A stretch of DNA of 51,448 nucleotides from Escherichia phage BEK12B. The notes under the pieces are model-generated. The model was not told the DNA's origin and made no database searches. It saw only the letters and a program-made list of their open reading frames with translations. The position numbers were made by a program, and so were the translations under genes. The DNA is taken from sequence record MN158215. One strand, written 5' to 3'. Shown in pieces: positions 1 to 51,448 of this stretch (positions within the stretch are counted from its first letter, which is position 1; each line of letters starts with the position of its first letter).

Positions 1-155
1 CTTCTATACCAATAAATAGACCGTGCTTCTTTTTTGTAAGGTTAACATCAAAATCATACATAGCATTTACTCAATTTAATAATGGTGGGAAGCACGCAAT
101 AAAGATAGAAAAGTCCGACAATCAAGGTGAGGTATTTGTTTATGCTTTTAGCAAT

Positions 156-497
156 ATGGTTACTCCTCCTGGTAGCCACGGAATAGCTTTTTATAATGCT
201 AATGGTGAGATGGTTTATCATGGAAAGATGAAGCCTTTAGATGCAAAACTTGTATCTGTAAGCGGGATCACTTTTGACGTTAACTTGGGATACCCTTGCG
301 CCATCATGCCGTCACTAACAGCTTTAAACTCTGTGAGTAATCCGTCTTTAGGTGGATTCATGATATTTGAGTCTCAAGCTGCCGCGTATGGCAACGGGGT
401 ATATTCTTTATCTAGGCAGGTTGCACAAACTTCTGGTCCTGTTGGTATTTACACGGCTTCATCTGTTTTGGTTATAAATTCATCACACTATGATTAA
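156..497 (+). CDS. hypothetical protein; member of a small paralogous family next to the J-like fibre (candidate receptor-binding locus)
   Basis: 113-aa ORF convergent with J gene; N-terminal region resembles ORFs at 51046 and 51327 (G.x.Y..G... P...DK pattern). Confidence 0.4.
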   Translation: MVTPPGSHGIAFYNANGEMVYHGKMKPLDAKLVSVSGITFDVNLGYPCAIMPSLTALNSVSNPSLGGFMIFESQAAAYGNGVYSLSRQVAQTSGPVGIYTASSVLVINSSHYD

Positions 498-501
498 AAT
501 T

Positions 502-528
502 AAAGGGGGCTATGCCCCCTTTTTTTTA
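502..528. terminator. bidirectional intrinsic terminator between J-like gene and ORF 156..497
   Basis: aagggggctatgccccctt hairpin followed by T8 on plus strand and A/T stretch on minus. Confidence 0.6.
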
Positions 529-3500
529 CCAACTTCCGGTTATTCTCCCTATCTCAACTCTCAATCGTCCATTTGCATCTTTCACCTTTAAGCCTTCGTT
601 AGTGAATTTTGTAGCTCCTTCTCCCGCTCTAGTTCCGTAGTTCTCAAAGTTACCATTTTTATCAAGCCTCCATCCTTGCTGATTCTGAACAAAGTTATTT
701 GACTGAATCACGTTACCAATCATTGCGTTAGTAATGGACCCGTTTTTCACCAACAAACTGTTGATAAACACCTGGTTATTTTCTACTACAAACGGCAATG
801 TAAACGTACCGCCAGTAGAGCTAGTCATGATCGCGAACCTGTTAGCATCGAACAGGATTTGCGAGATCAGGCCTTGAGAAGATTGCGACAACTGCATGAT
901 CATTCCTGCGCTGTACTTCTGCCCCTTGTAAGTAAGGCCCAATTTCATAGCGTACTTAGCGCCAACAGAATCAACGTTAGCCCACGAATCAAGTTTTTCT
1001 GCTAGTGCTGATTCAACGTCTCCGAATTTAGCTGTTAAAGACTGGTCGGCCTGAACCCTTGCCTCTGTCTCATTGGCGATCGCCTGTTTCACTTCTGAGA
1101 TGTTAGCCTCGACTTCGGTCTTGATAACTTCGTCAAGGTCGTTTATCTCTTTCGTAAACTTAGCGTCAAGCTGCTGAACTGCCTGGGCGCGCGCTTCTGA
1201 TTCATTGGCAATTGTTTGCCTTACCTCACCAATACTTGCAGCCGTATCTCGTTTTACGCCGTCTATTTCCTTCGTAAATTTAGAATCAAGCTGCTGAACT
1301 TGAGTAGCTCGCGTCTCTGATTCGTTGGCAATCGCTTCCTGAACGGTTTTGATACTTGAAACTATATCGTCATCAATTGAAGCCTTTAACTCTTCGATTT
1401 GAGTTACTCGCGCCTCCGTTTCGTTGGCGATAAGCTCAAGAGCGTGACCATATTCAGCCTTGCGCTTTCCGTTTTGTACCCTTGTCCACTTAAGATTTGC
1501 ATCATTTGCAATAGCATTCTGGATTATTGATTGCGCCTGGTCCTTTATCTTGTTTGCACTATCAATGGCGTTCTCTTTAATATCCTGGCCTGCTTCAGTA
1601 TCAAAAATCTTATCAAGAAGATCACCCATAACAGAATCAACATCATCCGAAGCCATACCTCTAACAAAATCAGTCCAACCGGAAACGTTGCCGATCTTGT
1701 CTACGCTCCTGATCCGATACCATACAACATGACCAGCCGGAAGCGTACCGTGCCAGTATTCATATTGTGGATACGGGATCAGCGTTAGCAGGCTTGAGTT
1801 TTCAGCCGTTCCATCCGGCGACTGATGAAGCTCAATGTATGCCGTGTCTCCGCTCCCTTCTGGCATCCCCCACTTAACACGAATGCCAAACACTTCATTG
1901 TCGGATGCGGTTAAGTTAACTGGCGCGCCTGGCTCTCCTACCTTACCAGTCAGTGATGCTGTCACAATTCTGGACCACGGAGAAGTAGAACCTGAAGCAG
2001 AAACAGATCTAACCCTTACCTGGTAGTTTCCTGAATAAATACCTTCAACCTCAATTTCTTTGTTTGCGGTCTGTGGTGTATTCAGCCAGTTGCCATCACC
2101 TTTTCGCCATTGCATTTCATACAGCGATGCGTAAGGTACTTTATCCCACGACACAACCATTGTTTCAACGCTTGCACCCTGGACAATTCGCGAGTATGAG
2201 GATATTTGCACGTTTTCCGGTGCTGCCATTGTGTCAGGCTGGACAATTGACGTTGGCCTGTCGTCAATGTTTACTCCATAATCAATCTCGTCGTATTTGT
2301 TCGGGTCATATTCAACAGCCGTGATGGAGTATGTAAATTCATCATCATCATCACCTTTTCCGATACTCGTTACAACGTATTGCTGCAATGCAATATCAGT
2401 GCGGTCGATTGCAAAAACTGTATCCGGTTTAACTTCAAACCCAAACCCAATGTTTAGTTCAATGGTTTTTCCGTCGACGCTTACTTTTGAGATTGTGCGC
2501 TTAACTGGCTTTCCGTCCGGCTTGTTGATGATAATGAAATCACCTGGTCGCGCGTCAATCTTAAACGGAACGAACACCTGCAAGCCGGAAACTTCCATCA
2601 CGCGCCCTGATAGGTTTAACTTAAGGTTGCTGCTGTGAAAGTTGTCAGCAATAGCAATCACATCACCTATTGATGGGATCATGCCTTCCAGTCCAGTAGC
2701 AAAGTTTACCGTAGTGCTGCGCAAGTTGGTTTTTAGTATCCATCTACCGCGCCGATTAGCCTCGCTCCTGCGTGTACATCCGATCGCGGTTATGCTTGTA
2801 GGATTGTATCCAAAACGCAATGCGGCCTCTGTGTCGAATACACCCTCTACGTCCTGTTGATACATGTTTTGTTCGTCATCGAACGTCACGTTGCACTGCG
2901 TGTACATGCTCTTTTCACTTGCTGTTGTGTACTGAAAATCACCATCAACAACATTGTCATTTGTGAAGATGTACGACGGATCGCGCGGCTTATCAATGAC
3001 GATTGACAAGCTCTCTCCATTCCAAAAGCTCATGCCTCTGAAGATTGAGCAAATATCACGAATAAGCTGATAAGCCTCAATCTGGCTTTGAATCACAACG
3101 TCGCATAGATAACGCGGCTCTGTACCGCCTTTCCCGTCAGGAACTTTCTGATCGCAGTATTGCGCCGCTTCGTAAAGACTCCATTTATCAACCTGTACAC
3201 CAAGCTCTCGCTGATCTAATCCGTATCGCTGGTTTGTGATAATGTCATAAAGTACCCACGCCGGATTGTTCGACCACGCTTTCTTGAACGTACCATCCCA
3301 TGAACCGTGATACTCTCGCATTACCGGATCGTAATTGCTAGGAACATTAATCAGCTTCCATTTCTTCTTGATTGAAATGTTAGGGATCTGGTTTGGGAAC
3401 AATTCGCTGTCAAATTCAACGTATACAAGACCAGTCAGAGGATAACGGAATTTTGCATCAATAACCTCAGCGTAACTTTGTAGCTTAATCAAATCAGTAA

Positions 3501-4104
3501 CACGAGAAGATGTGCTGTCTGCCGTAACCCTTCTAACCCTAAGCAATACGCGATCATTAAATGCCGGAAGGTCAATCCTTCGGCTTCTGTCGTAACCTGA
3601 ACGTGTTTTACCTTCGATAGTGTCTCGCAATACTTCTTTGTAAGAGTCTCCGTCAACAGCCATATCAACAGCATAAGTAACCTTAACGCCGACAAGATCG
3701 CCGTTATCCTCTTGCTTAATGCCTGTTGGCATTAGCATTTTGATTCTGATAGCAGATAATGTTTTGTTTGTTACGGAAATCACATAAGGATTTGACGTAG
3801 TAATATCACGCGCCAGCGTCACTTCGCTTGATGTGTCAGTAAATCCTTGGATGTAATCTTGAGTCTGTGTCCCTGGGCGAAACTCTGCGCTCACACCCTT
3901 GTAGTTAACAGTTCCGTCGTCTGCAATTACCGGAACATTATCAAGATACAGATCGCGAAGTGTAAAATCTGGATCGCACTCACCATCGGAAACGGCAAGA
4001 AGGATTTTGATCTTGTTGATTGAGATCAGGTTATCTTCCATCTCTTTCGGCACATAAGGTTTTGATGATCCACCCTTACTGCCAGTTATCATATTTTCAG
4101 CCAT
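526..4104 (-). CDS. central tail fibre / host specificity protein (lambda J-like)
   Basis: 1192-aa ORF last in tail module after I/K/L/M-like genes; RBS AAAAGGTG before ATG; C-terminal ~33-aa tandem repeats IANETEAR..QLD.KFTKEI. Confidence 0.85.
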   Translation of the reverse strand: MAENMITGSKGGSSKPYVPKEMEDNLISINKIKILLAVSDGECDPDFTLRDLYLDNVPVIADDGTVNYKGVSAEFRPGTQTQDYIQGFTDTSSEVTLARDITTSNPYVISVTNKTLSAIRIKMLMPTGIKQEDNGDLVGVKVTYAVDMAVDGDSYKEVLRDTIEGKTRSGYDRSRRIDLPAFNDRVLLRVRRVTADSTSSRVTDLIKLQSYAEVIDAKFRYPLTGLVYVEFDSELFPNQIPNISIKKKWKLINVPSNYDPVMREYHGSWDGTFKKAWSNNPAWVLYDIITNQRYGLDQRELGVQVDKWSLYEAAQYCDQKVPDGKGGTEPRYLCDVVIQSQIEAYQLIRDICSIFRGMSFWNGESLSIVIDKPRDPSYIFTNDNVVDGDFQYTTASEKSMYTQCNVTFDDEQNMYQQDVEGVFDTEAALRFGYNPTSITAIGCTRRSEANRRGRWILKTNLRSTTVNFATGLEGMIPSIGDVIAIADNFHSSNLKLNLSGRVMEVSGLQVFVPFKIDARPGDFIIINKPDGKPVKRTISKVSVDGKTIELNIGFGFEVKPDTVFAIDRTDIALQQYVVTSIGKGDDDDEFTYSITAVEYDPNKYDEIDYGVNIDDRPTSIVQPDTMAAPENVQISSYSRIVQGASVETMVVSWDKVPYASLYEMQWRKGDGNWLNTPQTANKEIEVEGIYSGNYQVRVRSVSASGSTSPWSRIVTASLTGKVGEPGAPVNLTASDNEVFGIRVKWGMPEGSGDTAYIELHQSPDGTAENSSLLTLIPYPQYEYWHGTLPAGHVVWYRIRSVDKIGNVSGWTDFVRGMASDDVDSVMGDLLDKIFDTEAGQDIKENAIDSANKIKDQAQSIIQNAIANDANLKWTRVQNGKRKAEYGHALELIANETEARVTQIEELKASIDDDIVSSIKTVQEAIANESETRATQVQQLDSKFTKEIDGVKRDTAASIGEVRQTIANESEARAQAVQQLDAKFTKEINDLDEVIKTEVEANISEVKQAIANETEARVQADQSLTAKFGDVESALAEKLDSWANVDSVGAKYAMKLGLTYKGQKYSAGMIMQLSQSSQGLISQILFDANRFAIMTSSTGGTFTLPFVVENNQVFINSLLVKNGSITNAMIGNVIQSNNFVQNQQGWRLDKNGNFENYGTRAGEGATKFTNEGLKVKDANGRLRVEIGRITGSW
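1030..1450 (-). repeat. in-frame tandem ~99-bp repeats (about 4 units) inside the J-like gene
   Basis: repeated DNA units visible at 1040-1440 encoding repeated IANE(T/S)EAR...KFTKEI peptide. Confidence 0.7.
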
Positions 4105-4148
4105 TATTTTTCACCTTTTGTGCTATTTGATTTGTTGAATTATACGGG

Positions 4149-4180
4149 CAAAAAAAAAGCCGCGCAACGCGCGACTCTTT
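4149..4180 (-). terminator. intrinsic terminator after gene I-like, upstream of J
   Basis: minus-strand sense gtcgcgcgttgcgcggc hairpin followed by T9; TATAAT hexamer follows before J RBS. Confidence 0.55.
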
Positions 4181-4184
4181 TATA

Positions 4185-4781
4185 TTAAGCCTTGTCCTCT
4201 GCATAGCTGCCAGCAGACCAGATAGCTCCGCCGACGGTCCTTTGACCATATGGCAATGGTATTGGGTATCCTGCTGCCGTTGTGTTAACAGCGCCACCGA
4301 AAGCATAAGACGGCTTGTTTTCTGCTGATTGGGATGACAATCTTGATCCTCCTTGCTGCGGTGAGATCATTTGCATTACTCCGCCAAGTACCATTGCTCC
4401 ACCCATCATAAAAGCAGACGATGCAAAAGCACCCATTAACGCAAGTGAAGCGCCGCCAGTGAAAAATGCAGTCGCCATAATGACCGCGCCAAGAACAACC
4501 TGAAACAACCCGCCAGACTTTGAACCTGTTGGGATTGGAATAATCCTCACTTCCTTTGCGCATTGCCACGCTTTTTCATCGTGCTGTCCTACATTCTTAC
4601 CGTCAACAAATACAGCGTAAAGCATTCGCGATCCTACTTCGCTTTGCATGTAGTCCTTGAATCCTTCCACCTGCGAAGATAGTGCGCGTATTGCTTCAGG
4701 GTATGAGTCAACAGCCAGCTTATGAAATACACCAAATCTTCGTCCTAAAGATCCAGATAATTTAATTACCTTTAAAGTCAT
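4185..4781 (-). CDS. tail assembly protein (lambda I-like)
   Basis: 198 aa, position between K-like and J-like genes, Gly/Ala-rich hydrophobic C-terminal half. Confidence 0.6.
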   Translation of the reverse strand: MTLKVIKLSGSLGRRFGVFHKLAVDSYPEAIRALSSQVEGFKDYMQSEVGSRMLYAVFVDGKNVGQHDEKAWQCAKEVRIIPIPTGSKSGGLFQVVLGAVIMATAFFTGGASLALMGAFASSAFMMGGAMVLGGVMQMISPQQGGSRLSSQSAENKPSYAFGGAVNTTAAGYPIPLPYGQRTVGGAIWSAGSYAEDKA

Positions 4782-5496
4782 ATTTCAGATCCTTATGCCT
4801 AACAACTATCGCGGTATGCTCTTGATACCAGCCAGAATATAAATCAATTCTAGATAGCTTTCCATAAGTATGGTGTAGCAGTTGGTTATCTCCCAAGTAA
4901 ATCCCAGCGTGATTGATAACATCGGATTGCAATCTCATCATCACCATATCACCAGGTTTTGGCGGCTCTCCTGTTTCAACAAAACCCTCTTTCAGATAAT
5001 TTTCCTGGTAAAGATTTTCCCCGTACTCAGGCTTCCACCATTCATACGGTTTCCTGAAATCATTCAGGATAACGCCATGTTGCTTGTGCCATGCCATAAT
5101 AAGCCCCCAGCAATCATACGCCCCAAGCGACCACGGGCGACCAATCAGAGGACGAGATTCAGGCTCAATGATTCTCATATCACCTTCTGGCCATGACACA
5201 ATAACCCATGAAACACCCATCTCATCACACATGCATGTATCATGGGCGCTTGGAATTGTACTTGCCCCGTCTCCAGTGTGGCTATGCACAACAGCAATAA
5301 GCTCGCCACTTTCACACGCCTCAACGTATTCAATTGCGTTCATCTCAAAATGATTTTCAGGATCATCATGCACGTTGGTTACGCGGTGGTATTTTTGCAC
5401 GCGTGATTTTTGAGTGATAACCCCGCACGCCTCGCGCGGGTATTCATCTTTTACGTGCTGCATTATTTCAAGTTTTATTTTTGCGCTAATCATCAC
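4762..5496 (-). CDS. tail assembly protein (lambda K-like, JAMM/MPN plus NlpC/P60-type)
   Basis: 244 aa; HSHTGDGASTIPSAHD metal-site-like motif and downstream Cys/His pattern; overlaps neighbours as in lambda tail operon. Confidence 0.65.
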   Translation of the reverse strand: MMISAKIKLEIMQHVKDEYPREACGVITQKSRVQKYHRVTNVHDDPENHFEMNAIEYVEACESGELIAVVHSHTGDGASTIPSAHDTCMCDEMGVSWVIVSWPEGDMRIIEPESRPLIGRPWSLGAYDCWGLIMAWHKQHGVILNDFRKPYEWWKPEYGENLYQENYLKEGFVETGEPPKPGDMVMMRLQSDVINHAGIYLGDNQLLHHTYGKLSRIDLYSGWYQEHTAIVVRHKDLKYDFKGN

Positions 5497-6254
5497 TGGT
5501 TTCTCCTTAACAGGCTTGCTACTGGTGCGCCGCCAAAATCAAGCTGCTGGTCTGCACCAAAACGAAGTTTACACGCGGTTACAGTTCCGGCGCAAAAGTC
5601 TTGAGATGGATCGGTTACAGGATTGTTGTCTTTATCGAACATTCGCGATCCATTATATCCGCAACCTTTTCCGCTTCGATACCATCCACGCTGCGCCCAA
5701 TAACAAACGCTTTGAGTTACTCGCGGAGGAATCATTATTCCATCCATATCATAAGGCGATGTCAGATCAAATTTTGCCATCATCCTATTGTAATGGCTTG
5801 GGCGCTCAATGTAATAAACCAGCTTTCTTGAAGCGCCATCTTTAATGCTGCCATCTTTCCCCATTAATTCTGCTGGCGTGATCCAGATTGTAACCTTAGC
5901 TTGCATCATGCCGTTAAAGTTGCGAATCATCGCGCTCACCTGGCTATCAAGGTTTGATAGTATCAATTGTGGCTTATCAGCCTTTCCGTTGCTTGTGAAG
6001 TTGATTCCAGATATTCCAAACGGTCGCGCGCCGTAAACCTCGCCACGGAATGTAATCTCTTTCGGCGGAAGAACTCCAGTTTCTCGCGCCTGCAATAATT
6101 CTTCCGCAGTGTATGAGATGTTCTCATTGTGTATGCGAAAAATGTTTGAACCGAATTTTGTACCGTCAATCTCAATTAGCGTGATAATATCGCCAGGGTA
6201 AAGGCTTTGCAGACAGTTTTCAAGATCTGCGCGACCTGTTGTTTCATTAGCCAT
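5493..6254 (-). CDS. minor tail protein (lambda L-like)
   Basis: position after M-like gene; C-terminal cysteine cluster; start chosen at MANETTG after RBS AAAGGAGG. Confidence 0.65.
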   Translation of the reverse strand: MANETTGRADLENCLQSLYPGDIITLIEIDGTKFGSNIFRIHNENISYTAEELLQARETGVLPPKEITFRGEVYGARPFGISGINFTSNGKADKPQLILSNLDSQVSAMIRNFNGMMQAKVTIWITPAELMGKDGSIKDGASRKLVYYIERPSHYNRMMAKFDLTSPYDMDGIMIPPRVTQSVCYWAQRGWYRSGKGCGYNGSRMFDKDNNPVTDPSQDFCAGTVTACKLRFGADQQLDFGGAPVASLLRRNQ

Positions 6255-6287
6255 AATTGCACCTCCTTTCGTGCATTGTATCATCAA

Positions 6288-6312
6288 TAAAAAAGCCGCA
6301 CAAAGGCGGCTT
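6288..6312 (-). terminator. hairpin plus T-run between M-like and L-like genes (possible attenuator)
   Basis: minus sense aagccgcctttgtgcggctt followed by TTTTTATT. Confidence 0.4.
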
Positions 6313-6315
6313 GAA

Positions 6316-6672
6316 TTATTGCATTGATGTAAATTGCTCAGTAAATGTTGCTTTCACTTCCTGAACGGTTGCTGATACAGGCGTTAATCCAATACTGCCG
6401 GATTTCACCCTGAATAGACCAGGTTGACCGTCAGGCATAAACCATAAAAACGGCTTCAGCCTGTGTCCATTCAGGAAGTCAACAACATCTCGGTAATCAT
6501 TACCCACATAGACAATGGAAAACTCCCTGCGTACCGTGTTAAACCCTCCTGATGCAACCTGCGTGTAACCATTACCAAATGATATTTCCCTGTCGTTATT
6601 TGATGTGGTCATAGTGCCGCCGCCTCCTTGCGTTTGCGTACACCATTTGAATTGCTCAAGTTTCACTATCAC
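6316..6672 (-). CDS. minor tail protein (lambda M-like)
   Basis: 118 aa ORF immediately after tape measure gene with ATGA-type overlap. Confidence 0.6.
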   Translation of the reverse strand: MIVKLEQFKWCTQTQGGGGTMTTSNNDREISFGNGYTQVASGGFNTVRREFSIVYVGNDYRDVVDFLNGHRLKPFLWFMPDGQPGLFRVKSGSIGLTPVSATVQEVKATFTEQFTSMQ

Positions 6673-9572
6673 CCCCGCTTAGACATAACAAATTCGTAAA
6701 CTTCCCCACCCTGCGTACAGGAACGCTTAATCATATCAGTGAAAATCATTTTTACGCCAGTCTCCAACCCTTTCGGATCGCTTCCGTTGTTAATATCAAC
6801 GCTGATCCCGCCAATATTAAGATTTGTGGCTCCAGATGAAACTCCGCCTCCAGTGTATGAAGCTCCACCAACAACGCCGCCATTTGCATAACCGCGCATC
6901 ATTTTGTAAAGATTTCCAACTCCGATCCGCTTCGTGGCCTCCTTAGTCATGACAAACTCGCCTTTATGAACAACACCTGCTGGCTCATACTTCCCTCCGT
7001 CGCCAGTGTACCCACCAGTTGCAAATCCAACATTTTTAAGAAGGCTTCCAATCGTCCAAGTGTCACCGCCCATCGCACCAGATATGGCATTAAAGATAAC
7101 CATCTTCGTAATCATCTGAACAATCAGGCTAATGATCGATTTTGCAAAGTCTTTGAAGTTTGCTTGTCCAGTAGTCAAAAAATCAGCCATTTGTTGCGAT
7201 AGACCGTTTAGCGCCTGGCTCGCAATGTTGCCGATATTATCATACATGTTCATTGCTTCCTCGCCGTACTCAGCAAATGCATTTTTAGCGCCAGCCAACC
7301 AATCAGCACGTTTAGCATCTTCCTCTTTATAGCGGTTGTCTAAGGCATCCATCATGGATTTAAGTTGCGGATCTTCTTTCTGCCCTCCATTAGCAAGATA
7401 ATCAGATTCAACCTTTGCACGTTCCGCCGCTCTTGCTGATTCACGCTCGCTCAACCCTCTGGTTTTTGCTAGTGCTTCTGTTGCTGCTTTCTGCTGCTGG
7501 ATAAACTTGATTGAGCTATCTTGCAACTGATTAAGGCGCGTTTGCGCAACAATCTGATCGCCTAAAATAGCTTTTTGTTCAGCCATGGCTAAGATCTTAT
7601 CTTTGTTGGCTAAAATGCTTTTTTCTTCATCAGTAAGTTGCCGCTTTGTTGAGGCTTCTTGCAAAATCTGAATTTTAGCTTGTTCAGCCCATAAAGATTT
7701 ACGTTGCTGGCTTATGGTATCTGTGATCGTCTTGTGCTCTTTCAAAACTCTTAATTGAGTTTCTAACGCCAGGATATCACGCTGATATTGTTCTTCAAGT
7801 TTATCTCCAGCCGAAACCTTAACTTTTGTAACTTTATCTCGCTTTGATAATTCCTCGGCTTCCTTCCTGATATTATCTTTTGTTTTTGTCGCATATTGCT
7901 GTTCAACCGCCGCACGATTTTTCATCATGTCAATGTAACCTTGCTCGCCTTTTTTGACTCTCTCGTTACGTTCGGCAATTGATTTTAATAGCTCCTTGTT
8001 TTGCTCTTTTGATTTATTAATGATCTGTTGCTGCTGTGCAATTACTGAATCACCAACGCCATCAAGACCAGGTATTTTTTGCATAGCCTTTGTTGCAGAT
8101 ACAATAAATTCACCAATGAGAATATCACCCTGATTAAGCAAATAACGAACTTGCTCAACTGTTCCGGCTACAACGTCAATAATCAGGTTCAGCGCCGCCA
8201 GCGTGTGATCCCCAACCCAACCCCATGCATCTGACGCCCATTTTTTAATGTCCGTCCACATCTTTTCTAATGGCGTTGCGGAGTCTGCCAGTTCAGCTAA
8301 TCTCTGATCCATAACATCAGCAAATAACTTTGTTGCCGTCGTTACAGCCTCTGTTTTGCCTTTCGTTTTCTCAAGGTCTGCAATATAAGTTAACTGCCCT
8401 TCGCTTAAAAAGTTGAATTGTTCGTTTAGCTCTGCAAGACCTTTAACCGGATCACCAGCAATCTTATTAAAGTAATCGGTTATCTTGTCGCTTGATTCAC
8501 CAGTTACCGTTGACCACTGAGCGGTAGTCTTTGTGATCGCTTTAATCTGATCAATCGTGAATTTGCCTGATTTTGCAAGCTCTGTTGCGATGGATCGTAT
8601 GTTTCCTATCGTAGCGTCAGTGCTGTTATTAATGTCCTGCTCCAGATTATCGAACTGTGAGCCGCTTGTGCCAGCATATCCACCAGTCAGAGCCAACGCC
8701 TCTTGCAAGTCACGTTGCGATTTATACGCATCATAACCAGCTTTAACAATAGCACCCATTGAAACGGCTAATGCGGCAAGGCCAACGTTTACCGGATTCA
8801 GAAACGACAACAGCACTTTAAACGTATTACCAACGCCGCCGAAAGAATCCTTAATCTGTCCACCCTGCTGGATTGCAACTAACCAAACGGGCATACCGGA
8901 AGCCAGCGACGTTACAACGTCAGTGATCTGAGCCGGAAGTTGCGCCATAGCTTGCTTGTATTGCCCCGCGCTAATTCCGGTTAACTTCATCTGTTTTTCT
9001 TGCGCTTTAAGCTGTGCAATAAATGGCGCGGCCTGAGCACTTACGCCAAGTTGCGCCGCTTTCATTTCCAGCAATTCGGATTTTGTTTTGCCAAGCGCTG
9101 AGGCTTGCCATTCCAGATCCGCAAGGAAAGTTTTTCCGGCTAACGCTGCTTTCTCTTTGGCTTTTGATTCCTCAAGTGCTGCACGGCCTTCTTCCGTTAA
9201 CGCCTTTTTATTACGCTCCAGCTTACTGATCTGAGTTTCCAACATGCTCCCTAATTGGAAGAATGTTTCATCAGGTACAATCCCTTTTTTCCATAGCTTA
9301 TCAAGATCACTTGCTGCCTGTGACAGCTTGCGCATTTTTGCCGCTGTCGGATCAACTGTATCCTGAATTCTCTTAAATTCACGGCTCTGTTTCGCCAATT
9401 CATCAGCTAATTGCTTTGCTCTTTGCTTTGCAATTTCTTCCTCATTAACAAAGCTCTCAACTCCTTTCTTTGCTTCGTCGTTTGCCTTCTTGAATTGCTG
9501 CAAAGACTTTACAGCATTGTTGAGTTGAGAAACGTCAACCCCAAGCGTCAATCCTGCGTATTGTTCTGACAT
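6669..9572 (-). CDS. tail tape measure protein
   Basis: 967 aa, extensive coiled-coil/Ala-Gln-Lys-rich sequence, located after G/GT chaperone pair; RBS AGGAGG. Confidence 0.85.
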   Translation of the reverse strand: MSEQYAGLTLGVDVSQLNNAVKSLQQFKKANDEAKKGVESFVNEEEIAKQRAKQLADELAKQSREFKRIQDTVDPTAAKMRKLSQAASDLDKLWKKGIVPDETFFQLGSMLETQISKLERNKKALTEEGRAALEESKAKEKAALAGKTFLADLEWQASALGKTKSELLEMKAAQLGVSAQAAPFIAQLKAQEKQMKLTGISAGQYKQAMAQLPAQITDVVTSLASGMPVWLVAIQQGGQIKDSFGGVGNTFKVLLSFLNPVNVGLAALAVSMGAIVKAGYDAYKSQRDLQEALALTGGYAGTSGSQFDNLEQDINNSTDATIGNIRSIATELAKSGKFTIDQIKAITKTTAQWSTVTGESSDKITDYFNKIAGDPVKGLAELNEQFNFLSEGQLTYIADLEKTKGKTEAVTTATKLFADVMDQRLAELADSATPLEKMWTDIKKWASDAWGWVGDHTLAALNLIIDVVAGTVEQVRYLLNQGDILIGEFIVSATKAMQKIPGLDGVGDSVIAQQQQIINKSKEQNKELLKSIAERNERVKKGEQGYIDMMKNRAAVEQQYATKTKDNIRKEAEELSKRDKVTKVKVSAGDKLEEQYQRDILALETQLRVLKEHKTITDTISQQRKSLWAEQAKIQILQEASTKRQLTDEEKSILANKDKILAMAEQKAILGDQIVAQTRLNQLQDSSIKFIQQQKAATEALAKTRGLSERESARAAERAKVESDYLANGGQKEDPQLKSMMDALDNRYKEEDAKRADWLAGAKNAFAEYGEEAMNMYDNIGNIASQALNGLSQQMADFLTTGQANFKDFAKSIISLIVQMITKMVIFNAISGAMGGDTWTIGSLLKNVGFATGGYTGDGGKYEPAGVVHKGEFVMTKEATKRIGVGNLYKMMRGYANGGVVGGASYTGGGVSSGATNLNIGGISVDINNGSDPKGLETGVKMIFTDMIKRSCTQGGEVYEFVMSKRG

Positions 9573-9591
9573 TATTAATCCTCCTGGTAAT

Positions 9592-9613
9592 AAAAAAGCG
9601 CCCGTAGGCGCTT
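9592..9613 (-). terminator. hairpin plus T-run between GT chaperone and tape measure gene
   Basis: minus sense aagcgcctacgggcgctt followed by TTTTATT. Confidence 0.4.
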
Positions 9614-10237
9614 ATTTTGAATGCATCATTTCAAGTGCTTTTTGCTCCATGATTCGCAAGTCGTTTAGCGCCATCTCGCGATCCTCAACCTTGTAAATCT
9701 CAAAAAGCATCGGGAGAACGTTGTAATCAAATCCGTAAGCGCCACCGCCAGAACATCTCCATTGCGTTTGCATTGCGCAAAATATATCCCATGATTGCAT
9801 CATGCTTTCATCAAATATAACCTCTGGCGGATCTTCTCCTTCATAGTCTGCCCTTGTAAGCCCAACGGCCTCAAGCTCTGCGTCTGTCGGCGGTTTCTGA
9901 TAATACAGATAAACCGCCCGTTTTAGTTTTTTACGCGTTGCCCTGCCAGCGCGCTCAAATAAGATCCCATAAGAGCAAGCGCCGCGCCAGGATAATAATC
10001 AACTAACAGTTGCGCGTTTTCTTCGTTGAATTCTTCTTCCAGATCCCAACCCACGGCAACATTCATGATGAATTCAGGATCTTTAATACCTTCTTTCTGG
10101 TAAAGCTCTTGAATCTCGCTGGCCTTTTTATGCTTAACGGTAAACACAATTTTTTGCTCGTTACCATCCGGCAATACAAATTTAACTGGAAGTTTGAAAT
10201 CTGGAAGCGGGGCAAGAGTCAATTTCATTTTAGCCAT
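9612..10237 (-). CDS. tail assembly chaperone -1 frameshift fusion product (lambda GT-like)
   Basis: A_AAA_AAC heptamer (plus coords 9926..9932) immediately 5' of the G-like stop; -1 frame is open to 9612 and joins ORF 9612..9803 (translation ...KKLKRAVYLYYQKPP...MMQSWDIF...). Confidence 0.6.
9923..10237 (-). CDS. tail assembly chaperone (lambda G-like)
   Basis: 104-aa acidic ORF between major tail and tape measure genes; ends with slippery heptamer then stop. Confidence 0.65.
   Translation of the reverse strand: MAKMKLTLAPLPDFKLPVKFVLPDGNEQKIVFTVKHKKASEIQELYQKEGIKDPEFIMNVAVGWDLEEEFNEENAQLLVDYYPGAALALMGSYLSALAGQRVKN
9926..9932 (-). promoter_or_regulatory. programmed -1 ribosomal frameshift slippery site
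   Basis: minus-strand AAAAAAC directly before TAA stop of G-like ORF. Confidence 0.6.
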
Positions 10238-10284
10238 TGTCATTTCTCCTGAGTGGTTAAATATTGAGGTGATATTACATCAAA

Positions 10285-10310
10285 TAAAAAAGGGACGCAA
10301 TGCGCCCCTT
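10285..10310 (-). terminator. hairpin plus T-run after major tail protein gene
   Basis: minus sense aaaggggcgcattgcgtccc followed by TTTTTTATTT. Confidence 0.5.
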
Positions 10311-10314
10311 TAAA

Positions 10315-10977
10315 TTAAGCCTGAGTAGACGGCAAGAAAGTAAAGCGACCTTTCAGGGATACCGACAAAGAAACGGTTTCCATTTCGTTTACCGCCGTTT
10401 GTGGGATCTCGTTGAAAGAAAGCACACCAGCCCAAAGGCGCATTTCTTTTGCTTTTGGTACATACATGCGAAGCGCCTTTACTTCACCGGATTCGTCTGC
10501 TGCACGAAGTAACGGATAGATCGCGTTATCGTATTCGTGCGCAAAAGTGTAGGTCAGAGAAATGGCGCTCTTATAGGTAGGCAACTGCTGTTCCTGGTCG
10601 TCTGCCAAACACTGATAAGTATAGTATTGCTGTTCGCCGCCGTCCTGCGACAAATCCTGAACGCAAGGGATCTCAGTCCATGCATCAATCTTGGCAAAAG
10701 ATGCAGTTCCGCCAGTCGGGAACACGTTCTGATCTGTAGTATCAACACCCTCAAGAGTTACGCTTGTTTCTTCACCGTTAGCCTTTACACGCATAACACG
10801 ATCAATCAGCTTACCCCAGGAGGACGCAGTGATGATTACATAATCTCCTTTCTTGTACGCAGTGCCACCAGATGCAACGGTGAACACAGGATCTTTAGCG
10901 TTTGATACTGCCGTTGCTTGGATTTCGCTGCCGCGATTGCTCTCAACGAAAACTTGCGATCCATTTGGTAAATGCAT
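10315..10977 (-). CDS. major tail protein
   Basis: 220 aa ORF directly upstream of chaperone pair, strong RBS AAAGGAG, followed by terminator-like hairpin. Confidence 0.65.
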   Translation of the reverse strand: MHLPNGSQVFVESNRGSEIQATAVSNAKDPVFTVASGGTAYKKGDYVIITASSWGKLIDRVMRVKANGEETSVTLEGVDTTDQNVFPTGGTASFAKIDAWTEIPCVQDLSQDGGEQQYYTYQCLADDQEQQLPTYKSAISLTYTFAHEYDNAIYPLLRAADESGEVKALRMYVPKAKEMRLWAGVLSFNEIPQTAVNEMETVSLSVSLKGRFTFLPSTQA

Positions 10978-10982
10978 AATTT

Positions 10983-11384
10983 TTACTCCTTTGTTTCAAT
11001 TCGAACATAAAACCTTATTGGGAGAAGCCAGCCGCTTTCACTCTTGAGCGGCTTGTGAACTCTTGCACCCTCATATATATAACCATGCTCCAACATTTTA
11101 CCATCGTAAAAGAATTGCGCAATCTCTTTAGCGAGCACACGCGGCCTGTCAGTTCCGTAACCTGGTGGAAACACAATACCAACCTGAATCATTCCGATAT
11201 AAGAAACGCATTTGCGATCCAATGACAAGTATTCTGTGTCAACTTCGGCATAGTCAAACTTCAACCACGGCGAACCGTCACCAGGTGGCGTAAACTCTAC
11301 GTTTTCATAAGCGATCATGAATCTGCTTTCGTATTCAGTCGCCAGCGCCTTACGCGCCGATAGCATTAATTCATAGTGACTCAT
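10983..11384 (-). CDS. tail terminator-like protein (lambda U position)
   Basis: position immediately upstream of major tail gene; ORF-track start is TTG, ATG at 11384 with RBS ACGGAG preferred. Confidence 0.4.
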   Translation of the reverse strand: MSHYELMLSARKALATEYESRFMIAYENVEFTPPGDGSPWLKFDYAEVDTEYLSLDRKCVSYIGMIQVGIVFPPGYGTDRPRVLAKEIAQFFYDGKMLEHGYIYEGARVHKPLKSESGWLLPIRFYVRIETKE

Positions 11385-11880
11385 GTTGAACTCCGTGATT
11401 TTTGTGGTATCCAAAATTTAATTCTGCATCTTTTCTTGCTTTAGCAGCTTCATCAAAGCTAACAAAGAAACCTAAGTGCAACCTCTTTTTGTTGTGCATT
11501 ATTTGAGCGTACCATTTCTTGTTTTTTCGATGATAGTAAACACCGGTAACTCCGCTTGAGTTTCTTTTGTCGATTGTTTTGTTTCTCATGTTTCCAGATC
11601 TATCAACAATCCTTAGATTCTCAATTCTGTTGTCAGTTGTGTTGTGATTAATATGGTCAATCTCCATGCCGTCAGGAATTGGCCCGTTGTGCATCTCCCA
11701 AACTATGCGATGAACCCTAAACTGACCGCCAAACATATTAACAACAACGTATCCGCGATTATTTACATTTCCAGCTACGTCGCCAACAGAACAAGGATAC
11801 TTACATTTTGACTGATCTTTAATCTGAATCTTCCAGTAAATAAGTCCATCTTTGTATGTGAATATATCATCATAGTGCAT
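11371..11880 (-). CDS. HNH homing endonuclease
   Basis: EIDHINHNTTDNRIENLR HNH motif, N-terminal YKDGLIYW and C-terminal GYHKNHG as in the other HNH copies; inserted within structural operon. Confidence 0.85.
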   Translation of the reverse strand: MHYDDIFTYKDGLIYWKIQIKDQSKCKYPCSVGDVAGNVNNRGYVVVNMFGGQFRVHRIVWEMHNGPIPDGMEIDHINHNTTDNRIENLRIVDRSGNMRNKTIDKRNSSGVTGVYYHRKNKKWYAQIMHNKKRLHLGFFVSFDEAAKARKDAELNFGYHKNHGVQHESL

Positions 11881-12313
11881 TTTTAGCCCTCGACTCTTTT
11901 ATTGCTTCAGCCATATATGAACGCAATTTCACGGCAACAATACCAAGCACACCCGCTGGCGCTTGTTTTGAATGACCGTACTCAAGCGCGTTAGCATAAA
12001 TAAGCATGTTGGAAAAATAAATAGCTCTTACTGCGCCGCCACCTCGTAATATTGCGTATATGGCACGTTTTCCTTCCGCGATCGTTTTGTCTCCGTGCTT
12101 ATCGTACTGATTAAGCGCATACAATGGCGGCTTGTTTGCTGTTACCTGCCAGTTTGCACGATAACGACCAGTATCAACCGGAGAACGCTTAACCAAATCT
12201 GTGTGTACTTTTTCGGCGAACAACTCCACGCAATCTTTTAATCCACTATCAACGGCGTTTATCCACGCATCAATGTTGCCGTGAAATTCCCTTATCGTGT
12301 AGTTTTTAGCCAT
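11870..12313 (-). CDS. tail completion / neck protein (position-based)
   Basis: 147 aa ORF in head-tail joining region. Confidence 0.35.
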   Translation of the reverse strand: MAKNYTIREFHGNIDAWINAVDSGLKDCVELFAEKVHTDLVKRSPVDTGRYRANWQVTANKPPLYALNQYDKHGDKTIAEGKRAIYAILRGGGAVRAIYFSNMLIYANALEYGHSKQAPAGVLGIVAVKLRSYMAEAIKESRAKNAL

Positions 12314-12683
12314 GTACAGAAATCCTTCTCAAAATAGGCCGATAAGCAACAGTGACATTGGTTTGTCTGATTGGTCTTGCTTCAACTACAGCATATAATT
12401 CACCATCAACATCAATATGATACCCGTTCTTAATTTCAACTTTATTGTTAAAAACTCCCAACTTATCGGTTACTCGTATTGTTTCTCCGTCAACCTCGCG
12501 TACTTTTGGGGAGCGAATTAAACCCTTAATCATTACACTGATCTCTGGCTTTTCTACTTCTTCTCCTCCGATGATTTCAACGCTTCCACGCTGCGTTATG
12601 CACTTAAACTCACCGTTGCCATCACTAAAGAAGTTAATTCCTTCAGTTGCCATTCTTGCGATCTCGTTATAGTTCATTTGCAA
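12306..12683 (-). CDS. head-tail adaptor protein (position-based)
   Basis: 125 aa ORF in head-tail joining region, overlapping neighbours. Confidence 0.35.
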
Positions 12684-13090
12684 CGCCTCCTAAATCCAGT
12701 CACAAGACCAAATCCACCGCCTTTCTTACGATTTAGCGTTTCGTACATTTTCCCCCAGGGAGTTTGTCTAATATCTTTTCCGCCAGAGTCGCCTGACACT
12801 CGATCAAAGGTCTGGCTAAATTCACCAGTCAGGGAAAATGACGCAACTCGCCGCGAGTAACTTTCTACGCTTTCCCCTTCTTGCTTCATGGCTCCATCAA
12901 GCGTCATAAGGTGCAACGTATAAAGAGCAACCGCTTTAGGATATAACTCTTTAAACCGCTTCTTGCAAACAAATTCCTTTGCAAGCTCAATCCATGCCAC
13001 CATTAAATCTGGATCAATCTGCTTCATCGGTGGCGCTAATTTCACGATTTGCTGCGTGATTTCTGCGTCAGTGAAAAATTCATCAACCAT
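12674..13090 (-). CDS. head-tail connector protein (position-based)
   Basis: 138 aa ORF downstream of capsid gene. Confidence 0.35.
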
Positions 13091-13137
13091 TGTGTTTCCT
13101 CCAGATATGAAAGAGGGCGCTATAAGCGCCCTCTTTA

Positions 13138-13410
13138 TTAATAGATGCCGCCGTCTTCAAGTTCGGCTTTGCTCTTGCCCTCTCGCGGGTCTTTTTTACG
13201 TTTGCTTGCTGCGCTCTGTTTGATTTCTTCGTTCAATGCGGAGTTGTCTTTAACCTCCAGATCGCCTTTTGCAATTAGATATTCAAACGCGCTTGTTTTC
13301 AATTTTGATTCTTCTACGTCAAACTCTTTGCCTGGATGATAATGCTCACCATCAACAATGATAAGGCACACGCCGGAAACCTTTAGCGTTACAGTTTTTT
13401 CTTTAGCCAT
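13138..13410 (-). CDS. hypothetical protein
   Basis: 90 aa ORF after major capsid gene with RBS GGAGG. Confidence 0.4.
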
Positions 13411-13426
13411 TTCATAACCTCCAATA

Positions 13427-13454
13427 AAAAAGGGAATCCAGTTAAGGATTCCCC
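13427..13454 (-). terminator. hairpin plus T-run after major capsid gene
   Basis: minus sense ggggaatccttaactggattccc followed by TTTTTTT. Confidence 0.5.
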
Positions 13455-13466
13455 AATGCTATACGA

Positions 13467-14441
13467 TTAACTTGATTTTTTCAAGCCAGTAATAAGCACT
13501 AGCGTAAACGGACGGTAAATCGTCAGGCCAGTACATTTTGAAGTACACGGAACTTTGAAATGCAGATCTTTTGGTTGCGCCGGAAGCATGTTAAATGCTT
13601 CTGGAATTTCGATCGACATGTTCATCGGGTCTTTCTCATATACCAGGCAACCTTTCGTTCCAGTGCCATCAATATCCTCGAGTTCTGCGATTGAATCGAT
13701 GGTGATCCCGCTGTTTTGTTTCTGGAAGTATTCCAGATAACTTTCAGTGGTGTTTTCCATTCGAACGGAAAGAACCTTGCGCATAGACGGCGGAATCAGG
13801 ATATTGGTTGCGCGGTGCTGACCATTGGTAATGGTCTGAATGGTTTCAATAGCCTTTTCCAGCTCATCAGATGCCGCTTGAGGGAACTTAGTGTTTTCAT
13901 CATGACTTAACCAGCCAGAAGATGTAATCTTTGTCAGGTTAGGGTGTTCAAACACCGAAAGAATCTTATGCGGCTTTGAACCCTTAAACACCAGGCGGTT
14001 AACTTCCTGATCATGGGCGTTTTGCGCTGCGTTTGCCTTGCGAGTGGAAAGGCTCTTACCAGTACGCTGACCAGCCTTGATTTCGTCAATTGAGATCAAG
14101 AACGCGTTACCCAAGCGGAAAACTTTACCGAATTCGCTGGACATCAGCGCGTCAACGGTCGGCAGGTCGTCGGTGTAATCAGCGATAATTTTTGCGTAAC
14201 CAACCTTGTCGAACATCTGATATTCAAAAGTCTTATCAGTATCAGAAAGCTCATTAGTTACAGGGAATACACGAAGCGCAGAACCTGCCGGATATTCTTT
14301 CTCGTAAGCATCAGAGCGAATCTTATGCAGTTCTTTAGCGGCCCAAATACCCATATCGGACGCATCACCTTTAACGCCGCGAGTAGCCAGATAGCTAGAA
14401 ACAATATCCGCATCTAGCTGATCAAATTTTTCTTTTTCCAT
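13467..14441 (-). CDS. major capsid protein
   Basis: 324-aa ORF between decoration-like and connector genes; very strong RBS GGAGGAAG before ATG at 14441 (ORF-track start 14483 is GTG). Confidence 0.75.
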   Translation of the reverse strand: MEKEKFDQLDADIVSSYLATRGVKGDASDMGIWAAKELHKIRSDAYEKEYPAGSALRVFPVTNELSDTDKTFEYQMFDKVGYAKIIADYTDDLPTVDALMSSEFGKVFRLGNAFLISIDEIKAGQRTGKSLSTRKANAAQNAHDQEVNRLVFKGSKPHKILSVFEHPNLTKITSSGWLSHDENTKFPQAASDELEKAIETIQTITNGQHRATNILIPPSMRKVLSVRMENTTESYLEYFQKQNSGITIDSIAELEDIDGTGTKGCLVYEKDPMNMSIEIPEAFNMLPAQPKDLHFKVPCTSKCTGLTIYRPFTLVLITGLKKSS

Positions 14442-14487
14442 TTTCTTCCTCCATATATAAAGGTCGTTAGTATGTAACGCCACAATG

Positions 14488-14506
14488 ATAGCATTTTTTG
14501 TTAAAC
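14488..14506 (+). promoter_or_regulatory. inverted (antisense) copy of the conserved ATAGCA-TTTTTTGTTAAAC element
   Basis: plus strand ATAGCATTTTTTGTTAAAC followed by CATAAT; lies between minus-strand decoration and capsid genes. Confidence 0.4.
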
Positions 14507-14524
14507 GTGCAACATAATTTTGTG

Positions 14525-14971
14525 TTATGCGTTAATGCTTACCCCGACAATATATGAATCATGATCAACCTTTACATGTTCACCAGTAAAGATCCAACCA
14601 ATCAGCAAGTCGCCTTCACTGTATGCCGCATCTCCATCTTGCGTTACAAATACTTTATCTCCATATTCTGGCGCTTCTCTCTCAGAAGTTAAGCACCACA
14701 CACTACCTCTACTAACCACATTAACGGGATCACCCTCCTCATATATGCACGAGTCCAGCGGCCTTACTGCCACGCCAATAACGAGATCCCCATTAATACT
14801 GGCTATTTTGTATCCATTTGTTATATGTGATAGTCGAACAATCTTACCTGGCGCAATAAATTCATCTCCGCACACGAAAGAACCGTTAATCACCATTATT
14901 GAAGAATCGACCATGCACCCTTGCGACTCAGCGCCAACAATGACTGAATAATCACTCATGAGAAACTCCAA
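14525..14971 (-). CDS. head decoration-like protein, paralog 2
   Basis: 148 aa; shares GVAV...G.VW.L....AP..G segment with ORF 15006..15518. Confidence 0.45.
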   Translation of the reverse strand: MEFLMSDYSVIVGAESQGCMVDSSIMVINGSFVCGDEFIAPGKIVRLSHITNGYKIASINGDLVIGVAVRPLDSCIYEEGDPVNVVSRGSVWCLTSEREAPEYGDKVFVTQDGDAAYSEGDLLIGWIFTGEHVKVDHDSYIVGVSINA

Positions 14972-14975
14972 ATAT

Positions 14976-14998
14976 AAAAAAGGCGCTCAGTGAGCGCC
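14976..14998 (-). terminator. hairpin plus T-run between the two decoration-like genes
   Basis: minus sense ggcgctcactgagcgcc followed by TTTTTTAT. Confidence 0.45.
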
Positions 14999-15005
14999 AT
15001 ATTTA

Positions 15006-15518
15006 TTAACCTGCTGAAGATGCCGGAACTTTTTGCACCTGAACCTCTACCAGCTTCAAGTCTTGAAACTTGGTGAAATCACCAGTCGCGATCCATTTTG
15101 TTTCGATAGTGCCAGACCCGGTATCAACCTGACCATCCTCAGACAGTTTGATTGTAGTGCCGAACGCTGGCGCGGTGGCGTCTTTAGCCAACATCCAAAC
15201 ACGCCCTTCAGTCATTACGTTGATTCCGCCGCCAGATTCATAAATCATTCGACCGTCAGACGCAGTTGTCTGAAAGTGAGAACGAATTGCAACGCCGTAA
15301 GCCTTGCCGCTTGCCGCCATCGGCTTAATTAGCTTATTGCCCATAGCGTCAACGCCGCCATGCTGGACTGCCACACCAACAAAAATGTTTTTGTTCTGGT
15401 TTCCTGCTGCATTCTCAAGAACACAAGCGCCATCAATATTATAAGCTGAAGTGTCAGAAACCTGACCAGGTAACGCGCGAGACATTACATCAAAATAACT
15501 TGCTCCAATTGTAGCCAT
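15006..15518 (-). CDS. head decoration-like protein, paralog 1
   Basis: 170 aa; similarity to ORF 14525..14971; located after scaffold-like gene. Confidence 0.45.
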   Translation of the reverse strand: MATIGASYFDVMSRALPGQVSDTSAYNIDGACVLENAAGNQNKNIFVGVAVQHGGVDAMGNKLIKPMAASGKAYGVAIRSHFQTTASDGRMIYESGGGINVMTEGRVWMLAKDATAPAFGTTIKLSEDGQVDTGSGTIETKWIATGDFTKFQDLKLVEVQVQKVPASSAG

Positions 15519-15530
15519 GTTTATTTCTCC

Positions 15531-16643
15531 TTATTTAAGTTTTTTCAAACGCGCAGTCGGATCAAGGGAGTCGGTTTTTTCACTCTTGCCAGATTCGAAA
15601 GAATCGCCCTTAACAGATTTACGCTGCGCCGCCATTTTATCAGACTGCTTCGCAAGGTCAAAAGCTGTTTCAATATATGCATCTGCTTTTTCTGAAATAT
15701 CAGCGCCAGTGACTTCTTTGACGTAAGCAACCTTGATCGCTTTATCGTCCAAGCCGTCACACTTGATGCCAATTTCAGTTGCATCTGCAACCAGCTTGGC
15801 GTGTTCTTCTGCATCAGTCTTTGCCTTCTTAACAGCTTCTGCAATCTGCACCGGAATGCCATCGACTTTAGTTTTCAGGGCGTCGCGCTCGGCCTCAAGG
15901 CCATCAGCTTTTTCGGTTGCAGCTTTTGCATCTGCCTTTAACGCCTCAATATGATCAGCAACGGCCTTTGGAACATCAAATTCTACCGCGCCATCAAGTT
16001 TAATTTTTACTGTCATTTCCTCATCTCCTTTGTCATTTAGAACCTCGTCACTATACGGAAAATCCTGCTCACTATCAAGATTTAATTTGGCAATGCCAGC
16101 ACGACCACGAAAGACAAGTGCAATGTGATTAACACGGATATTCGTCTGAATGGCGTCAAATTTAACCCAATCAGGAGAATCAGGCTTCCAGTCTTCCTTG
16201 AGGTCTTCCTCAAACAAGTAATCACCAGTTTTATTATTACCCCAGCCTGGCTTGTCAATATCAACCGATGTGTAACCAACTGAAATTTCCGCCGTGTCTT
16301 TCTTTTTTGCACTCTCAATTGCTCGCTTTGAGTAAATACTTAACGGAACTTCAACGCCAATCCCATTTGGAACACCAGCGCCAGCGCATGAACCAACAAC
16401 AACCTGATCCGCATTATCTGGCGTCACTGTGACGTGACCGATAGTGATCGGCTTACCTGCGAAAGTAGCAAGGGAATCAGCCTTGAACACCTCGGACGCT
16501 GGACGGAACTCTCGTCTGATTCCATACGGTGTGTGATACTCCTGCAAGCCAATTCGCGCCACAATTGGGCGATCAACTAAAAAACCATTATCATCAAAAT
16601 GCGCCTTAACCTGGACGCTATCAAATCTTTGTTTTGCCTTCAT
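15531..16643 (-). CDS. scaffolding / prohead maturation protein
   Basis: 370 aa; C-terminal Ala/Lys/Asp/Glu-rich coiled-coil typical of scaffolds; position between head morphogenesis and capsid genes. Confidence 0.5.
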   Translation of the reverse strand: MKAKQRFDSVQVKAHFDDNGFLVDRPIVARIGLQEYHTPYGIRREFRPASEVFKADSLATFAGKPITIGHVTVTPDNADQVVVGSCAGAGVPNGIGVEVPLSIYSKRAIESAKKKDTAEISVGYTSVDIDKPGWGNNKTGDYLFEEDLKEDWKPDSPDWVKFDAIQTNIRVNHIALVFRGRAGIAKLNLDSEQDFPYSDEVLNDKGDEEMTVKIKLDGAVEFDVPKAVADHIEALKADAKAATEKADGLEAERDALKTKVDGIPVQIAEAVKKAKTDAEEHAKLVADATEIGIKCDGLDDKAIKVAYVKEVTGADISEKADAYIETAFDLAKQSDKMAAQRKSVKGDSFESGKSEKTDSLDPTARLKKLK

Positions 16644-16646
16644 TAA

Positions 16647-17411
16647 TTACTCTCCTTTACTATTCCAATCTGGAATCGCCCAGCAACGGCAACCCCACGG
16701 CTCACCAGGGAAATCATGAATTGCATCAAGAGCTATTCTTTTACCTTCCCATAACACATGCTGCAAGCGCTCTCTATCATCCAACATTCCATGCCAGAAA
16801 TAATGAGTTACCTTAGCATCATAAAGGCGCTGGCGCATCAGGCGACTATTCCACGCGCCGATAATGTTTTCTGATCTCGTTTTACCCCAGGAGCTATAAA
16901 CAGCAAATCTCTTTTCTGCAAGATCATTAACCTGTTTATCATTGCTTCCGCGAAAGTTTGCATTGCGAATGTTTGTTGACCAGTCAGACACAATATTTGT
17001 GAACAACTTCTTTAGCGATGATTCTGTAAGTCCGTGCCATTGCCCGTAAAGCGTCTGATACCACTCCTCGTTAGCGTTAGCGCCAACCGCGATCAAAACA
17101 ATTACCGCCGTGTTATCATTTCCGCCAGTTGACTTTGCAACATTTATGAACTGCTTCGCATTGAATTTATAGATGGTCAACGCGATTGCAGGAAGAGTTG
17201 AAATAATGCCAGCTATAAGGTCAGTTGCCAGGCTGTTAATTTCATCTTCTGCGCTGTTAATCTCATTATCTGCTGCGTCAAACTTCATCGCTTTTGTACG
17301 CTTGCGCATGAGAACTACCAGATCCCTAATTGCCTCCTGAATTGAGCGGCTAAATTGCCGCTCGCTTGCTTCAGGAAAGCGCCATTGTTTAACGACGCCA
17401 TTCACTTTCAT
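16647..17411 (-). CDS. head morphogenesis / minor capsid protein
   Basis: 254 aa ORF directly after portal with overlapping stop/start. Confidence 0.5.
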   Translation of the reverse strand: MKVNGVVKQWRFPEASERQFSRSIQEAIRDLVVLMRKRTKAMKFDAADNEINSAEDEINSLATDLIAGIISTLPAIALTIYKFNAKQFINVAKSTGGNDNTAVIVLIAVGANANEEWYQTLYGQWHGLTESSLKKLFTNIVSDWSTNIRNANFRGSNDKQVNDLAEKRFAVYSSWGKTRSENIIGAWNSRLMRQRLYDAKVTHYFWHGMLDDRERLQHVLWEGKRIALDAIHDFPGEPWGCRCWAIPDWNSKGE

Positions 17412-18691
17412 TACTCATTCCCCTGTGTGCCTGGCTCCGGCTCCGATGGCTCCGGCAGCTTGATTTTATTAGTGTCCTTTAGTTTAACGCTTGGGGCGAT
17501 TGCTCGCAACGTGTCGCGCGCTTCTTCAACATCAAGGAACTGACCATCAATAGCCTTGCTGATTGAGTCGATATTCTTATTCAGAATTTCAGCCTGATCT
17601 TTATCGCTAGGTACGCTCAAAGGTGAAAACTCAATGCTCCACTCCTGCTCACTAATGATGAACGGCAATAGAAATTCAAGGATAGGCTTGTAATCCTCGA
17701 CGCGTTTTCGTTCAATCAGCTTATAGAATGTTTCAAGCGCCGTGTTTTGGCTTGCGCTAACGCCGCCAACGTTTTTGTTTTTCAGGATGATTTCATGAAT
17801 ACCTGAAAGGGAAACGATGCGATCCATTTTCTTTTCCAAGAAAGAATCAACGCCGCTGATGTCAGAATTAAGAACATCATATTCCTCATCCTCAGCATCA
17901 ATACCAATTGCTTTTCCAACACCGCCATCGTCGTCAACCTGCGCAAGTCTCAGGCGTGCCGCGCTAACACCTTCCTCATCATCGCACAAGTCAGCAAGTC
18001 CTTTAGCCTTCCATACAGCCTGCTGTTTCCTCCGCAATAATTGCGTTGCCAATGTTTCACAATAGTTATAATCAACAATAGCCTCAACAAGTCGCTTATT
18101 CAGAACTGACTCACCCCAGCCATCATTGCTGCGTCGCTTTGCGTTAGGTATCCGCTCACCGTCGATAATGCAAACTCGCGTGTAGTGTACCTGGTATTCC
18201 GGCAAGTCTCCGCCTGGCGTTACAGTGTAAAGCACTGGCTCACCATAGCGAACCTTGCGGGGATTAGTTTCGCGCGCCTCAACGCGAATCTGATAACGAT
18301 CGTAAACGCGAACATCTTCCAGCATGGCCCCAGGCTTTACAGGTGATTTGAGCGCCCGCCCATCCTGAACAAGAGCAATGATTGCAGATCCGCCAAACAA
18401 ACGCGACCAGCAAAGCGCATCAATAATTTTTGCATTCAATCGCTTTTCATCCCACAAAGAACGGAATGCCGCCTCGTCTGCCACTCCGTCAACAGTGAAG
18501 CCAGGGGAAACCATTTCCTCTGGCACTACGTCAATAATCCTTTTTGCTAGTCCGTCTTTTTCGTAAAAGTCAGCAAGTGTCTTGTATGGCATTGATTGCA
18601 TGTAGAATGGTTGCTCTACTCGCGATTTGCAATTCTCGCCTTTAAAGATCTCGTTATAGCCGTCAGTCTTAACGATTCGTGATTTACTCAT
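17411..18691 (-). CDS. portal protein
   Basis: 426 aa ORF directly downstream of terminase large subunit; acidic C-terminus. Confidence 0.75.
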   Translation of the reverse strand: MSKSRIVKTDGYNEIFKGENCKSRVEQPFYMQSMPYKTLADFYEKDGLAKRIIDVVPEEMVSPGFTVDGVADEAAFRSLWDEKRLNAKIIDALCWSRLFGGSAIIALVQDGRALKSPVKPGAMLEDVRVYDRYQIRVEARETNPRKVRYGEPVLYTVTPGGDLPEYQVHYTRVCIIDGERIPNAKRRSNDGWGESVLNKRLVEAIVDYNYCETLATQLLRRKQQAVWKAKGLADLCDDEEGVSAARLRLAQVDDDGGVGKAIGIDAEDEEYDVLNSDISGVDSFLEKKMDRIVSLSGIHEIILKNKNVGGVSASQNTALETFYKLIERKRVEDYKPILEFLLPFIISEQEWSIEFSPLSVPSDKDQAEILNKNIDSISKAIDGQFLDVEEARDTLRAIAPSVKLKDTNKIKLPEPSEPEPGTQGNE

Positions 18692-18706
18692 TATCTTTCC
18701 TCCAAT

Positions 18707-18731
18707 AAAAAAGGCTGGATTTACCAGCCTT
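18707..18731 (-). terminator. hairpin plus T-run between terminase and portal genes
   Basis: minus sense aaaggctggtaaatccagcctt followed by TTTTTATT. Confidence 0.4.
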
Positions 18732-18741
18732 TGATTATATA

Positions 18742-18765
18742 TTGGTTTGTCGATTCGTGCTATTT
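18742..18765 (-). promoter_or_regulatory. diverged copy of conserved element (AAATAGCACGAATCGACAAACC) followed by TATATAAT
   Basis: terminase stop TAG embedded in ATAGCAC; -10-like TATATAAT downstream in sense. Confidence 0.45.
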
Positions 18766-20328
18766 CTTGATTCCAGCGAGGCGGTACATTCTTCCAACCG
18801 GATCATCTGCCATGTTCATTTCAATGTTAACCGCATCAATCAATGTGTCAACAATATCATCGTGTGGCGCTGAATCATCATAAGCAAAAGCCGCAACCTC
18901 CGCAAGTATCTCAGCCAGCATAGGATGCGATTCTGGAAGTGCTACGCGTCCTGCGCGCATTACTGGCGCTGCGTCCATTGCACGAGTAACCTTGTCTTTA
19001 TCACGCTGAACGGGATTGATCTTGATCATGATTTTTTTCGCTGCACTCTGAATCAAACCAGTGCCAGACGATTTATCTTCAACATGAATCCTTCGCAATG
19101 TTCCGCATTCTTTATTGCGCTTCCAACACTGATTCACGAATGCAACAAAATTCGTCTCAAGGTCCGGTGCTTCCCATTTTCCGCGAACGCCATCAATGAA
19201 GTAAACGCGATCTTTATACATCCCCCAATAACAGATCACGGAGTAGTCGTTAAGCTCCCCTGTTTTCTGTGCGGTATCAACCGTGATAAATGTATATTCA
19301 AAGCGATCCGGTTTTGGTAGCGTGCATTTCTCGCTGCTGCCGTAATACTGAAACCACTCTGTTTTAAACACGTTACCGCCAAGCGCAACAGGCTGTTGCT
19401 GATACTGACTAGCGAACGTGTACGGATCAGCATTTCGAAGCGCAAGTAATTCATCCGCGCTTTCCTTAGCAGGCCAGAACGAATAATGAGCAACACCATC
19501 AATCATCACTGGCTTACTGGACAAAACATCGCGATCAAACTCAGGCTTTAACCAATCAGGAAGCGTTTCGCGATATTCCTTAGTAACGAGCGCCGGAATA
19601 CTAACCACCTTAAACTTGATGCCGCCCATGCCGCCGTTTGTCATGAACCATGTTGAATCATTGACGTGTAGGCGTTGCTGAACCATCACAATTGGCGTGG
19701 TGTCCTTCATTCTACGCGATCGAACCGTGTTCTTTAGGCGCATGTGTCCGGCTTCGCGCTTTGTTTTTGATAGTTGATCATCAGGCTTATCTGGGTCGTC
19801 AAGAACCAGCATACCAGTAAAACCATCATCCATGTAACCGCCACGCAAACCAGTTACCTGACCACCAATAGATCGCGAATTTAGTTGCAACCAGACCTTT
19901 CCATCTCCATTAAGTACAGCTATATCTTTCGCGCTTGCTTTTGCCATCTTGCAAGGCCATAGCTCTTGCCATTCTGGAGAACCGATAATCTCCCTTACTC
20001 TAATGCTGTTTTGCTGCACAAGGCCATCACTAAACGAAAGGTTTAGATTTCGCACCTTCTTGCTTTTCAGCATTGCGTAAACTGGCATGTGGATCGAGAA
20101 TATTTCCGTTTTTGACGAACCAGGAGCAACGTTGAAAATCACGTTCTGCTCCTTGCCACTAATCACATCTTCAAGGTATCGGCATATATATGATAAATGC
20201 CAATTACCTAAAAACTTTTGCCCCTGTAGCAAGTTAAACCAAATGCGGATCATTTTTTCGAATGAGTGAGCGCTCATTTCTTTAATGGCGCGTTTCTGCG
20301 CCGCTGTTAAGTCTTCCCAAATCAGCAT
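18760..20328 (-). CDS. terminase large subunit
   Basis: 522 aa; ATPase-like N-terminus (VLDDPDKPDD Walker B-like) and nuclease-like C-terminus; follows small subunit. Confidence 0.85.
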   Translation of the reverse strand: MLIWEDLTAAQKRAIKEMSAHSFEKMIRIWFNLLQGQKFLGNWHLSYICRYLEDVISGKEQNVIFNVAPGSSKTEIFSIHMPVYAMLKSKKVRNLNLSFSDGLVQQNSIRVREIIGSPEWQELWPCKMAKASAKDIAVLNGDGKVWLQLNSRSIGGQVTGLRGGYMDDGFTGMLVLDDPDKPDDQLSKTKREAGHMRLKNTVRSRRMKDTTPIVMVQQRLHVNDSTWFMTNGGMGGIKFKVVSIPALVTKEYRETLPDWLKPEFDRDVLSSKPVMIDGVAHYSFWPAKESADELLALRNADPYTFASQYQQQPVALGGNVFKTEWFQYYGSSEKCTLPKPDRFEYTFITVDTAQKTGELNDYSVICYWGMYKDRVYFIDGVRGKWEAPDLETNFVAFVNQCWKRNKECGTLRRIHVEDKSSGTGLIQSAAKKIMIKINPVQRDKDKVTRAMDAAPVMRAGRVALPESHPMLAEILAEVAAFAYDDSAPHDDIVDTLIDAVNIEMNMADDPVGRMYRLAGIKK

Positions 20329-20849
20329 TATATCTTCTCCAGAATGTCAATTACCGCCTCTTTGACCTCCTCTGCCGTTACAGCGTCAACGCTTGCGCTC
20401 GTGTTATTCTCAATGGTAACGGTAGCTGGCTTTTCAATGCCTATCTCTTTACCAATGAATCCGGCGTTAACAATATTGTTTGCTGCAAGCTGGAATTTTT
20501 GCTCGTAAACAACACCGTCGATAAAGTCCATAACATCGCTGAATCCTGGCTCGCGTCGCCATTTTTCAAGAACGGAAGCAGAAAGCCCAGCGAATAAGCG
20601 GAATCCATTTAAGGTGAACACGCGCGGCTTGTGAATCTTGCTTTCGTATACATCACCCTGAAAGGATGCCGTTTCCGCCGCCTGTATATGGTTTTCCTCG
20701 GCCCACGTAAAGTAACGGACAGCCAGATCAAATACCTGCTCCGGCGTGTACTTGTGCGCCTTTGTCATTTTTGCAATATCGCCATATTGCTTATTATATA
20801 GTTTTTTAAAATTGCAAGCCTTTACTGCTGGCTCAACGTTTTTAGCCAT
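20328..20849 (-). CDS. terminase small subunit (position-based)
   Basis: 173 aa ORF immediately upstream of large terminase, stop/start overlap. Confidence 0.5.
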   Translation of the reverse strand: MAKNVEPAVKACNFKKLYNKQYGDIAKMTKAHKYTPEQVFDLAVRYFTWAEENHIQAAETASFQGDVYESKIHKPRVFTLNGFRLFAGLSASVLEKWRREPGFSDVMDFIDGVVYEQKFQLAANNIVNAGFIGKEIGIEKPATVTIENNTSASVDAVTAEEVKEAVIDILEKI

Positions 20850-20900
20850 AATGCGCCCTCCTTATAACAAAGCCTCATTATAGACAAATTGCAGGCAATA

Positions 20901-20921
20901 AAAAACCCGCCAAATGGCGGG
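20901..20921 (-). terminator. intrinsic terminator separating early block from late operon
   Basis: minus sense cccgccatttggcggg followed by TTTTTTATT; TATAAT hexamer follows. Confidence 0.55.
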
Positions 20922-20928
20922 TAGTTGG

Positions 20929-21162
20929 TCAATACTTGTATTTTACTTTTTCATCTTCTTGATTCTTCATGTGCTGATGGATTTTGCTACCAATCGTCAG
21001 ATAGTGACCGCGCACATCCCATCGCTGCATCTTGTTATTCCATGTTGCGCTTGCAAACTTACCGTTCTTAGCAAGAAATTTGCAAATTTTTTCCGATGCG
21101 ACAAACAAAATAATTACAGCAAAAACAAAACCAATAATAAAAGCAGAAATTAAGTTTAACAT
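20929..21162 (-). CDS. small membrane protein
   Basis: 77 aa with N-terminal hydrophobic helix LISAFIIGFVFAVIILFVA. Confidence 0.4.
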   Translation of the reverse strand: MLNLISAFIIGFVFAVIILFVASEKICKFLAKNGKFASATWNNKMQRWDVRGHYLTIGSKIHQHMKNQEDEKVKYKY

Positions 21163-21344
21163 TATATTTTCCTCACTAAATTAACTGAAAACTGGTGCGT
21201 TTCTTGATTGGCTCCGGAGTAATCTTTTGCCAGTCTTACTGCCATATCGGAGCTACATGCCGTAACAATTGTTTCAAATTCTTGTTTACATGTCGCGCAG
21301 CTCCTTCCCATTTTTCGTATGGTAAGGATAACTTTCCACTTCAT
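21162..21344 (-). CDS. hypothetical protein
   Basis: 60 aa ORF in early small-gene array. Confidence 0.3.
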   Translation of the reverse strand: MKWKVILTIRKMGRSCATCKQEFETIVTACSSDMAVRLAKDYSGANQETHQFSVNLVRKI

Positions 21345-21488
21345 TCTTTATCCTCATAAAAAGGCGATACGTCTTACGGTAAAAACCTGCATATCGCCGT
21401 TGTTGCGTGGCAACCGCGCCACCCGTTCAGCCTTAGCTGCTCTTATGTAAACGATTGATATGCTAACCAATCAGGAAATTGTTGTCAA

Positions 21489-21719
21489 TCATTCTCGGTC
21501 AAATGCGTTTCCCCATCGCCCACGAAGATAACCACACAACCAGATGAATTGGGTAATTGTCAGCATTGGCGCAACTGGCTGATAATGTTCGGCAATAATG
21601 CCCTTCATAACTTCATCAACATACTTTCCGCGCTTTTCAACATCCGCTTTCATTGCCTCGCCGCACTTCTTAGCCTGGCGTTTTGCAGCGTTGAATTGTG
21701 CCTCGTTCATTCCAAACAT
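21489..21719 (-). CDS. hypothetical protein
   Basis: 76 aa ORF. Confidence 0.4.
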   Translation of the reverse strand: MFGMNEAQFNAAKRQAKKCGEAMKADVEKRGKYVDEVMKGIIAEHYQPVAPMLTITQFIWLCGYLRGRWGNAFDRE

Positions 21720-21917
21720 TACAGACCTCTACCCTTCCACAAGTTGTACATTTCGAAATAGTGCATTGCCGTTTCAGTGTCGCCTCGTTCTAATGCTTCC
21801 TCTTGCTTCTGTGCGCACCACTGCGACGGTTTTATGTAGTTATCCATTGAATCACCTTACCTAAAAAATACCTCGTCAAAATGCGTCCTGTTCGCTGTAT
21901 GAGGCATTCAATTTTAA

Positions 21918-22232
21918 TTAAAAATCGTCGAGCAACTCACGAAAGTTGTTAAGCGTTGCAACTTTAGCGCAATCCCACTCCGTCGATCCGGCTTCTTCCC
22001 ACGGAGAACCAGGCCCGTGATTTGTCATGTCGTCGATTAGTGATGAAATTTCATCAATAACAATCTCTTTCAAATGCTCTCGGTGCTCTATGTCTTCCAC
22101 TGGATCAAAAGCCTGAATGACACCGCCTAAAACCTGTTGCTGGGCCTTTGCCTTGTCAAAATCATCATGAATGAAACGATGCTCTTTCTTGTTCTCGTTT
22201 GTCCCGATCTGGTAGTAGTGAATGTAAATCAT
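21918..22232 (-). CDS. hypothetical protein
   Basis: 104 aa ORF. Confidence 0.4.
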   Translation of the reverse strand: MIYIHYYQIGTNENKKEHRFIHDDFDKAKAQQQVLGGVIQAFDPVEDIEHREHLKEIVIDEISSLIDDMTNHGPGSPWEEAGSTEWDCAKVATLNNFRELLDDF

Positions 22233-22537
22233 TTATATTTCTCCATTACCTGCTTTGCAACTGATTTGGCGTAATTTGCAAATGCCGACTCCATGCTTTC
22301 ATTCTTTCGCTTCCAGTTATGAACTTTTAAAGCCGTGTATCCATTCTCAGCAAGCCATTTTGCAGTTTCTGCCGCGTCAGTCGGACGTGGTGAGAATTTT
22401 TGCTCAAGCTGAGTAAAAAGCTCTCTTGCAACCTCATGATCAATCATAATTTCATCAGTTGATCCGCAAAGCGCACGAGAACCTACAGCATGCAGGAGTT
22501 TCTTTGCTTGCTCTTCTGAAAGGTTAATCGTGATCAT
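22229..22537 (-). CDS. hypothetical protein
   Basis: ORF with ATGA overlap to upstream gene; start at MITINLSEEQ. Confidence 0.4.
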   Translation of the reverse strand: MITINLSEEQAKKLLHAVGSRALCGSTDEIMIDHEVARELFTQLEQKFSPRPTDAAETAKWLAENGYTALKVHNWKRKNESMESAFANYAKSVAKQVMEKYK

Positions 22538-22746
22538 TCCTCTACTACCTCGCATTCGTCATGATTTACACCGATGTTATCACCGATTCGAATTTCTTCT
22601 GTGTTGCGGATTGCTAACACGCAGTAAGAACCATCTCGAAAGAATCCATCAACCTCTACAATGTCACCAACTTTGAATCCGCATTGCTCAAGGGCAATGC
22701 TTCCGTCGTTGCGATCAATGTCAACCCTGGTAATTCGAATTTTCAC
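22534..22746 (-). CDS. hypothetical protein
   Basis: 70 aa ORF downstream of conserved element copy. Confidence 0.4.
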   Translation of the reverse strand: MKIRITRVDIDRNDGSIALEQCGFKVGDIVEVDGFFRDGSYCVLAIRNTEEIRIGDNIGVNHDECEVVEE

Positions 22747-22802
22747 TTTTATTTCCTCTGTTTCGCTTCAATGAGGACACTTTAACAAATGCCCTCGCGG
22801 AA

Positions 22803-22824
22803 GTTTTAACAAAAAGTGCTATTA
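22803..22824 (-). promoter_or_regulatory. conserved element copy (TAATAGCACTTTTTGTTAAAAC)
   Basis: sense-oriented copy directly after TAA stop of ORF 22822..23109. Confidence 0.55.
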
Positions 22825-23109
22825 GCTCATGTAATAGATTTCATCGCGCACAAAATCGTCAAAATCAGATTGCGTTAATGGTCGATCCTCTAGTGCGGCC
22901 TGCTCAATCATTTCAACAAGGGCGCAATCCATATCAAGGTAATGCGCATCAAGATCATACCATGAAGCCATTTGACGCGCCCATGAGCGGCAATTCTTGA
23001 ATCCGTAACGTCGGATACAGTTTGCTGTGTGAAATGAGTCATTCCAACCACGCTCAAGCGCTGCCTTTTCGAATGCGTTAATCAACATCTTACGATTGCT
23101 TTTAGCCAT
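22822..23109 (-). CDS. hypothetical protein
   Basis: 95 aa ORF. Confidence 0.45.
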   Translation of the reverse strand: MAKSNRKMLINAFEKAALERGWNDSFHTANCIRRYGFKNCRSWARQMASWYDLDAHYLDMDCALVEMIEQAALEDRPLTQSDFDDFVRDEIYYMS

Positions 23110-23325
23110 TTGTTTCCTCCTTTTAGCGCCACAGAAGCGGCGCGGTTAAACATTATTTCTTACCAGTCAGGATGTAACGCTTGCCATTTTAAAATCCATC
23201 GCCGTAGCCGTAATATGCGCCAGCCAGGAATATAATCATTCCGCCTATTGACTCAACAATGCCGCTATACTCATAGGCCAAGTGAGAACCAGCGATAATG
23301 GCAATAAAAATGACAATTACTCTTT

Positions 23326-23589
23326 TCATTCGTGATCCAACACATCGCATTTTTTGACAACCAGCAAACGCAGCTTGTAAGGTCGGAACTTGTGCAACTT
23401 TTTAGCGTATTCACGCGCTTCGCTGTAGCTATTGAACTTCATAGCCCAAAAGCCGAAAGCATCATTCGTCAGATATTCCCAATCGCCACTAATAACGCGG
23501 CGGAGTTGCAGGTAATAAATCTTGCATTCTGTGCAAGAAACAATCCGGTATTCAGGTTTAAAGATTCGTTTTAGTGCATTAAAAACCAT
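23326..23589 (-). CDS. hypothetical protein
   Basis: 87 aa ORF. Confidence 0.4.
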   Translation of the reverse strand: MVFNALKRIFKPEYRIVSCTECKIYYLQLRRVISGDWEYLTNDAFGFWAMKFNSYSEAREYAKKLHKFRPYKLRLLVVKKCDVLDHE

Positions 23590-23685
23590 ATTGCTGCCCT
23601 CACTGAATAAACAACTAAGAGAATCAAGAATAACACAGTCATGATTTCATGAAAATCAAATGTCGGCTTTGGATTGGTTGATTTG

Positions 23686-24132
23686 TTATTTTCCAGCATT
23701 TCGCGCAATCCCTTTGTACATTCGGTAAAAGTTACCACCATGCTTTTTGAACTTGATCGCGTTTCGTGCAATCCTGCGCATCCTGCGCGCATCGTATCGC
23801 GATCGCTGAGATGGTATCTTCGTTGTTTTGACATGACAGCCGCGATGATCGCTGATTCGCTGAAGCTCAATCAAAACTCCTTGAGTCGCCACTACGTAAT
23901 AATGCTCAAAGCCAAAACGGCGAGTTATGATATAGCCATTCTTGATGCGTGGTCGGCGAAAGTCTTTGCTACACCCGCGATAAATACTATCCACCGTAAC
24001 AACCTGACCCCTGCTAACGCCGCAATATTCATCTGCCCAGGTTACGCGAAATTTTGTTCCAACGCGAATGTCGTTTAACTCTACCATGATGATTTCCTCT
24101 CGTTGATTAGTGTTTGCATTATAGCGAGGCAT
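23686..24132 (-). CDS. hypothetical basic protein (gene model uncertain)
   Basis: 148 aa ORF overlapping alternative ORF 23571..23870 in another frame; cannot choose between them from sequence alone. Confidence 0.3.
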   Translation of the reverse strand: MPRYNANTNQREEIIMVELNDIRVGTKFRVTWADEYCGVSRGQVVTVDSIYRGCSKDFRRPRIKNGYIITRRFGFEHYYVVATQGVLIELQRISDHRGCHVKTTKIPSQRSRYDARRMRRIARNAIKFKKHGGNFYRMYKGIARNAGK

Positions 24133-24140
24133 TGCGCCCC

Positions 24141-24163
24141 GCTTTTAGCAATTCGTGCTATTT
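24141..24163 (-). promoter_or_regulatory. conserved element, GAATTG variant (AAATAGCACGAATTGCTAAAAGC) plus TATAAT
   Basis: kinase stop TAG embedded; TATAAT 22 nt downstream of TTGCTA in sense. Confidence 0.55.
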
Positions 24164-24763
24164 GATCTTAATGTGTTTCCACTGGACCGTTTTGATGATC
24201 TCGTCAATAGTCTTTTCTGGATCGCCATCAATCATTGTGAAGTCGTAATGTTTTACTCGGTGATGGTATCCGTTCAGGTCAATATAGTTTCGTGAATCGC
24301 CATCAAACGTGAAGCCTTCGCGATGCAGTCTGCAAATGTGAACTTCATGGCCTGCCTTAACTAGCGGCTTGATTTCTTCAGGGAATCCGCCATCACTAAT
24401 TACAACAGCTAAATCTCCGTACATCTCGTGTACTTGCTCAACCATGCGATTTCCGAAATATTGCTCGCCAAAAGCTGGCTTCATAACTTCTTCGCTAATC
24501 CAGATCATGAACTGGCGAGGCGACTTGCCTTGCAAGATTGCTTGAGGCTTTTCTTTCTGCTCGCGGTCATTATACAGATCAATGAACTCGTCATATCGGT
24601 AAACACCAAGCATGGAAAACGCAATATCAAACATAGGCTGTTTAAACGACGCTTCAACGGCTGCGTAACGATGGCCCGTTAAGTATGCCGCAAGCGTATC
24701 TTTTCCAACCCCTGGCGGTCCGTTAAGGATGATAATGTCGCGCTTCATATTAGTTGTCTCCAT
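24158..24763 (-). CDS. P-loop nucleotide/polynucleotide kinase
   Basis: Walker A NGPPGVGKDT near N-terminus; VVISD segment resembling kinase domain of T4 Pnk. Confidence 0.6.
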   Translation of the reverse strand: METTNMKRDIIILNGPPGVGKDTLAAYLTGHRYAAVEASFKQPMFDIAFSMLGVYRYDEFIDLYNDREQKEKPQAILQGKSPRQFMIWISEEVMKPAFGEQYFGNRMVEQVHEMYGDLAVVISDGGFPEEIKPLVKAGHEVHICRLHREGFTFDGDSRNYIDLNGYHHRVKHYDFTMIDGDPEKTIDEIIKTVQWKHIKIK

Positions 24764-24942
24764 ATCTGCTTGAATGTTTGCCTGGTCGCTTGCGCTTATT
24801 GCGATAGCGTTGATTCATCTCTTGGTGCTCGTAGTAGCTGTATCGCTTCTTCTTGGATACGATTTTTTCGACGCTTCGCATCTTCATAATCTCCTGTTGT
24901 TATCTCAATATAGCGCACTGCATGAATGCGCTATAGCAAGAA

Positions 24943-25128
24943 TCACCACTTAAAGCCGCTTTCATCCAGTACAATCTGGTAAAGCGCCACCCAAAACCAC
25001 ACAAACCAGAACACCAGAACAAGAGGCTGATCTTTATCAGTGCAATCACACACTTTAACCAATGCGCGGAAGATGAATAATCCTGAAATATAAAAGAAAA
25101 TAACTAAAAATACAAGTGCATAGATCAT
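24943..25128 (-). CDS. small membrane protein
   Basis: 61 aa, two hydrophobic helices. Confidence 0.35.
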   Translation of the reverse strand: MIYALVFLVIFFYISGLFIFRALVKVCDCTDKDQPLVLVFWFVWFWVALYQIVLDESGFKW

Positions 25129-25388
25129 TTGTTTTCCCCTTCAATTACCAGAGTGTAAAGCAGAACAGGCTCTACCATGTCGCGGCGGCGTGGATCTCGT
25201 GGCGAATCGGGCCATGTGCATTTCCCGTTTGACACAATATGGCCTACCAGGTTACTAAGTTTTGAGATTCCATCACGACGGATAACATTGTAACCAATGT
25301 CCTTTCCGTCAATAGAATGTATAGCAAAGAAGCTAGGCGTGCCGTCGATAATGTCTACAGCTTTAAAAAACTCGATCTTGTTAGCCAT
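25125..25388 (-). CDS. hypothetical protein
   Basis: 87 aa ORF. Confidence 0.4.
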   Translation of the reverse strand: MANKIEFFKAVDIIDGTPSFFAIHSIDGKDIGYNVIRRDGISKLSNLVGHIVSNGKCTWPDSPRDPRRRDMVEPVLLYTLVIEGENK

Positions 25389-25442
25389 GATTTAATCCTC
25401 GTTTGTTGTTGATGGGCTTACTATACAGCAAGCCCGATGATC

Positions 25443-25466
25443 TGTTTTTTGCAATTCGTGCTATTT
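25443..25466 (-). promoter_or_regulatory. conserved element, GAATTG variant, plus TATAGT inside hairpin
   Basis: AAATAGCACGAATTGCAAAAAACA in sense; stop TAG of ORF 25461..25670 embedded. Confidence 0.5.
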
Positions 25467-25670
25467 GGTGAACGTTGCGAGCGTTTGACCAGACATTGAC
25501 CTGATAAACAATCTTCCGCCGTTCTCCTTGATGTGCATATCCACGCCAGTTTTAGGAGACTTGACAACTAATACGCCTTTTTCGTTTATCCTGGCGTTGA
25601 CCATCGCGCCAACCTTAAAGCCGAATATATTGCGGCCGCGAGGGTTAGCATATGCTACATTCAGGATCAT
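25461..25670 (-). CDS. hypothetical protein
   Basis: 69 aa ORF. Confidence 0.4.
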   Translation of the reverse strand: MILNVAYANPRGRNIFGFKVGAMVNARINEKGVLVVKSPKTGVDMHIKENGGRLFIRSMSGQTLATFTK

Positions 25671-26224
25671 TTCTGCAACTCCTCCACGCCATGCGATTGG
25701 ATATGATTATGTGGCTTGTCGTATTCCGTGACCTGATAGGTTGTGATTCCCAGGCTTCGGAAGTGCTTAACCACGTTCGGCGAATCATCAAAAGCGCACA
25801 CAATGTTTTCCAGTCCGATAGCGCGCAAGACTTCTTCTTTGATGATTGTGTCTTTGCGGTTGTCTTCCTTGCGGCGCATGATTAACGCATCGTACTTGAT
25901 GCTGTTTTCGTTAAGCCATTTGCAGGTGTCCTCCATCACTTCATCGCTACGTCCGGTCAGGATAACGATGGCAAATCCCGACATCCACAAACCGTTAACC
26001 ACTGCAACCGTGCTCTTAATCGGCGAATCGCCAACAGCCGCCTTATTGAACTCAGACCAGCTTTCTGTAAGGTGCAAATCTTCTGTCGGAAGCAGGTGCA
26101 AGCGATGCGTTCCGTCTGATAACGTTCCGTCCAGGTCAACGATAACAATCGGCTTGCTCGTGGAAAAATGGTATTTGCTGCCCCAAAGTTCAAATTCGTA
26201 TTTTTTCATTATCAAACCTATCAA
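25667..26224 (-). CDS. HAD-family phosphatase resembling T4 polynucleotide kinase 3'-phosphatase domain
   Basis: motif I VIVDLDGTL; later segments ILTGRSDE, RRKEDNRKDTIIKEEV and FDDSPNVV match the T4 Pnk phosphatase domain as recalled. Confidence 0.7.
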   Translation of the reverse strand: MIGLIMKKYEFELWGSKYHFSTSKPIVIVDLDGTLSDGTHRLHLLPTEDLHLTESWSEFNKAAVGDSPIKSTVAVVNGLWMSGFAIVILTGRSDEVMEDTCKWLNENSIKYDALIMRRKEDNRKDTIIKEEVLRAIGLENIVCAFDDSPNVVKHFRSLGITTYQVTEYDKPHNHIQSHGVEELQK

Positions 26225-26442
26225 TTAAAATGAATTTGCTTGTATTCGATTTCATCTGCAAGATCATTTAACTTATCCGCCAGCTTGCGCACCTTGTCAA
26301 TGGTGAGTGTCGACCTAAAATCTGGCCTTAGCCCACCTTCAAACGTTCCATCAATAAACACTCGATCGCCAAACTTATATACCTCAAGCGCATCGCCATG
26401 ATTATCAATAAACTTGTGTTTAACGCGCTTATTTGTCTCCAT
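26221..26442 (-). CDS. hypothetical protein
   Basis: 73 aa ORF. Confidence 0.4.
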   Translation of the reverse strand: METNKRVKHKFIDNHGDALEVYKFGDRVFIDGTFEGGLRPDFRSTLTIDKVRKLADKLNDLADEIEYKQIHFN

Positions 26443-26659
26443 CCTTCACCTCCTCAAATTCAGCAATTACCATAGCGTGTGCCATAACCTTAGTACCTTC
26501 GCCACCGTTCAGGAACATGAGATGTCCTTTACTATTTCTCACGTAAAAAGATCCGGTTGATGATTTCAACTTTTGCGCCATATAGATTTCGCCTGGCTTG
26601 AACATGCCAGATCGACCATGGTTAACGGAAATGCACTTCATCTTCTTGCTAATGTACAT
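26429..26659 (-). CDS. hypothetical protein
   Basis: 76 aa ORF. Confidence 0.4.
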   Translation of the reverse strand: MYISKKMKCISVNHGRSGMFKPGEIYMAQKLKSSTGSFYVRNSKGHLMFLNGGEGTKVMAHAMVIAEFEEVKDGDK

Positions 26660-26711
26660 CTTTTGTCTCCTTCGTTGAAAGTAGGGCCATTATACATGGC
26701 CCCACATTTGA

Positions 26712-26732
26712 GTTTTAACAATTCGTGCTATT
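26712..26732 (-). promoter_or_regulatory. conserved element, GAATTG variant (AATAGCACGAATTGTTAAAAC)
   Basis: sense-oriented copy downstream of ORF 26792..27682. Confidence 0.5.
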
Positions 26733-26791
26733 GAGCATTTTCTTGATGCGCTGGCGGTAAAACTGCATTACATGCTCGTTGTGCCAATTAC

Positions 26792-27682
26792 TCATACTTT
26801 GACCTTCCACTTAACCATAGTTCCGCGCTTGATGCTGATCTCACCTGCAACAGTCCGGTTTTTAGCTCCGCAGTAGTGAAGAAGGAGGATAACAACGTCA
26901 TCATGAATTTCGATCGTCTTTGGCTTAGCCGTTAATTCATACCAGGTGCCGTCATCAAGCTGAACCCCTTTTAACGTGGCGGCAACTGGCATGTCTTCAA
27001 TTGCTCCCTGCGTTACTATTTCTTGATAGGCAATTTCGCTCTTATCAATACGCCAGCTTCCAGGCGCTTTCATTTCAGCGGCTTCCTTGTGGATCTCCTC
27101 GCCAATGATTTTTTGAATTGACGTCTTCCCGCCGCCGAATGGTGTTTCCCCAAACAAGTGTTTTGTAATATCTTCCACGTAGTACACCTTATCTTTTTCG
27201 TTGTGCGGATTTAATTTGTTATGACCATCAACAAAAAAATCAACTTTAAAACCTGATTTCAGGCCATCACTATAAACGCCGTTGTCTGGTGACGTATAGC
27301 GAATCGTTGAATAATCAACAGTGCGGAATACGATCGGATACTTAATGTTATCCACGTTTAAGCACCACAATTTTTTGTAGTCGCAGGTTTTCATATCTAC
27401 CGTATGAATCTCTTCGCGTTCCGGCGAGCGCACTGGTAACACCTGGCCTTCATATGGTTTGTAGTGCAAACAAGTGTAGCCTGGCATTGCGTAACCGTAG
27501 TCTCTGAGTGAGTTGTAGTGTTTATTGTGCGCTTCAATGAAGTGTTCAATCTCCATTGTTGAAGCGTTTGTACTTCCGTCTTCGTTAAACTTAGTGCATG
27601 TCTTCTCGTCGGTAAACATGAAATGACCAATGTAGCGAGATTCGAAGGTGATCGGGAATTTAATGTCAGCAAGTTTTAACAT
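26792..27682 (-). CDS. hypothetical protein (296 aa)
   Basis: long ORF with good coding appearance; no motif confidently recognised. Confidence 0.5.
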   Translation of the reverse strand: MLKLADIKFPITFESRYIGHFMFTDEKTCTKFNEDGSTNASTMEIEHFIEAHNKHYNSLRDYGYAMPGYTCLHYKPYEGQVLPVRSPEREEIHTVDMKTCDYKKLWCLNVDNIKYPIVFRTVDYSTIRYTSPDNGVYSDGLKSGFKVDFFVDGHNKLNPHNEKDKVYYVEDITKHLFGETPFGGGKTSIQKIIGEEIHKEAAEMKAPGSWRIDKSEIAYQEIVTQGAIEDMPVAATLKGVQLDDGTWYELTAKPKTIEIHDDVVILLLHYCGAKNRTVAGEISIKRGTMVKWKVKV

Positions 27683-27760
27683 GGTGCTTTCTCCTGATTG
27701 GTTTTGTGGTCGACGCCGTGCCGCCCTATGTGATTTATTATGCCTGGTTATCGTTTTCGA

Positions 27761-27782
27761 GTTTTAACAAAAAGTGCTATTT
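27761..27782 (-). promoter_or_regulatory. conserved element copy plus CATAAT
   Basis: AAATAGCACTTTTTGTTAAAAC in sense with embedded TAG stop of ORF 27777..28034; CATAAT 18 nt downstream. Confidence 0.55.
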
Positions 27783-28034
27783 CCGGTCAGTGAAAGTAAC
27801 GCTAAAGCTATCCCTGTGATTTACTAGGATTCTGATAGCTTTCATCATATCCTCGGAAGATGCCGGATACGTTTTTTGCCACTCTCCAGAAGAAAGCACG
27901 GCATCGTGAATCATCAAGTCCCTAGCCGTGTCCAGTATTTTTTCCACATCCTCTTTCGTGTACTTCTTGCCACCAAGCGCACTAACAACTTGTTTTGCGG
28001 CTTTATCAATATCAATCTTATTCATCGTCGCCAA
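27777..28034 (-). CDS. hypothetical protein
   Basis: 85 aa ORF. Confidence 0.45.
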   Translation of the reverse strand: MATMNKIDIDKAAKQVVSALGGKKYTKEDVEKILDTARDLMIHDAVLSSGEWQKTYPASSEDMMKAIRILVNHRDSFSVTFTDRK

Positions 28035-28536
28035 CCTTCTTAATCATGCCATCAATAATTTCATGGAATCGCTCACCCATAATGAGCGCCCCAGCCAGCT
28101 TATCACCTTCAAGATCTGACACGCGAGGCATCACGCTAGCCAGGTGCTTAAGCGCTTTATTAACAGCCTTAGCAGTTCTCTCGCTTACAATGGCGTTAAT
28201 TTCATCGCCAGTCAGCACGCGAGGTTTGCTCTCTTTCTCTGCAAGTGAGAACACATAGCAGCATCCACCACTACCAGTTTTGCGCTTAATGCTTGTCACT
28301 CCGCGCTTTTTGATTTCCGGCACACGATTCATAATTCCGCGCATGTATGATGCTGTAATTTCGTGACCATCCTCGACGTTGGCGTGTATATACAGGATCG
28401 GCATTGACACTTCGTCACGTTCACCGCTGCCAATCTTCTGCGCAACCTCGCGCAGCATGTTACAGAACTCCTTGCGCGTCATGCGTGGCGCTTCGTCTTC
28501 GCTTTCGTCAATCATTTCAAGATCGTCGTTAATCAT
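28018..28536 (-). CDS. hypothetical protein, first gene of the early minus-strand block
   Basis: ORF 28018..28629; internal ATG at 28536 has RBS GGGAG at good spacing, so shorter start preferred. Confidence 0.45.
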   Translation of the reverse strand: MINDDLEMIDESEDEAPRMTRKEFCNMLREVAQKIGSGERDEVSMPILYIHANVEDGHEITASYMRGIMNRVPEIKKRGVTSIKRKTGSGGCCYVFSLAEKESKPRVLTGDEINAIVSERTAKAVNKALKHLASVMPRVSDLEGDKLAGALIMGERFHEIIDGMIKKVGDDE

Positions 28537-28737
28537 TGAATTTTCTCCCGTATTGGTTGCGCTTAGATGTGGCGCATTATGACCATGCAGCCTGGTGGTG
28601 TCAATATGTTTTCTCTGTTTTGGCTGCATTTTTTATCAAAATGCTGTTGCCTGATAACAAATGACACAGCTTAAGTCATTGTTTTAACTTGAAAATATTG
28701 GCTTGTTTAGCTGGTTGACGGAGGATTGCCACTCCCC

Positions 28738-28930
28738 CATACATATATACATACAAAATCACCACATATCACCATTGATTAAAAAACATACAATCACACA
28801 TACATATTCACAAAAACAATACCACCTACCAATATACCCATGAAACAAGGATAACAACAGATAACAGTTATAATTATATATATAACTAACTTATTGATTT
28901 TATGGGTATATATATATATTTATATTTGTT
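28738..28930 (+). repeat. G-poor A/C-rich module A
   Basis: ordered blocks atacatac / aaaatcaccaca / acagataaca / ttattgattttatgggtatatat shared with 50461..50640. Confidence 0.6.
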
Positions 28931-29194
28931 TTTTTTGTTATGTCAACGCGATTTCTGTTATCGCCAGTTGCGGAGGGCTATTTGGCATAACAACGGGAAC
29001 GAAAGAAACAGAATTGCTCGCCAGGATTGCCGGAAAGGATGCGAGAGGACCGTGTTTCTCTATCCCCTCCGCACAAAAAGTTAATCAACTGATTAAAATT
29101 GATCAAACTCAAAGTCTCACAATCCAGGTGATCGCGAATGAGTTATTCCTGTTATTCCTGATTAATGGAATAGATGGAATAATAACCAGTCGGC

Positions 29195-29216
29195 AAATAG
29201 CACTTTTTGTTAAAAC
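29195..29216 (+). promoter_or_regulatory. conserved element copy plus TACATT
   Basis: AAATAGCACTTTTTGTTAAAAC then -10-like TACATT 18 nt downstream, upstream of gene 29275. Confidence 0.55.
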
Positions 29217-29274
29217 TGAATCCGCCTGATCGGGTACATTACACACATCGAAACGAAACGCTCAGGAGATAGCA

Positions 29275-29547
29275 ATGAACATCAGCAAAACCACTTTCAA
29301 CTTCGCTAAGCGTCACGGTCTGGATCTGACTGTTGAGGATTTTGGCGACGTAATGCAGCTTTGCATTTGGGAAGCAGATAACGATTGCGAATGGCTTTGC
29401 TCTTATCGTATCAACTACGATTGCTTGACCTGGCACGGCAATATATATCTGCCGCAAGAAGTGAAAGAAGAATTGCCAGCGACCATCAACAACGAAGTGT
29501 TTTTGCGCCAGGTATTGAAGTTTATTGCTGAGGAGATCAAGAAATGA
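29275..29547 (+). CDS. hypothetical protein
   Basis: 90 aa, RBS AGGAGA, first gene after promoter element. Confidence 0.5.
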   Translation: MNISKTTFNFAKRHGLDLTVEDFGDVMQLCIWEADNDCEWLCSYRINYDCLTWHGNIYLPQEVKEELPATINNEVFLRQVLKFIAEEIKK

Positions 29548-29783
29548 TTAATGAGATGGATTTTGAACTTGCAGAGGCCCAGGTAAGGGCCAAAAAGATG
29601 GGGTTGCGGATCTTGACGCAAACAGTGGAGTTCCCGTCGATGCCGTTCGCATCGTTTCATAAAGTTACGGTATTCAGTAGCAAACTCGAGTTTAACGCGC
29701 TAATCCCTGTTGGTGATGATAAGCGCATGGCAAAATTTATTAACGAATCCTGTGATGTTCTGGATGCCGTTAAACATGGTTAA
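29544..29783 (+). CDS. hypothetical protein
   Basis: 79 aa, ATGA overlap with upstream gene. Confidence 0.5.
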   Translation: MINEMDFELAEAQVRAKKMGLRILTQTVEFPSMPFASFHKVTVFSSKLEFNALIPVGDDKRMAKFINESCDVLDAVKHG

Positions 29784-29784
29784 C

Positions 29785-30069
29785 AACAATGGAGAAATAG
29801 AGATGGCGCGAATCAATGCACCTATTCCAGTTAAGCGCAAAGCACGTTTGCTCAATAACGGGTGTTACGCCCTGCGGCCTGCGTTTAAGGATCGCACCTT
29901 TCCGGTTATCGTTAACGTGTCTCACGTAAGTCGTTGCGGAAACCTGGCATTCGTTAAAGGTGAAGATCTGTCGGCGCTTGGATTCTATGGCGGTGTTTAC
30001 GGCGAGCCGCTCGGATTCTGGCTTGTAGATCCGCTAACTGGAGAACGTGAAATCGAATTCCTGGACTAA
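29785..30069 (+). CDS. hypothetical protein
   Basis: start MARINAPIP preceded by GGAG RBS (ORF-track start 29710 is too far upstream). Confidence 0.5.
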   Translation, partial: NNGEIEMARINAPIPVKRKARLLNNGCYALRPAFKDRTFPVIVNVSHVSRCGNLAFVKGEDLSALGFYGGVYGEPLGFWLVDPLTGEREIEFLD

Positions 30070-30089
30070 ATAGCACTTTTTGTTAAAAC
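30068..30089 (+). promoter_or_regulatory. conserved element copy plus TATATT in loop of 8-bp inverted repeat
   Basis: AAATAGCACTTTTTGTTAAAAC; CGATGCGC...TATATT...GCGCATCG. Confidence 0.55.
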
Positions 30090-30146
30090 CGATGCGCCTC
30101 TGATTGGTATATTAAGCGCATCGACAACGAATGCGAGGATTTGAAA

Positions 30147-30344
30147 ATGGAAACACAGGTTGATGTTAAAGTGGTTAAGCGCGACAAATCTCACGAAAAA
30201 GGATTATTTAAGAAAGGCGTTGAAATCACCATTGATCTTGATGATATGGAGGCGTACCACTCAGGGCTGACTTGGAACGTGCGAAAATGTGAAAACGGCT
30301 TGTTCAAGTTGACTGGCTTTGAAACCTATATGGAGATCATCTAA
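30147..30344 (+). CDS. hypothetical protein
   Basis: ATG at 30147 after RBS GCGAGGA. Confidence 0.45.
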   Translation: METQVDVKVVKRDKSHEKGLFKKGVEITIDLDDMEAYHSGLTWNVRKCENGLFKLTGFETYMEII

Positions 30345-30622
30345 TGGCATATGAAAAGAATGATTTCAATAGCGCAATCGAGATAATCAAGTCGGCGCGA
30401 ATTAAACAACGCGCTTATAGATTCTGGCTTGATTATCGTGATCTAAGAAGAGAAATGGATAATCTCATTAAGACTGGTAGCGCGTTCTGTTCTAATATAA
30501 CGGTTTGGCGCAATATGAATACGCAGTACGGACATGGGAAAATTCGCGTATTTGGCGGCGCTGTTGAGGCGTATGTATTCTCAACAAAAAATGTAAGTTT
30601 TAACTTGGTTGGTATTAATTAG
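30344..30622 (+). CDS. hypothetical protein
   Basis: 92 aa, ATG overlapping previous stop. Confidence 0.45.
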   Translation: MAYEKNDFNSAIEIIKSARIKQRAYRFWLDYRDLRREMDNLIKTGSAFCSNITVWRNMNTQYGHGKIRVFGGAVEAYVFSTKNVSFNLVGIN

Positions 30623-30796
30623 ATGAAGCTAATAATATTCCATAATTCCTGGATGATTGCTGTTTCTAATGATCATTATGGCGGAGACGGAAAGCGAGCA
30701 AAACGCCATAGCCATTTCAACTGATATCACGAATTGCTAAACAATATTTCTTAAACCTTGTATAGTTACCAAACCAAATATAATGAGGATCGCGCA

Positions 30797-31024
30797 ATGA
30801 AAGCTAAAGTAACTAACATCATGCACACTGTTGATGCACATCACCGCGTCGCTGTGAAAATTGATCAATCTTGTGGAATCAACCAGTTAACAATCACAAG
30901 CGGTAAAGGTGTGTTTGTTGTTGGCTCGCATCCTGGTAGTAAAATTCGCAAATATACTCGCGAAGAATTGATTAAACTTCTTGAAGAGAACAGCATGTTC
31001 ATTGAAAGCTGGAAGGCTGTCTGA
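30797..31024 (+). CDS. hypothetical protein
   Basis: start MKAKVTN after RBS GAGGAT. Confidence 0.45.
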   Translation: MKAKVTNIMHTVDAHHRVAVKIDQSCGINQLTITSGKGVFVVGSHPGSKIRKYTREELIKLLEENSMFIESWKAV

Positions 31025-31033
31025 TTAATTAAT

Positions 31034-31057
31034 GGGAGGTTGCTGCCTCCCGTTTTA
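31034..31057 (+). terminator. terminator-like hairpin
   Basis: gggaggttgctgcctccc followed by gtttta. Confidence 0.4.
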
Positions 31058-31071
31058 TCAATGGTGAATAA

Positions 31072-31185
31072 ATGATTAAGGCGCTTGATATTTTATTTGG
31101 TGTTATGATTGGCCTTGTCGGTTTTCTTGTTTTTACTGCTGGTCTTGTAATTATTCTTGCTGTTATTAAGGAGTTTATGAAATGA
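31072..31185 (+). CDS. small hydrophobic peptide (37 aa)
   Basis: RBS GGTGA; single transmembrane-like segment; below 60-aa ORF-track cutoff. Confidence 0.3.
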   Translation: MIKALDILFGVMIGLVGFLVFTAGLVIILAVIKEFMK

Positions 31186-31406
31186 GTCAGGACGGTTTTT
31201 TTGAACGCCTTCAAATGGCAGAAGATGCCGGACTAAATAAAGAGGCGGCGCTTGAAGTTGCATATAAGATCAGGACGCTTGATGATGCGTTGGGTGAAAT
31301 GGATATGGATCATGAATGCGGCGCTGCATTTGCAGATCCAACTATGATTGTTAATGATTGTGGTTGCAATTTTGATCCGAACTGCCCCATATGCTTTCCG
31401 TTTTGA
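31182..31406 (+). CDS. small Cys-rich protein
   Basis: C-terminal DCGCNFDPNCPICFPF cysteine cluster, possible zinc-binding. Confidence 0.45.
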   Translation: MSQDGFFERLQMAEDAGLNKEAALEVAYKIRTLDDALGEMDMDHECGAAFADPTMIVNDCGCNFDPNCPICFPF

Positions 31407-31415
31407 GGCTGAAAG

Positions 31416-32102
31416 ATGAAACAAAAAATCGCTTACTCAATGTTTGATGGATCTGGAATTATGTTGCTGGAATATGCGAAGGCTGGCTATCAATGCTATT
31501 GCTTCAACGCTGACGAAGGCAACCACGGAGAATATTTCATCAAGATGAAGCATGAAAATCTTCATTATGTGAATATGTGGATTGATGAAAATTTCATTGA
31601 AAGAATCAGTAAGATGGATATTCCAAAACCAGATATTGTATTTGGATTTCCAGACTGCACCATGTTTGCCCAATCAGGAAGTAAGCACTTGCGAAGCGAT
31701 GATGATATTCAGGTCGCGCTCAAAAATGCAATCATGGTTGAAACTGTCGGGAATCATTTCGGTGTTCCCTGGATGGCTGAGAATCCTGTAGGCCGACTAT
31801 CAACGCTATGGCGCAAGCCTGATTTTTATTTCAATCCGCGCGATTTTGGTAACTACCTGGACGAATCCGATGGATCTTTTCACCCCAAGATGCCGCTAAA
31901 GGATGGATACACAAAAAGGACTGCTATCTGGTGCGGCAACGGATTTACAGAACCCGAACGCAAGCCGTTATGCAATGATGAGGGCGTAATGTTCTTTTGG
32001 GGTTGGAAGTTTTTAGGCGGTAAGTCTGCCAGAACAAAGCAACTACGCTCACTCACTCCGCGAGGATTTGCTCGCGCCGTATTTGAGGCAAACTCAAAAT
32101 AG
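31416..32102 (+). CDS. DNA (cytosine-5)-methyltransferase-like protein
   Basis: FDGSGI (motif I-like), GFPDCTMFAQSGS (PC motif IV-like), ENP (ENV-like); short at 228 aa so assignment is tentative. Confidence 0.5.
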   Translation: MKQKIAYSMFDGSGIMLLEYAKAGYQCYCFNADEGNHGEYFIKMKHENLHYVNMWIDENFIERISKMDIPKPDIVFGFPDCTMFAQSGSKHLRSDDDIQVALKNAIMVETVGNHFGVPWMAENPVGRLSTLWRKPDFYFNPRDFGNYLDESDGSFHPKMPLKDGYTKRTAIWCGNGFTEPERKPLCNDEGVMFFWGWKFLGGKSARTKQLRSLTPRGFARAVFEANSK

Positions 32103-32118
32103 CACTTTTTGTTAAAAG
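32097..32118 (+). promoter_or_regulatory. conserved element copy plus hairpin and CATAAT
   Basis: AAATAGCACTTTTTGTTAAAAG with methylase stop TAG embedded; ccaggtgtaaaaacctgg hairpin then CATAAT. Confidence 0.55.
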
Positions 32119-32173
32119 CCAGGTGTAAAAACCTGGCATAATCACTTCACCGAAACGAAAGGAGAAATAAACG

Positions 32174-32557
32174 ATGAAAGTTATCTGCAATAAAACCAAC
32201 GTTTTGATGAACGGTCGTTATAAAGCTGTATACGAAAAAATTGCTGGTAGCGATGATGTGATCGAGTTGGAACAATTCCAGGTAAAGAGCATTACAAAGG
32301 GTAGCAAGTGGCAAAACGCTGTTGAGTCTGACTATCGTCATATCAAGACAAAAACAATACTTTGCACTTTCGTTGACCATTCTCTTAGCGTTAAGAAAAC
32401 TTTCAAGCAAGGAAAGAGGTATCAAGTGGAAAGTGGTAGAGTGCTTGGCGCTGTTGCTGGGTATGTTTACGATGAACAAGGTGATCGCTTTACTCTATAT
32501 CGCTGCGAGGATGGTTTTGAATGTGCAACTGCAAAATTTCAAGCGAAATACTTCTAA
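32174..32557 (+). CDS. hypothetical protein
   Basis: 127 aa, RBS AAAGGAGA. Confidence 0.45.
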   Translation: MKVICNKTNVLMNGRYKAVYEKIAGSDDVIELEQFQVKSITKGSKWQNAVESDYRHIKTKTILCTFVDHSLSVKKTFKQGKRYQVESGRVLGAVAGYVYDEQGDRFTLYRCEDGFECATAKFQAKYF

Positions 32558-33039
32558 GCCAACTAAGATACGACGACGGTATTCTTTACTGGAAGGAGTG
32601 GAGAAAGGGTAGAAAACGCAGTCTTGAGGCTGGAACCGTAAACAGCAAAGGGTATGTAAAGCTAACTGTAGAAGGTGTACAAATTTATGCTCACAGGGTT
32701 GTTTGGATTATGCACAACGGAGATATTCCTCAAGGAATGGAAATTGATCACATAAACCATGACAGAACTGATAACAGGATAGAAAACTTGAGATTGGTTA
32801 CAAGGTCGATAAACGGACGAAATTTATCCATGCGATCTAACAATACAATCGGTCATATAGGAATTATCTGGTACGAAAATAGGGGGAAGTACAAGGTTAA
32901 TGTAAAGGTTGATGGTAGATTGATTTATGGTGGATGGCACACATGTATTGAGTCGGCTATATCAGCAATAGATAGGTTGTTGATTGAGCATGGTTTCCAC
33001 GAAAACCACGGAAAAGAGAAGTCTCATGATCAAGACTGA
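32521..33039 (+). CDS. HNH homing endonuclease
   Basis: EIDHINHDRTDNRIENLRL HNH motif, C-terminal HGFHENHG. Confidence 0.85.
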   Translation: MCNCKISSEILLSQLRYDDGILYWKEWRKGRKRSLEAGTVNSKGYVKLTVEGVQIYAHRVVWIMHNGDIPQGMEIDHINHDRTDNRIENLRLVTRSINGRNLSMRSNNTIGHIGIIWYENRGKYKVNVKVDGRLIYGGWHTCIESAISAIDRLLIEHGFHENHGKEKSHDQD

Positions 33040-33247
33040 ATATCGCTATAAGGTGACTTATTCAGCAACAAAAACCTTCAAGCCTGGCGATATAGTCAGG
33101 CCCATCAAAAAAACGGCGGTAGGTTGGCTGATTGGATTCTCATATCACAAATCACTTTACTTTGATTTTGTTGATTCTGTAACCGCGCATTTCCATAGTG
33201 CAAAGGAACCAGAAAAAATCTTAGTTAGCATAGAGCGGATCAAATAG
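33026..33247 (+). CDS. hypothetical protein
   Basis: start at MIKTEYRYKV overlapping HNH stop. Confidence 0.4.
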   Translation: MIKTEYRYKVTYSATKTFKPGDIVRPIKKTAVGWLIGFSYHKSLYFDFVDSVTAHFHSAKEPEKILVSIERIK

Positions 33248-33263
33248 CATTTTTTGTTAAATG
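33242..33263 (+). promoter_or_regulatory. conserved element copy plus TATTAT
   Basis: AAATAGCATTTTTTGTTAAATG with embedded TAG stop; TATTAT 18 nt downstream. Confidence 0.5.
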
Positions 33264-33314
33264 CGGGTAGCATTGGTGCGGTATTATTGCCGCATCAAAA
33301 AGGAGTTATCACCA

Positions 33315-34898
33315 ATGAATTTTTCGTTTGAAACCAATAAACTAACACCAAAACAAATTATAGAATTAGCTGATGCGCAAGGATTGTCTCCGGTGCGCGT
33401 GTCCATTCAGGCTAACGGATACCGTCAATCGTCCAGCTTTTGGGGTGGGGTTAATGATGTTAATAACGGAAACGATCGCTACCCTATAATTTCTCTTGGC
33501 AATGATGTTGATGTTGTTGGTAAGTTGGCGCGCAACATTGCTCGATCAGTTCAGTTCCCTGAATCATCGGCATATATGCATTTTATCGGATGTGTGTCTG
33601 CTGCAATGCTTGGACGCTTCACTGTTGAGTATCACGGAACGGATCAGCCGACCGCTCTTTATGTTGTCACAAGCCAGCCTCCTTCAACTGGTAAATCTGC
33701 CGTTAACAGCCTGGCGCTTGCTCCTATGGTTGCTGAAGTAGAAAGAATTAATGATCAGCGAAAGAAGGAACGAAAAAAGATTCAGGCAAAGTTGGCAGGT
33801 CTTGCAAAAGAGATGAAAAGCGAGCGATCTGGCGCTGACATGGAATCGCTATACCAGGAGAAAGAAGATCTTGAAGAAAAACTTGAAAAGATGTGTGACA
33901 TTGTTTTCCCTGTGTCCGATACCACGCCGGAAGGACTTGCAAGAATCAACAATCGCCAGGGTAACTTTGCTGTAATTTCAGACGAGGCAACGAGTATTAA
34001 CAGCCTTTTAGGTCTGACATATGCCAATAGCGAACGCAAAACAAACAGCGAACTTGTGCTGAAAGCATGGGATCACGGTCATGTTTCTATAGCTCGCGCA
34101 AACGCTGACAACAATATGAGTTTTAAAGCTCTTGGATGTATGGCGGTAATTGCCCAGGATGAAACAATCAATGCCATCATGGATGCAGGATCGCGAGGTA
34201 TCGGTGTAAGTGAGCGTTATTTGCTTGTGCGTGAGGAATCATTTTTAGGCCGTAGAAAGTTTGTTGATGATAACGGTGACTCTACTTATGAACCTGTTGA
34301 TGGGGAACTGAAAAGCCAATATTTCAAGCTGATCCATAACATAATGAGCGAATCAAACATCCAGCTTAAGATCAGCAAATCAGCAATGCGAGTGCTTAAC
34401 ATGGCTCGTCAGGAGATGGAACCGCATCTTGCTGATGGCGGAAAGTATTCGCATACAATGCTGCGAGGTGCGCTTGGCAAAATGGATAAGCAGGTGATCA
34501 GGATTGCTTCGGTTTTGCACACTATCCGCAATTGGTTTAATCCTGGTGGATACCCTCAGAAGTCTAAAGAGATTGAGGTTGAAACCGTTCAGGAAGCATT
34601 GCTGATGTTTAGCGAGTTGAGCAAAACATACATTAGCGCCGCAAACGCTTCTGGCTATGCTGGTGATGATGCTGAAATGGGTAAACTAATCGAGATCATC
34701 ACTCGACACGGCAAGGCTAATAAGGGAATCTTGAATGTGCGCGCCATATATGAGGCAGCACGAAAAGTTAAGCCTTTTGTTGGTCAGGCTGGCGTAATGA
34801 AGCGCATGGAAACGCAACTGCTTCCGATGCTTGAGGAAAGAAATTATATTTGTGTGATTAATGGCGTTGTTTTCGTAAATCCAACATTGCTGGGGTGA
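33315..34898 (+). CDS. P-loop protein of unknown function (possible replication-associated ATPase)
   Basis: 527 aa from MNFSFETN after RBS AAAAGGAG; Walker A-like SQPPSTGKSAVNS. Confidence 0.45.
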   Translation: MNFSFETNKLTPKQIIELADAQGLSPVRVSIQANGYRQSSSFWGGVNDVNNGNDRYPIISLGNDVDVVGKLARNIARSVQFPESSAYMHFIGCVSAAMLGRFTVEYHGTDQPTALYVVTSQPPSTGKSAVNSLALAPMVAEVERINDQRKKERKKIQAKLAGLAKEMKSERSGADMESLYQEKEDLEEKLEKMCDIVFPVSDTTPEGLARINNRQGNFAVISDEATSINSLLGLTYANSERKTNSELVLKAWDHGHVSIARANADNNMSFKALGCMAVIAQDETINAIMDAGSRGIGVSERYLLVREESFLGRRKFVDDNGDSTYEPVDGELKSQYFKLIHNIMSESNIQLKISKSAMRVLNMARQEMEPHLADGGKYSHTMLRGALGKMDKQVIRIASVLHTIRNWFNPGGYPQKSKEIEVETVQEALLMFSELSKTYISAANASGYAGDDAEMGKLIEIITRHGKANKGILNVRAIYEAARKVKPFVGQAGVMKRMETQLLPMLEERNYICVINGVVFVNPTLLG

Positions 34899-35293
34899 TC
34901 GTGTTTCTACTTGATATTTATCGCTGGTGTGAGTCATTCGAATGGTTTACGCGTCAACATATAGCAAAATTTATCTTTCAGCACAGAGAATGTGAGCGGC
35001 TCGCAAGGGCCGCAGGATTTACGCCGAGAATGTTTGCGACTGCCGTTTCAAAAGAGTTTTGCGCAAGAATGATGACTGCTGGTTATCTTGATGGAGTTTG
35101 TGGAAAGTTCTGGTGTAAGAAAGGATCAGCAAATCGCCCTTTCTCGTTTGAACTTTACAGCCTGGAAGGTATGCAAAACGAATGGGTAAGAGATGTTTTA
35201 CGGATCGGAGAAATGAGTGATGAAGAATTGTTTACGCCAAATGCTAATAGACAACAAATAGAAGCTCTAAGGAAAAGATATGGATTGGAATAA
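34895..35293 (+). CDS. hypothetical protein
   Basis: 132 aa ORF, GTG start overlapping upstream stop. Confidence 0.35.
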   Translation: MIVFLLDIYRWCESFEWFTRQHIAKFIFQHRECERLARAAGFTPRMFATAVSKEFCARMMTAGYLDGVCGKFWCKKGSANRPFSFELYSLEGMQNEWVRDVLRIGEMSDEELFTPNANRQQIEALRKRYGLE

Positions 35294-35752
35294 AATATTT
35301 ATATATGACAATGGAATATTGAGATGGAGAAACAGAAGGGGAAAAGCAAAGCCAGGAATCGTTGCTGGATGTGTAGATAAAAATGGCTATGTAAGAATAA
35401 GGTATAATGGTGTATTGCTTTTGGCTCATAGAATAATATGGGAAATGCACAATGGAAAAATACCAGAAGGAATGGAGATAGATCATATATGGCACAATAG
35501 GTTGGATAACAGGATTGAAAATTTAAGGCTTGCATCAAGATTAGAGAACAGCAAAAACGTATCTCTACTAAAAAGAAATAAATCTGGTAGGGTTGGAGTG
35601 TGCTGGAGGAAGAAAGAAAGAAATGGCATGCAACCATATATGATAAAGGTAAGAGTATTCATTTAGGATTATTTTCAAGCATTGATGATGCAATTATGGC
35701 AAGAGAACAAGCAGAGGCTAAACTTGGTTATCATGAAAATCATGGAAAGTAA
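35280..35752 (+). pseudogene. HNH homing endonuclease disrupted by frameshift
   Basis: N-terminal part with EIDHIWHNRLDNRIENLRL in frame 0 stops at 35666; conserved C-terminus ...KWHATIYDKGKSIHLGLFSSIDDAIMAREQAEAKLGYHENHGK is in another frame to 35752; shift within gaagaaagaaagaaa run 35608..35623. Confidence 0.6.
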
Positions 35753-35924
35753 ACTGATAGATGAAATTCTTAAGTTTTGCGCTACTTCTCAAATCTCACA
35801 TGGCGACTTCATGCACGCAATGTTAACGCTAATTCATTCTGACATGCGAGCGTTTAACATATCAGAGCATAATTTGTGTGATGATGACGGCGTTTTATTG
35901 GTTACTGTAAAGCGTATTGAATAA
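35742..35924 (+). CDS. hypothetical protein
   Basis: 60 aa from MESKLIDEIL, last plus-strand ORF before bidirectional terminator. Confidence 0.3.
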   Translation: MESKLIDEILKFCATSQISHGDFMHAMLTLIHSDMRAFNISEHNLCDDDGVLLVTVKRIE

Positions 35925-35925
35925 C

Positions 35926-35950
35926 AAAGGAGGCGTTAAGCCTCCTTTTT
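35926..35950. terminator. bidirectional intrinsic terminator between plus-strand block and lysis cassette
   Basis: aaaggaggcgttaagcctccttttt, T/A runs on both sides. Confidence 0.6.
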
Positions 35951-36334
35951 GTTGCCTTTGCGGTAGGAAAAGTAAAGCATAGTCAAAAGACCACTGAAAA
36001 TCGCAGCGCAATAGATTATAGGATCGTACCATTTCCTTTGCTCACCCTGCACGACCTGGATTTTATCAGCCTTGATGGTGTTAGCCTGAATGGTTGACGT
36101 AGTGAAATCCTTCTTGCTTGAAGTGTCCACCTTATCAACCGCAGATTCCTTTATTGTGGTTTCCTGTTTTGTACTGGTGTCCTGCTTTGCGGTAACGCCA
36201 ACGGTCTGCTTTACGTTCTCAGCTCCTGCCTGTGCTGTGATTTCCGGTTTACTGCCGATTAATCCGGTCAGTGGCGTAACGCTTGAACATCCAGACAAAA
36301 TAACAGCGATCGCGATTATTGATAACTTTCGCAT
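35936..36334 (-). CDS. unimolecular spanin-like lipoprotein
   Basis: N-terminal lipoprotein signal with lipobox ILSGC and C-terminal transmembrane helix, directly after endolysin, as in T1 gp11. Confidence 0.6.
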   Translation of the reverse strand: MRKLSIIAIAVILSGCSSVTPLTGLIGSKPEITAQAGAENVKQTVGVTAKQDTSTKQETTIKESAVDKVDTSSKKDFTTSTIQANTIKADKIQVVQGEQRKWYDPIIYCAAIFSGLLTMLYFSYRKGNKKEA

Positions 36335-36336
36335 AA

Positions 36337-36828
36337 TTACAGATCCTTAATGCAATATTTAAATTCCACCGCGCGGCGGTTGCGTAAACCTTTCGAGAGT
36401 TCTTTCTTTCCGGTTTTAGGATTCGTGAATTTATCCCACCGCCATAACTGCTGGCACGCTTCCGGCAATCTGCCCTGATTAATCAGTTTGAGCATTGTCG
36501 AATTGCGGAATGCACCAACGCCAGCGTTAAAAGTGAAACTATACATCGCCGCTCGCATCGTGGCTGGGATTTCAACCTTCACGCGCTTGTCTACTTCATC
36601 CTTTGCCACCTTGATATGTTTTGCCAGTAGCGCATCGCATTCTCGCTTTGTGTAGGTCTTACCGATAATCACATCTTTTCCGGTGATTCCGGCGCATGCC
36701 GTCCAGACTCCGGCAATATCTTTATATGGCGTGTATCTGATCCCCTCAATTTCTTCAAGGAGTGGAGAAGTAAGAGCAAGCGCAGCACCGATAGCGACGG
36801 ACACGATGCTTTTTCTTGCGCTCATCAT
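36337..36828 (-). CDS. endolysin, phage lysozyme with N-terminal signal-anchor (SAR-type)
   Basis: [23 protein letters not shown] lysozyme catalytic region (Glu...Asp...Thr pattern) after hydrophobic Gly/Ala-rich N-terminus. Confidence 0.8.
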
Positions 36829-37040
36829 TTACCCCTGATTTCAATTGCTTTTTTAAAGTCACCACTATCAAGCGCCTTCTGGAAGGCTTTACTATCACGC
36901 CACCGCAGATAAGCGCCCCATACGCCGAAAATAGCCATCAATACGAAGCTGGCAATTGCAATTGCCGTTTGTCCTGTTACTGCTCCAGTGATTGATGCGC
37001 CGCCCGTGCCGGACGTTGCAGCGTTCAAAAAATCTTTCAT
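36825..37040 (-). CDS. holin
   Basis: 71 aa from MKDFLN after RBS AAAGAGGA; transmembrane segment and charged C-terminus; directly upstream of endolysin. Confidence 0.6.
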
Positions 37041-37102
37041 ATTTAGATCCTCTTTATTCAAATGTCAATAGTGATGATTGTATTTTAAACATTGTGCTGA
37101 AA

Positions 37103-37448
37103 NNNNNNNNNNNNNNNNNNNNNNNNNNNNNNNNNNNNNNNNNNNNNNNNNNNNNNNNNNNNNNNNNNNNNNNNNNNNNNNTCTTCAAGGAGTGGAGAAG
37201 TAAGAGCAAGCGCAGCACCGATAGCGACGGACACGATGCTTTTTCTTGCGCNNNNNNNNNNNNNNNNNNNNNNNNNNNNNNNNNNNNNNNNNNNNNNNNN
37301 NNNNNNNNNNNNNNNNNNNNNNNNNNNNNNNNNNNNNNNNNNNNNNNNNNNNNNNNNNNNNNNNNNNNNNNNNNNNNNNNNNNNNNNNNNNNNNNNNNNN
37401 NNNNATACGAAGCTGGCAATTGCAATTGCCGTTTGTCCTGNNNNNNNN
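37103..37448. other. N-masked gap containing fragments duplicated from 36762..37075
   Basis: three N runs (79, 153, 8 nt) separating exact copies of holin/endolysin sequence. Confidence 0.9.
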
Positions 37449-37576
37449 ACGTTGCAGCGTTCAAAAAATCTTTCATATTTAGATCCTCTTTATTCAAATG
37501 TCAATAGTGCTGAAAAAATAAATAAAAAAAGGAGACTTAAAAATCAAGCCTCCTTATAAGTTAATGTTTTATATGG

Positions 37577-37746
37577 TCATTCTACTGGCGAAAAAGTCAG
37601 ATAATAGCCGTGTAGTGGTGCGATAATCGCGCTACCTTGTCCGTCGCGGATCTCATACATCCCGCCAGGGATTGCTACCGACGTGTAAATCAGGCCGACG
37701 GTGTAGGGCAATTGCTTAGATGTGTTTCTGGTGCAACGTACTTTCA
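37577..37746 (-). CDS. hypothetical protein
   Basis: 56 aa from MKVRCTRNT, start adjacent to phosphoesterase stop. Confidence 0.3.
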
Positions 37747-37748
37747 TT

Positions 37749-38867
37749 TTATTTATCTGCCATTTCAGGATAAAACATAAAGCGTCCGATTTCGCCGTGT
37801 TCTTTGTCGTAAATGATAACCGCAGCACGGCGACGGGAACGCCAACCGCCTCGCGCGGCGTATGCGTCTTTAGCTGCCATCGTGCTATGTACTTCAACAA
37901 TGCCTAGCGATGTTTCTGTTACAGTCTGATGATGAAAATGCCCTACGTGCGCATACATAGTTTTTGAGTTTCCAAAGTCCTCCCGCCAGTCTGCTGCGCA
38001 CATCATTAGCAATGTTTCCGGCTTTCGGACGGTGTGACCGTGATGATATGCAAGGAATGTTTTTCCGTACTGCGTATGGTGAACCACTCGCGGCGATACA
38101 TCAACGTAAACGCGAGGCTCTTTTTCATATGCCGCCGCCATAGCTGCACGTAACCAGATCATGCCGCTTTGGTCATGGTTGCCCTCAATTATCTGGATCT
38201 CGACTTCTTTGTGTTTTTTGAGCATCAACTCAATGGCTCGACGGACGGCACGAATTGCAACGTAAACTAATTTTGCGTATCGGCTATCTTGATCCAATAC
38301 GTGACCGCTTGCAGGAGTTACCGCTTCCAGGCCGTCACTGTGAAGCATGTCGCCGCCAATCAGCAGCACTGCTTTCTCGCTGAACGGGGCGCAGGCCACA
38401 GCATAATCGAAAAAGTCATTCATTACCTTCTCTGCCGTTGATGTATCCCAATTCTCGCCGCATTCGTGCTTGTGCGCCATAGCTCCCAGGTGCATATCAA
38501 AAACGGGGTAAAGGGCAAGGCTTTCTCTGTATTTTATTGTTTCTTCTGGTGTCGGATCTACACGAGGTAATTCTTCGGTAAAAGCGTCCATAGCTGCGCG
38601 CATCAACGCTTCCAGTTGCTCTTTGTCCTTACTGGTCTTTGTCCATTTGAGGATCACGTTACCTTCTTTGTCGGTCATGACCGATTCGCCGTGAACACCA
38701 AAACCAGGCGTTCCTACAGTGGTTATTTTTCCCTGCTTTGCCAGTCGTGCCGCTCGGCGCTCGACGCTGCGAACATTCAGGCCGTATTCCTCAGCAATCT
38801 GTCGATAGCTCTTACCCTTTAATCGCTCATGCGTGAATTGCTCGTCGGTTATCTTGCTTTGACTCAT
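37749..38867 (-). CDS. metallophosphoesterase with N-terminal HTH domain
   Basis: calcineurin-like motifs DMHLG, GGDMLH, EGNHD, YHHGH, VGHFHH; N-terminal SYRQIAEEYGLNVRSVERRAARL helix-turn-helix. Confidence 0.7.
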   Translation of the reverse strand: MSQSKITDEQFTHERLKGKSYRQIAEEYGLNVRSVERRAARLAKQGKITTVGTPGFGVHGESVMTDKEGNVILKWTKTSKDKEQLEALMRAAMDAFTEELPRVDPTPEETIKYRESLALYPVFDMHLGAMAHKHECGENWDTSTAEKVMNDFFDYAVACAPFSEKAVLLIGGDMLHSDGLEAVTPASGHVLDQDSRYAKLVYVAIRAVRRAIELMLKKHKEVEIQIIEGNHDQSGMIWLRAAMAAAYEKEPRVYVDVSPRVVHHTQYGKTFLAYHHGHTVRKPETLLMMCAADWREDFGNSKTMYAHVGHFHHQTVTETSLGIVEVHSTMAAKDAYAARGGWRSRRRAAVIIYDKEHGEIGRFMFYPEMADK

Positions 38868-38966
38868 GATGTTTCTCCTATTGGTGCATTACGATACTAT
38901 ACATGATAGCGGTCGCAATGATAGCGGGTAGCGGAAGATATAACAAGCGCCACATGATAATAACCC

Positions 38967-39233
38967 TCATTTCTTGTAATATTTTTTAGGCTCGCGAACT
39001 TTTGCCATCTCTGCCTTGTAGTCAATTTTTGTTGGTATGGCTGGAACGCGTACCATCTTACGCGGCTTTTCCTTGAGGAAAGTCATTTTGCCGCCGCCGA
39101 TTACGCTGATGTCGGCAATATCAAAATATTGCGCGATCTTCTTTATGTCCTCAGCCATCCCCATTTCGTTTATATGTTGCCAGACTGCTTCACGCCCTTG
39201 CTCAACTCTCATGATGATAATATGCCTCCGCAA
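38967..39233 (-). CDS. hypothetical protein
   Basis: 88 aa ORF (true start possibly internal Met). Confidence 0.4.
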   Translation of the reverse strand: MRRHIIIMRVEQGREAVWQHINEMGMAEDIKKIAQYFDIADISVIGGGKMTFLKEKPRKMVRVPAIPTKIDYKAEMAKVREPKKYYKK

Positions 39234-39437
39234 ATTCTAATGGGTAGTGACCATATGCAACGCGAAGTAGAATCATTGCAGCGCCCCAATAAAGCTGCAT
39301 ATTGTTTTTCGTTCCACCTTTTACCGCCTCGCGTGCGGTTTTTTGCGCCTGGTCAAATGCTTTCTTGCTGTATACTACCATTTTTATTTCCTCATGTTTG
39401 TTTCGTTGAAATAATTATGCCCGACACAAGGCCGGGC

Positions 39438-39459
39438 GTTTTAACAAAAAGTGCTATTA
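39438..39459 (-). promoter_or_regulatory. conserved element copy plus hairpin and CATAAT
   Basis: TAATAGCACTTTTTGTTAAAAC after TAA stop of 39457..39714; gcccg...cgggc hairpin then CATAAT. Confidence 0.55.
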
Positions 39460-39714
39460 GTGGATCATTCCGTTCTGAAAATTCCACGAATCGACAAATT
39501 CTTGCATGTCATTTCTGATTTGTTCGTGCCATTTTTCAAGTGGGAGTTTTTTTGTCTCCTCAAAGCTCATATCTAATGCGCTTGAAAATTCCCACGGATC
39601 GCAATCAATCATCTTTTTCACGTTAGGGTTTTTATCAAGTGCATCGCATACCATAGCGCGATACAAAAGAAATTCGCCATCTTCATTAAGTAAAACTCTT
39701 CTTTCTTTCTGCAT
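39457..39714 (-). CDS. hypothetical protein
   Basis: 85 aa ORF after Dam gene. Confidence 0.45.
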   Translation of the reverse strand: MQKERRVLLNEDGEFLLYRAMVCDALDKNPNVKKMIDCDPWEFSSALDMSFEETKKLPLEKWHEQIRNDMQEFVDSWNFQNGMIH

Positions 39715-39718
39715 GGTT

Positions 39719-40420
39719 TTAGCTCCGTTTCCGTGCGCGACGTTCGGTTACAGAAGGACAAATATCGCTGATCTTAACGTATCGCGTTTTCTGCTGCTCA
39801 CCTTCTTTAAGTTCGCGCATGATGAAAATAACGCTTCCTTTGTTGTTTCCCTGCACTGGTTTACCTGTAAGAGCCGAGGTAAACGCCAGTCGTCCGGTGC
39901 GGGAATATTCTGTTCCGTCCTCCTGGTAAACTTCGCCAGTGATCCAGATGATTTCCGCTGCTCGCTGTTGCGCTTCATAAAACCATCCTGTTGATGTGTC
40001 GCAAGGTAACAGAATGTCGATCTGGTTATTGTACTCCATTTGCTCAATCGCTTTCTTAACAAATGGAGTAATATTGCTGTACGGTGGATTCAGCCATATA
40101 TGCTTATTACTACCCCACAAACGCTTTAAGCAGTTTGTTTCCTTGCTATAGAACTTCTCGCAAACTGCGTTTTCCTGGCTTGCTGCCGCGTCGAGATCGT
40201 ATTCACCAAATTCTGATTCCATCCACTCCACAATCTCTTGAGGCGTGCTCCACATATCGCGCACAACGTCCGGCGTATTGCTGCCGTTATAGCGGTTGCC
40301 AGTCACTTTGAAATATTGATTTGGTTTAACAGCCTGGTAATGACCACCAGTAGCAAGAGCATTGCCAATGAATGTTTCGCGTTCTATTTGTTCAAATGTC
40401 ACTTCAGTTTCTTTGCTCAT
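39719..40420 (-). CDS. dam: DNA N6-adenine methyltransferase (phage Dam-like)
   Basis: NPPY catalytic motif (WLNPPYS) and upstream DLDAAAS AdoMet-like segment. Confidence 0.75.
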   Translation of the reverse strand: MSKETEVTFEQIERETFIGNALATGGHYQAVKPNQYFKVTGNRYNGSNTPDVVRDMWSTPQEIVEWMESEFGEYDLDAAASQENAVCEKFYSKETNCLKRLWGSNKHIWLNPPYSNITPFVKKAIEQMEYNNQIDILLPCDTSTGWFYEAQQRAAEIIWITGEVYQEDGTEYSRTGRLAFTSALTGKPVQGNNKGSVIFIMRELKEGEQQKTRYVKISDICPSVTERRARKRS

Positions 40421-40478
40421 TTCTTAATTACCTGTTGCTTGTTGAACTGTTGTTATTATGGCGAAATCCTTCGCGCCT

Positions 40479-40500
40479 GTTTTAACAAAAAGTGCTATTT
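40479..40500 (-). promoter_or_regulatory. conserved element copy plus CATAAT upstream of Dam gene
   Basis: AAATAGCACTTTTTGTTAAAAC with TAG stop of VRR-NUC gene embedded; hairpin and CATAAT downstream. Confidence 0.55.
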
Positions 40501-40911
40501 CATCATGTATTCTACAGCGATCATGAATTGCTTATATCCGTATGTTACAGCGGCGAATCCGCCAATCTCACGCACACGTCGCAAGAAGGCTTTTTGCTCA
40601 TTGCTGACTGGTGAAGCCTTTCCCTTTCCGGACTTATTGACGCGCTTCATCTCAATAGCCGCAAACGGGTAGCGGCCTTTTGTACCAATCAGGATGATAA
40701 AATCGCTTACTCCCTTAACCAAACCGGACTGCTGATCAATCATCGCCGTTGCTTTAGACTTCTCATTCTCGTTTACCGTATGCCACGCCAGCAAATAAGG
40801 ATGAGCATAAGTCAACCACTGAAAACTATCTATCTGGTGATTAACTTCCCTTCTCGTGTCGGTTGGATCCCTTTCGTAAAACTCAAGATAATCGCCTTTA
40901 TCAGTTATCAC
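40495..40911 (-). CDS. VRR-NUC-type PD-(D/E)XK nuclease
   Basis: GVSDFIILIG...AAIEMK (D...E.K) and C-terminal QKAFLRRVREIGGFAAV pattern. Confidence 0.55.
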   Translation of the reverse strand: MITDKGDYLEFYERDPTDTRREVNHQIDSFQWLTYAHPYLLAWHTVNENEKSKATAMIDQQSGLVKGVSDFIILIGTKGRYPFAAIEMKRVNKSGKGKASPVSNEQKAFLRRVREIGGFAAVTYGYKQFMIAVEYMMK

Positions 40912-41378
40912 TGCTTCCTCCCGTGATTTTTGTGAAATCCTGAGCTAACTTCTGCAACTATTCTTGCATTCACGGCATCAATTATGCTTTTGAAGTCACC
41001 TAGTTTTTTGTTTGCAATTTTTGCCACCCATCTAGACTTACTTTTATCCCATGAAACACCAGCAAATCCGCTTTTGTTATTCCTATACGTAGCTTTGTTT
41101 TTCATGTTGTCGATTCTCATAACCAGACGCAAGTTTTCTATGCGGTTATCATCTCTTATGCCGTTAATATGATCTATTTCATATCCATATGGTATTTTTC
41201 CGTAGTGCATCTCCCATACTATTCTATGGATTGCAAATTGTTTCCCGTTTATGCAAACAAATCTGTATCCTTGGTGATGTAAAAATCCTGCCTCGTCACC
41301 TACTTTTATGCAGTTTGCTCTTTTGGTCGCCCAAAAAAGGCGACCATTATCATATGAAAAAATATCATGCCAATTCAT
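40908..41378 (-). CDS. HNH homing endonuclease
   Basis: EIDHINGIRDDNRIENLRL motif, N-terminal FSYDNGRLFW and C-terminal SGFHKNHG. Confidence 0.85.
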   Translation of the reverse strand: MNWHDIFSYDNGRLFWATKRANCIKVGDEAGFLHHQGYRFVCINGKQFAIHRIVWEMHYGKIPYGYEIDHINGIRDDNRIENLRLVMRIDNMKNKATYRNNKSGFAGVSWDKSKSRWVAKIANKKLGDFKSIIDAVNARIVAEVSSGFHKNHGRKQ

Positions 41379-43405
41379 TAAGCAAACTCCCGTTTAGCAA
41401 TGTTGTCCTCTCCTTTCGCCGTCTTGCGATGCGTCACGCGTACTGGCGGCATGATGTGATGGGCGTATGCCATAATTTTACGCGCATTTCTATAGCTCGC
41501 CACCATACCAGCAATCTTGCGATCCGGTATGTGCTGCAATGCTATTTTTCTCCATATCGTCCGGCAAATGTTGCTTTCTGACTCAGGGAAAAATCTTTCG
41601 TATGCCTTGAATGTTTCCCCATGATAATCAAGCTCATAGCAAAAAACGATACCTTTCTGGTTTTTTGTCATGTCAACACGGAACGATTTAACACTCATGT
41701 AATCGTTTTTCGTGTAGTGCTTGCCGCTTAACTTCTCGTTAGGATCGACAAGAGAAATATCGCAACAACGGCATACTCTCGCCACTACGTCGTTTTTTGT
41801 TCCGCAACCGCGATGAATAATCTTTTTCGTTCTCGGATCTACCTGGTCTGTGCATTCGCGATACGTCCAGAAGTGCTCACACCGTTTTCCGCTTTCGTCT
41901 ACGTGCATACAACGGCGCGCGTAGTAGCTATTCAGCGTCTTGCATATCGGGCAAGTTTTCGGATCTTTCCCGTTGGTGAATCGCTTCTGGAATTGCGCTT
42001 GCTCAAGTATAGGATCGAAATATAAATCCCCTAGCTCGTCCATCGTTCCGGCGAAATCAAGAACAAGGTGATCGTTTTTCGTGAATCCTTGCTCAATATG
42101 CCATTTCTTAAGCAGTCGCATACCGCGCCCTAAAAGCTGAATCAGCAACGTTAGTGATCTGATTTTACGCAGAATGACGGAAGTATCCCATAACGGCTGG
42201 TTAACGCCAGTTGTTAGCGCCTGAACCTGGAAAATGTATTTTACCTTTCCCTCGAATGCTTCCCTTAACCACTCCTTACGCTGTTTCTCTCCCGTCTTGC
42301 CAGTGATGATTCTGTATGTCGTGCCTGTCGGAAGTGCGGCAGCGGCCTCTTTACAGTGACGCTCACCTGCGCAAGTTACCAGCACGCCGTTGCGGTCTTT
42401 GCAGATCTCATGCACGCGTGACATGATTTTTTGCGTCATGGTTGCATCATTATGGATCTTCTCCTCCATCTTGCGCAGAGTTTTCTGGTCAAAGTCTTCA
42501 ACGCCGTCCTCACTGGATGCCTCAAACTCTGAAAGGTCATAACCTAGATCGCCAACGTCGCCAAAATTGGTAGGCACAACCGAGCCAAACTTGATAAGGT
42601 AGTTGGTATCAATATTAGTAACCTGTTCGCGCCAGAATCCTTTTTGTTTTTTATCTTCTACCAGTATTGGAACTACGCCGCGAAACTCCGATCCAGTCAT
42701 ACCAAAGATGCGCAGTTCATGACCATATGCTTTCCTGCAACGTCGCATCATTTCCATGATAATGACAGTGTATTGTGTGCGGCCTGTTCCCTCCATTGGC
42801 AAGCCATCCTCACCAATCAGGAATTCTTCGCATTCGTTATCGCTCGCTACGTCATAATCTGGATTTTGTACTTTTTCGCCTTTCTTTGTCGTCATTTGTA
42901 AAAATGACTCGTCTTTCTCTATGGCGTCGGCAAGGTCTTCCCAATCCACCTGGTGACACTCGTCAATCCCGATAACGTGCGGAACATAGTCGCCAAGCGC
43001 TTTAAACAGTCCATTAACTACAGTTCCCTCAGAACCAACAACGATCGGAAAGTATGCGCTTTTTGTCTTCAGTCCTGCACAATAGATGGAGTTCGGCACG
43101 CCAAGATTTGTTATCTCTTCAGAATCTTGATCCACAATCTCAGCCTGGCGAGCAAGAACCATCATTTTTAAGCACATTTTCCGGCACTGGTGAGCAACCA
43201 TTGCAAACATCAATGTTTTGCCAGACGATACCGACGCTTTAACAAAGAATGGATGCTCATAATTTTTCATACGCTTTGCGATCTCAGCGTATGCAACGCA
43301 CTGGTAAGGGTAAGGCACAATATCGCCAACAGTGAATCGCTCCTGAATGGATTTAATTACCGCTTCACCAAGTGCTGATATTTGCTTTTCAATGTTTGGA
43401 ATCAT
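41378..43405 (-). CDS. superfamily 2 (DEAD/DEAH-like) helicase
   Basis: Walker A VSSGKTLMF, DEAH-like GIDECHQ; start at MIPNIEKQ after -10-like TATTAT and RBS AAAGG. Confidence 0.75.
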   Translation of the reverse strand: MIPNIEKQISALGEAVIKSIQERFTVGDIVPYPYQCVAYAEIAKRMKNYEHPFFVKASVSSGKTLMFAMVAHQCRKMCLKMMVLARQAEIVDQDSEEITNLGVPNSIYCAGLKTKSAYFPIVVGSEGTVVNGLFKALGDYVPHVIGIDECHQVDWEDLADAIEKDESFLQMTTKKGEKVQNPDYDVASDNECEEFLIGEDGLPMEGTGRTQYTVIIMEMMRRCRKAYGHELRIFGMTGSEFRGVVPILVEDKKQKGFWREQVTNIDTNYLIKFGSVVPTNFGDVGDLGYDLSEFEASSEDGVEDFDQKTLRKMEEKIHNDATMTQKIMSRVHEICKDRNGVLVTCAGERHCKEAAAALPTGTTYRIITGKTGEKQRKEWLREAFEGKVKYIFQVQALTTGVNQPLWDTSVILRKIRSLTLLIQLLGRGMRLLKKWHIEQGFTKNDHLVLDFAGTMDELGDLYFDPILEQAQFQKRFTNGKDPKTCPICKTLNSYYARRCMHVDESGKRCEHFWTYRECTDQVDPRTKKIIHRGCGTKNDVVARVCRCCDISLVDPNEKLSGKHYTKNDYMSVKSFRVDMTKNQKGIVFCYELDYHGETFKAYERFFPESESNICRTIWRKIALQHIPDRKIAGMVASYRNARKIMAYAHHIMPPVRVTHRKTAKGEDNIAKREFA

Positions 43406-43462
43406 TCTAAAACCTTTGAGTAATGCCATTTGGCGTGTATAATACACAATCATTAAATCATC

Positions 43463-43482
43463 GTTTAACAAAAAATGCTATT
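43463..43482 (-). promoter_or_regulatory. conserved element copy upstream of helicase gene
   Basis: AATAGCATTTTTTGTTAAACG then 18 nt then TATTAT within gtgtattatacac palindrome, then RBS and helicase ATG. Confidence 0.55.
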
Positions 43483-43494
43483 GGAGAATGAATA

Positions 43495-43968
43495 ATGAAA
43501 GAACAGCGAATCGCGGTATCAACTGGCAAGATTGACAAGCGCACAATTAATGGCAATAACGGAACCAGACGAGGCAAGGATAAGAAGAAACGCAAGCGCC
43601 CTACAGGATACTATGTTTTAAAAGATGAAGTGCGCGCCGGACTAAAAGCGCGACTTGACATCCTTATTGAGTATTACGGAAGTGTATCAGCAATGGCAAA
43701 ACGTCTTAACGTTAGCCAGCAAACTGTAAATCAGTGGCGTGTTCGCGGTATGATTTCAGCTGCTGGCGCTCAAAAGGTGCATAACGATTACAAAAAATAT
43801 GGATGTCAAGGCTATCGCGCATCATTCTGTCGTCCAGACCTGCGATTTGATTCCAATGGCAAACCGCTCACAAAGAGATGTGATAAGCGTGAAATGTTGC
43901 GAGTGGTAAGAATGTCAGATTATGAGCCTGGCGGATTCCTGTATAAACCTGAAAGCACTAATTGCTAA
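43495..43968 (+). CDS. HTH DNA-binding protein (candidate transcriptional regulator)
   Basis: segment SVSAMAKRLNVSQQTVNQWRVRG resembles helix-turn-helix; basic N-terminus; divergent from helicase promoter. Confidence 0.5.
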   Translation: MKEQRIAVSTGKIDKRTINGNNGTRRGKDKKKRKRPTGYYVLKDEVRAGLKARLDILIEYYGSVSAMAKRLNVSQQTVNQWRVRGMISAAGAQKVHNDYKKYGCQGYRASFCRPDLRFDSNGKPLTKRCDKREMLRVVRMSDYEPGGFLYKPESTNC

Positions 43969-43975
43969 AAACAAT

Positions 43976-44010
43976 GCCTGGCATGATGTTATCATCTGTC
44001 AGGCTTTTTT
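43976..44010 (+). terminator. terminator-like hairpin between HTH gene and primase
   Basis: gcctggcatgatgttatcatctgtcaggc followed by TTTTTTGTTT. Confidence 0.45.
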
Positions 44011-44023
44011 GTTTGAGGTGCAT

Positions 44024-44956
44024 ATGAACAACGAAAACTTTATGGTTTATCAAAAGGAAGATATTCTCCCATATATGCAGGGATTATGGCGTGAGGCGCT
44101 ACAAAGTATTTGCGGTCTTCCAAATGAAGTTTTTAACGGCAAGCATCAATCTTGCCCCCACTGCGGCGGAAAGGATCGCTTTAGATGGACTGATAAACTT
44201 GGAGATAAAAAAGGCGACGGAGGCGCTATCTGCAACGTGTGCGGGAACGATACTGGAATTGGTTGGATCATGAAGCTAACCGGAGAACCTTACAGCGAAG
44301 TGATCAATATTTTGGGTCGCTTTCTTGGAAAAGTTCCGCAGGACTATAGAATCAAGGCAAATAAGCGAGTATCTCGTGATTCTGGTTATTCGTTTGGGAA
44401 ACAGGCAAGCCATGAATGCTGCGAGCGCGTTATGTCAAAAACACTAAAACTTGATCGCACGCCGTTAAGCACCTATGAAGGGATATATCCTTCTGAAGAT
44501 GGTTATTATGAATGCGGCGTTAAAGATGGTCGATACATTCACGCGTTACCATGTTACCTGGTACATTCAGATGAAATTGATGATGAAATGTGCAATGTGC
44601 TTTTCATTGATGAAGAAGGTAATCAGTCTTTTCTAGCAAAGGACTACACGAGAGGGTCGATTGTTAGAACCGGAAGTACAGATAAGACTATCTATCTTTG
44701 CGTTGACTGGATTGATGCGCAACATATTCACCTTGCAACTGGTCAGGAGGTTTGGGCCTGCTTTGATGCAACTAACATTGAGATTGTAGCTTACAGGTAT
44801 AAAGGCAACAGAAGAATGCGAGTTGTCTGCAAGAGCACAGATCGTGACGCGATCATTGCTGCAGAGGAAAGAGGACTTGAAATTATGATGCCGATTAATG
44901 ATAATTACAGGCAAGGGATAGAGAGGAAGGTTTATAAACCTGAATTTCTTCTCTAA
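44024..44956 (+). CDS. DNA primase (zinc-ribbon type)
   Basis: CPHCGGKDRFRW...CNVCGND zinc-binding ribbon typical of phage primases; RBS GAGGTG. Confidence 0.6.
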   Translation: MNNENFMVYQKEDILPYMQGLWREALQSICGLPNEVFNGKHQSCPHCGGKDRFRWTDKLGDKKGDGGAICNVCGNDTGIGWIMKLTGEPYSEVINILGRFLGKVPQDYRIKANKRVSRDSGYSFGKQASHECCERVMSKTLKLDRTPLSTYEGIYPSEDGYYECGVKDGRYIHALPCYLVHSDEIDDEMCNVLFIDEEGNQSFLAKDYTRGSIVRTGSTDKTIYLCVDWIDAQHIHLATGQEVWACFDATNIEIVAYRYKGNRRMRVVCKSTDRDAIIAAEERGLEIMMPINDNYRQGIERKVYKPEFLL

Positions 44957-44973
44957 ATGTCACTGCTACTTTT

Positions 44974-44998
44974 ACCCCGCATTGCGGGGTTTTTTTTG
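44974..44998 (+). terminator. intrinsic terminator after primase
   Basis: accccgcattgcggggt followed by T8. Confidence 0.6.
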
Positions 44999-45055
44999 GC
45001 CTTAGCAAATGCTATTATCTGCATTGACATTAACATGCAACATTGGAGAAAGCGC

Positions 45056-47074
45056 ATGGCAATTTACAGAACAGGACAGGCGTCAATGGACGCTCAAGGC
45101 TATATAACTGGATACGACACAAAATGGCGAGAGCAACTAACACTCATTCGCCCTGGCGCGACCATTGTATTCTTAACTCAGCCGTTACAAATCGCTGTAA
45201 TAACTGAAGTTATAAACGATACAAGCATTCGTGCAATTACAACTGGTGGAGCGGTAGTTGCTCGCTCAAATTACGCGATCTTGATTCATGACTCAATAAC
45301 CGTTGATGGACTTGCTCAAGATGTAGCTGAAACGCTGCGATACTATCAGAGTAAAGAAACAATCATTGAGGAAGCTATAGAGTTTTTCAAAGATTTTGAC
45401 CTGAAGGCGTTACAAGATCTGGTAAATCAGATTAAGGATGCAGCAGAAAATACATCAGCCGATCGCGCTGCAACTGAACAACTTAAGAATGAAACTGTGT
45501 CAGCAAGAGACTCAGCAAAGCAACACATGACCGATGCTCAGTCTGCAAAGAGTGCTGCTGAAACTGCAAAGGCTGGCGCTGTTACTGCTCGCAATGAGGC
45601 GGAGGAATTTGCTAAAAGCCTGAATGCTGAAAACCTTTTACGCAAAGATGCAAACCTTTCCGATCTAACCGATGTTAATACAGCAAAGACAAATCTTGGA
45701 GTGCAAGGAGTTTTCTGTACTACAAGTACAGATGCTGGCAAGTTCAATCAGATTGCATCACCTGATGGAAAGTTAAGCATGTTTGTTGCCAATAATGGCA
45801 ATTGGGGTGTTCAGTCAACTACTGGTGAAGCGAAGCCTCTTGCTGTTGGGCGGGGTGGTACTGGTGCAACAAGTGCAGAAGGTGCAAGGGGTAATCTTGA
45901 AACGTTCCGTGAATCAAGGACCGCTCTTGGAGAAACAGATCTAAATACGCTGACTGGCGCAAAAAGCGGTGTGTATTATCAATCTGGAAACGCTGCCGCT
46001 ACACCTGGGCGTGGATACCCAGAGAGTTCCGCGGGAACACTTGTGGTGTTAAGAAACGGCGCAAGCGGCATTGATGGTTGTACTCAGATTTACTACCCAT
46101 ACAATAACAGCAACAGATTTTATATAAGAAAATATCTTGCAGGCAATCCAAGCCCATGGACAGAGTGGGCTGCATATGACCGACCAAACAATAGCCCTGG
46201 ATTTAGAGCTTCAATTGGCCTTGGCGTTAACGACAAAGTTCAGTTTAGTCAGGTTAAGGCGTATGGTACGAACGGCGTGTTTGCTGATGGTATAGAAAAC
46301 ACTCAGGGTGCAACCTTTACCACAAGGTACTATGATTCAGCCAATACGCATAAGGGACAAGGTGAATTTAGGGTTGATGCTAATGGAGTTGTGAACATTA
46401 TCAATAGGGCTACAAAATCAGGTGATGCAACTCATTTCTTTACATTTGATCGTGCTGGTCGCTTTTGGTCTCCGAGTGGAATTACGACCGCCACAAGCAT
46501 GAATTGGAATGATGGTAATAGTATTGTTAACCGTAGTTTGTTTATGTCCGGGCAAGTTAATTCACCAGCTAATAATGTGGTGTACGCAGGGATACACGTT
46601 GGATACAGTAATTCCTACGCAATGCAGATAGCGGCAAGAGACAATGGTTTTTACGGTAGATGCCTGGAGAGTAATAGCTGGAAGGACTGGTTGAAAATAA
46701 CAACCGCTGCCATATCTGATGAGAGCCTGAAGGATATTAAAGGCAATCTTAACGTTGACGGTGCATTGGATAATATTAACAGAATGGAATTTAAACTATT
46801 CCGTTATCTGAGCGATTCCCCTGAACGAAGCACAAGACGAGGTGTCATTGCTCAGCAAGTCAGGTTGATTGACCGCGAATACACGACAAAAGTCGGAGAT
46901 AAGTTGCATCTTGACACGACTCCGATGTTGCTTGATGGTCTGGCGGCCATCCAGGCTTTAACAAAACGTGATAATGAAAATAAGGAAAAGATATCCAGAC
47001 TACAAAAAGAGATTGAGGAACTAAAAGCTGTAGTTTCAGTGTTAATTAACAAGCAATCAACGCTTGAGGATTAA
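45056..47074 (+). CDS. lateral tail fibre with C-terminal intramolecular chaperone (peptidase S74-like) domain
   Basis: C-terminal [17 protein letters not shown]...GVIAQQV...LLDGL pattern matching self-cleaving chaperone domains; Gly/Thr/Ser/Asn-rich central region. Confidence 0.75.
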
Positions 47075-47089
47075 CAAAATTTAACCGAA

Positions 47090-47117
47090 AGGCGCGGCTA
47101 CGGCTGCGCCTTTTTTC
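47090..47117 (+). terminator. intrinsic terminator after tail fibre gene
   Basis: aggcgcggctacggctgcgcct followed by T6. Confidence 0.6.
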
Positions 47118-47330
47118 GTCTTTATGCCAGTTTCTTACATATCACTTACAAATGTTTTATATCTATTCCTGAAGGAAAAGAAAATGACGAAAAGTGAATG
47201 AATTGATCAGGTAGTTAAAGACCTGTCAGAGAGAGCGCACACAATAGCTGATGATGGTTATTCTCCAATATCAATAATGAAATCTGCAATGACTGATTTT
47301 AACGGAATAGGTAGCATGAGCTGCATGTTG

Positions 47331-47615
47331 TCAATAATGACTACCGGAAAGTTGAATGCGCATCAAACTGAACTCGCAAAGAGAATTGCTGTCTATGTAG
47401 TCAATTTCAACATCGCCTATCAAATAGCCTTCAATGAAGGCAACAGCAAGCCTGTGCGCCTGAAATCGCTCGCCATGGATGTTTATACCTATGTATCCAT
47501 TCCTAAGCGATCCGGCCTGTGAACCTTTCTCTACGCTCTGCGACGTGGGAAGAATCCATGTAAAAATTCCTGATTCTGCATCGTAGGATAGGTGACGCCT
47601 TGCGGCGTCAACCAT
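47331..47615 (-). pseudogene. degenerate HNH endonuclease remnant
   Basis: N-terminus LSYDAESGIFTW...FQAHRLA matches the HNH copies but catalytic region reads EIDYIDSNS and the ORF is truncated at 94 aa. Confidence 0.4.
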
Positions 47616-47658
47616 GTCTTTTGTTATATCTTTGTATCTTATATGTTAAAATGGGGTG

Positions 47659-48111
47659 TTAAAATGGGATGTCAGAATCAAAGTCCATAGGAGGCTGATT
47701 GCTTTGTCTTGGCTGTTGCGGTTGTTGCTGTTGATTCTGTTGTTGTTGCTGCCCCCATCCTCCTTGAGTTCGCTGCTGATATTGTTGCTGGCTTTCCCCG
47801 CGCTGACTGAAGATAAGATTTGCAAATCCTCCTGGCATTAAACTTGAATACAGATTTCCGTTATATTCACGCGTTTCAATGCGCAGCGTGTCGCAAGATA
47901 CAGAAATAACCTTGCCAACCTGGAATGCCTCATCATACCAACCCTTAAGACCTTCTGTTTTAGCATTAAAAAAGAAACTGTAGTTTGTATATTGCCAGTT
48001 TCCATCTTTATCTTTGTATCGCTCTGAAAGTTCAACCACATAAAGTGTGCTGCCGTTAGGCATTTGCTTTACTCGCGGCTCTTTTCGGATCTCACCAGTA
48101 ATAATATGCAT
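47659..48111 (-). CDS. ssb: single-stranded DNA-binding protein
   Basis: OB-fold-like N-terminal region, Gln/Gly-rich linker and acidic C-terminal tail DFDSDIPF. Confidence 0.8.
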   Translation of the reverse strand: MHIITGEIRKEPRVKQMPNGSTLYVVELSERYKDKDGNWQYTNYSFFFNAKTEGLKGWYDEAFQVGKVISVSCDTLRIETREYNGNLYSSLMPGGFANLIFSQRGESQQQYQQRTQGGWGQQQQQNQQQQPQQPRQSNQPPMDFDSDIPF

Positions 48112-48155
48112 TATTTATTCTCCTGCAAGAAAGGGGCGCAAGCGCCCCATGTCAA

Positions 48156-48812
48156 TTATTCAAAGTCAGTTATTCTTTGTGATTTTACTTGCTCGTCGTT
48201 TTTTGTGTCAACGTCTTGAGCGGCAAGATTTTGTTTTGGTTGCGCTGGATTAAATCCTCGTGCTTTTCCGATCTCAAGTTCTGCCTTGCGCTTTTCGTAA
48301 TGCTCTTTAATTACCTGCTTGCTTGCCGGATCGCTTGCCTTCCATGCTGATTTTAGCACTTCTTGTAATTCGTTTACGCTTTCGCATTTCTCAATGTCAC
48401 GCTTCCAGTCGTTTGCAGATTTAACGGCAATCTGAGCGTCATCGTCTGCCTGGCTTAAGCCAAATGCTGCTGCTGCTGCATAACGACGCGCGTATGTGAA
48501 TGCAGATCCGACACCTTGAGGATCGTTTTTAACTATTGGTAGCTCTGCGTAAAATTTCACCCACTGACCGGAAACATGAAGAACTGTTGTCTCAACTTTG
48601 ATGCGGTTAGGTTGTTCGCTTTCGATCATATCCTGCATCAACATTAGCGCGTTATCGTTCAGTGCTGGGGTGATTGCATCAAGTACGGCATCAAGTGTTG
48701 CGTAACGGTTTTTAAGGTGAGTGTTTTGCTTATCCTTCTTTACCTTTACAAACAAACTACGCGCCTTATGCAGTGCTGGTAAAACCTTGTCGAATTGCTC
48801 TGATAGTTTCAT
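48156..48812 (-). CDS. erf: Erf-family single-strand annealing protein
   Basis: [17 protein letters not shown] signature-like segment; located between exonuclease and SSB. Confidence 0.7.
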
Positions 48813-48857
48813 GATTAATCCCCGTAATTCATGGCGGCTTTCGCCGCCTTATTGCTG

Positions 48858-49136
48858 TTAATGTTTTGTTTCTTCTTTGGTGTGTAATTTAATCAGATTT
48901 TCCATCATGCGATCAGAACTTTCTTTTACCGCCTTGATTGCTTCCTCGTTGTCTTCGCTCATTGTTGCAATGAGTACGACGTTATCGACTGCATCCATTA
49001 CTTTTCTGATGTACTCCATTTCTTCTGCGCCTGCCGTTGGGTCAAGGGGCGCTACAAAGTCACGAAGCAACATAGCCATGCCAGTTGCAAAATTATTGAT
49101 ATGAACTGCTACCTCTGAAACTTGTTTGTTTTCCAT
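48858..49136 (-). CDS. hypothetical protein
   Basis: 92 aa acidic ORF between exonuclease and Erf. Confidence 0.45.
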   Translation of the reverse strand: MENKQVSEVAVHINNFATGMAMLLRDFVAPLDPTAGAEEMEYIRKVMDAVDNVVLIATMSEDNEEAIKAVKESSDRMMENLIKLHTKEETKH

Positions 49137-49217
49137 GTTTATTTCCTTACGCTTGTTGTTAACTTATGCGGTGAATTATAACACCGCATTTTTCATTTGT
49201 TTAGCTATTTGTGCTGT

Positions 49218-50276
49218 TTAAATAAGATATTGCTTAAACTGGCGTCGCACCCAATCAGGAGTATCAAGGCAAACCTCCGGCTCACCGTTTGAATACGAAG
49301 GCCAAACGTCATGATGCTGGCACATGGCAAACTGGTTAATCACGCTCATGTACTGAATGCGCCCAATCTTCAATTGCTCGTTGTTCATGCGGAAAGCCAA
49401 CGGCAAATAAGGCTCTTTCTTCTCTTGCGCTAACAGGCGCACAACTATAGGTCGCTTTTCTTCTGGATACGCTTTCCTGAATAAATCACATTGCAACGCC
49501 ATTTTAAGATAATAGCCGTGATTGTAAGCCAGGCGCATAAACTCAGCCGGATTCGCGCTCATTGTAGTTTTGTAGTCTGTGATCACAATGGCCTCTGGAT
49601 AAATAATATCGCGGCAAATCGGCTGACCTTTTTCATCGTAACCATCAATCAGCGTTGCGGTGACGTTCTTTGTTACGTCAACGTGATCGCATCGCACTTT
49701 GACTTTTACGCCGTTAATTTCACCGAACAACGATAATTCACGTTGTGCTGTCTTGCTATTCATGCATGCGTTATGTTCCGGTATTGATTCCAGAACCTGT
49801 CGCATTGCCACGCAAGCATCGTAATCTTTAGCTTCGATTAACTGAACCCCATCGGCCCTCGCCTGACTTTCTGCGATCATGTCGATTAACCACATGACGT
49901 TAAGGTCTTCTCCGCAGTCAACCAACATTTTTATAAGTTCAGGGTAAGTCTTTCCTGTTGTACCTTTCAGGCCAAATGATTTTAGCTTTGCAGCAAGCGC
50001 CGTTTGGCTGGTTATCAGATCCTTAAAGTCTTCTGGTGCTGGCGCACGGCGATAGGTTTTTTCGAAAAGCTCCTTGCTTTCAAAATTGGTATGCGACTGC
50101 GTACCGAAAACAAGTGCTTTGGTTTCCTGGCGAGGCTTGTACTTCCAGTACGCCGGGCAAGTGCTGTAAATCTCAGCCAGGCTGGAACCGCTGACGTATT
50201 CAGCCGTCCACGCGTTAGGATCATGATAAAGCTCATTGCTCATTTCTTCGCTAGTATAGGCGTTAAAATCACTCAT
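49218..50276 (-). CDS. PD-(D/E)XK recombination exonuclease (RecB/RecE-like)
   Basis: IITDYKTT and CDHVDV nuclease motifs; first gene of recombination operon; RBS GAGGAG. Confidence 0.65.
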   Translation of the reverse strand: MSDFNAYTSEEMSNELYHDPNAWTAEYVSGSSLAEIYSTCPAYWKYKPRQETKALVFGTQSHTNFESKELFEKTYRRAPAPEDFKDLITSQTALAAKLKSFGLKGTTGKTYPELIKMLVDCGEDLNVMWLIDMIAESQARADGVQLIEAKDYDACVAMRQVLESIPEHNACMNSKTAQRELSLFGEINGVKVKVRCDHVDVTKNVTATLIDGYDEKGQPICRDIIYPEAIVITDYKTTMSANPAEFMRLAYNHGYYLKMALQCDLFRKAYPEEKRPIVVRLLAQEKKEPYLPLAFRMNNEQLKIGRIQYMSVINQFAMCQHHDVWPSYSNGEPEVCLDTPDWVRRQFKQYLI

Positions 50277-50306
50277 CTTTAATGCTCCTCGTTGCTTTGT
50301 GTGTGC

Positions 50307-50334
50307 ATTGTAGCCATTTGGTTGATTTAGTCAA
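50307..50334 (-). promoter_or_regulatory. canonical sigma70-type promoter for recombination operon
   Basis: minus sense TTGACT - 16 nt - TACAAT, about 30 nt upstream of exonuclease start. Confidence 0.55.
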
Positions 50335-50460
50335 TAGTTGTTTTGTTTTTTCTGTTTTCTAAACGTTCTCAGATGGCAATAAAACAAATTTGACGCGTAA
50401 GTTAATGATTAATATGTGTTATTTTTCTTGTTCCCTTGTTCTATCAGATACGCCGGATTA

Positions 50461-50640
50461 TATACATACACATGAATGATGGCACATACAGATACTCAGA
50501 AAGAAAAATCACCACAAACAACCAAAACCACAAGAAACACAGATAACAAGAAAAAACAAATATACATACATAAATAAATAAACTATTGATTTTATATGTA
50601 TATATCTATTTTATTGATTATTTATTGTTCTTATGTTGGC
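50461..50640 (+). repeat. G-poor A/C-rich module B
   Basis: same ordered blocks as 28738..28930, with TTATTGATT repeated three times. Confidence 0.6.
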
Positions 50641-50701
50641 TAAGATTTGCGCTAAATTTACGCCGCCTTAAATCCGATAACACCGGAAAACAAAAAATAA
50701 C

Positions 50702-50722
50702 AAATAGCACTTTTTGCTAAAC
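50702..50722 (+). promoter_or_regulatory. conserved element copy plus TATAGT
   Basis: AAATAGCACTTTTTGCTAAAC then 18 nt then TATAGT, upstream of lipoprotein gene. Confidence 0.5.
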
Positions 50723-50777
50723 TCGGCTTGCCGGATCGTGTATAGTTACAGCCAACAACAACTAAGGAGTATTGAAG

Positions 50778-51053
50778 ATGAAAAAATTAATCGCAGTTAT
50801 CGCCACCGTAGCCGCCCTGACCGGATGTTCTTCTTCGCCTACTGGCAACTTCAAGGAGATCGATTGCACGGCAAAATTTAACGTTAAAACATTCCCTGTT
50901 AACGGATTCCATGAAGTTAAAATTAATGCGGTCCGCGAAAACAGATTCAGCCAAAAGCAATACAGGTTGAGCGTTGACAATAAAGAAGTTAAATTTATCA
51001 ACCGTTGGCAAGATGAAAGAAAATTCATTGATTTGAGGTGCAAAAATGGCTGA
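50778..51053 (+). CDS. lipoprotein, candidate superinfection-exclusion (Cor/Llp-like) protein
   Basis: signal peptide with lipobox LTGC; RBS AAGGAG; located in fibre/receptor-binding locus. Confidence 0.55.
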   Translation: MKKLIAVIATVAALTGCSSSPTGNFKEIDCTAKFNVKTFPVNGFHEVKINAVRENRFSQKQYRLSVDNKEVKFINRWQDERKFIDLRCKNG

Positions 51054-51324
51054 ATATGGGTATGCAATATATGATGAGCAAGGTAGAAATGTTACTGGCC
51101 TTTTAACTCCAGTTTTTTTCTTGGATAAATTTACTCAATCATCTGGCAGTAAGACCTACTCAAACAGGCCTCCAGGTAAGTCGTTGAAAGCAATATATGT
51201 TGGAATGAATTCGTGGCGCGGAGGAGATCCTGGCGCTCCAAGTTTAGGTGTAAGTGGTGATACCGTTACATGGAGCGGACTTTCTGGATCTGACTCAAGA
51301 TATATATATACTTTTTGGGGGTAA
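51046..51324 (+). CDS. hypothetical protein, paralog family with 156..497 and 51327..
   Basis: 92 aa; N-terminal pattern shared with neighbouring ORFs. Confidence 0.4.
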   Translation: MAEYGYAIYDEQGRNVTGLLTPVFFLDKFTQSSGSKTYSNRPPGKSLKAIYVGMNSWRGGDPGAPSLGVSGDTVTWSGLSGSDSRYIYTFWG

Positions 51325-51326
51325 TA

Positions 51327-51448
51327 ATGTACGGGATGAGCATAAAAAAACCAGACGGATCATTGTGGTTAAGTCCAGATTTCACTCCTGTTAACCTTAT
51401 AGATAAAGGTAAAATATCAGCAAAAACAGGAACCGTTTTTAATACTTC
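51327..51448 (+). CDS. hypothetical protein, 3' end truncated by window edge
   Basis: ATG at 51327 directly after previous stop; ORF runs off the window. Confidence 0.3.
   Translation, partial: MYGMSIKKPDGSLWLSPDFTPVNLIDKGKISAKTGTVFNT

Follow-up and report, generated by a model that had tools for sequence, protein, structure and literature searches.

Small open reading frames lie at both ends of the DNA analysed here, the 51,448-nt record MN158215 of Escherichia phage BEK12B (hereafter the window), and the question is whether they belong to a single locus and, if so, what that locus does. An earlier note, made from the letters alone, had described at the right end a lipobox lipoprotein ORF followed by two small ORFs, the second of them truncated, and at the left end, beside a J-like gene, an ORF whose N-terminus resembled theirs. 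It suggested a circular genome opened inside a receptor-binding locus. We consider it likely that the locus is the host-recognition cassette of a T1-like phage, halved when a circular assembly was linearised inside it.

We compared the window ends with near-identical genomes. Escherichia phages BEK7, BEK1-23 and BEC3 show ~100% identity to the window, and the opening point is different in each record. Both window ends match BEK7 (MN158209, 51,031 bp) at 100% identity, at 20846-21994 and 19650-20849, two matches that overlap by 4 bases in BEK7 coordinates. The tetranucleotide CTTC stands at both ends of the window, positions 51445-51448 duplicating positions 1-4. When the ends are abutted with both copies retained, the third ORF is frameshifted (…NTSFYTNK, then a stop). 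When one copy is dropped, a single 615-nt ORF of 204 aa appears, its reading frame open across the join. Joining the ends and re-calling the ORFs, as the earlier note had proposed, thus gives one 204-aa gene once the 4-nt duplicate is removed. BEK7 carries a CDS of the same length and position (QGH76947) whose DNA is 100% identical, and in both BEK7 and BEK1-23 the sequence continues across the junction, at 100% identity, within one 615-nt CDS.

The window boundaries are arbitrary because near-identical records are opened elsewhere and two of them read through the junction. The idea that the window ends are true genome termini, with the end ORFs as separate paralogous genes, draws solely on the linear look of the window, and we give it practically no probability: two records cross the junction with a single CDS, all three begin at another point, and the frame stays open over the join after removal of the duplicate. 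Fixed ends, which had been named as evidence against the circular reading, were not found at the window boundaries, and the proposal of a circular genome opened within the locus holds. The window is a complete circular assembly, arbitrarily opened, of a T1-like coliphage (Drexlerviridae, Tempevirinae). An N-rich, duplicated stretch at 37103..37448, the main difference of the window from the BEK7, BEK1-23 and BEC3 records, also points to automated assembly. The 4-nt terminal duplicate has a practical consequence, since simply abutting the ends of the record produces a frameshifted receptor-binding gene, miscalled as two or three small ORFs.

Once closed, the locus comprises three genes, not four. 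The first gene of the operon encodes a lipoprotein precursor of 91 aa (50778..51053, + strand), with AAGGAG 8 nt upstream of its ATG at 50778; a TTG at 50772 is a less likely start. The second gene (51046..51324, + strand) encodes a small beta-rich protein of 92 aa, and its start overlaps the end of the lipoprotein ORF by 8 nt, the ATG overlapping the stop codon. The third begins at 51327, 2 nt past the 92-aa stop. Its 5' part (51327..51448, + strand; codons 1-40 plus 2 nt) is cut by the window end, and its 3' part occupies 1..497 on the + strand, the true continuation being 5..497 and bases 1-4 the duplicate. The lipobox ORF, the small ORF behind it and the truncated ORF running off the end were all placed correctly in the first reading. 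ORF 156..497 does lie beside the 3' end of the J-like gene, as that reading had it, but it is not a separate gene, its ATG at 156 being an internal Met of the 204-aa gene. The three non-lipoprotein ORFs are in fact two genes, the C-terminal half of the second having been taken for a third paralog.

A plausible Shine-Dalgarno sequence stands ahead of each of the three genes. The stop of the 204-aa gene is at 497; that of the J-like tail tip gene (526..4104, - strand, 1192 aa), whose 3' end faces the small genes, is at 526. All that separates these convergent genes is a predicted bidirectional intrinsic terminator (502..522, both strands; AAAGGGGGC-TAT-GCCCCCTTT), a 9-bp GC-rich hairpin with a T-run on the + strand and an A-rich run on the other, which, to judge from these features, can terminate both strands. 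At the opposite side, an AT-rich intergenic region of 500 nt (50277..50777) lies between a leftward exonuclease VIII gene and the lipoprotein gene. Ahead of the lipoprotein gene, a scan for consensus promoters gave none on the plus strand and promoter-like sites on the minus strand only; the operon promoter presumably lies within 50277..50777. By their spacing and orientation, the lipoprotein, 92-aa and 204-aa genes make up a predicted tight operon converging on the J-like gene.

Profile searches placed the two larger products in known families. The 204-aa protein matches phrog_425 over residues 1-204 (E 1e-50) and the 92-aa protein matches phrog_557 over residues 3-92 (E 6e-21), the PHROGs into which ST31 and ST32 of T1 fall, respectively. 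Pfam gave no match and NCBIfam nothing useful for either protein, and a PDB sequence search with profiles of all three locus families returned nothing meaningful. Homologues of the pair occur in Stx podophages (933W L0126/L0127, 52% and 46% identity) and in Nonagvirus JenP2, and Klebsiella T1-like phages harbor more distant homologues of the 204-aa protein. The names 'outer membrane protein' (92-aa) and 'membrane associated protein' (204-aa) come from an old T1 annotation and were rejected, as the proteins have no hydrophobic segment. Both lack a signal peptide or TM segment (maximum Kyte-Doolittle 15-residue window 1.1 and 1.4).

The N-terminal resemblance among the small ORFs can be traced to a short motif, [YH]G-x-x-[IF]-x3-4-G, which the 92-aa protein carries once (residues 4-13) and the 204-aa protein twice (residues 2-11 and 99-108). 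The copy at residue 99 is the apparent N-terminus of ORF 156..497, and T1 ST32 and ST31 carry the motif at the same three positions. Pairwise BLASTP was not significant between the 92-aa and 204-aa proteins, nor between the two halves of the latter. A motif model made from the internal copy only had the 92-aa N-terminus as its best non-self match in the six-frame window (E = 0.05), and leave-one-class-out motif models gave marginal cross-matches only (E 0.05 to 3). Candidate YG..G motifs in the J C-terminus (GLKVKDANG, GWRLDKNG) were rejected, the motif HMM having no match there. With shallow alignments, hhalign recovered the 15-residue motif only, at 5% probability. Deeper comparisons, using a 105-member family alignment from a representative search, aligned the 92-aa family with residues 1-96 at 65% probability (E 6e-5, 85 co-linear columns) and with residues 97-204 at about 86-87% probability (E 5e-6); the two 204-aa halves aligned with each other at about 86-87% as well (E 5e-6). 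These profile alignments lend moderate support to the view that the 92-aa protein and the two 204-aa halves are weakly homologous modules of ~95 aa. What survives of the resemblance first reported is a real short motif with homology at the profile level; three separate paralogous genes do not.

Other phages carry fused forms of the pair. In about 11 proteins of 307-325 aa, a 92-aa-like N-terminus is joined to a body resembling the 204-aa protein; the 92-aa profile detects them in hmmsearch at E down to 3.6e-7, and the 92-aa protein is homologous to the N-terminal ~85 aa of these ~320-aa chains. Pantoea phage Vid5 has one fused-type gene, adjoining J. The best reading, again with moderate support, is a three-module receptor-binding unit that is here split over two genes, with the 92-aa protein probably serving as the first module of the split receptor-binding protein, or as an adaptor. 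Three diverged copies of one ~95-aa beta module may function together, given that in other phages a single chain of ~320 aa contains them all.

We modelled both proteins with AlphaFold2. The model of the 204-aa protein, computed for a proxy of 99% identity from an alignment of 18 sequences, reached pLDDT 83.6 and pTM 0.79 and displays two beta domains, one at roughly residues 23-90 and the other at roughly 121-199, the motif segments being of low confidence. The 92-aa model is of moderate confidence (pLDDT 69.6) and has about six strands. Foldseek with the 204-aa proxy model gave no significant PDB match. Comparison of the same model with the receptor-binding protein (RBP) of phage Oekolampad (PDB 9rpt chain C) revealed structural similarity well above background, and as modelled the 204-aa protein shares the fold of this solved LptD-binding RBP. 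It does not belong to the Oekolampad-type family phrog_1265 (E 0.0085 over about 50 residues; BLASTP not significant). The 9rpt structure and its companion superinfection-exclusion (SE) lipoprotein Rtp45 (Rtp44/Rtp45) are described in 10.1101/2025.07.07.663478. The Oekolampad locus (bas18_0025 RBP, bas18_0026 SE lipoprotein) has the layout found here, an SE lipoprotein gene followed by the RBP gene, convergent on J. It differs in that the RBP is a single chain with LptD as receptor, whereas the window has two genes with no significant pairwise sequence similarity to it, and in that the SE protein belongs to phrog_4281, another family than the window lipoprotein.

The 92-aa and/or 204-aa proteins might instead be assembly chaperones of the tail tip or lateral fibre, or 'moron' proteins of the host membrane, and not virion RBPs. 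The PHROG and T1 database names lean this way, and so does a possible structural or chaperone-like role raised for the homologous proteins (Matusiak 2025, PMC12309495). On the side of an RBP role, the same study proposed that these 'Ig-like' and 'hand-like' proteins cap a J-like spike which itself has no receptor-binding domain, and its AlphaFold-Multimer models set the 'hand-like' homologue on the spike tip and on the receptor. A 2026 cryo-EM preprint on phi24B lists gp54 (204 aa) in the virion proteome and describes additional density at the tip of the needle; gp55, its small partner, went undetected in virions. Likewise, the Sp5 homologues of both genes (ORF72/73) fall outside that phage's nine essential late genes, the source being silent on individual deletion. 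We nevertheless regard a non-RBP role as very improbable. A signal peptide or TM segment is absent from both proteins, and homologues are reported to have low predicted membrane affinity (Matusiak 2025, PMC12309495). Furthermore, gp54 is found in virions, the modelled 204-aa fold matches a solved receptor-bound RBP, the alleles track receptor use, and the tip of J co-varies with the locus.

This co-variation is visible along the J-like protein, which overall is 95% identical to the J-like tail tip protein of phage KarlJaspers (Bas06). Identity to Bas06 is 98% over residues 1-900. Over residues 901-1092 it is 89%, against 62% to phage FritzSarasin (Bas04), and the last 100 aa reverse the order, with 89% to Bas04 and 80% to Bas06. 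Thus the final ~100 codons of the J-like gene (about 526..825) are inherited together with the RBP locus. The tip is also 59% identical to the J-like protein of JenP2 and 45% identical over 67 aa to the C-terminus of 933W L0125 (tblastn E 5e-6). Judged by these identities, the J protein is a mosaic of a Bas06-like body and a Bas04-like tip; as the RBP locus is Bas04-like too, the window is a recombinant of known parts. The pattern fits a cassette of J tip and two small genes moved by recombination. It would also agree with an RBP that docks physically onto the tip of J, a suggestion made in a 2026 preprint (10.64898/2026.04.02.716166).

Which receptor would such a cassette recognize? [quoted passage not shown] The earlier note's description of a receptor-binding and presumed exclusion locus beside the J homolog agrees with the published arrangement (Maffei 2021, PMC8594841). 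In the BASEL table, FritzSarasin and KarlJaspers are listed as BtuB-dependent, their receptor having been determined experimentally, and both have the three-gene arrangement convergent on J. Their loci (bas04_0023-0025 and bas06_0024-0026) contain the same genes in the same order and sizes (270-276, 276-279 and 615 nt) and show no real difference from the window locus, so that a comparison with related receptor-binding loci, also proposed at the outset, finds the same three genes in two receptor-typed phages.

Identity to Bas04 is 94% for the lipoprotein, 93% for the 92-aa protein and 87% for the 204-aa protein; the corresponding values for Bas06 are 56%, 71% and 63%, and at the DNA level the entire locus shares 91% identity with Bas04. 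The RBPs of Bas04 and Bas06 are themselves 66% identical and thus bracket the window protein. The 2026 preprint delimits the BtuB-specific RBP family by >30% identity and >99% coverage; the 204-aa protein falls within these limits, with 87% and 63% over 204/204 aa, as would the BamA-associated 933W homologue (46%). These comparisons indicate that the terminal receptor is likely BtuB rather than FhuA.

Homology-based receptor calls of this kind have a limit: the Stx-phage homologue is 46% identical over its full length, yet BamA is its reported receptor. Identity alone does not fix the receptor. The terminal receptor of this RBP locus could accordingly be another TonB-dependent transporter, or BamA, given the 41-46%-identical homologues in phages reported to use the latter. 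A literature search found no papers on BEK7, BEC3 or BEK12A, and no receptor reports for BEK7 or its near-identical relatives. We hold a receptor other than BtuB to be highly unlikely, since the RBP is 87% and 63% identical to those of two BtuB-dependent phages that share only 66% with each other, and the locus DNA is 91% identical to that of Bas04. From the locus one can directly predict BtuB as the receptor of this phage and of its near-identical relatives.

The T1 locus ST32/ST31/cor (FhuA-type, like gp22/gp23/cor of N15) shares with the window PHROGs 557/425, the YGxxIxDxxG positions and a small lipoprotein by J. In contrast, its large protein is only about 23% identical, and ST32/ST31 are co-directional with J with cor convergent, whereas the window genes all converge on J. 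Its lipoprotein is a true Cor and its receptor FhuA, whereas the mature part of the window lipoprotein is not Cor. The phi24B pair gp55/gp54, equivalent to 933W L0126/L0127, is a homologous pair after a tail protein with a J-tip-like C-terminus. These Stx phages differ in being short-tailed and temperate, with BamA as the reported receptor; their genes are co-directional with the needle gene, and no lipoprotein gene is present, lom following the pair.

We then considered whether the lipoprotein is an exclusion factor of the Cor/Llp type, as had been proposed. Its signal peptide, MKKLIAVIATVAALTG, is the only hydrophobic stretch and is followed by CSSS, with the lipobox LTG immediately before Cys17 and Ser at +2. 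Lipoproteins with Ser at +2 of the lipobox are sorted to the outer membrane by the Lol system. The mature part has two invariant cysteines (C30, C88). With Cor the protein shares a lipobox signal peptide, a small precursor (91 aa) and a location at the J/RBP locus. Its best PHROG match is Cor (phrog_1119, E 6e-8), a match that stems from the signal peptide only, and one relative's lipoprotein is annotated as Cor. Against the NCBIfam Cor model NF047972 it scores 18.5 bits, below the cut-off of 31. The mature residues 18-91 (74 aa) have no phrog_1119 match at E up to 10, whereas mature T1 Cor, used as a control, scores 3e-19, and the BLASTP alignment with T1 Cor is limited to residues 1-34. By these comparisons the lipoprotein is not a Cor homologue and is Cor-like in position and signal peptide only. 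The part of the proposal that concerns position and signal peptide stands, but the mature part bears no detectable similarity to Cor. Exclusion of FhuA-dependent phages would not be expected from a locus of the BtuB type.

Pfam assigned no family, with sub-threshold matches to the signal peptide only, and the PDB profile search found no solved relative. A tblastn search with the mature part matched 82 phage records, whose organism names are those of Escherichia, Shigella and mislabelled 'Campylobacter' phages; every record listed is a small siphophage, T1-like or Dhillonvirus-sized (37-53 kb). No homologue in T5-like or Stx phages was seen among the matches listed, and the 933W and JenP2 loci gave no match to the lipoprotein. 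On this distribution and the profile results, the lipoprotein is best described as a family of its own, at the site taken elsewhere by Cor and Rtp45.

From its position, lipobox and co-occurrence with the RBP genes, we presume that the lipoprotein is a superinfection-exclusion factor. It could also be something else: an o-spanin-like lysis component, an RBP assembly factor or a modulator of BtuB transport. That its mature domain is unrelated to Cor, that it has weak PHROG matches to Rz-like spanins and that it is co-transcribed with structural genes and not in an early operon would all agree with such a role, which we judge unlikely. It does not behave as an o-spanin in the profile search, where the spanin matches (E 0.04-0.09) are confined to the signal peptide region (residues ~1-45). 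Moreover, the lysis genes of relatives lie elsewhere, in a separately annotated cassette, with a u-spanin annotated in KarlJaspers. Rtp45, a lipoprotein of proven SE function, and its Oekolampad counterpart are encoded at the same place and in the same orientation, and among the matches listed the lipoprotein is confined to small siphophages that have an RBP of this type.

As a superinfection-exclusion factor, the lipoprotein would complete the following scheme. The 204-aa protein, probably together with the 92-aa module, would cap the tip of the trimeric J fibre. The cap would bind the extracellular face of BtuB, the vitamin B12 transporter, and so commit the phage to DNA ejection. In the infected cell the lipoprotein, once exported and lipidated, would be directed to the inner leaflet of the outer membrane, where it may bind the periplasmic side of BtuB and make it unusable for the phage's own RBP. 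With BtuB blocked, superinfection would be prevented and progeny would no longer be lost to cell debris, an effect that Llp has through FhuA and Rtp45 through LptD. The pb5/Llp system of T5 follows the same logic, a monomeric RBP on the central fibre tip and an adjoining lipoprotein that blocks a TonB-dependent transporter from the periplasm. T5-like phages differ in having no homologue of the window lipoprotein among the matches listed, and the RBPs of Demerecviridae have a distinct structure and are encoded elsewhere in the genome (2026 preprint, 10.64898/2026.04.02.716166).

The locus type is already published, and the genome is essentially identical to deposited records. The analysis refines the published picture in five respects: the 4-nt duplicate, the BtuB assignment, the fold match to Oekolampad, the split and fused forms of the RBP, and the non-Cor lipoprotein. 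The biological points among them, the fold of an LptD RBP in a BtuB-type tip protein, its fusion elsewhere and the non-Cor lipoprotein, leave that picture unchanged. A wider reading, to which we give slightly less than an even chance, is that the lipoprotein founds a BtuB-exclusion family unrelated to Cor and that the 92-aa and 204-aa proteins are a split RBP within one superfamily. If so, the lipoprotein would be for BtuB what Llp is for FhuA and Rtp45 for LptD. The tip proteins of T1 (FhuA), Oekolampad (LptD) and phi24B (BamA) would share one ancestral module and fold, and the receptor-specific families, described as unrelated in the 2026 preprint, would together be one superfamily whose members are split or fused.

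The J-like protein of BEK12B (gene at window 526..4104) has a mosaic structure. Residues 1-900 share 98% identity with KarlJaspers, and residues 901-1092 show 89% identity to KarlJaspers and 62% to FritzSarasin. Over the final 100 residues the order is reversed, with 89% identity to FritzSarasin and 80% to KarlJaspers. This pattern along J indicates a recombination break inside the gene, and thus that the tip of J travels together with the receptor-binding genes.

At the window ends, the last four nucleotides, CTTC (51445..51448), are the same as the first four (1..4). A simple end-to-start circular join that keeps this duplicate frameshifts the receptor-binding gene; the duplicate is probably an artefact of the assembler's circularisation. 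Beside the holin gene, window 37103..37448 contains three N runs, of 79, 153 and 8 nt, with exact copies of neighbouring holin and endolysin-region sequence scattered among them (source segments 36752-36821, 36941-36976 and 37013-37077). Relative to the near-identical genome BEC3, the stretch represents a net 436-nt insertion adjoining the holin gene, which most likely arose as an artefact of scaffolding or assembly.

Megablast alignment of window 37449..50566 with BEC3 gives 99.8% identity with a single gap of ~23 nt. This part of the window includes a 92-aa ORF (48858..49136, minus strand), flanked by the genes for exonuclease VIII and the recombinase and annotated as "tail length tape-measure protein" in both BEK7 and BEC3. 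Judging by the size of the ORF and its location within the recombination module, the name is almost certainly a mis-annotation. The BEC3 annotation also lists three homing endonuclease genes in the replication and early regions (BEC3 locus L010, 9189..9659, 14488..14874 and 17115..17633). Many MG0656xx records are named "Campylobacter phage", with C. jejuni given as host. These genomes, of ~47-50 kb, are 91-94% identical to the coliphage BEK12B, and their host labels look doubtful.

The 92-aa and 204-aa proteins also have single-chain counterparts. Homologs of ~310-325 aa (P0107, P0126, P0080, P0137 and others) carry a 92-aa-like module and a 204-aa-like body in one chain; in Pantoea phage Vid5 the fused gene (MG948468 20891..21868) adjoins J, the central tail fibre gene. 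In Nonagvirus JenP2 (KP719133) the two-gene pair occurs without a lipoprotein (L006 2717..3615), and 933W has a counterpart (L004 5768..6618). The large JenP2 protein is 61% identical to L0127, the large protein of 933W, but only 41% identical to the BtuB-type proteins. This closer resemblance hints that phages of the JenP2 type may use the same receptor as the short-tailed Stx phages, reported to be BamA, rather than BtuB.
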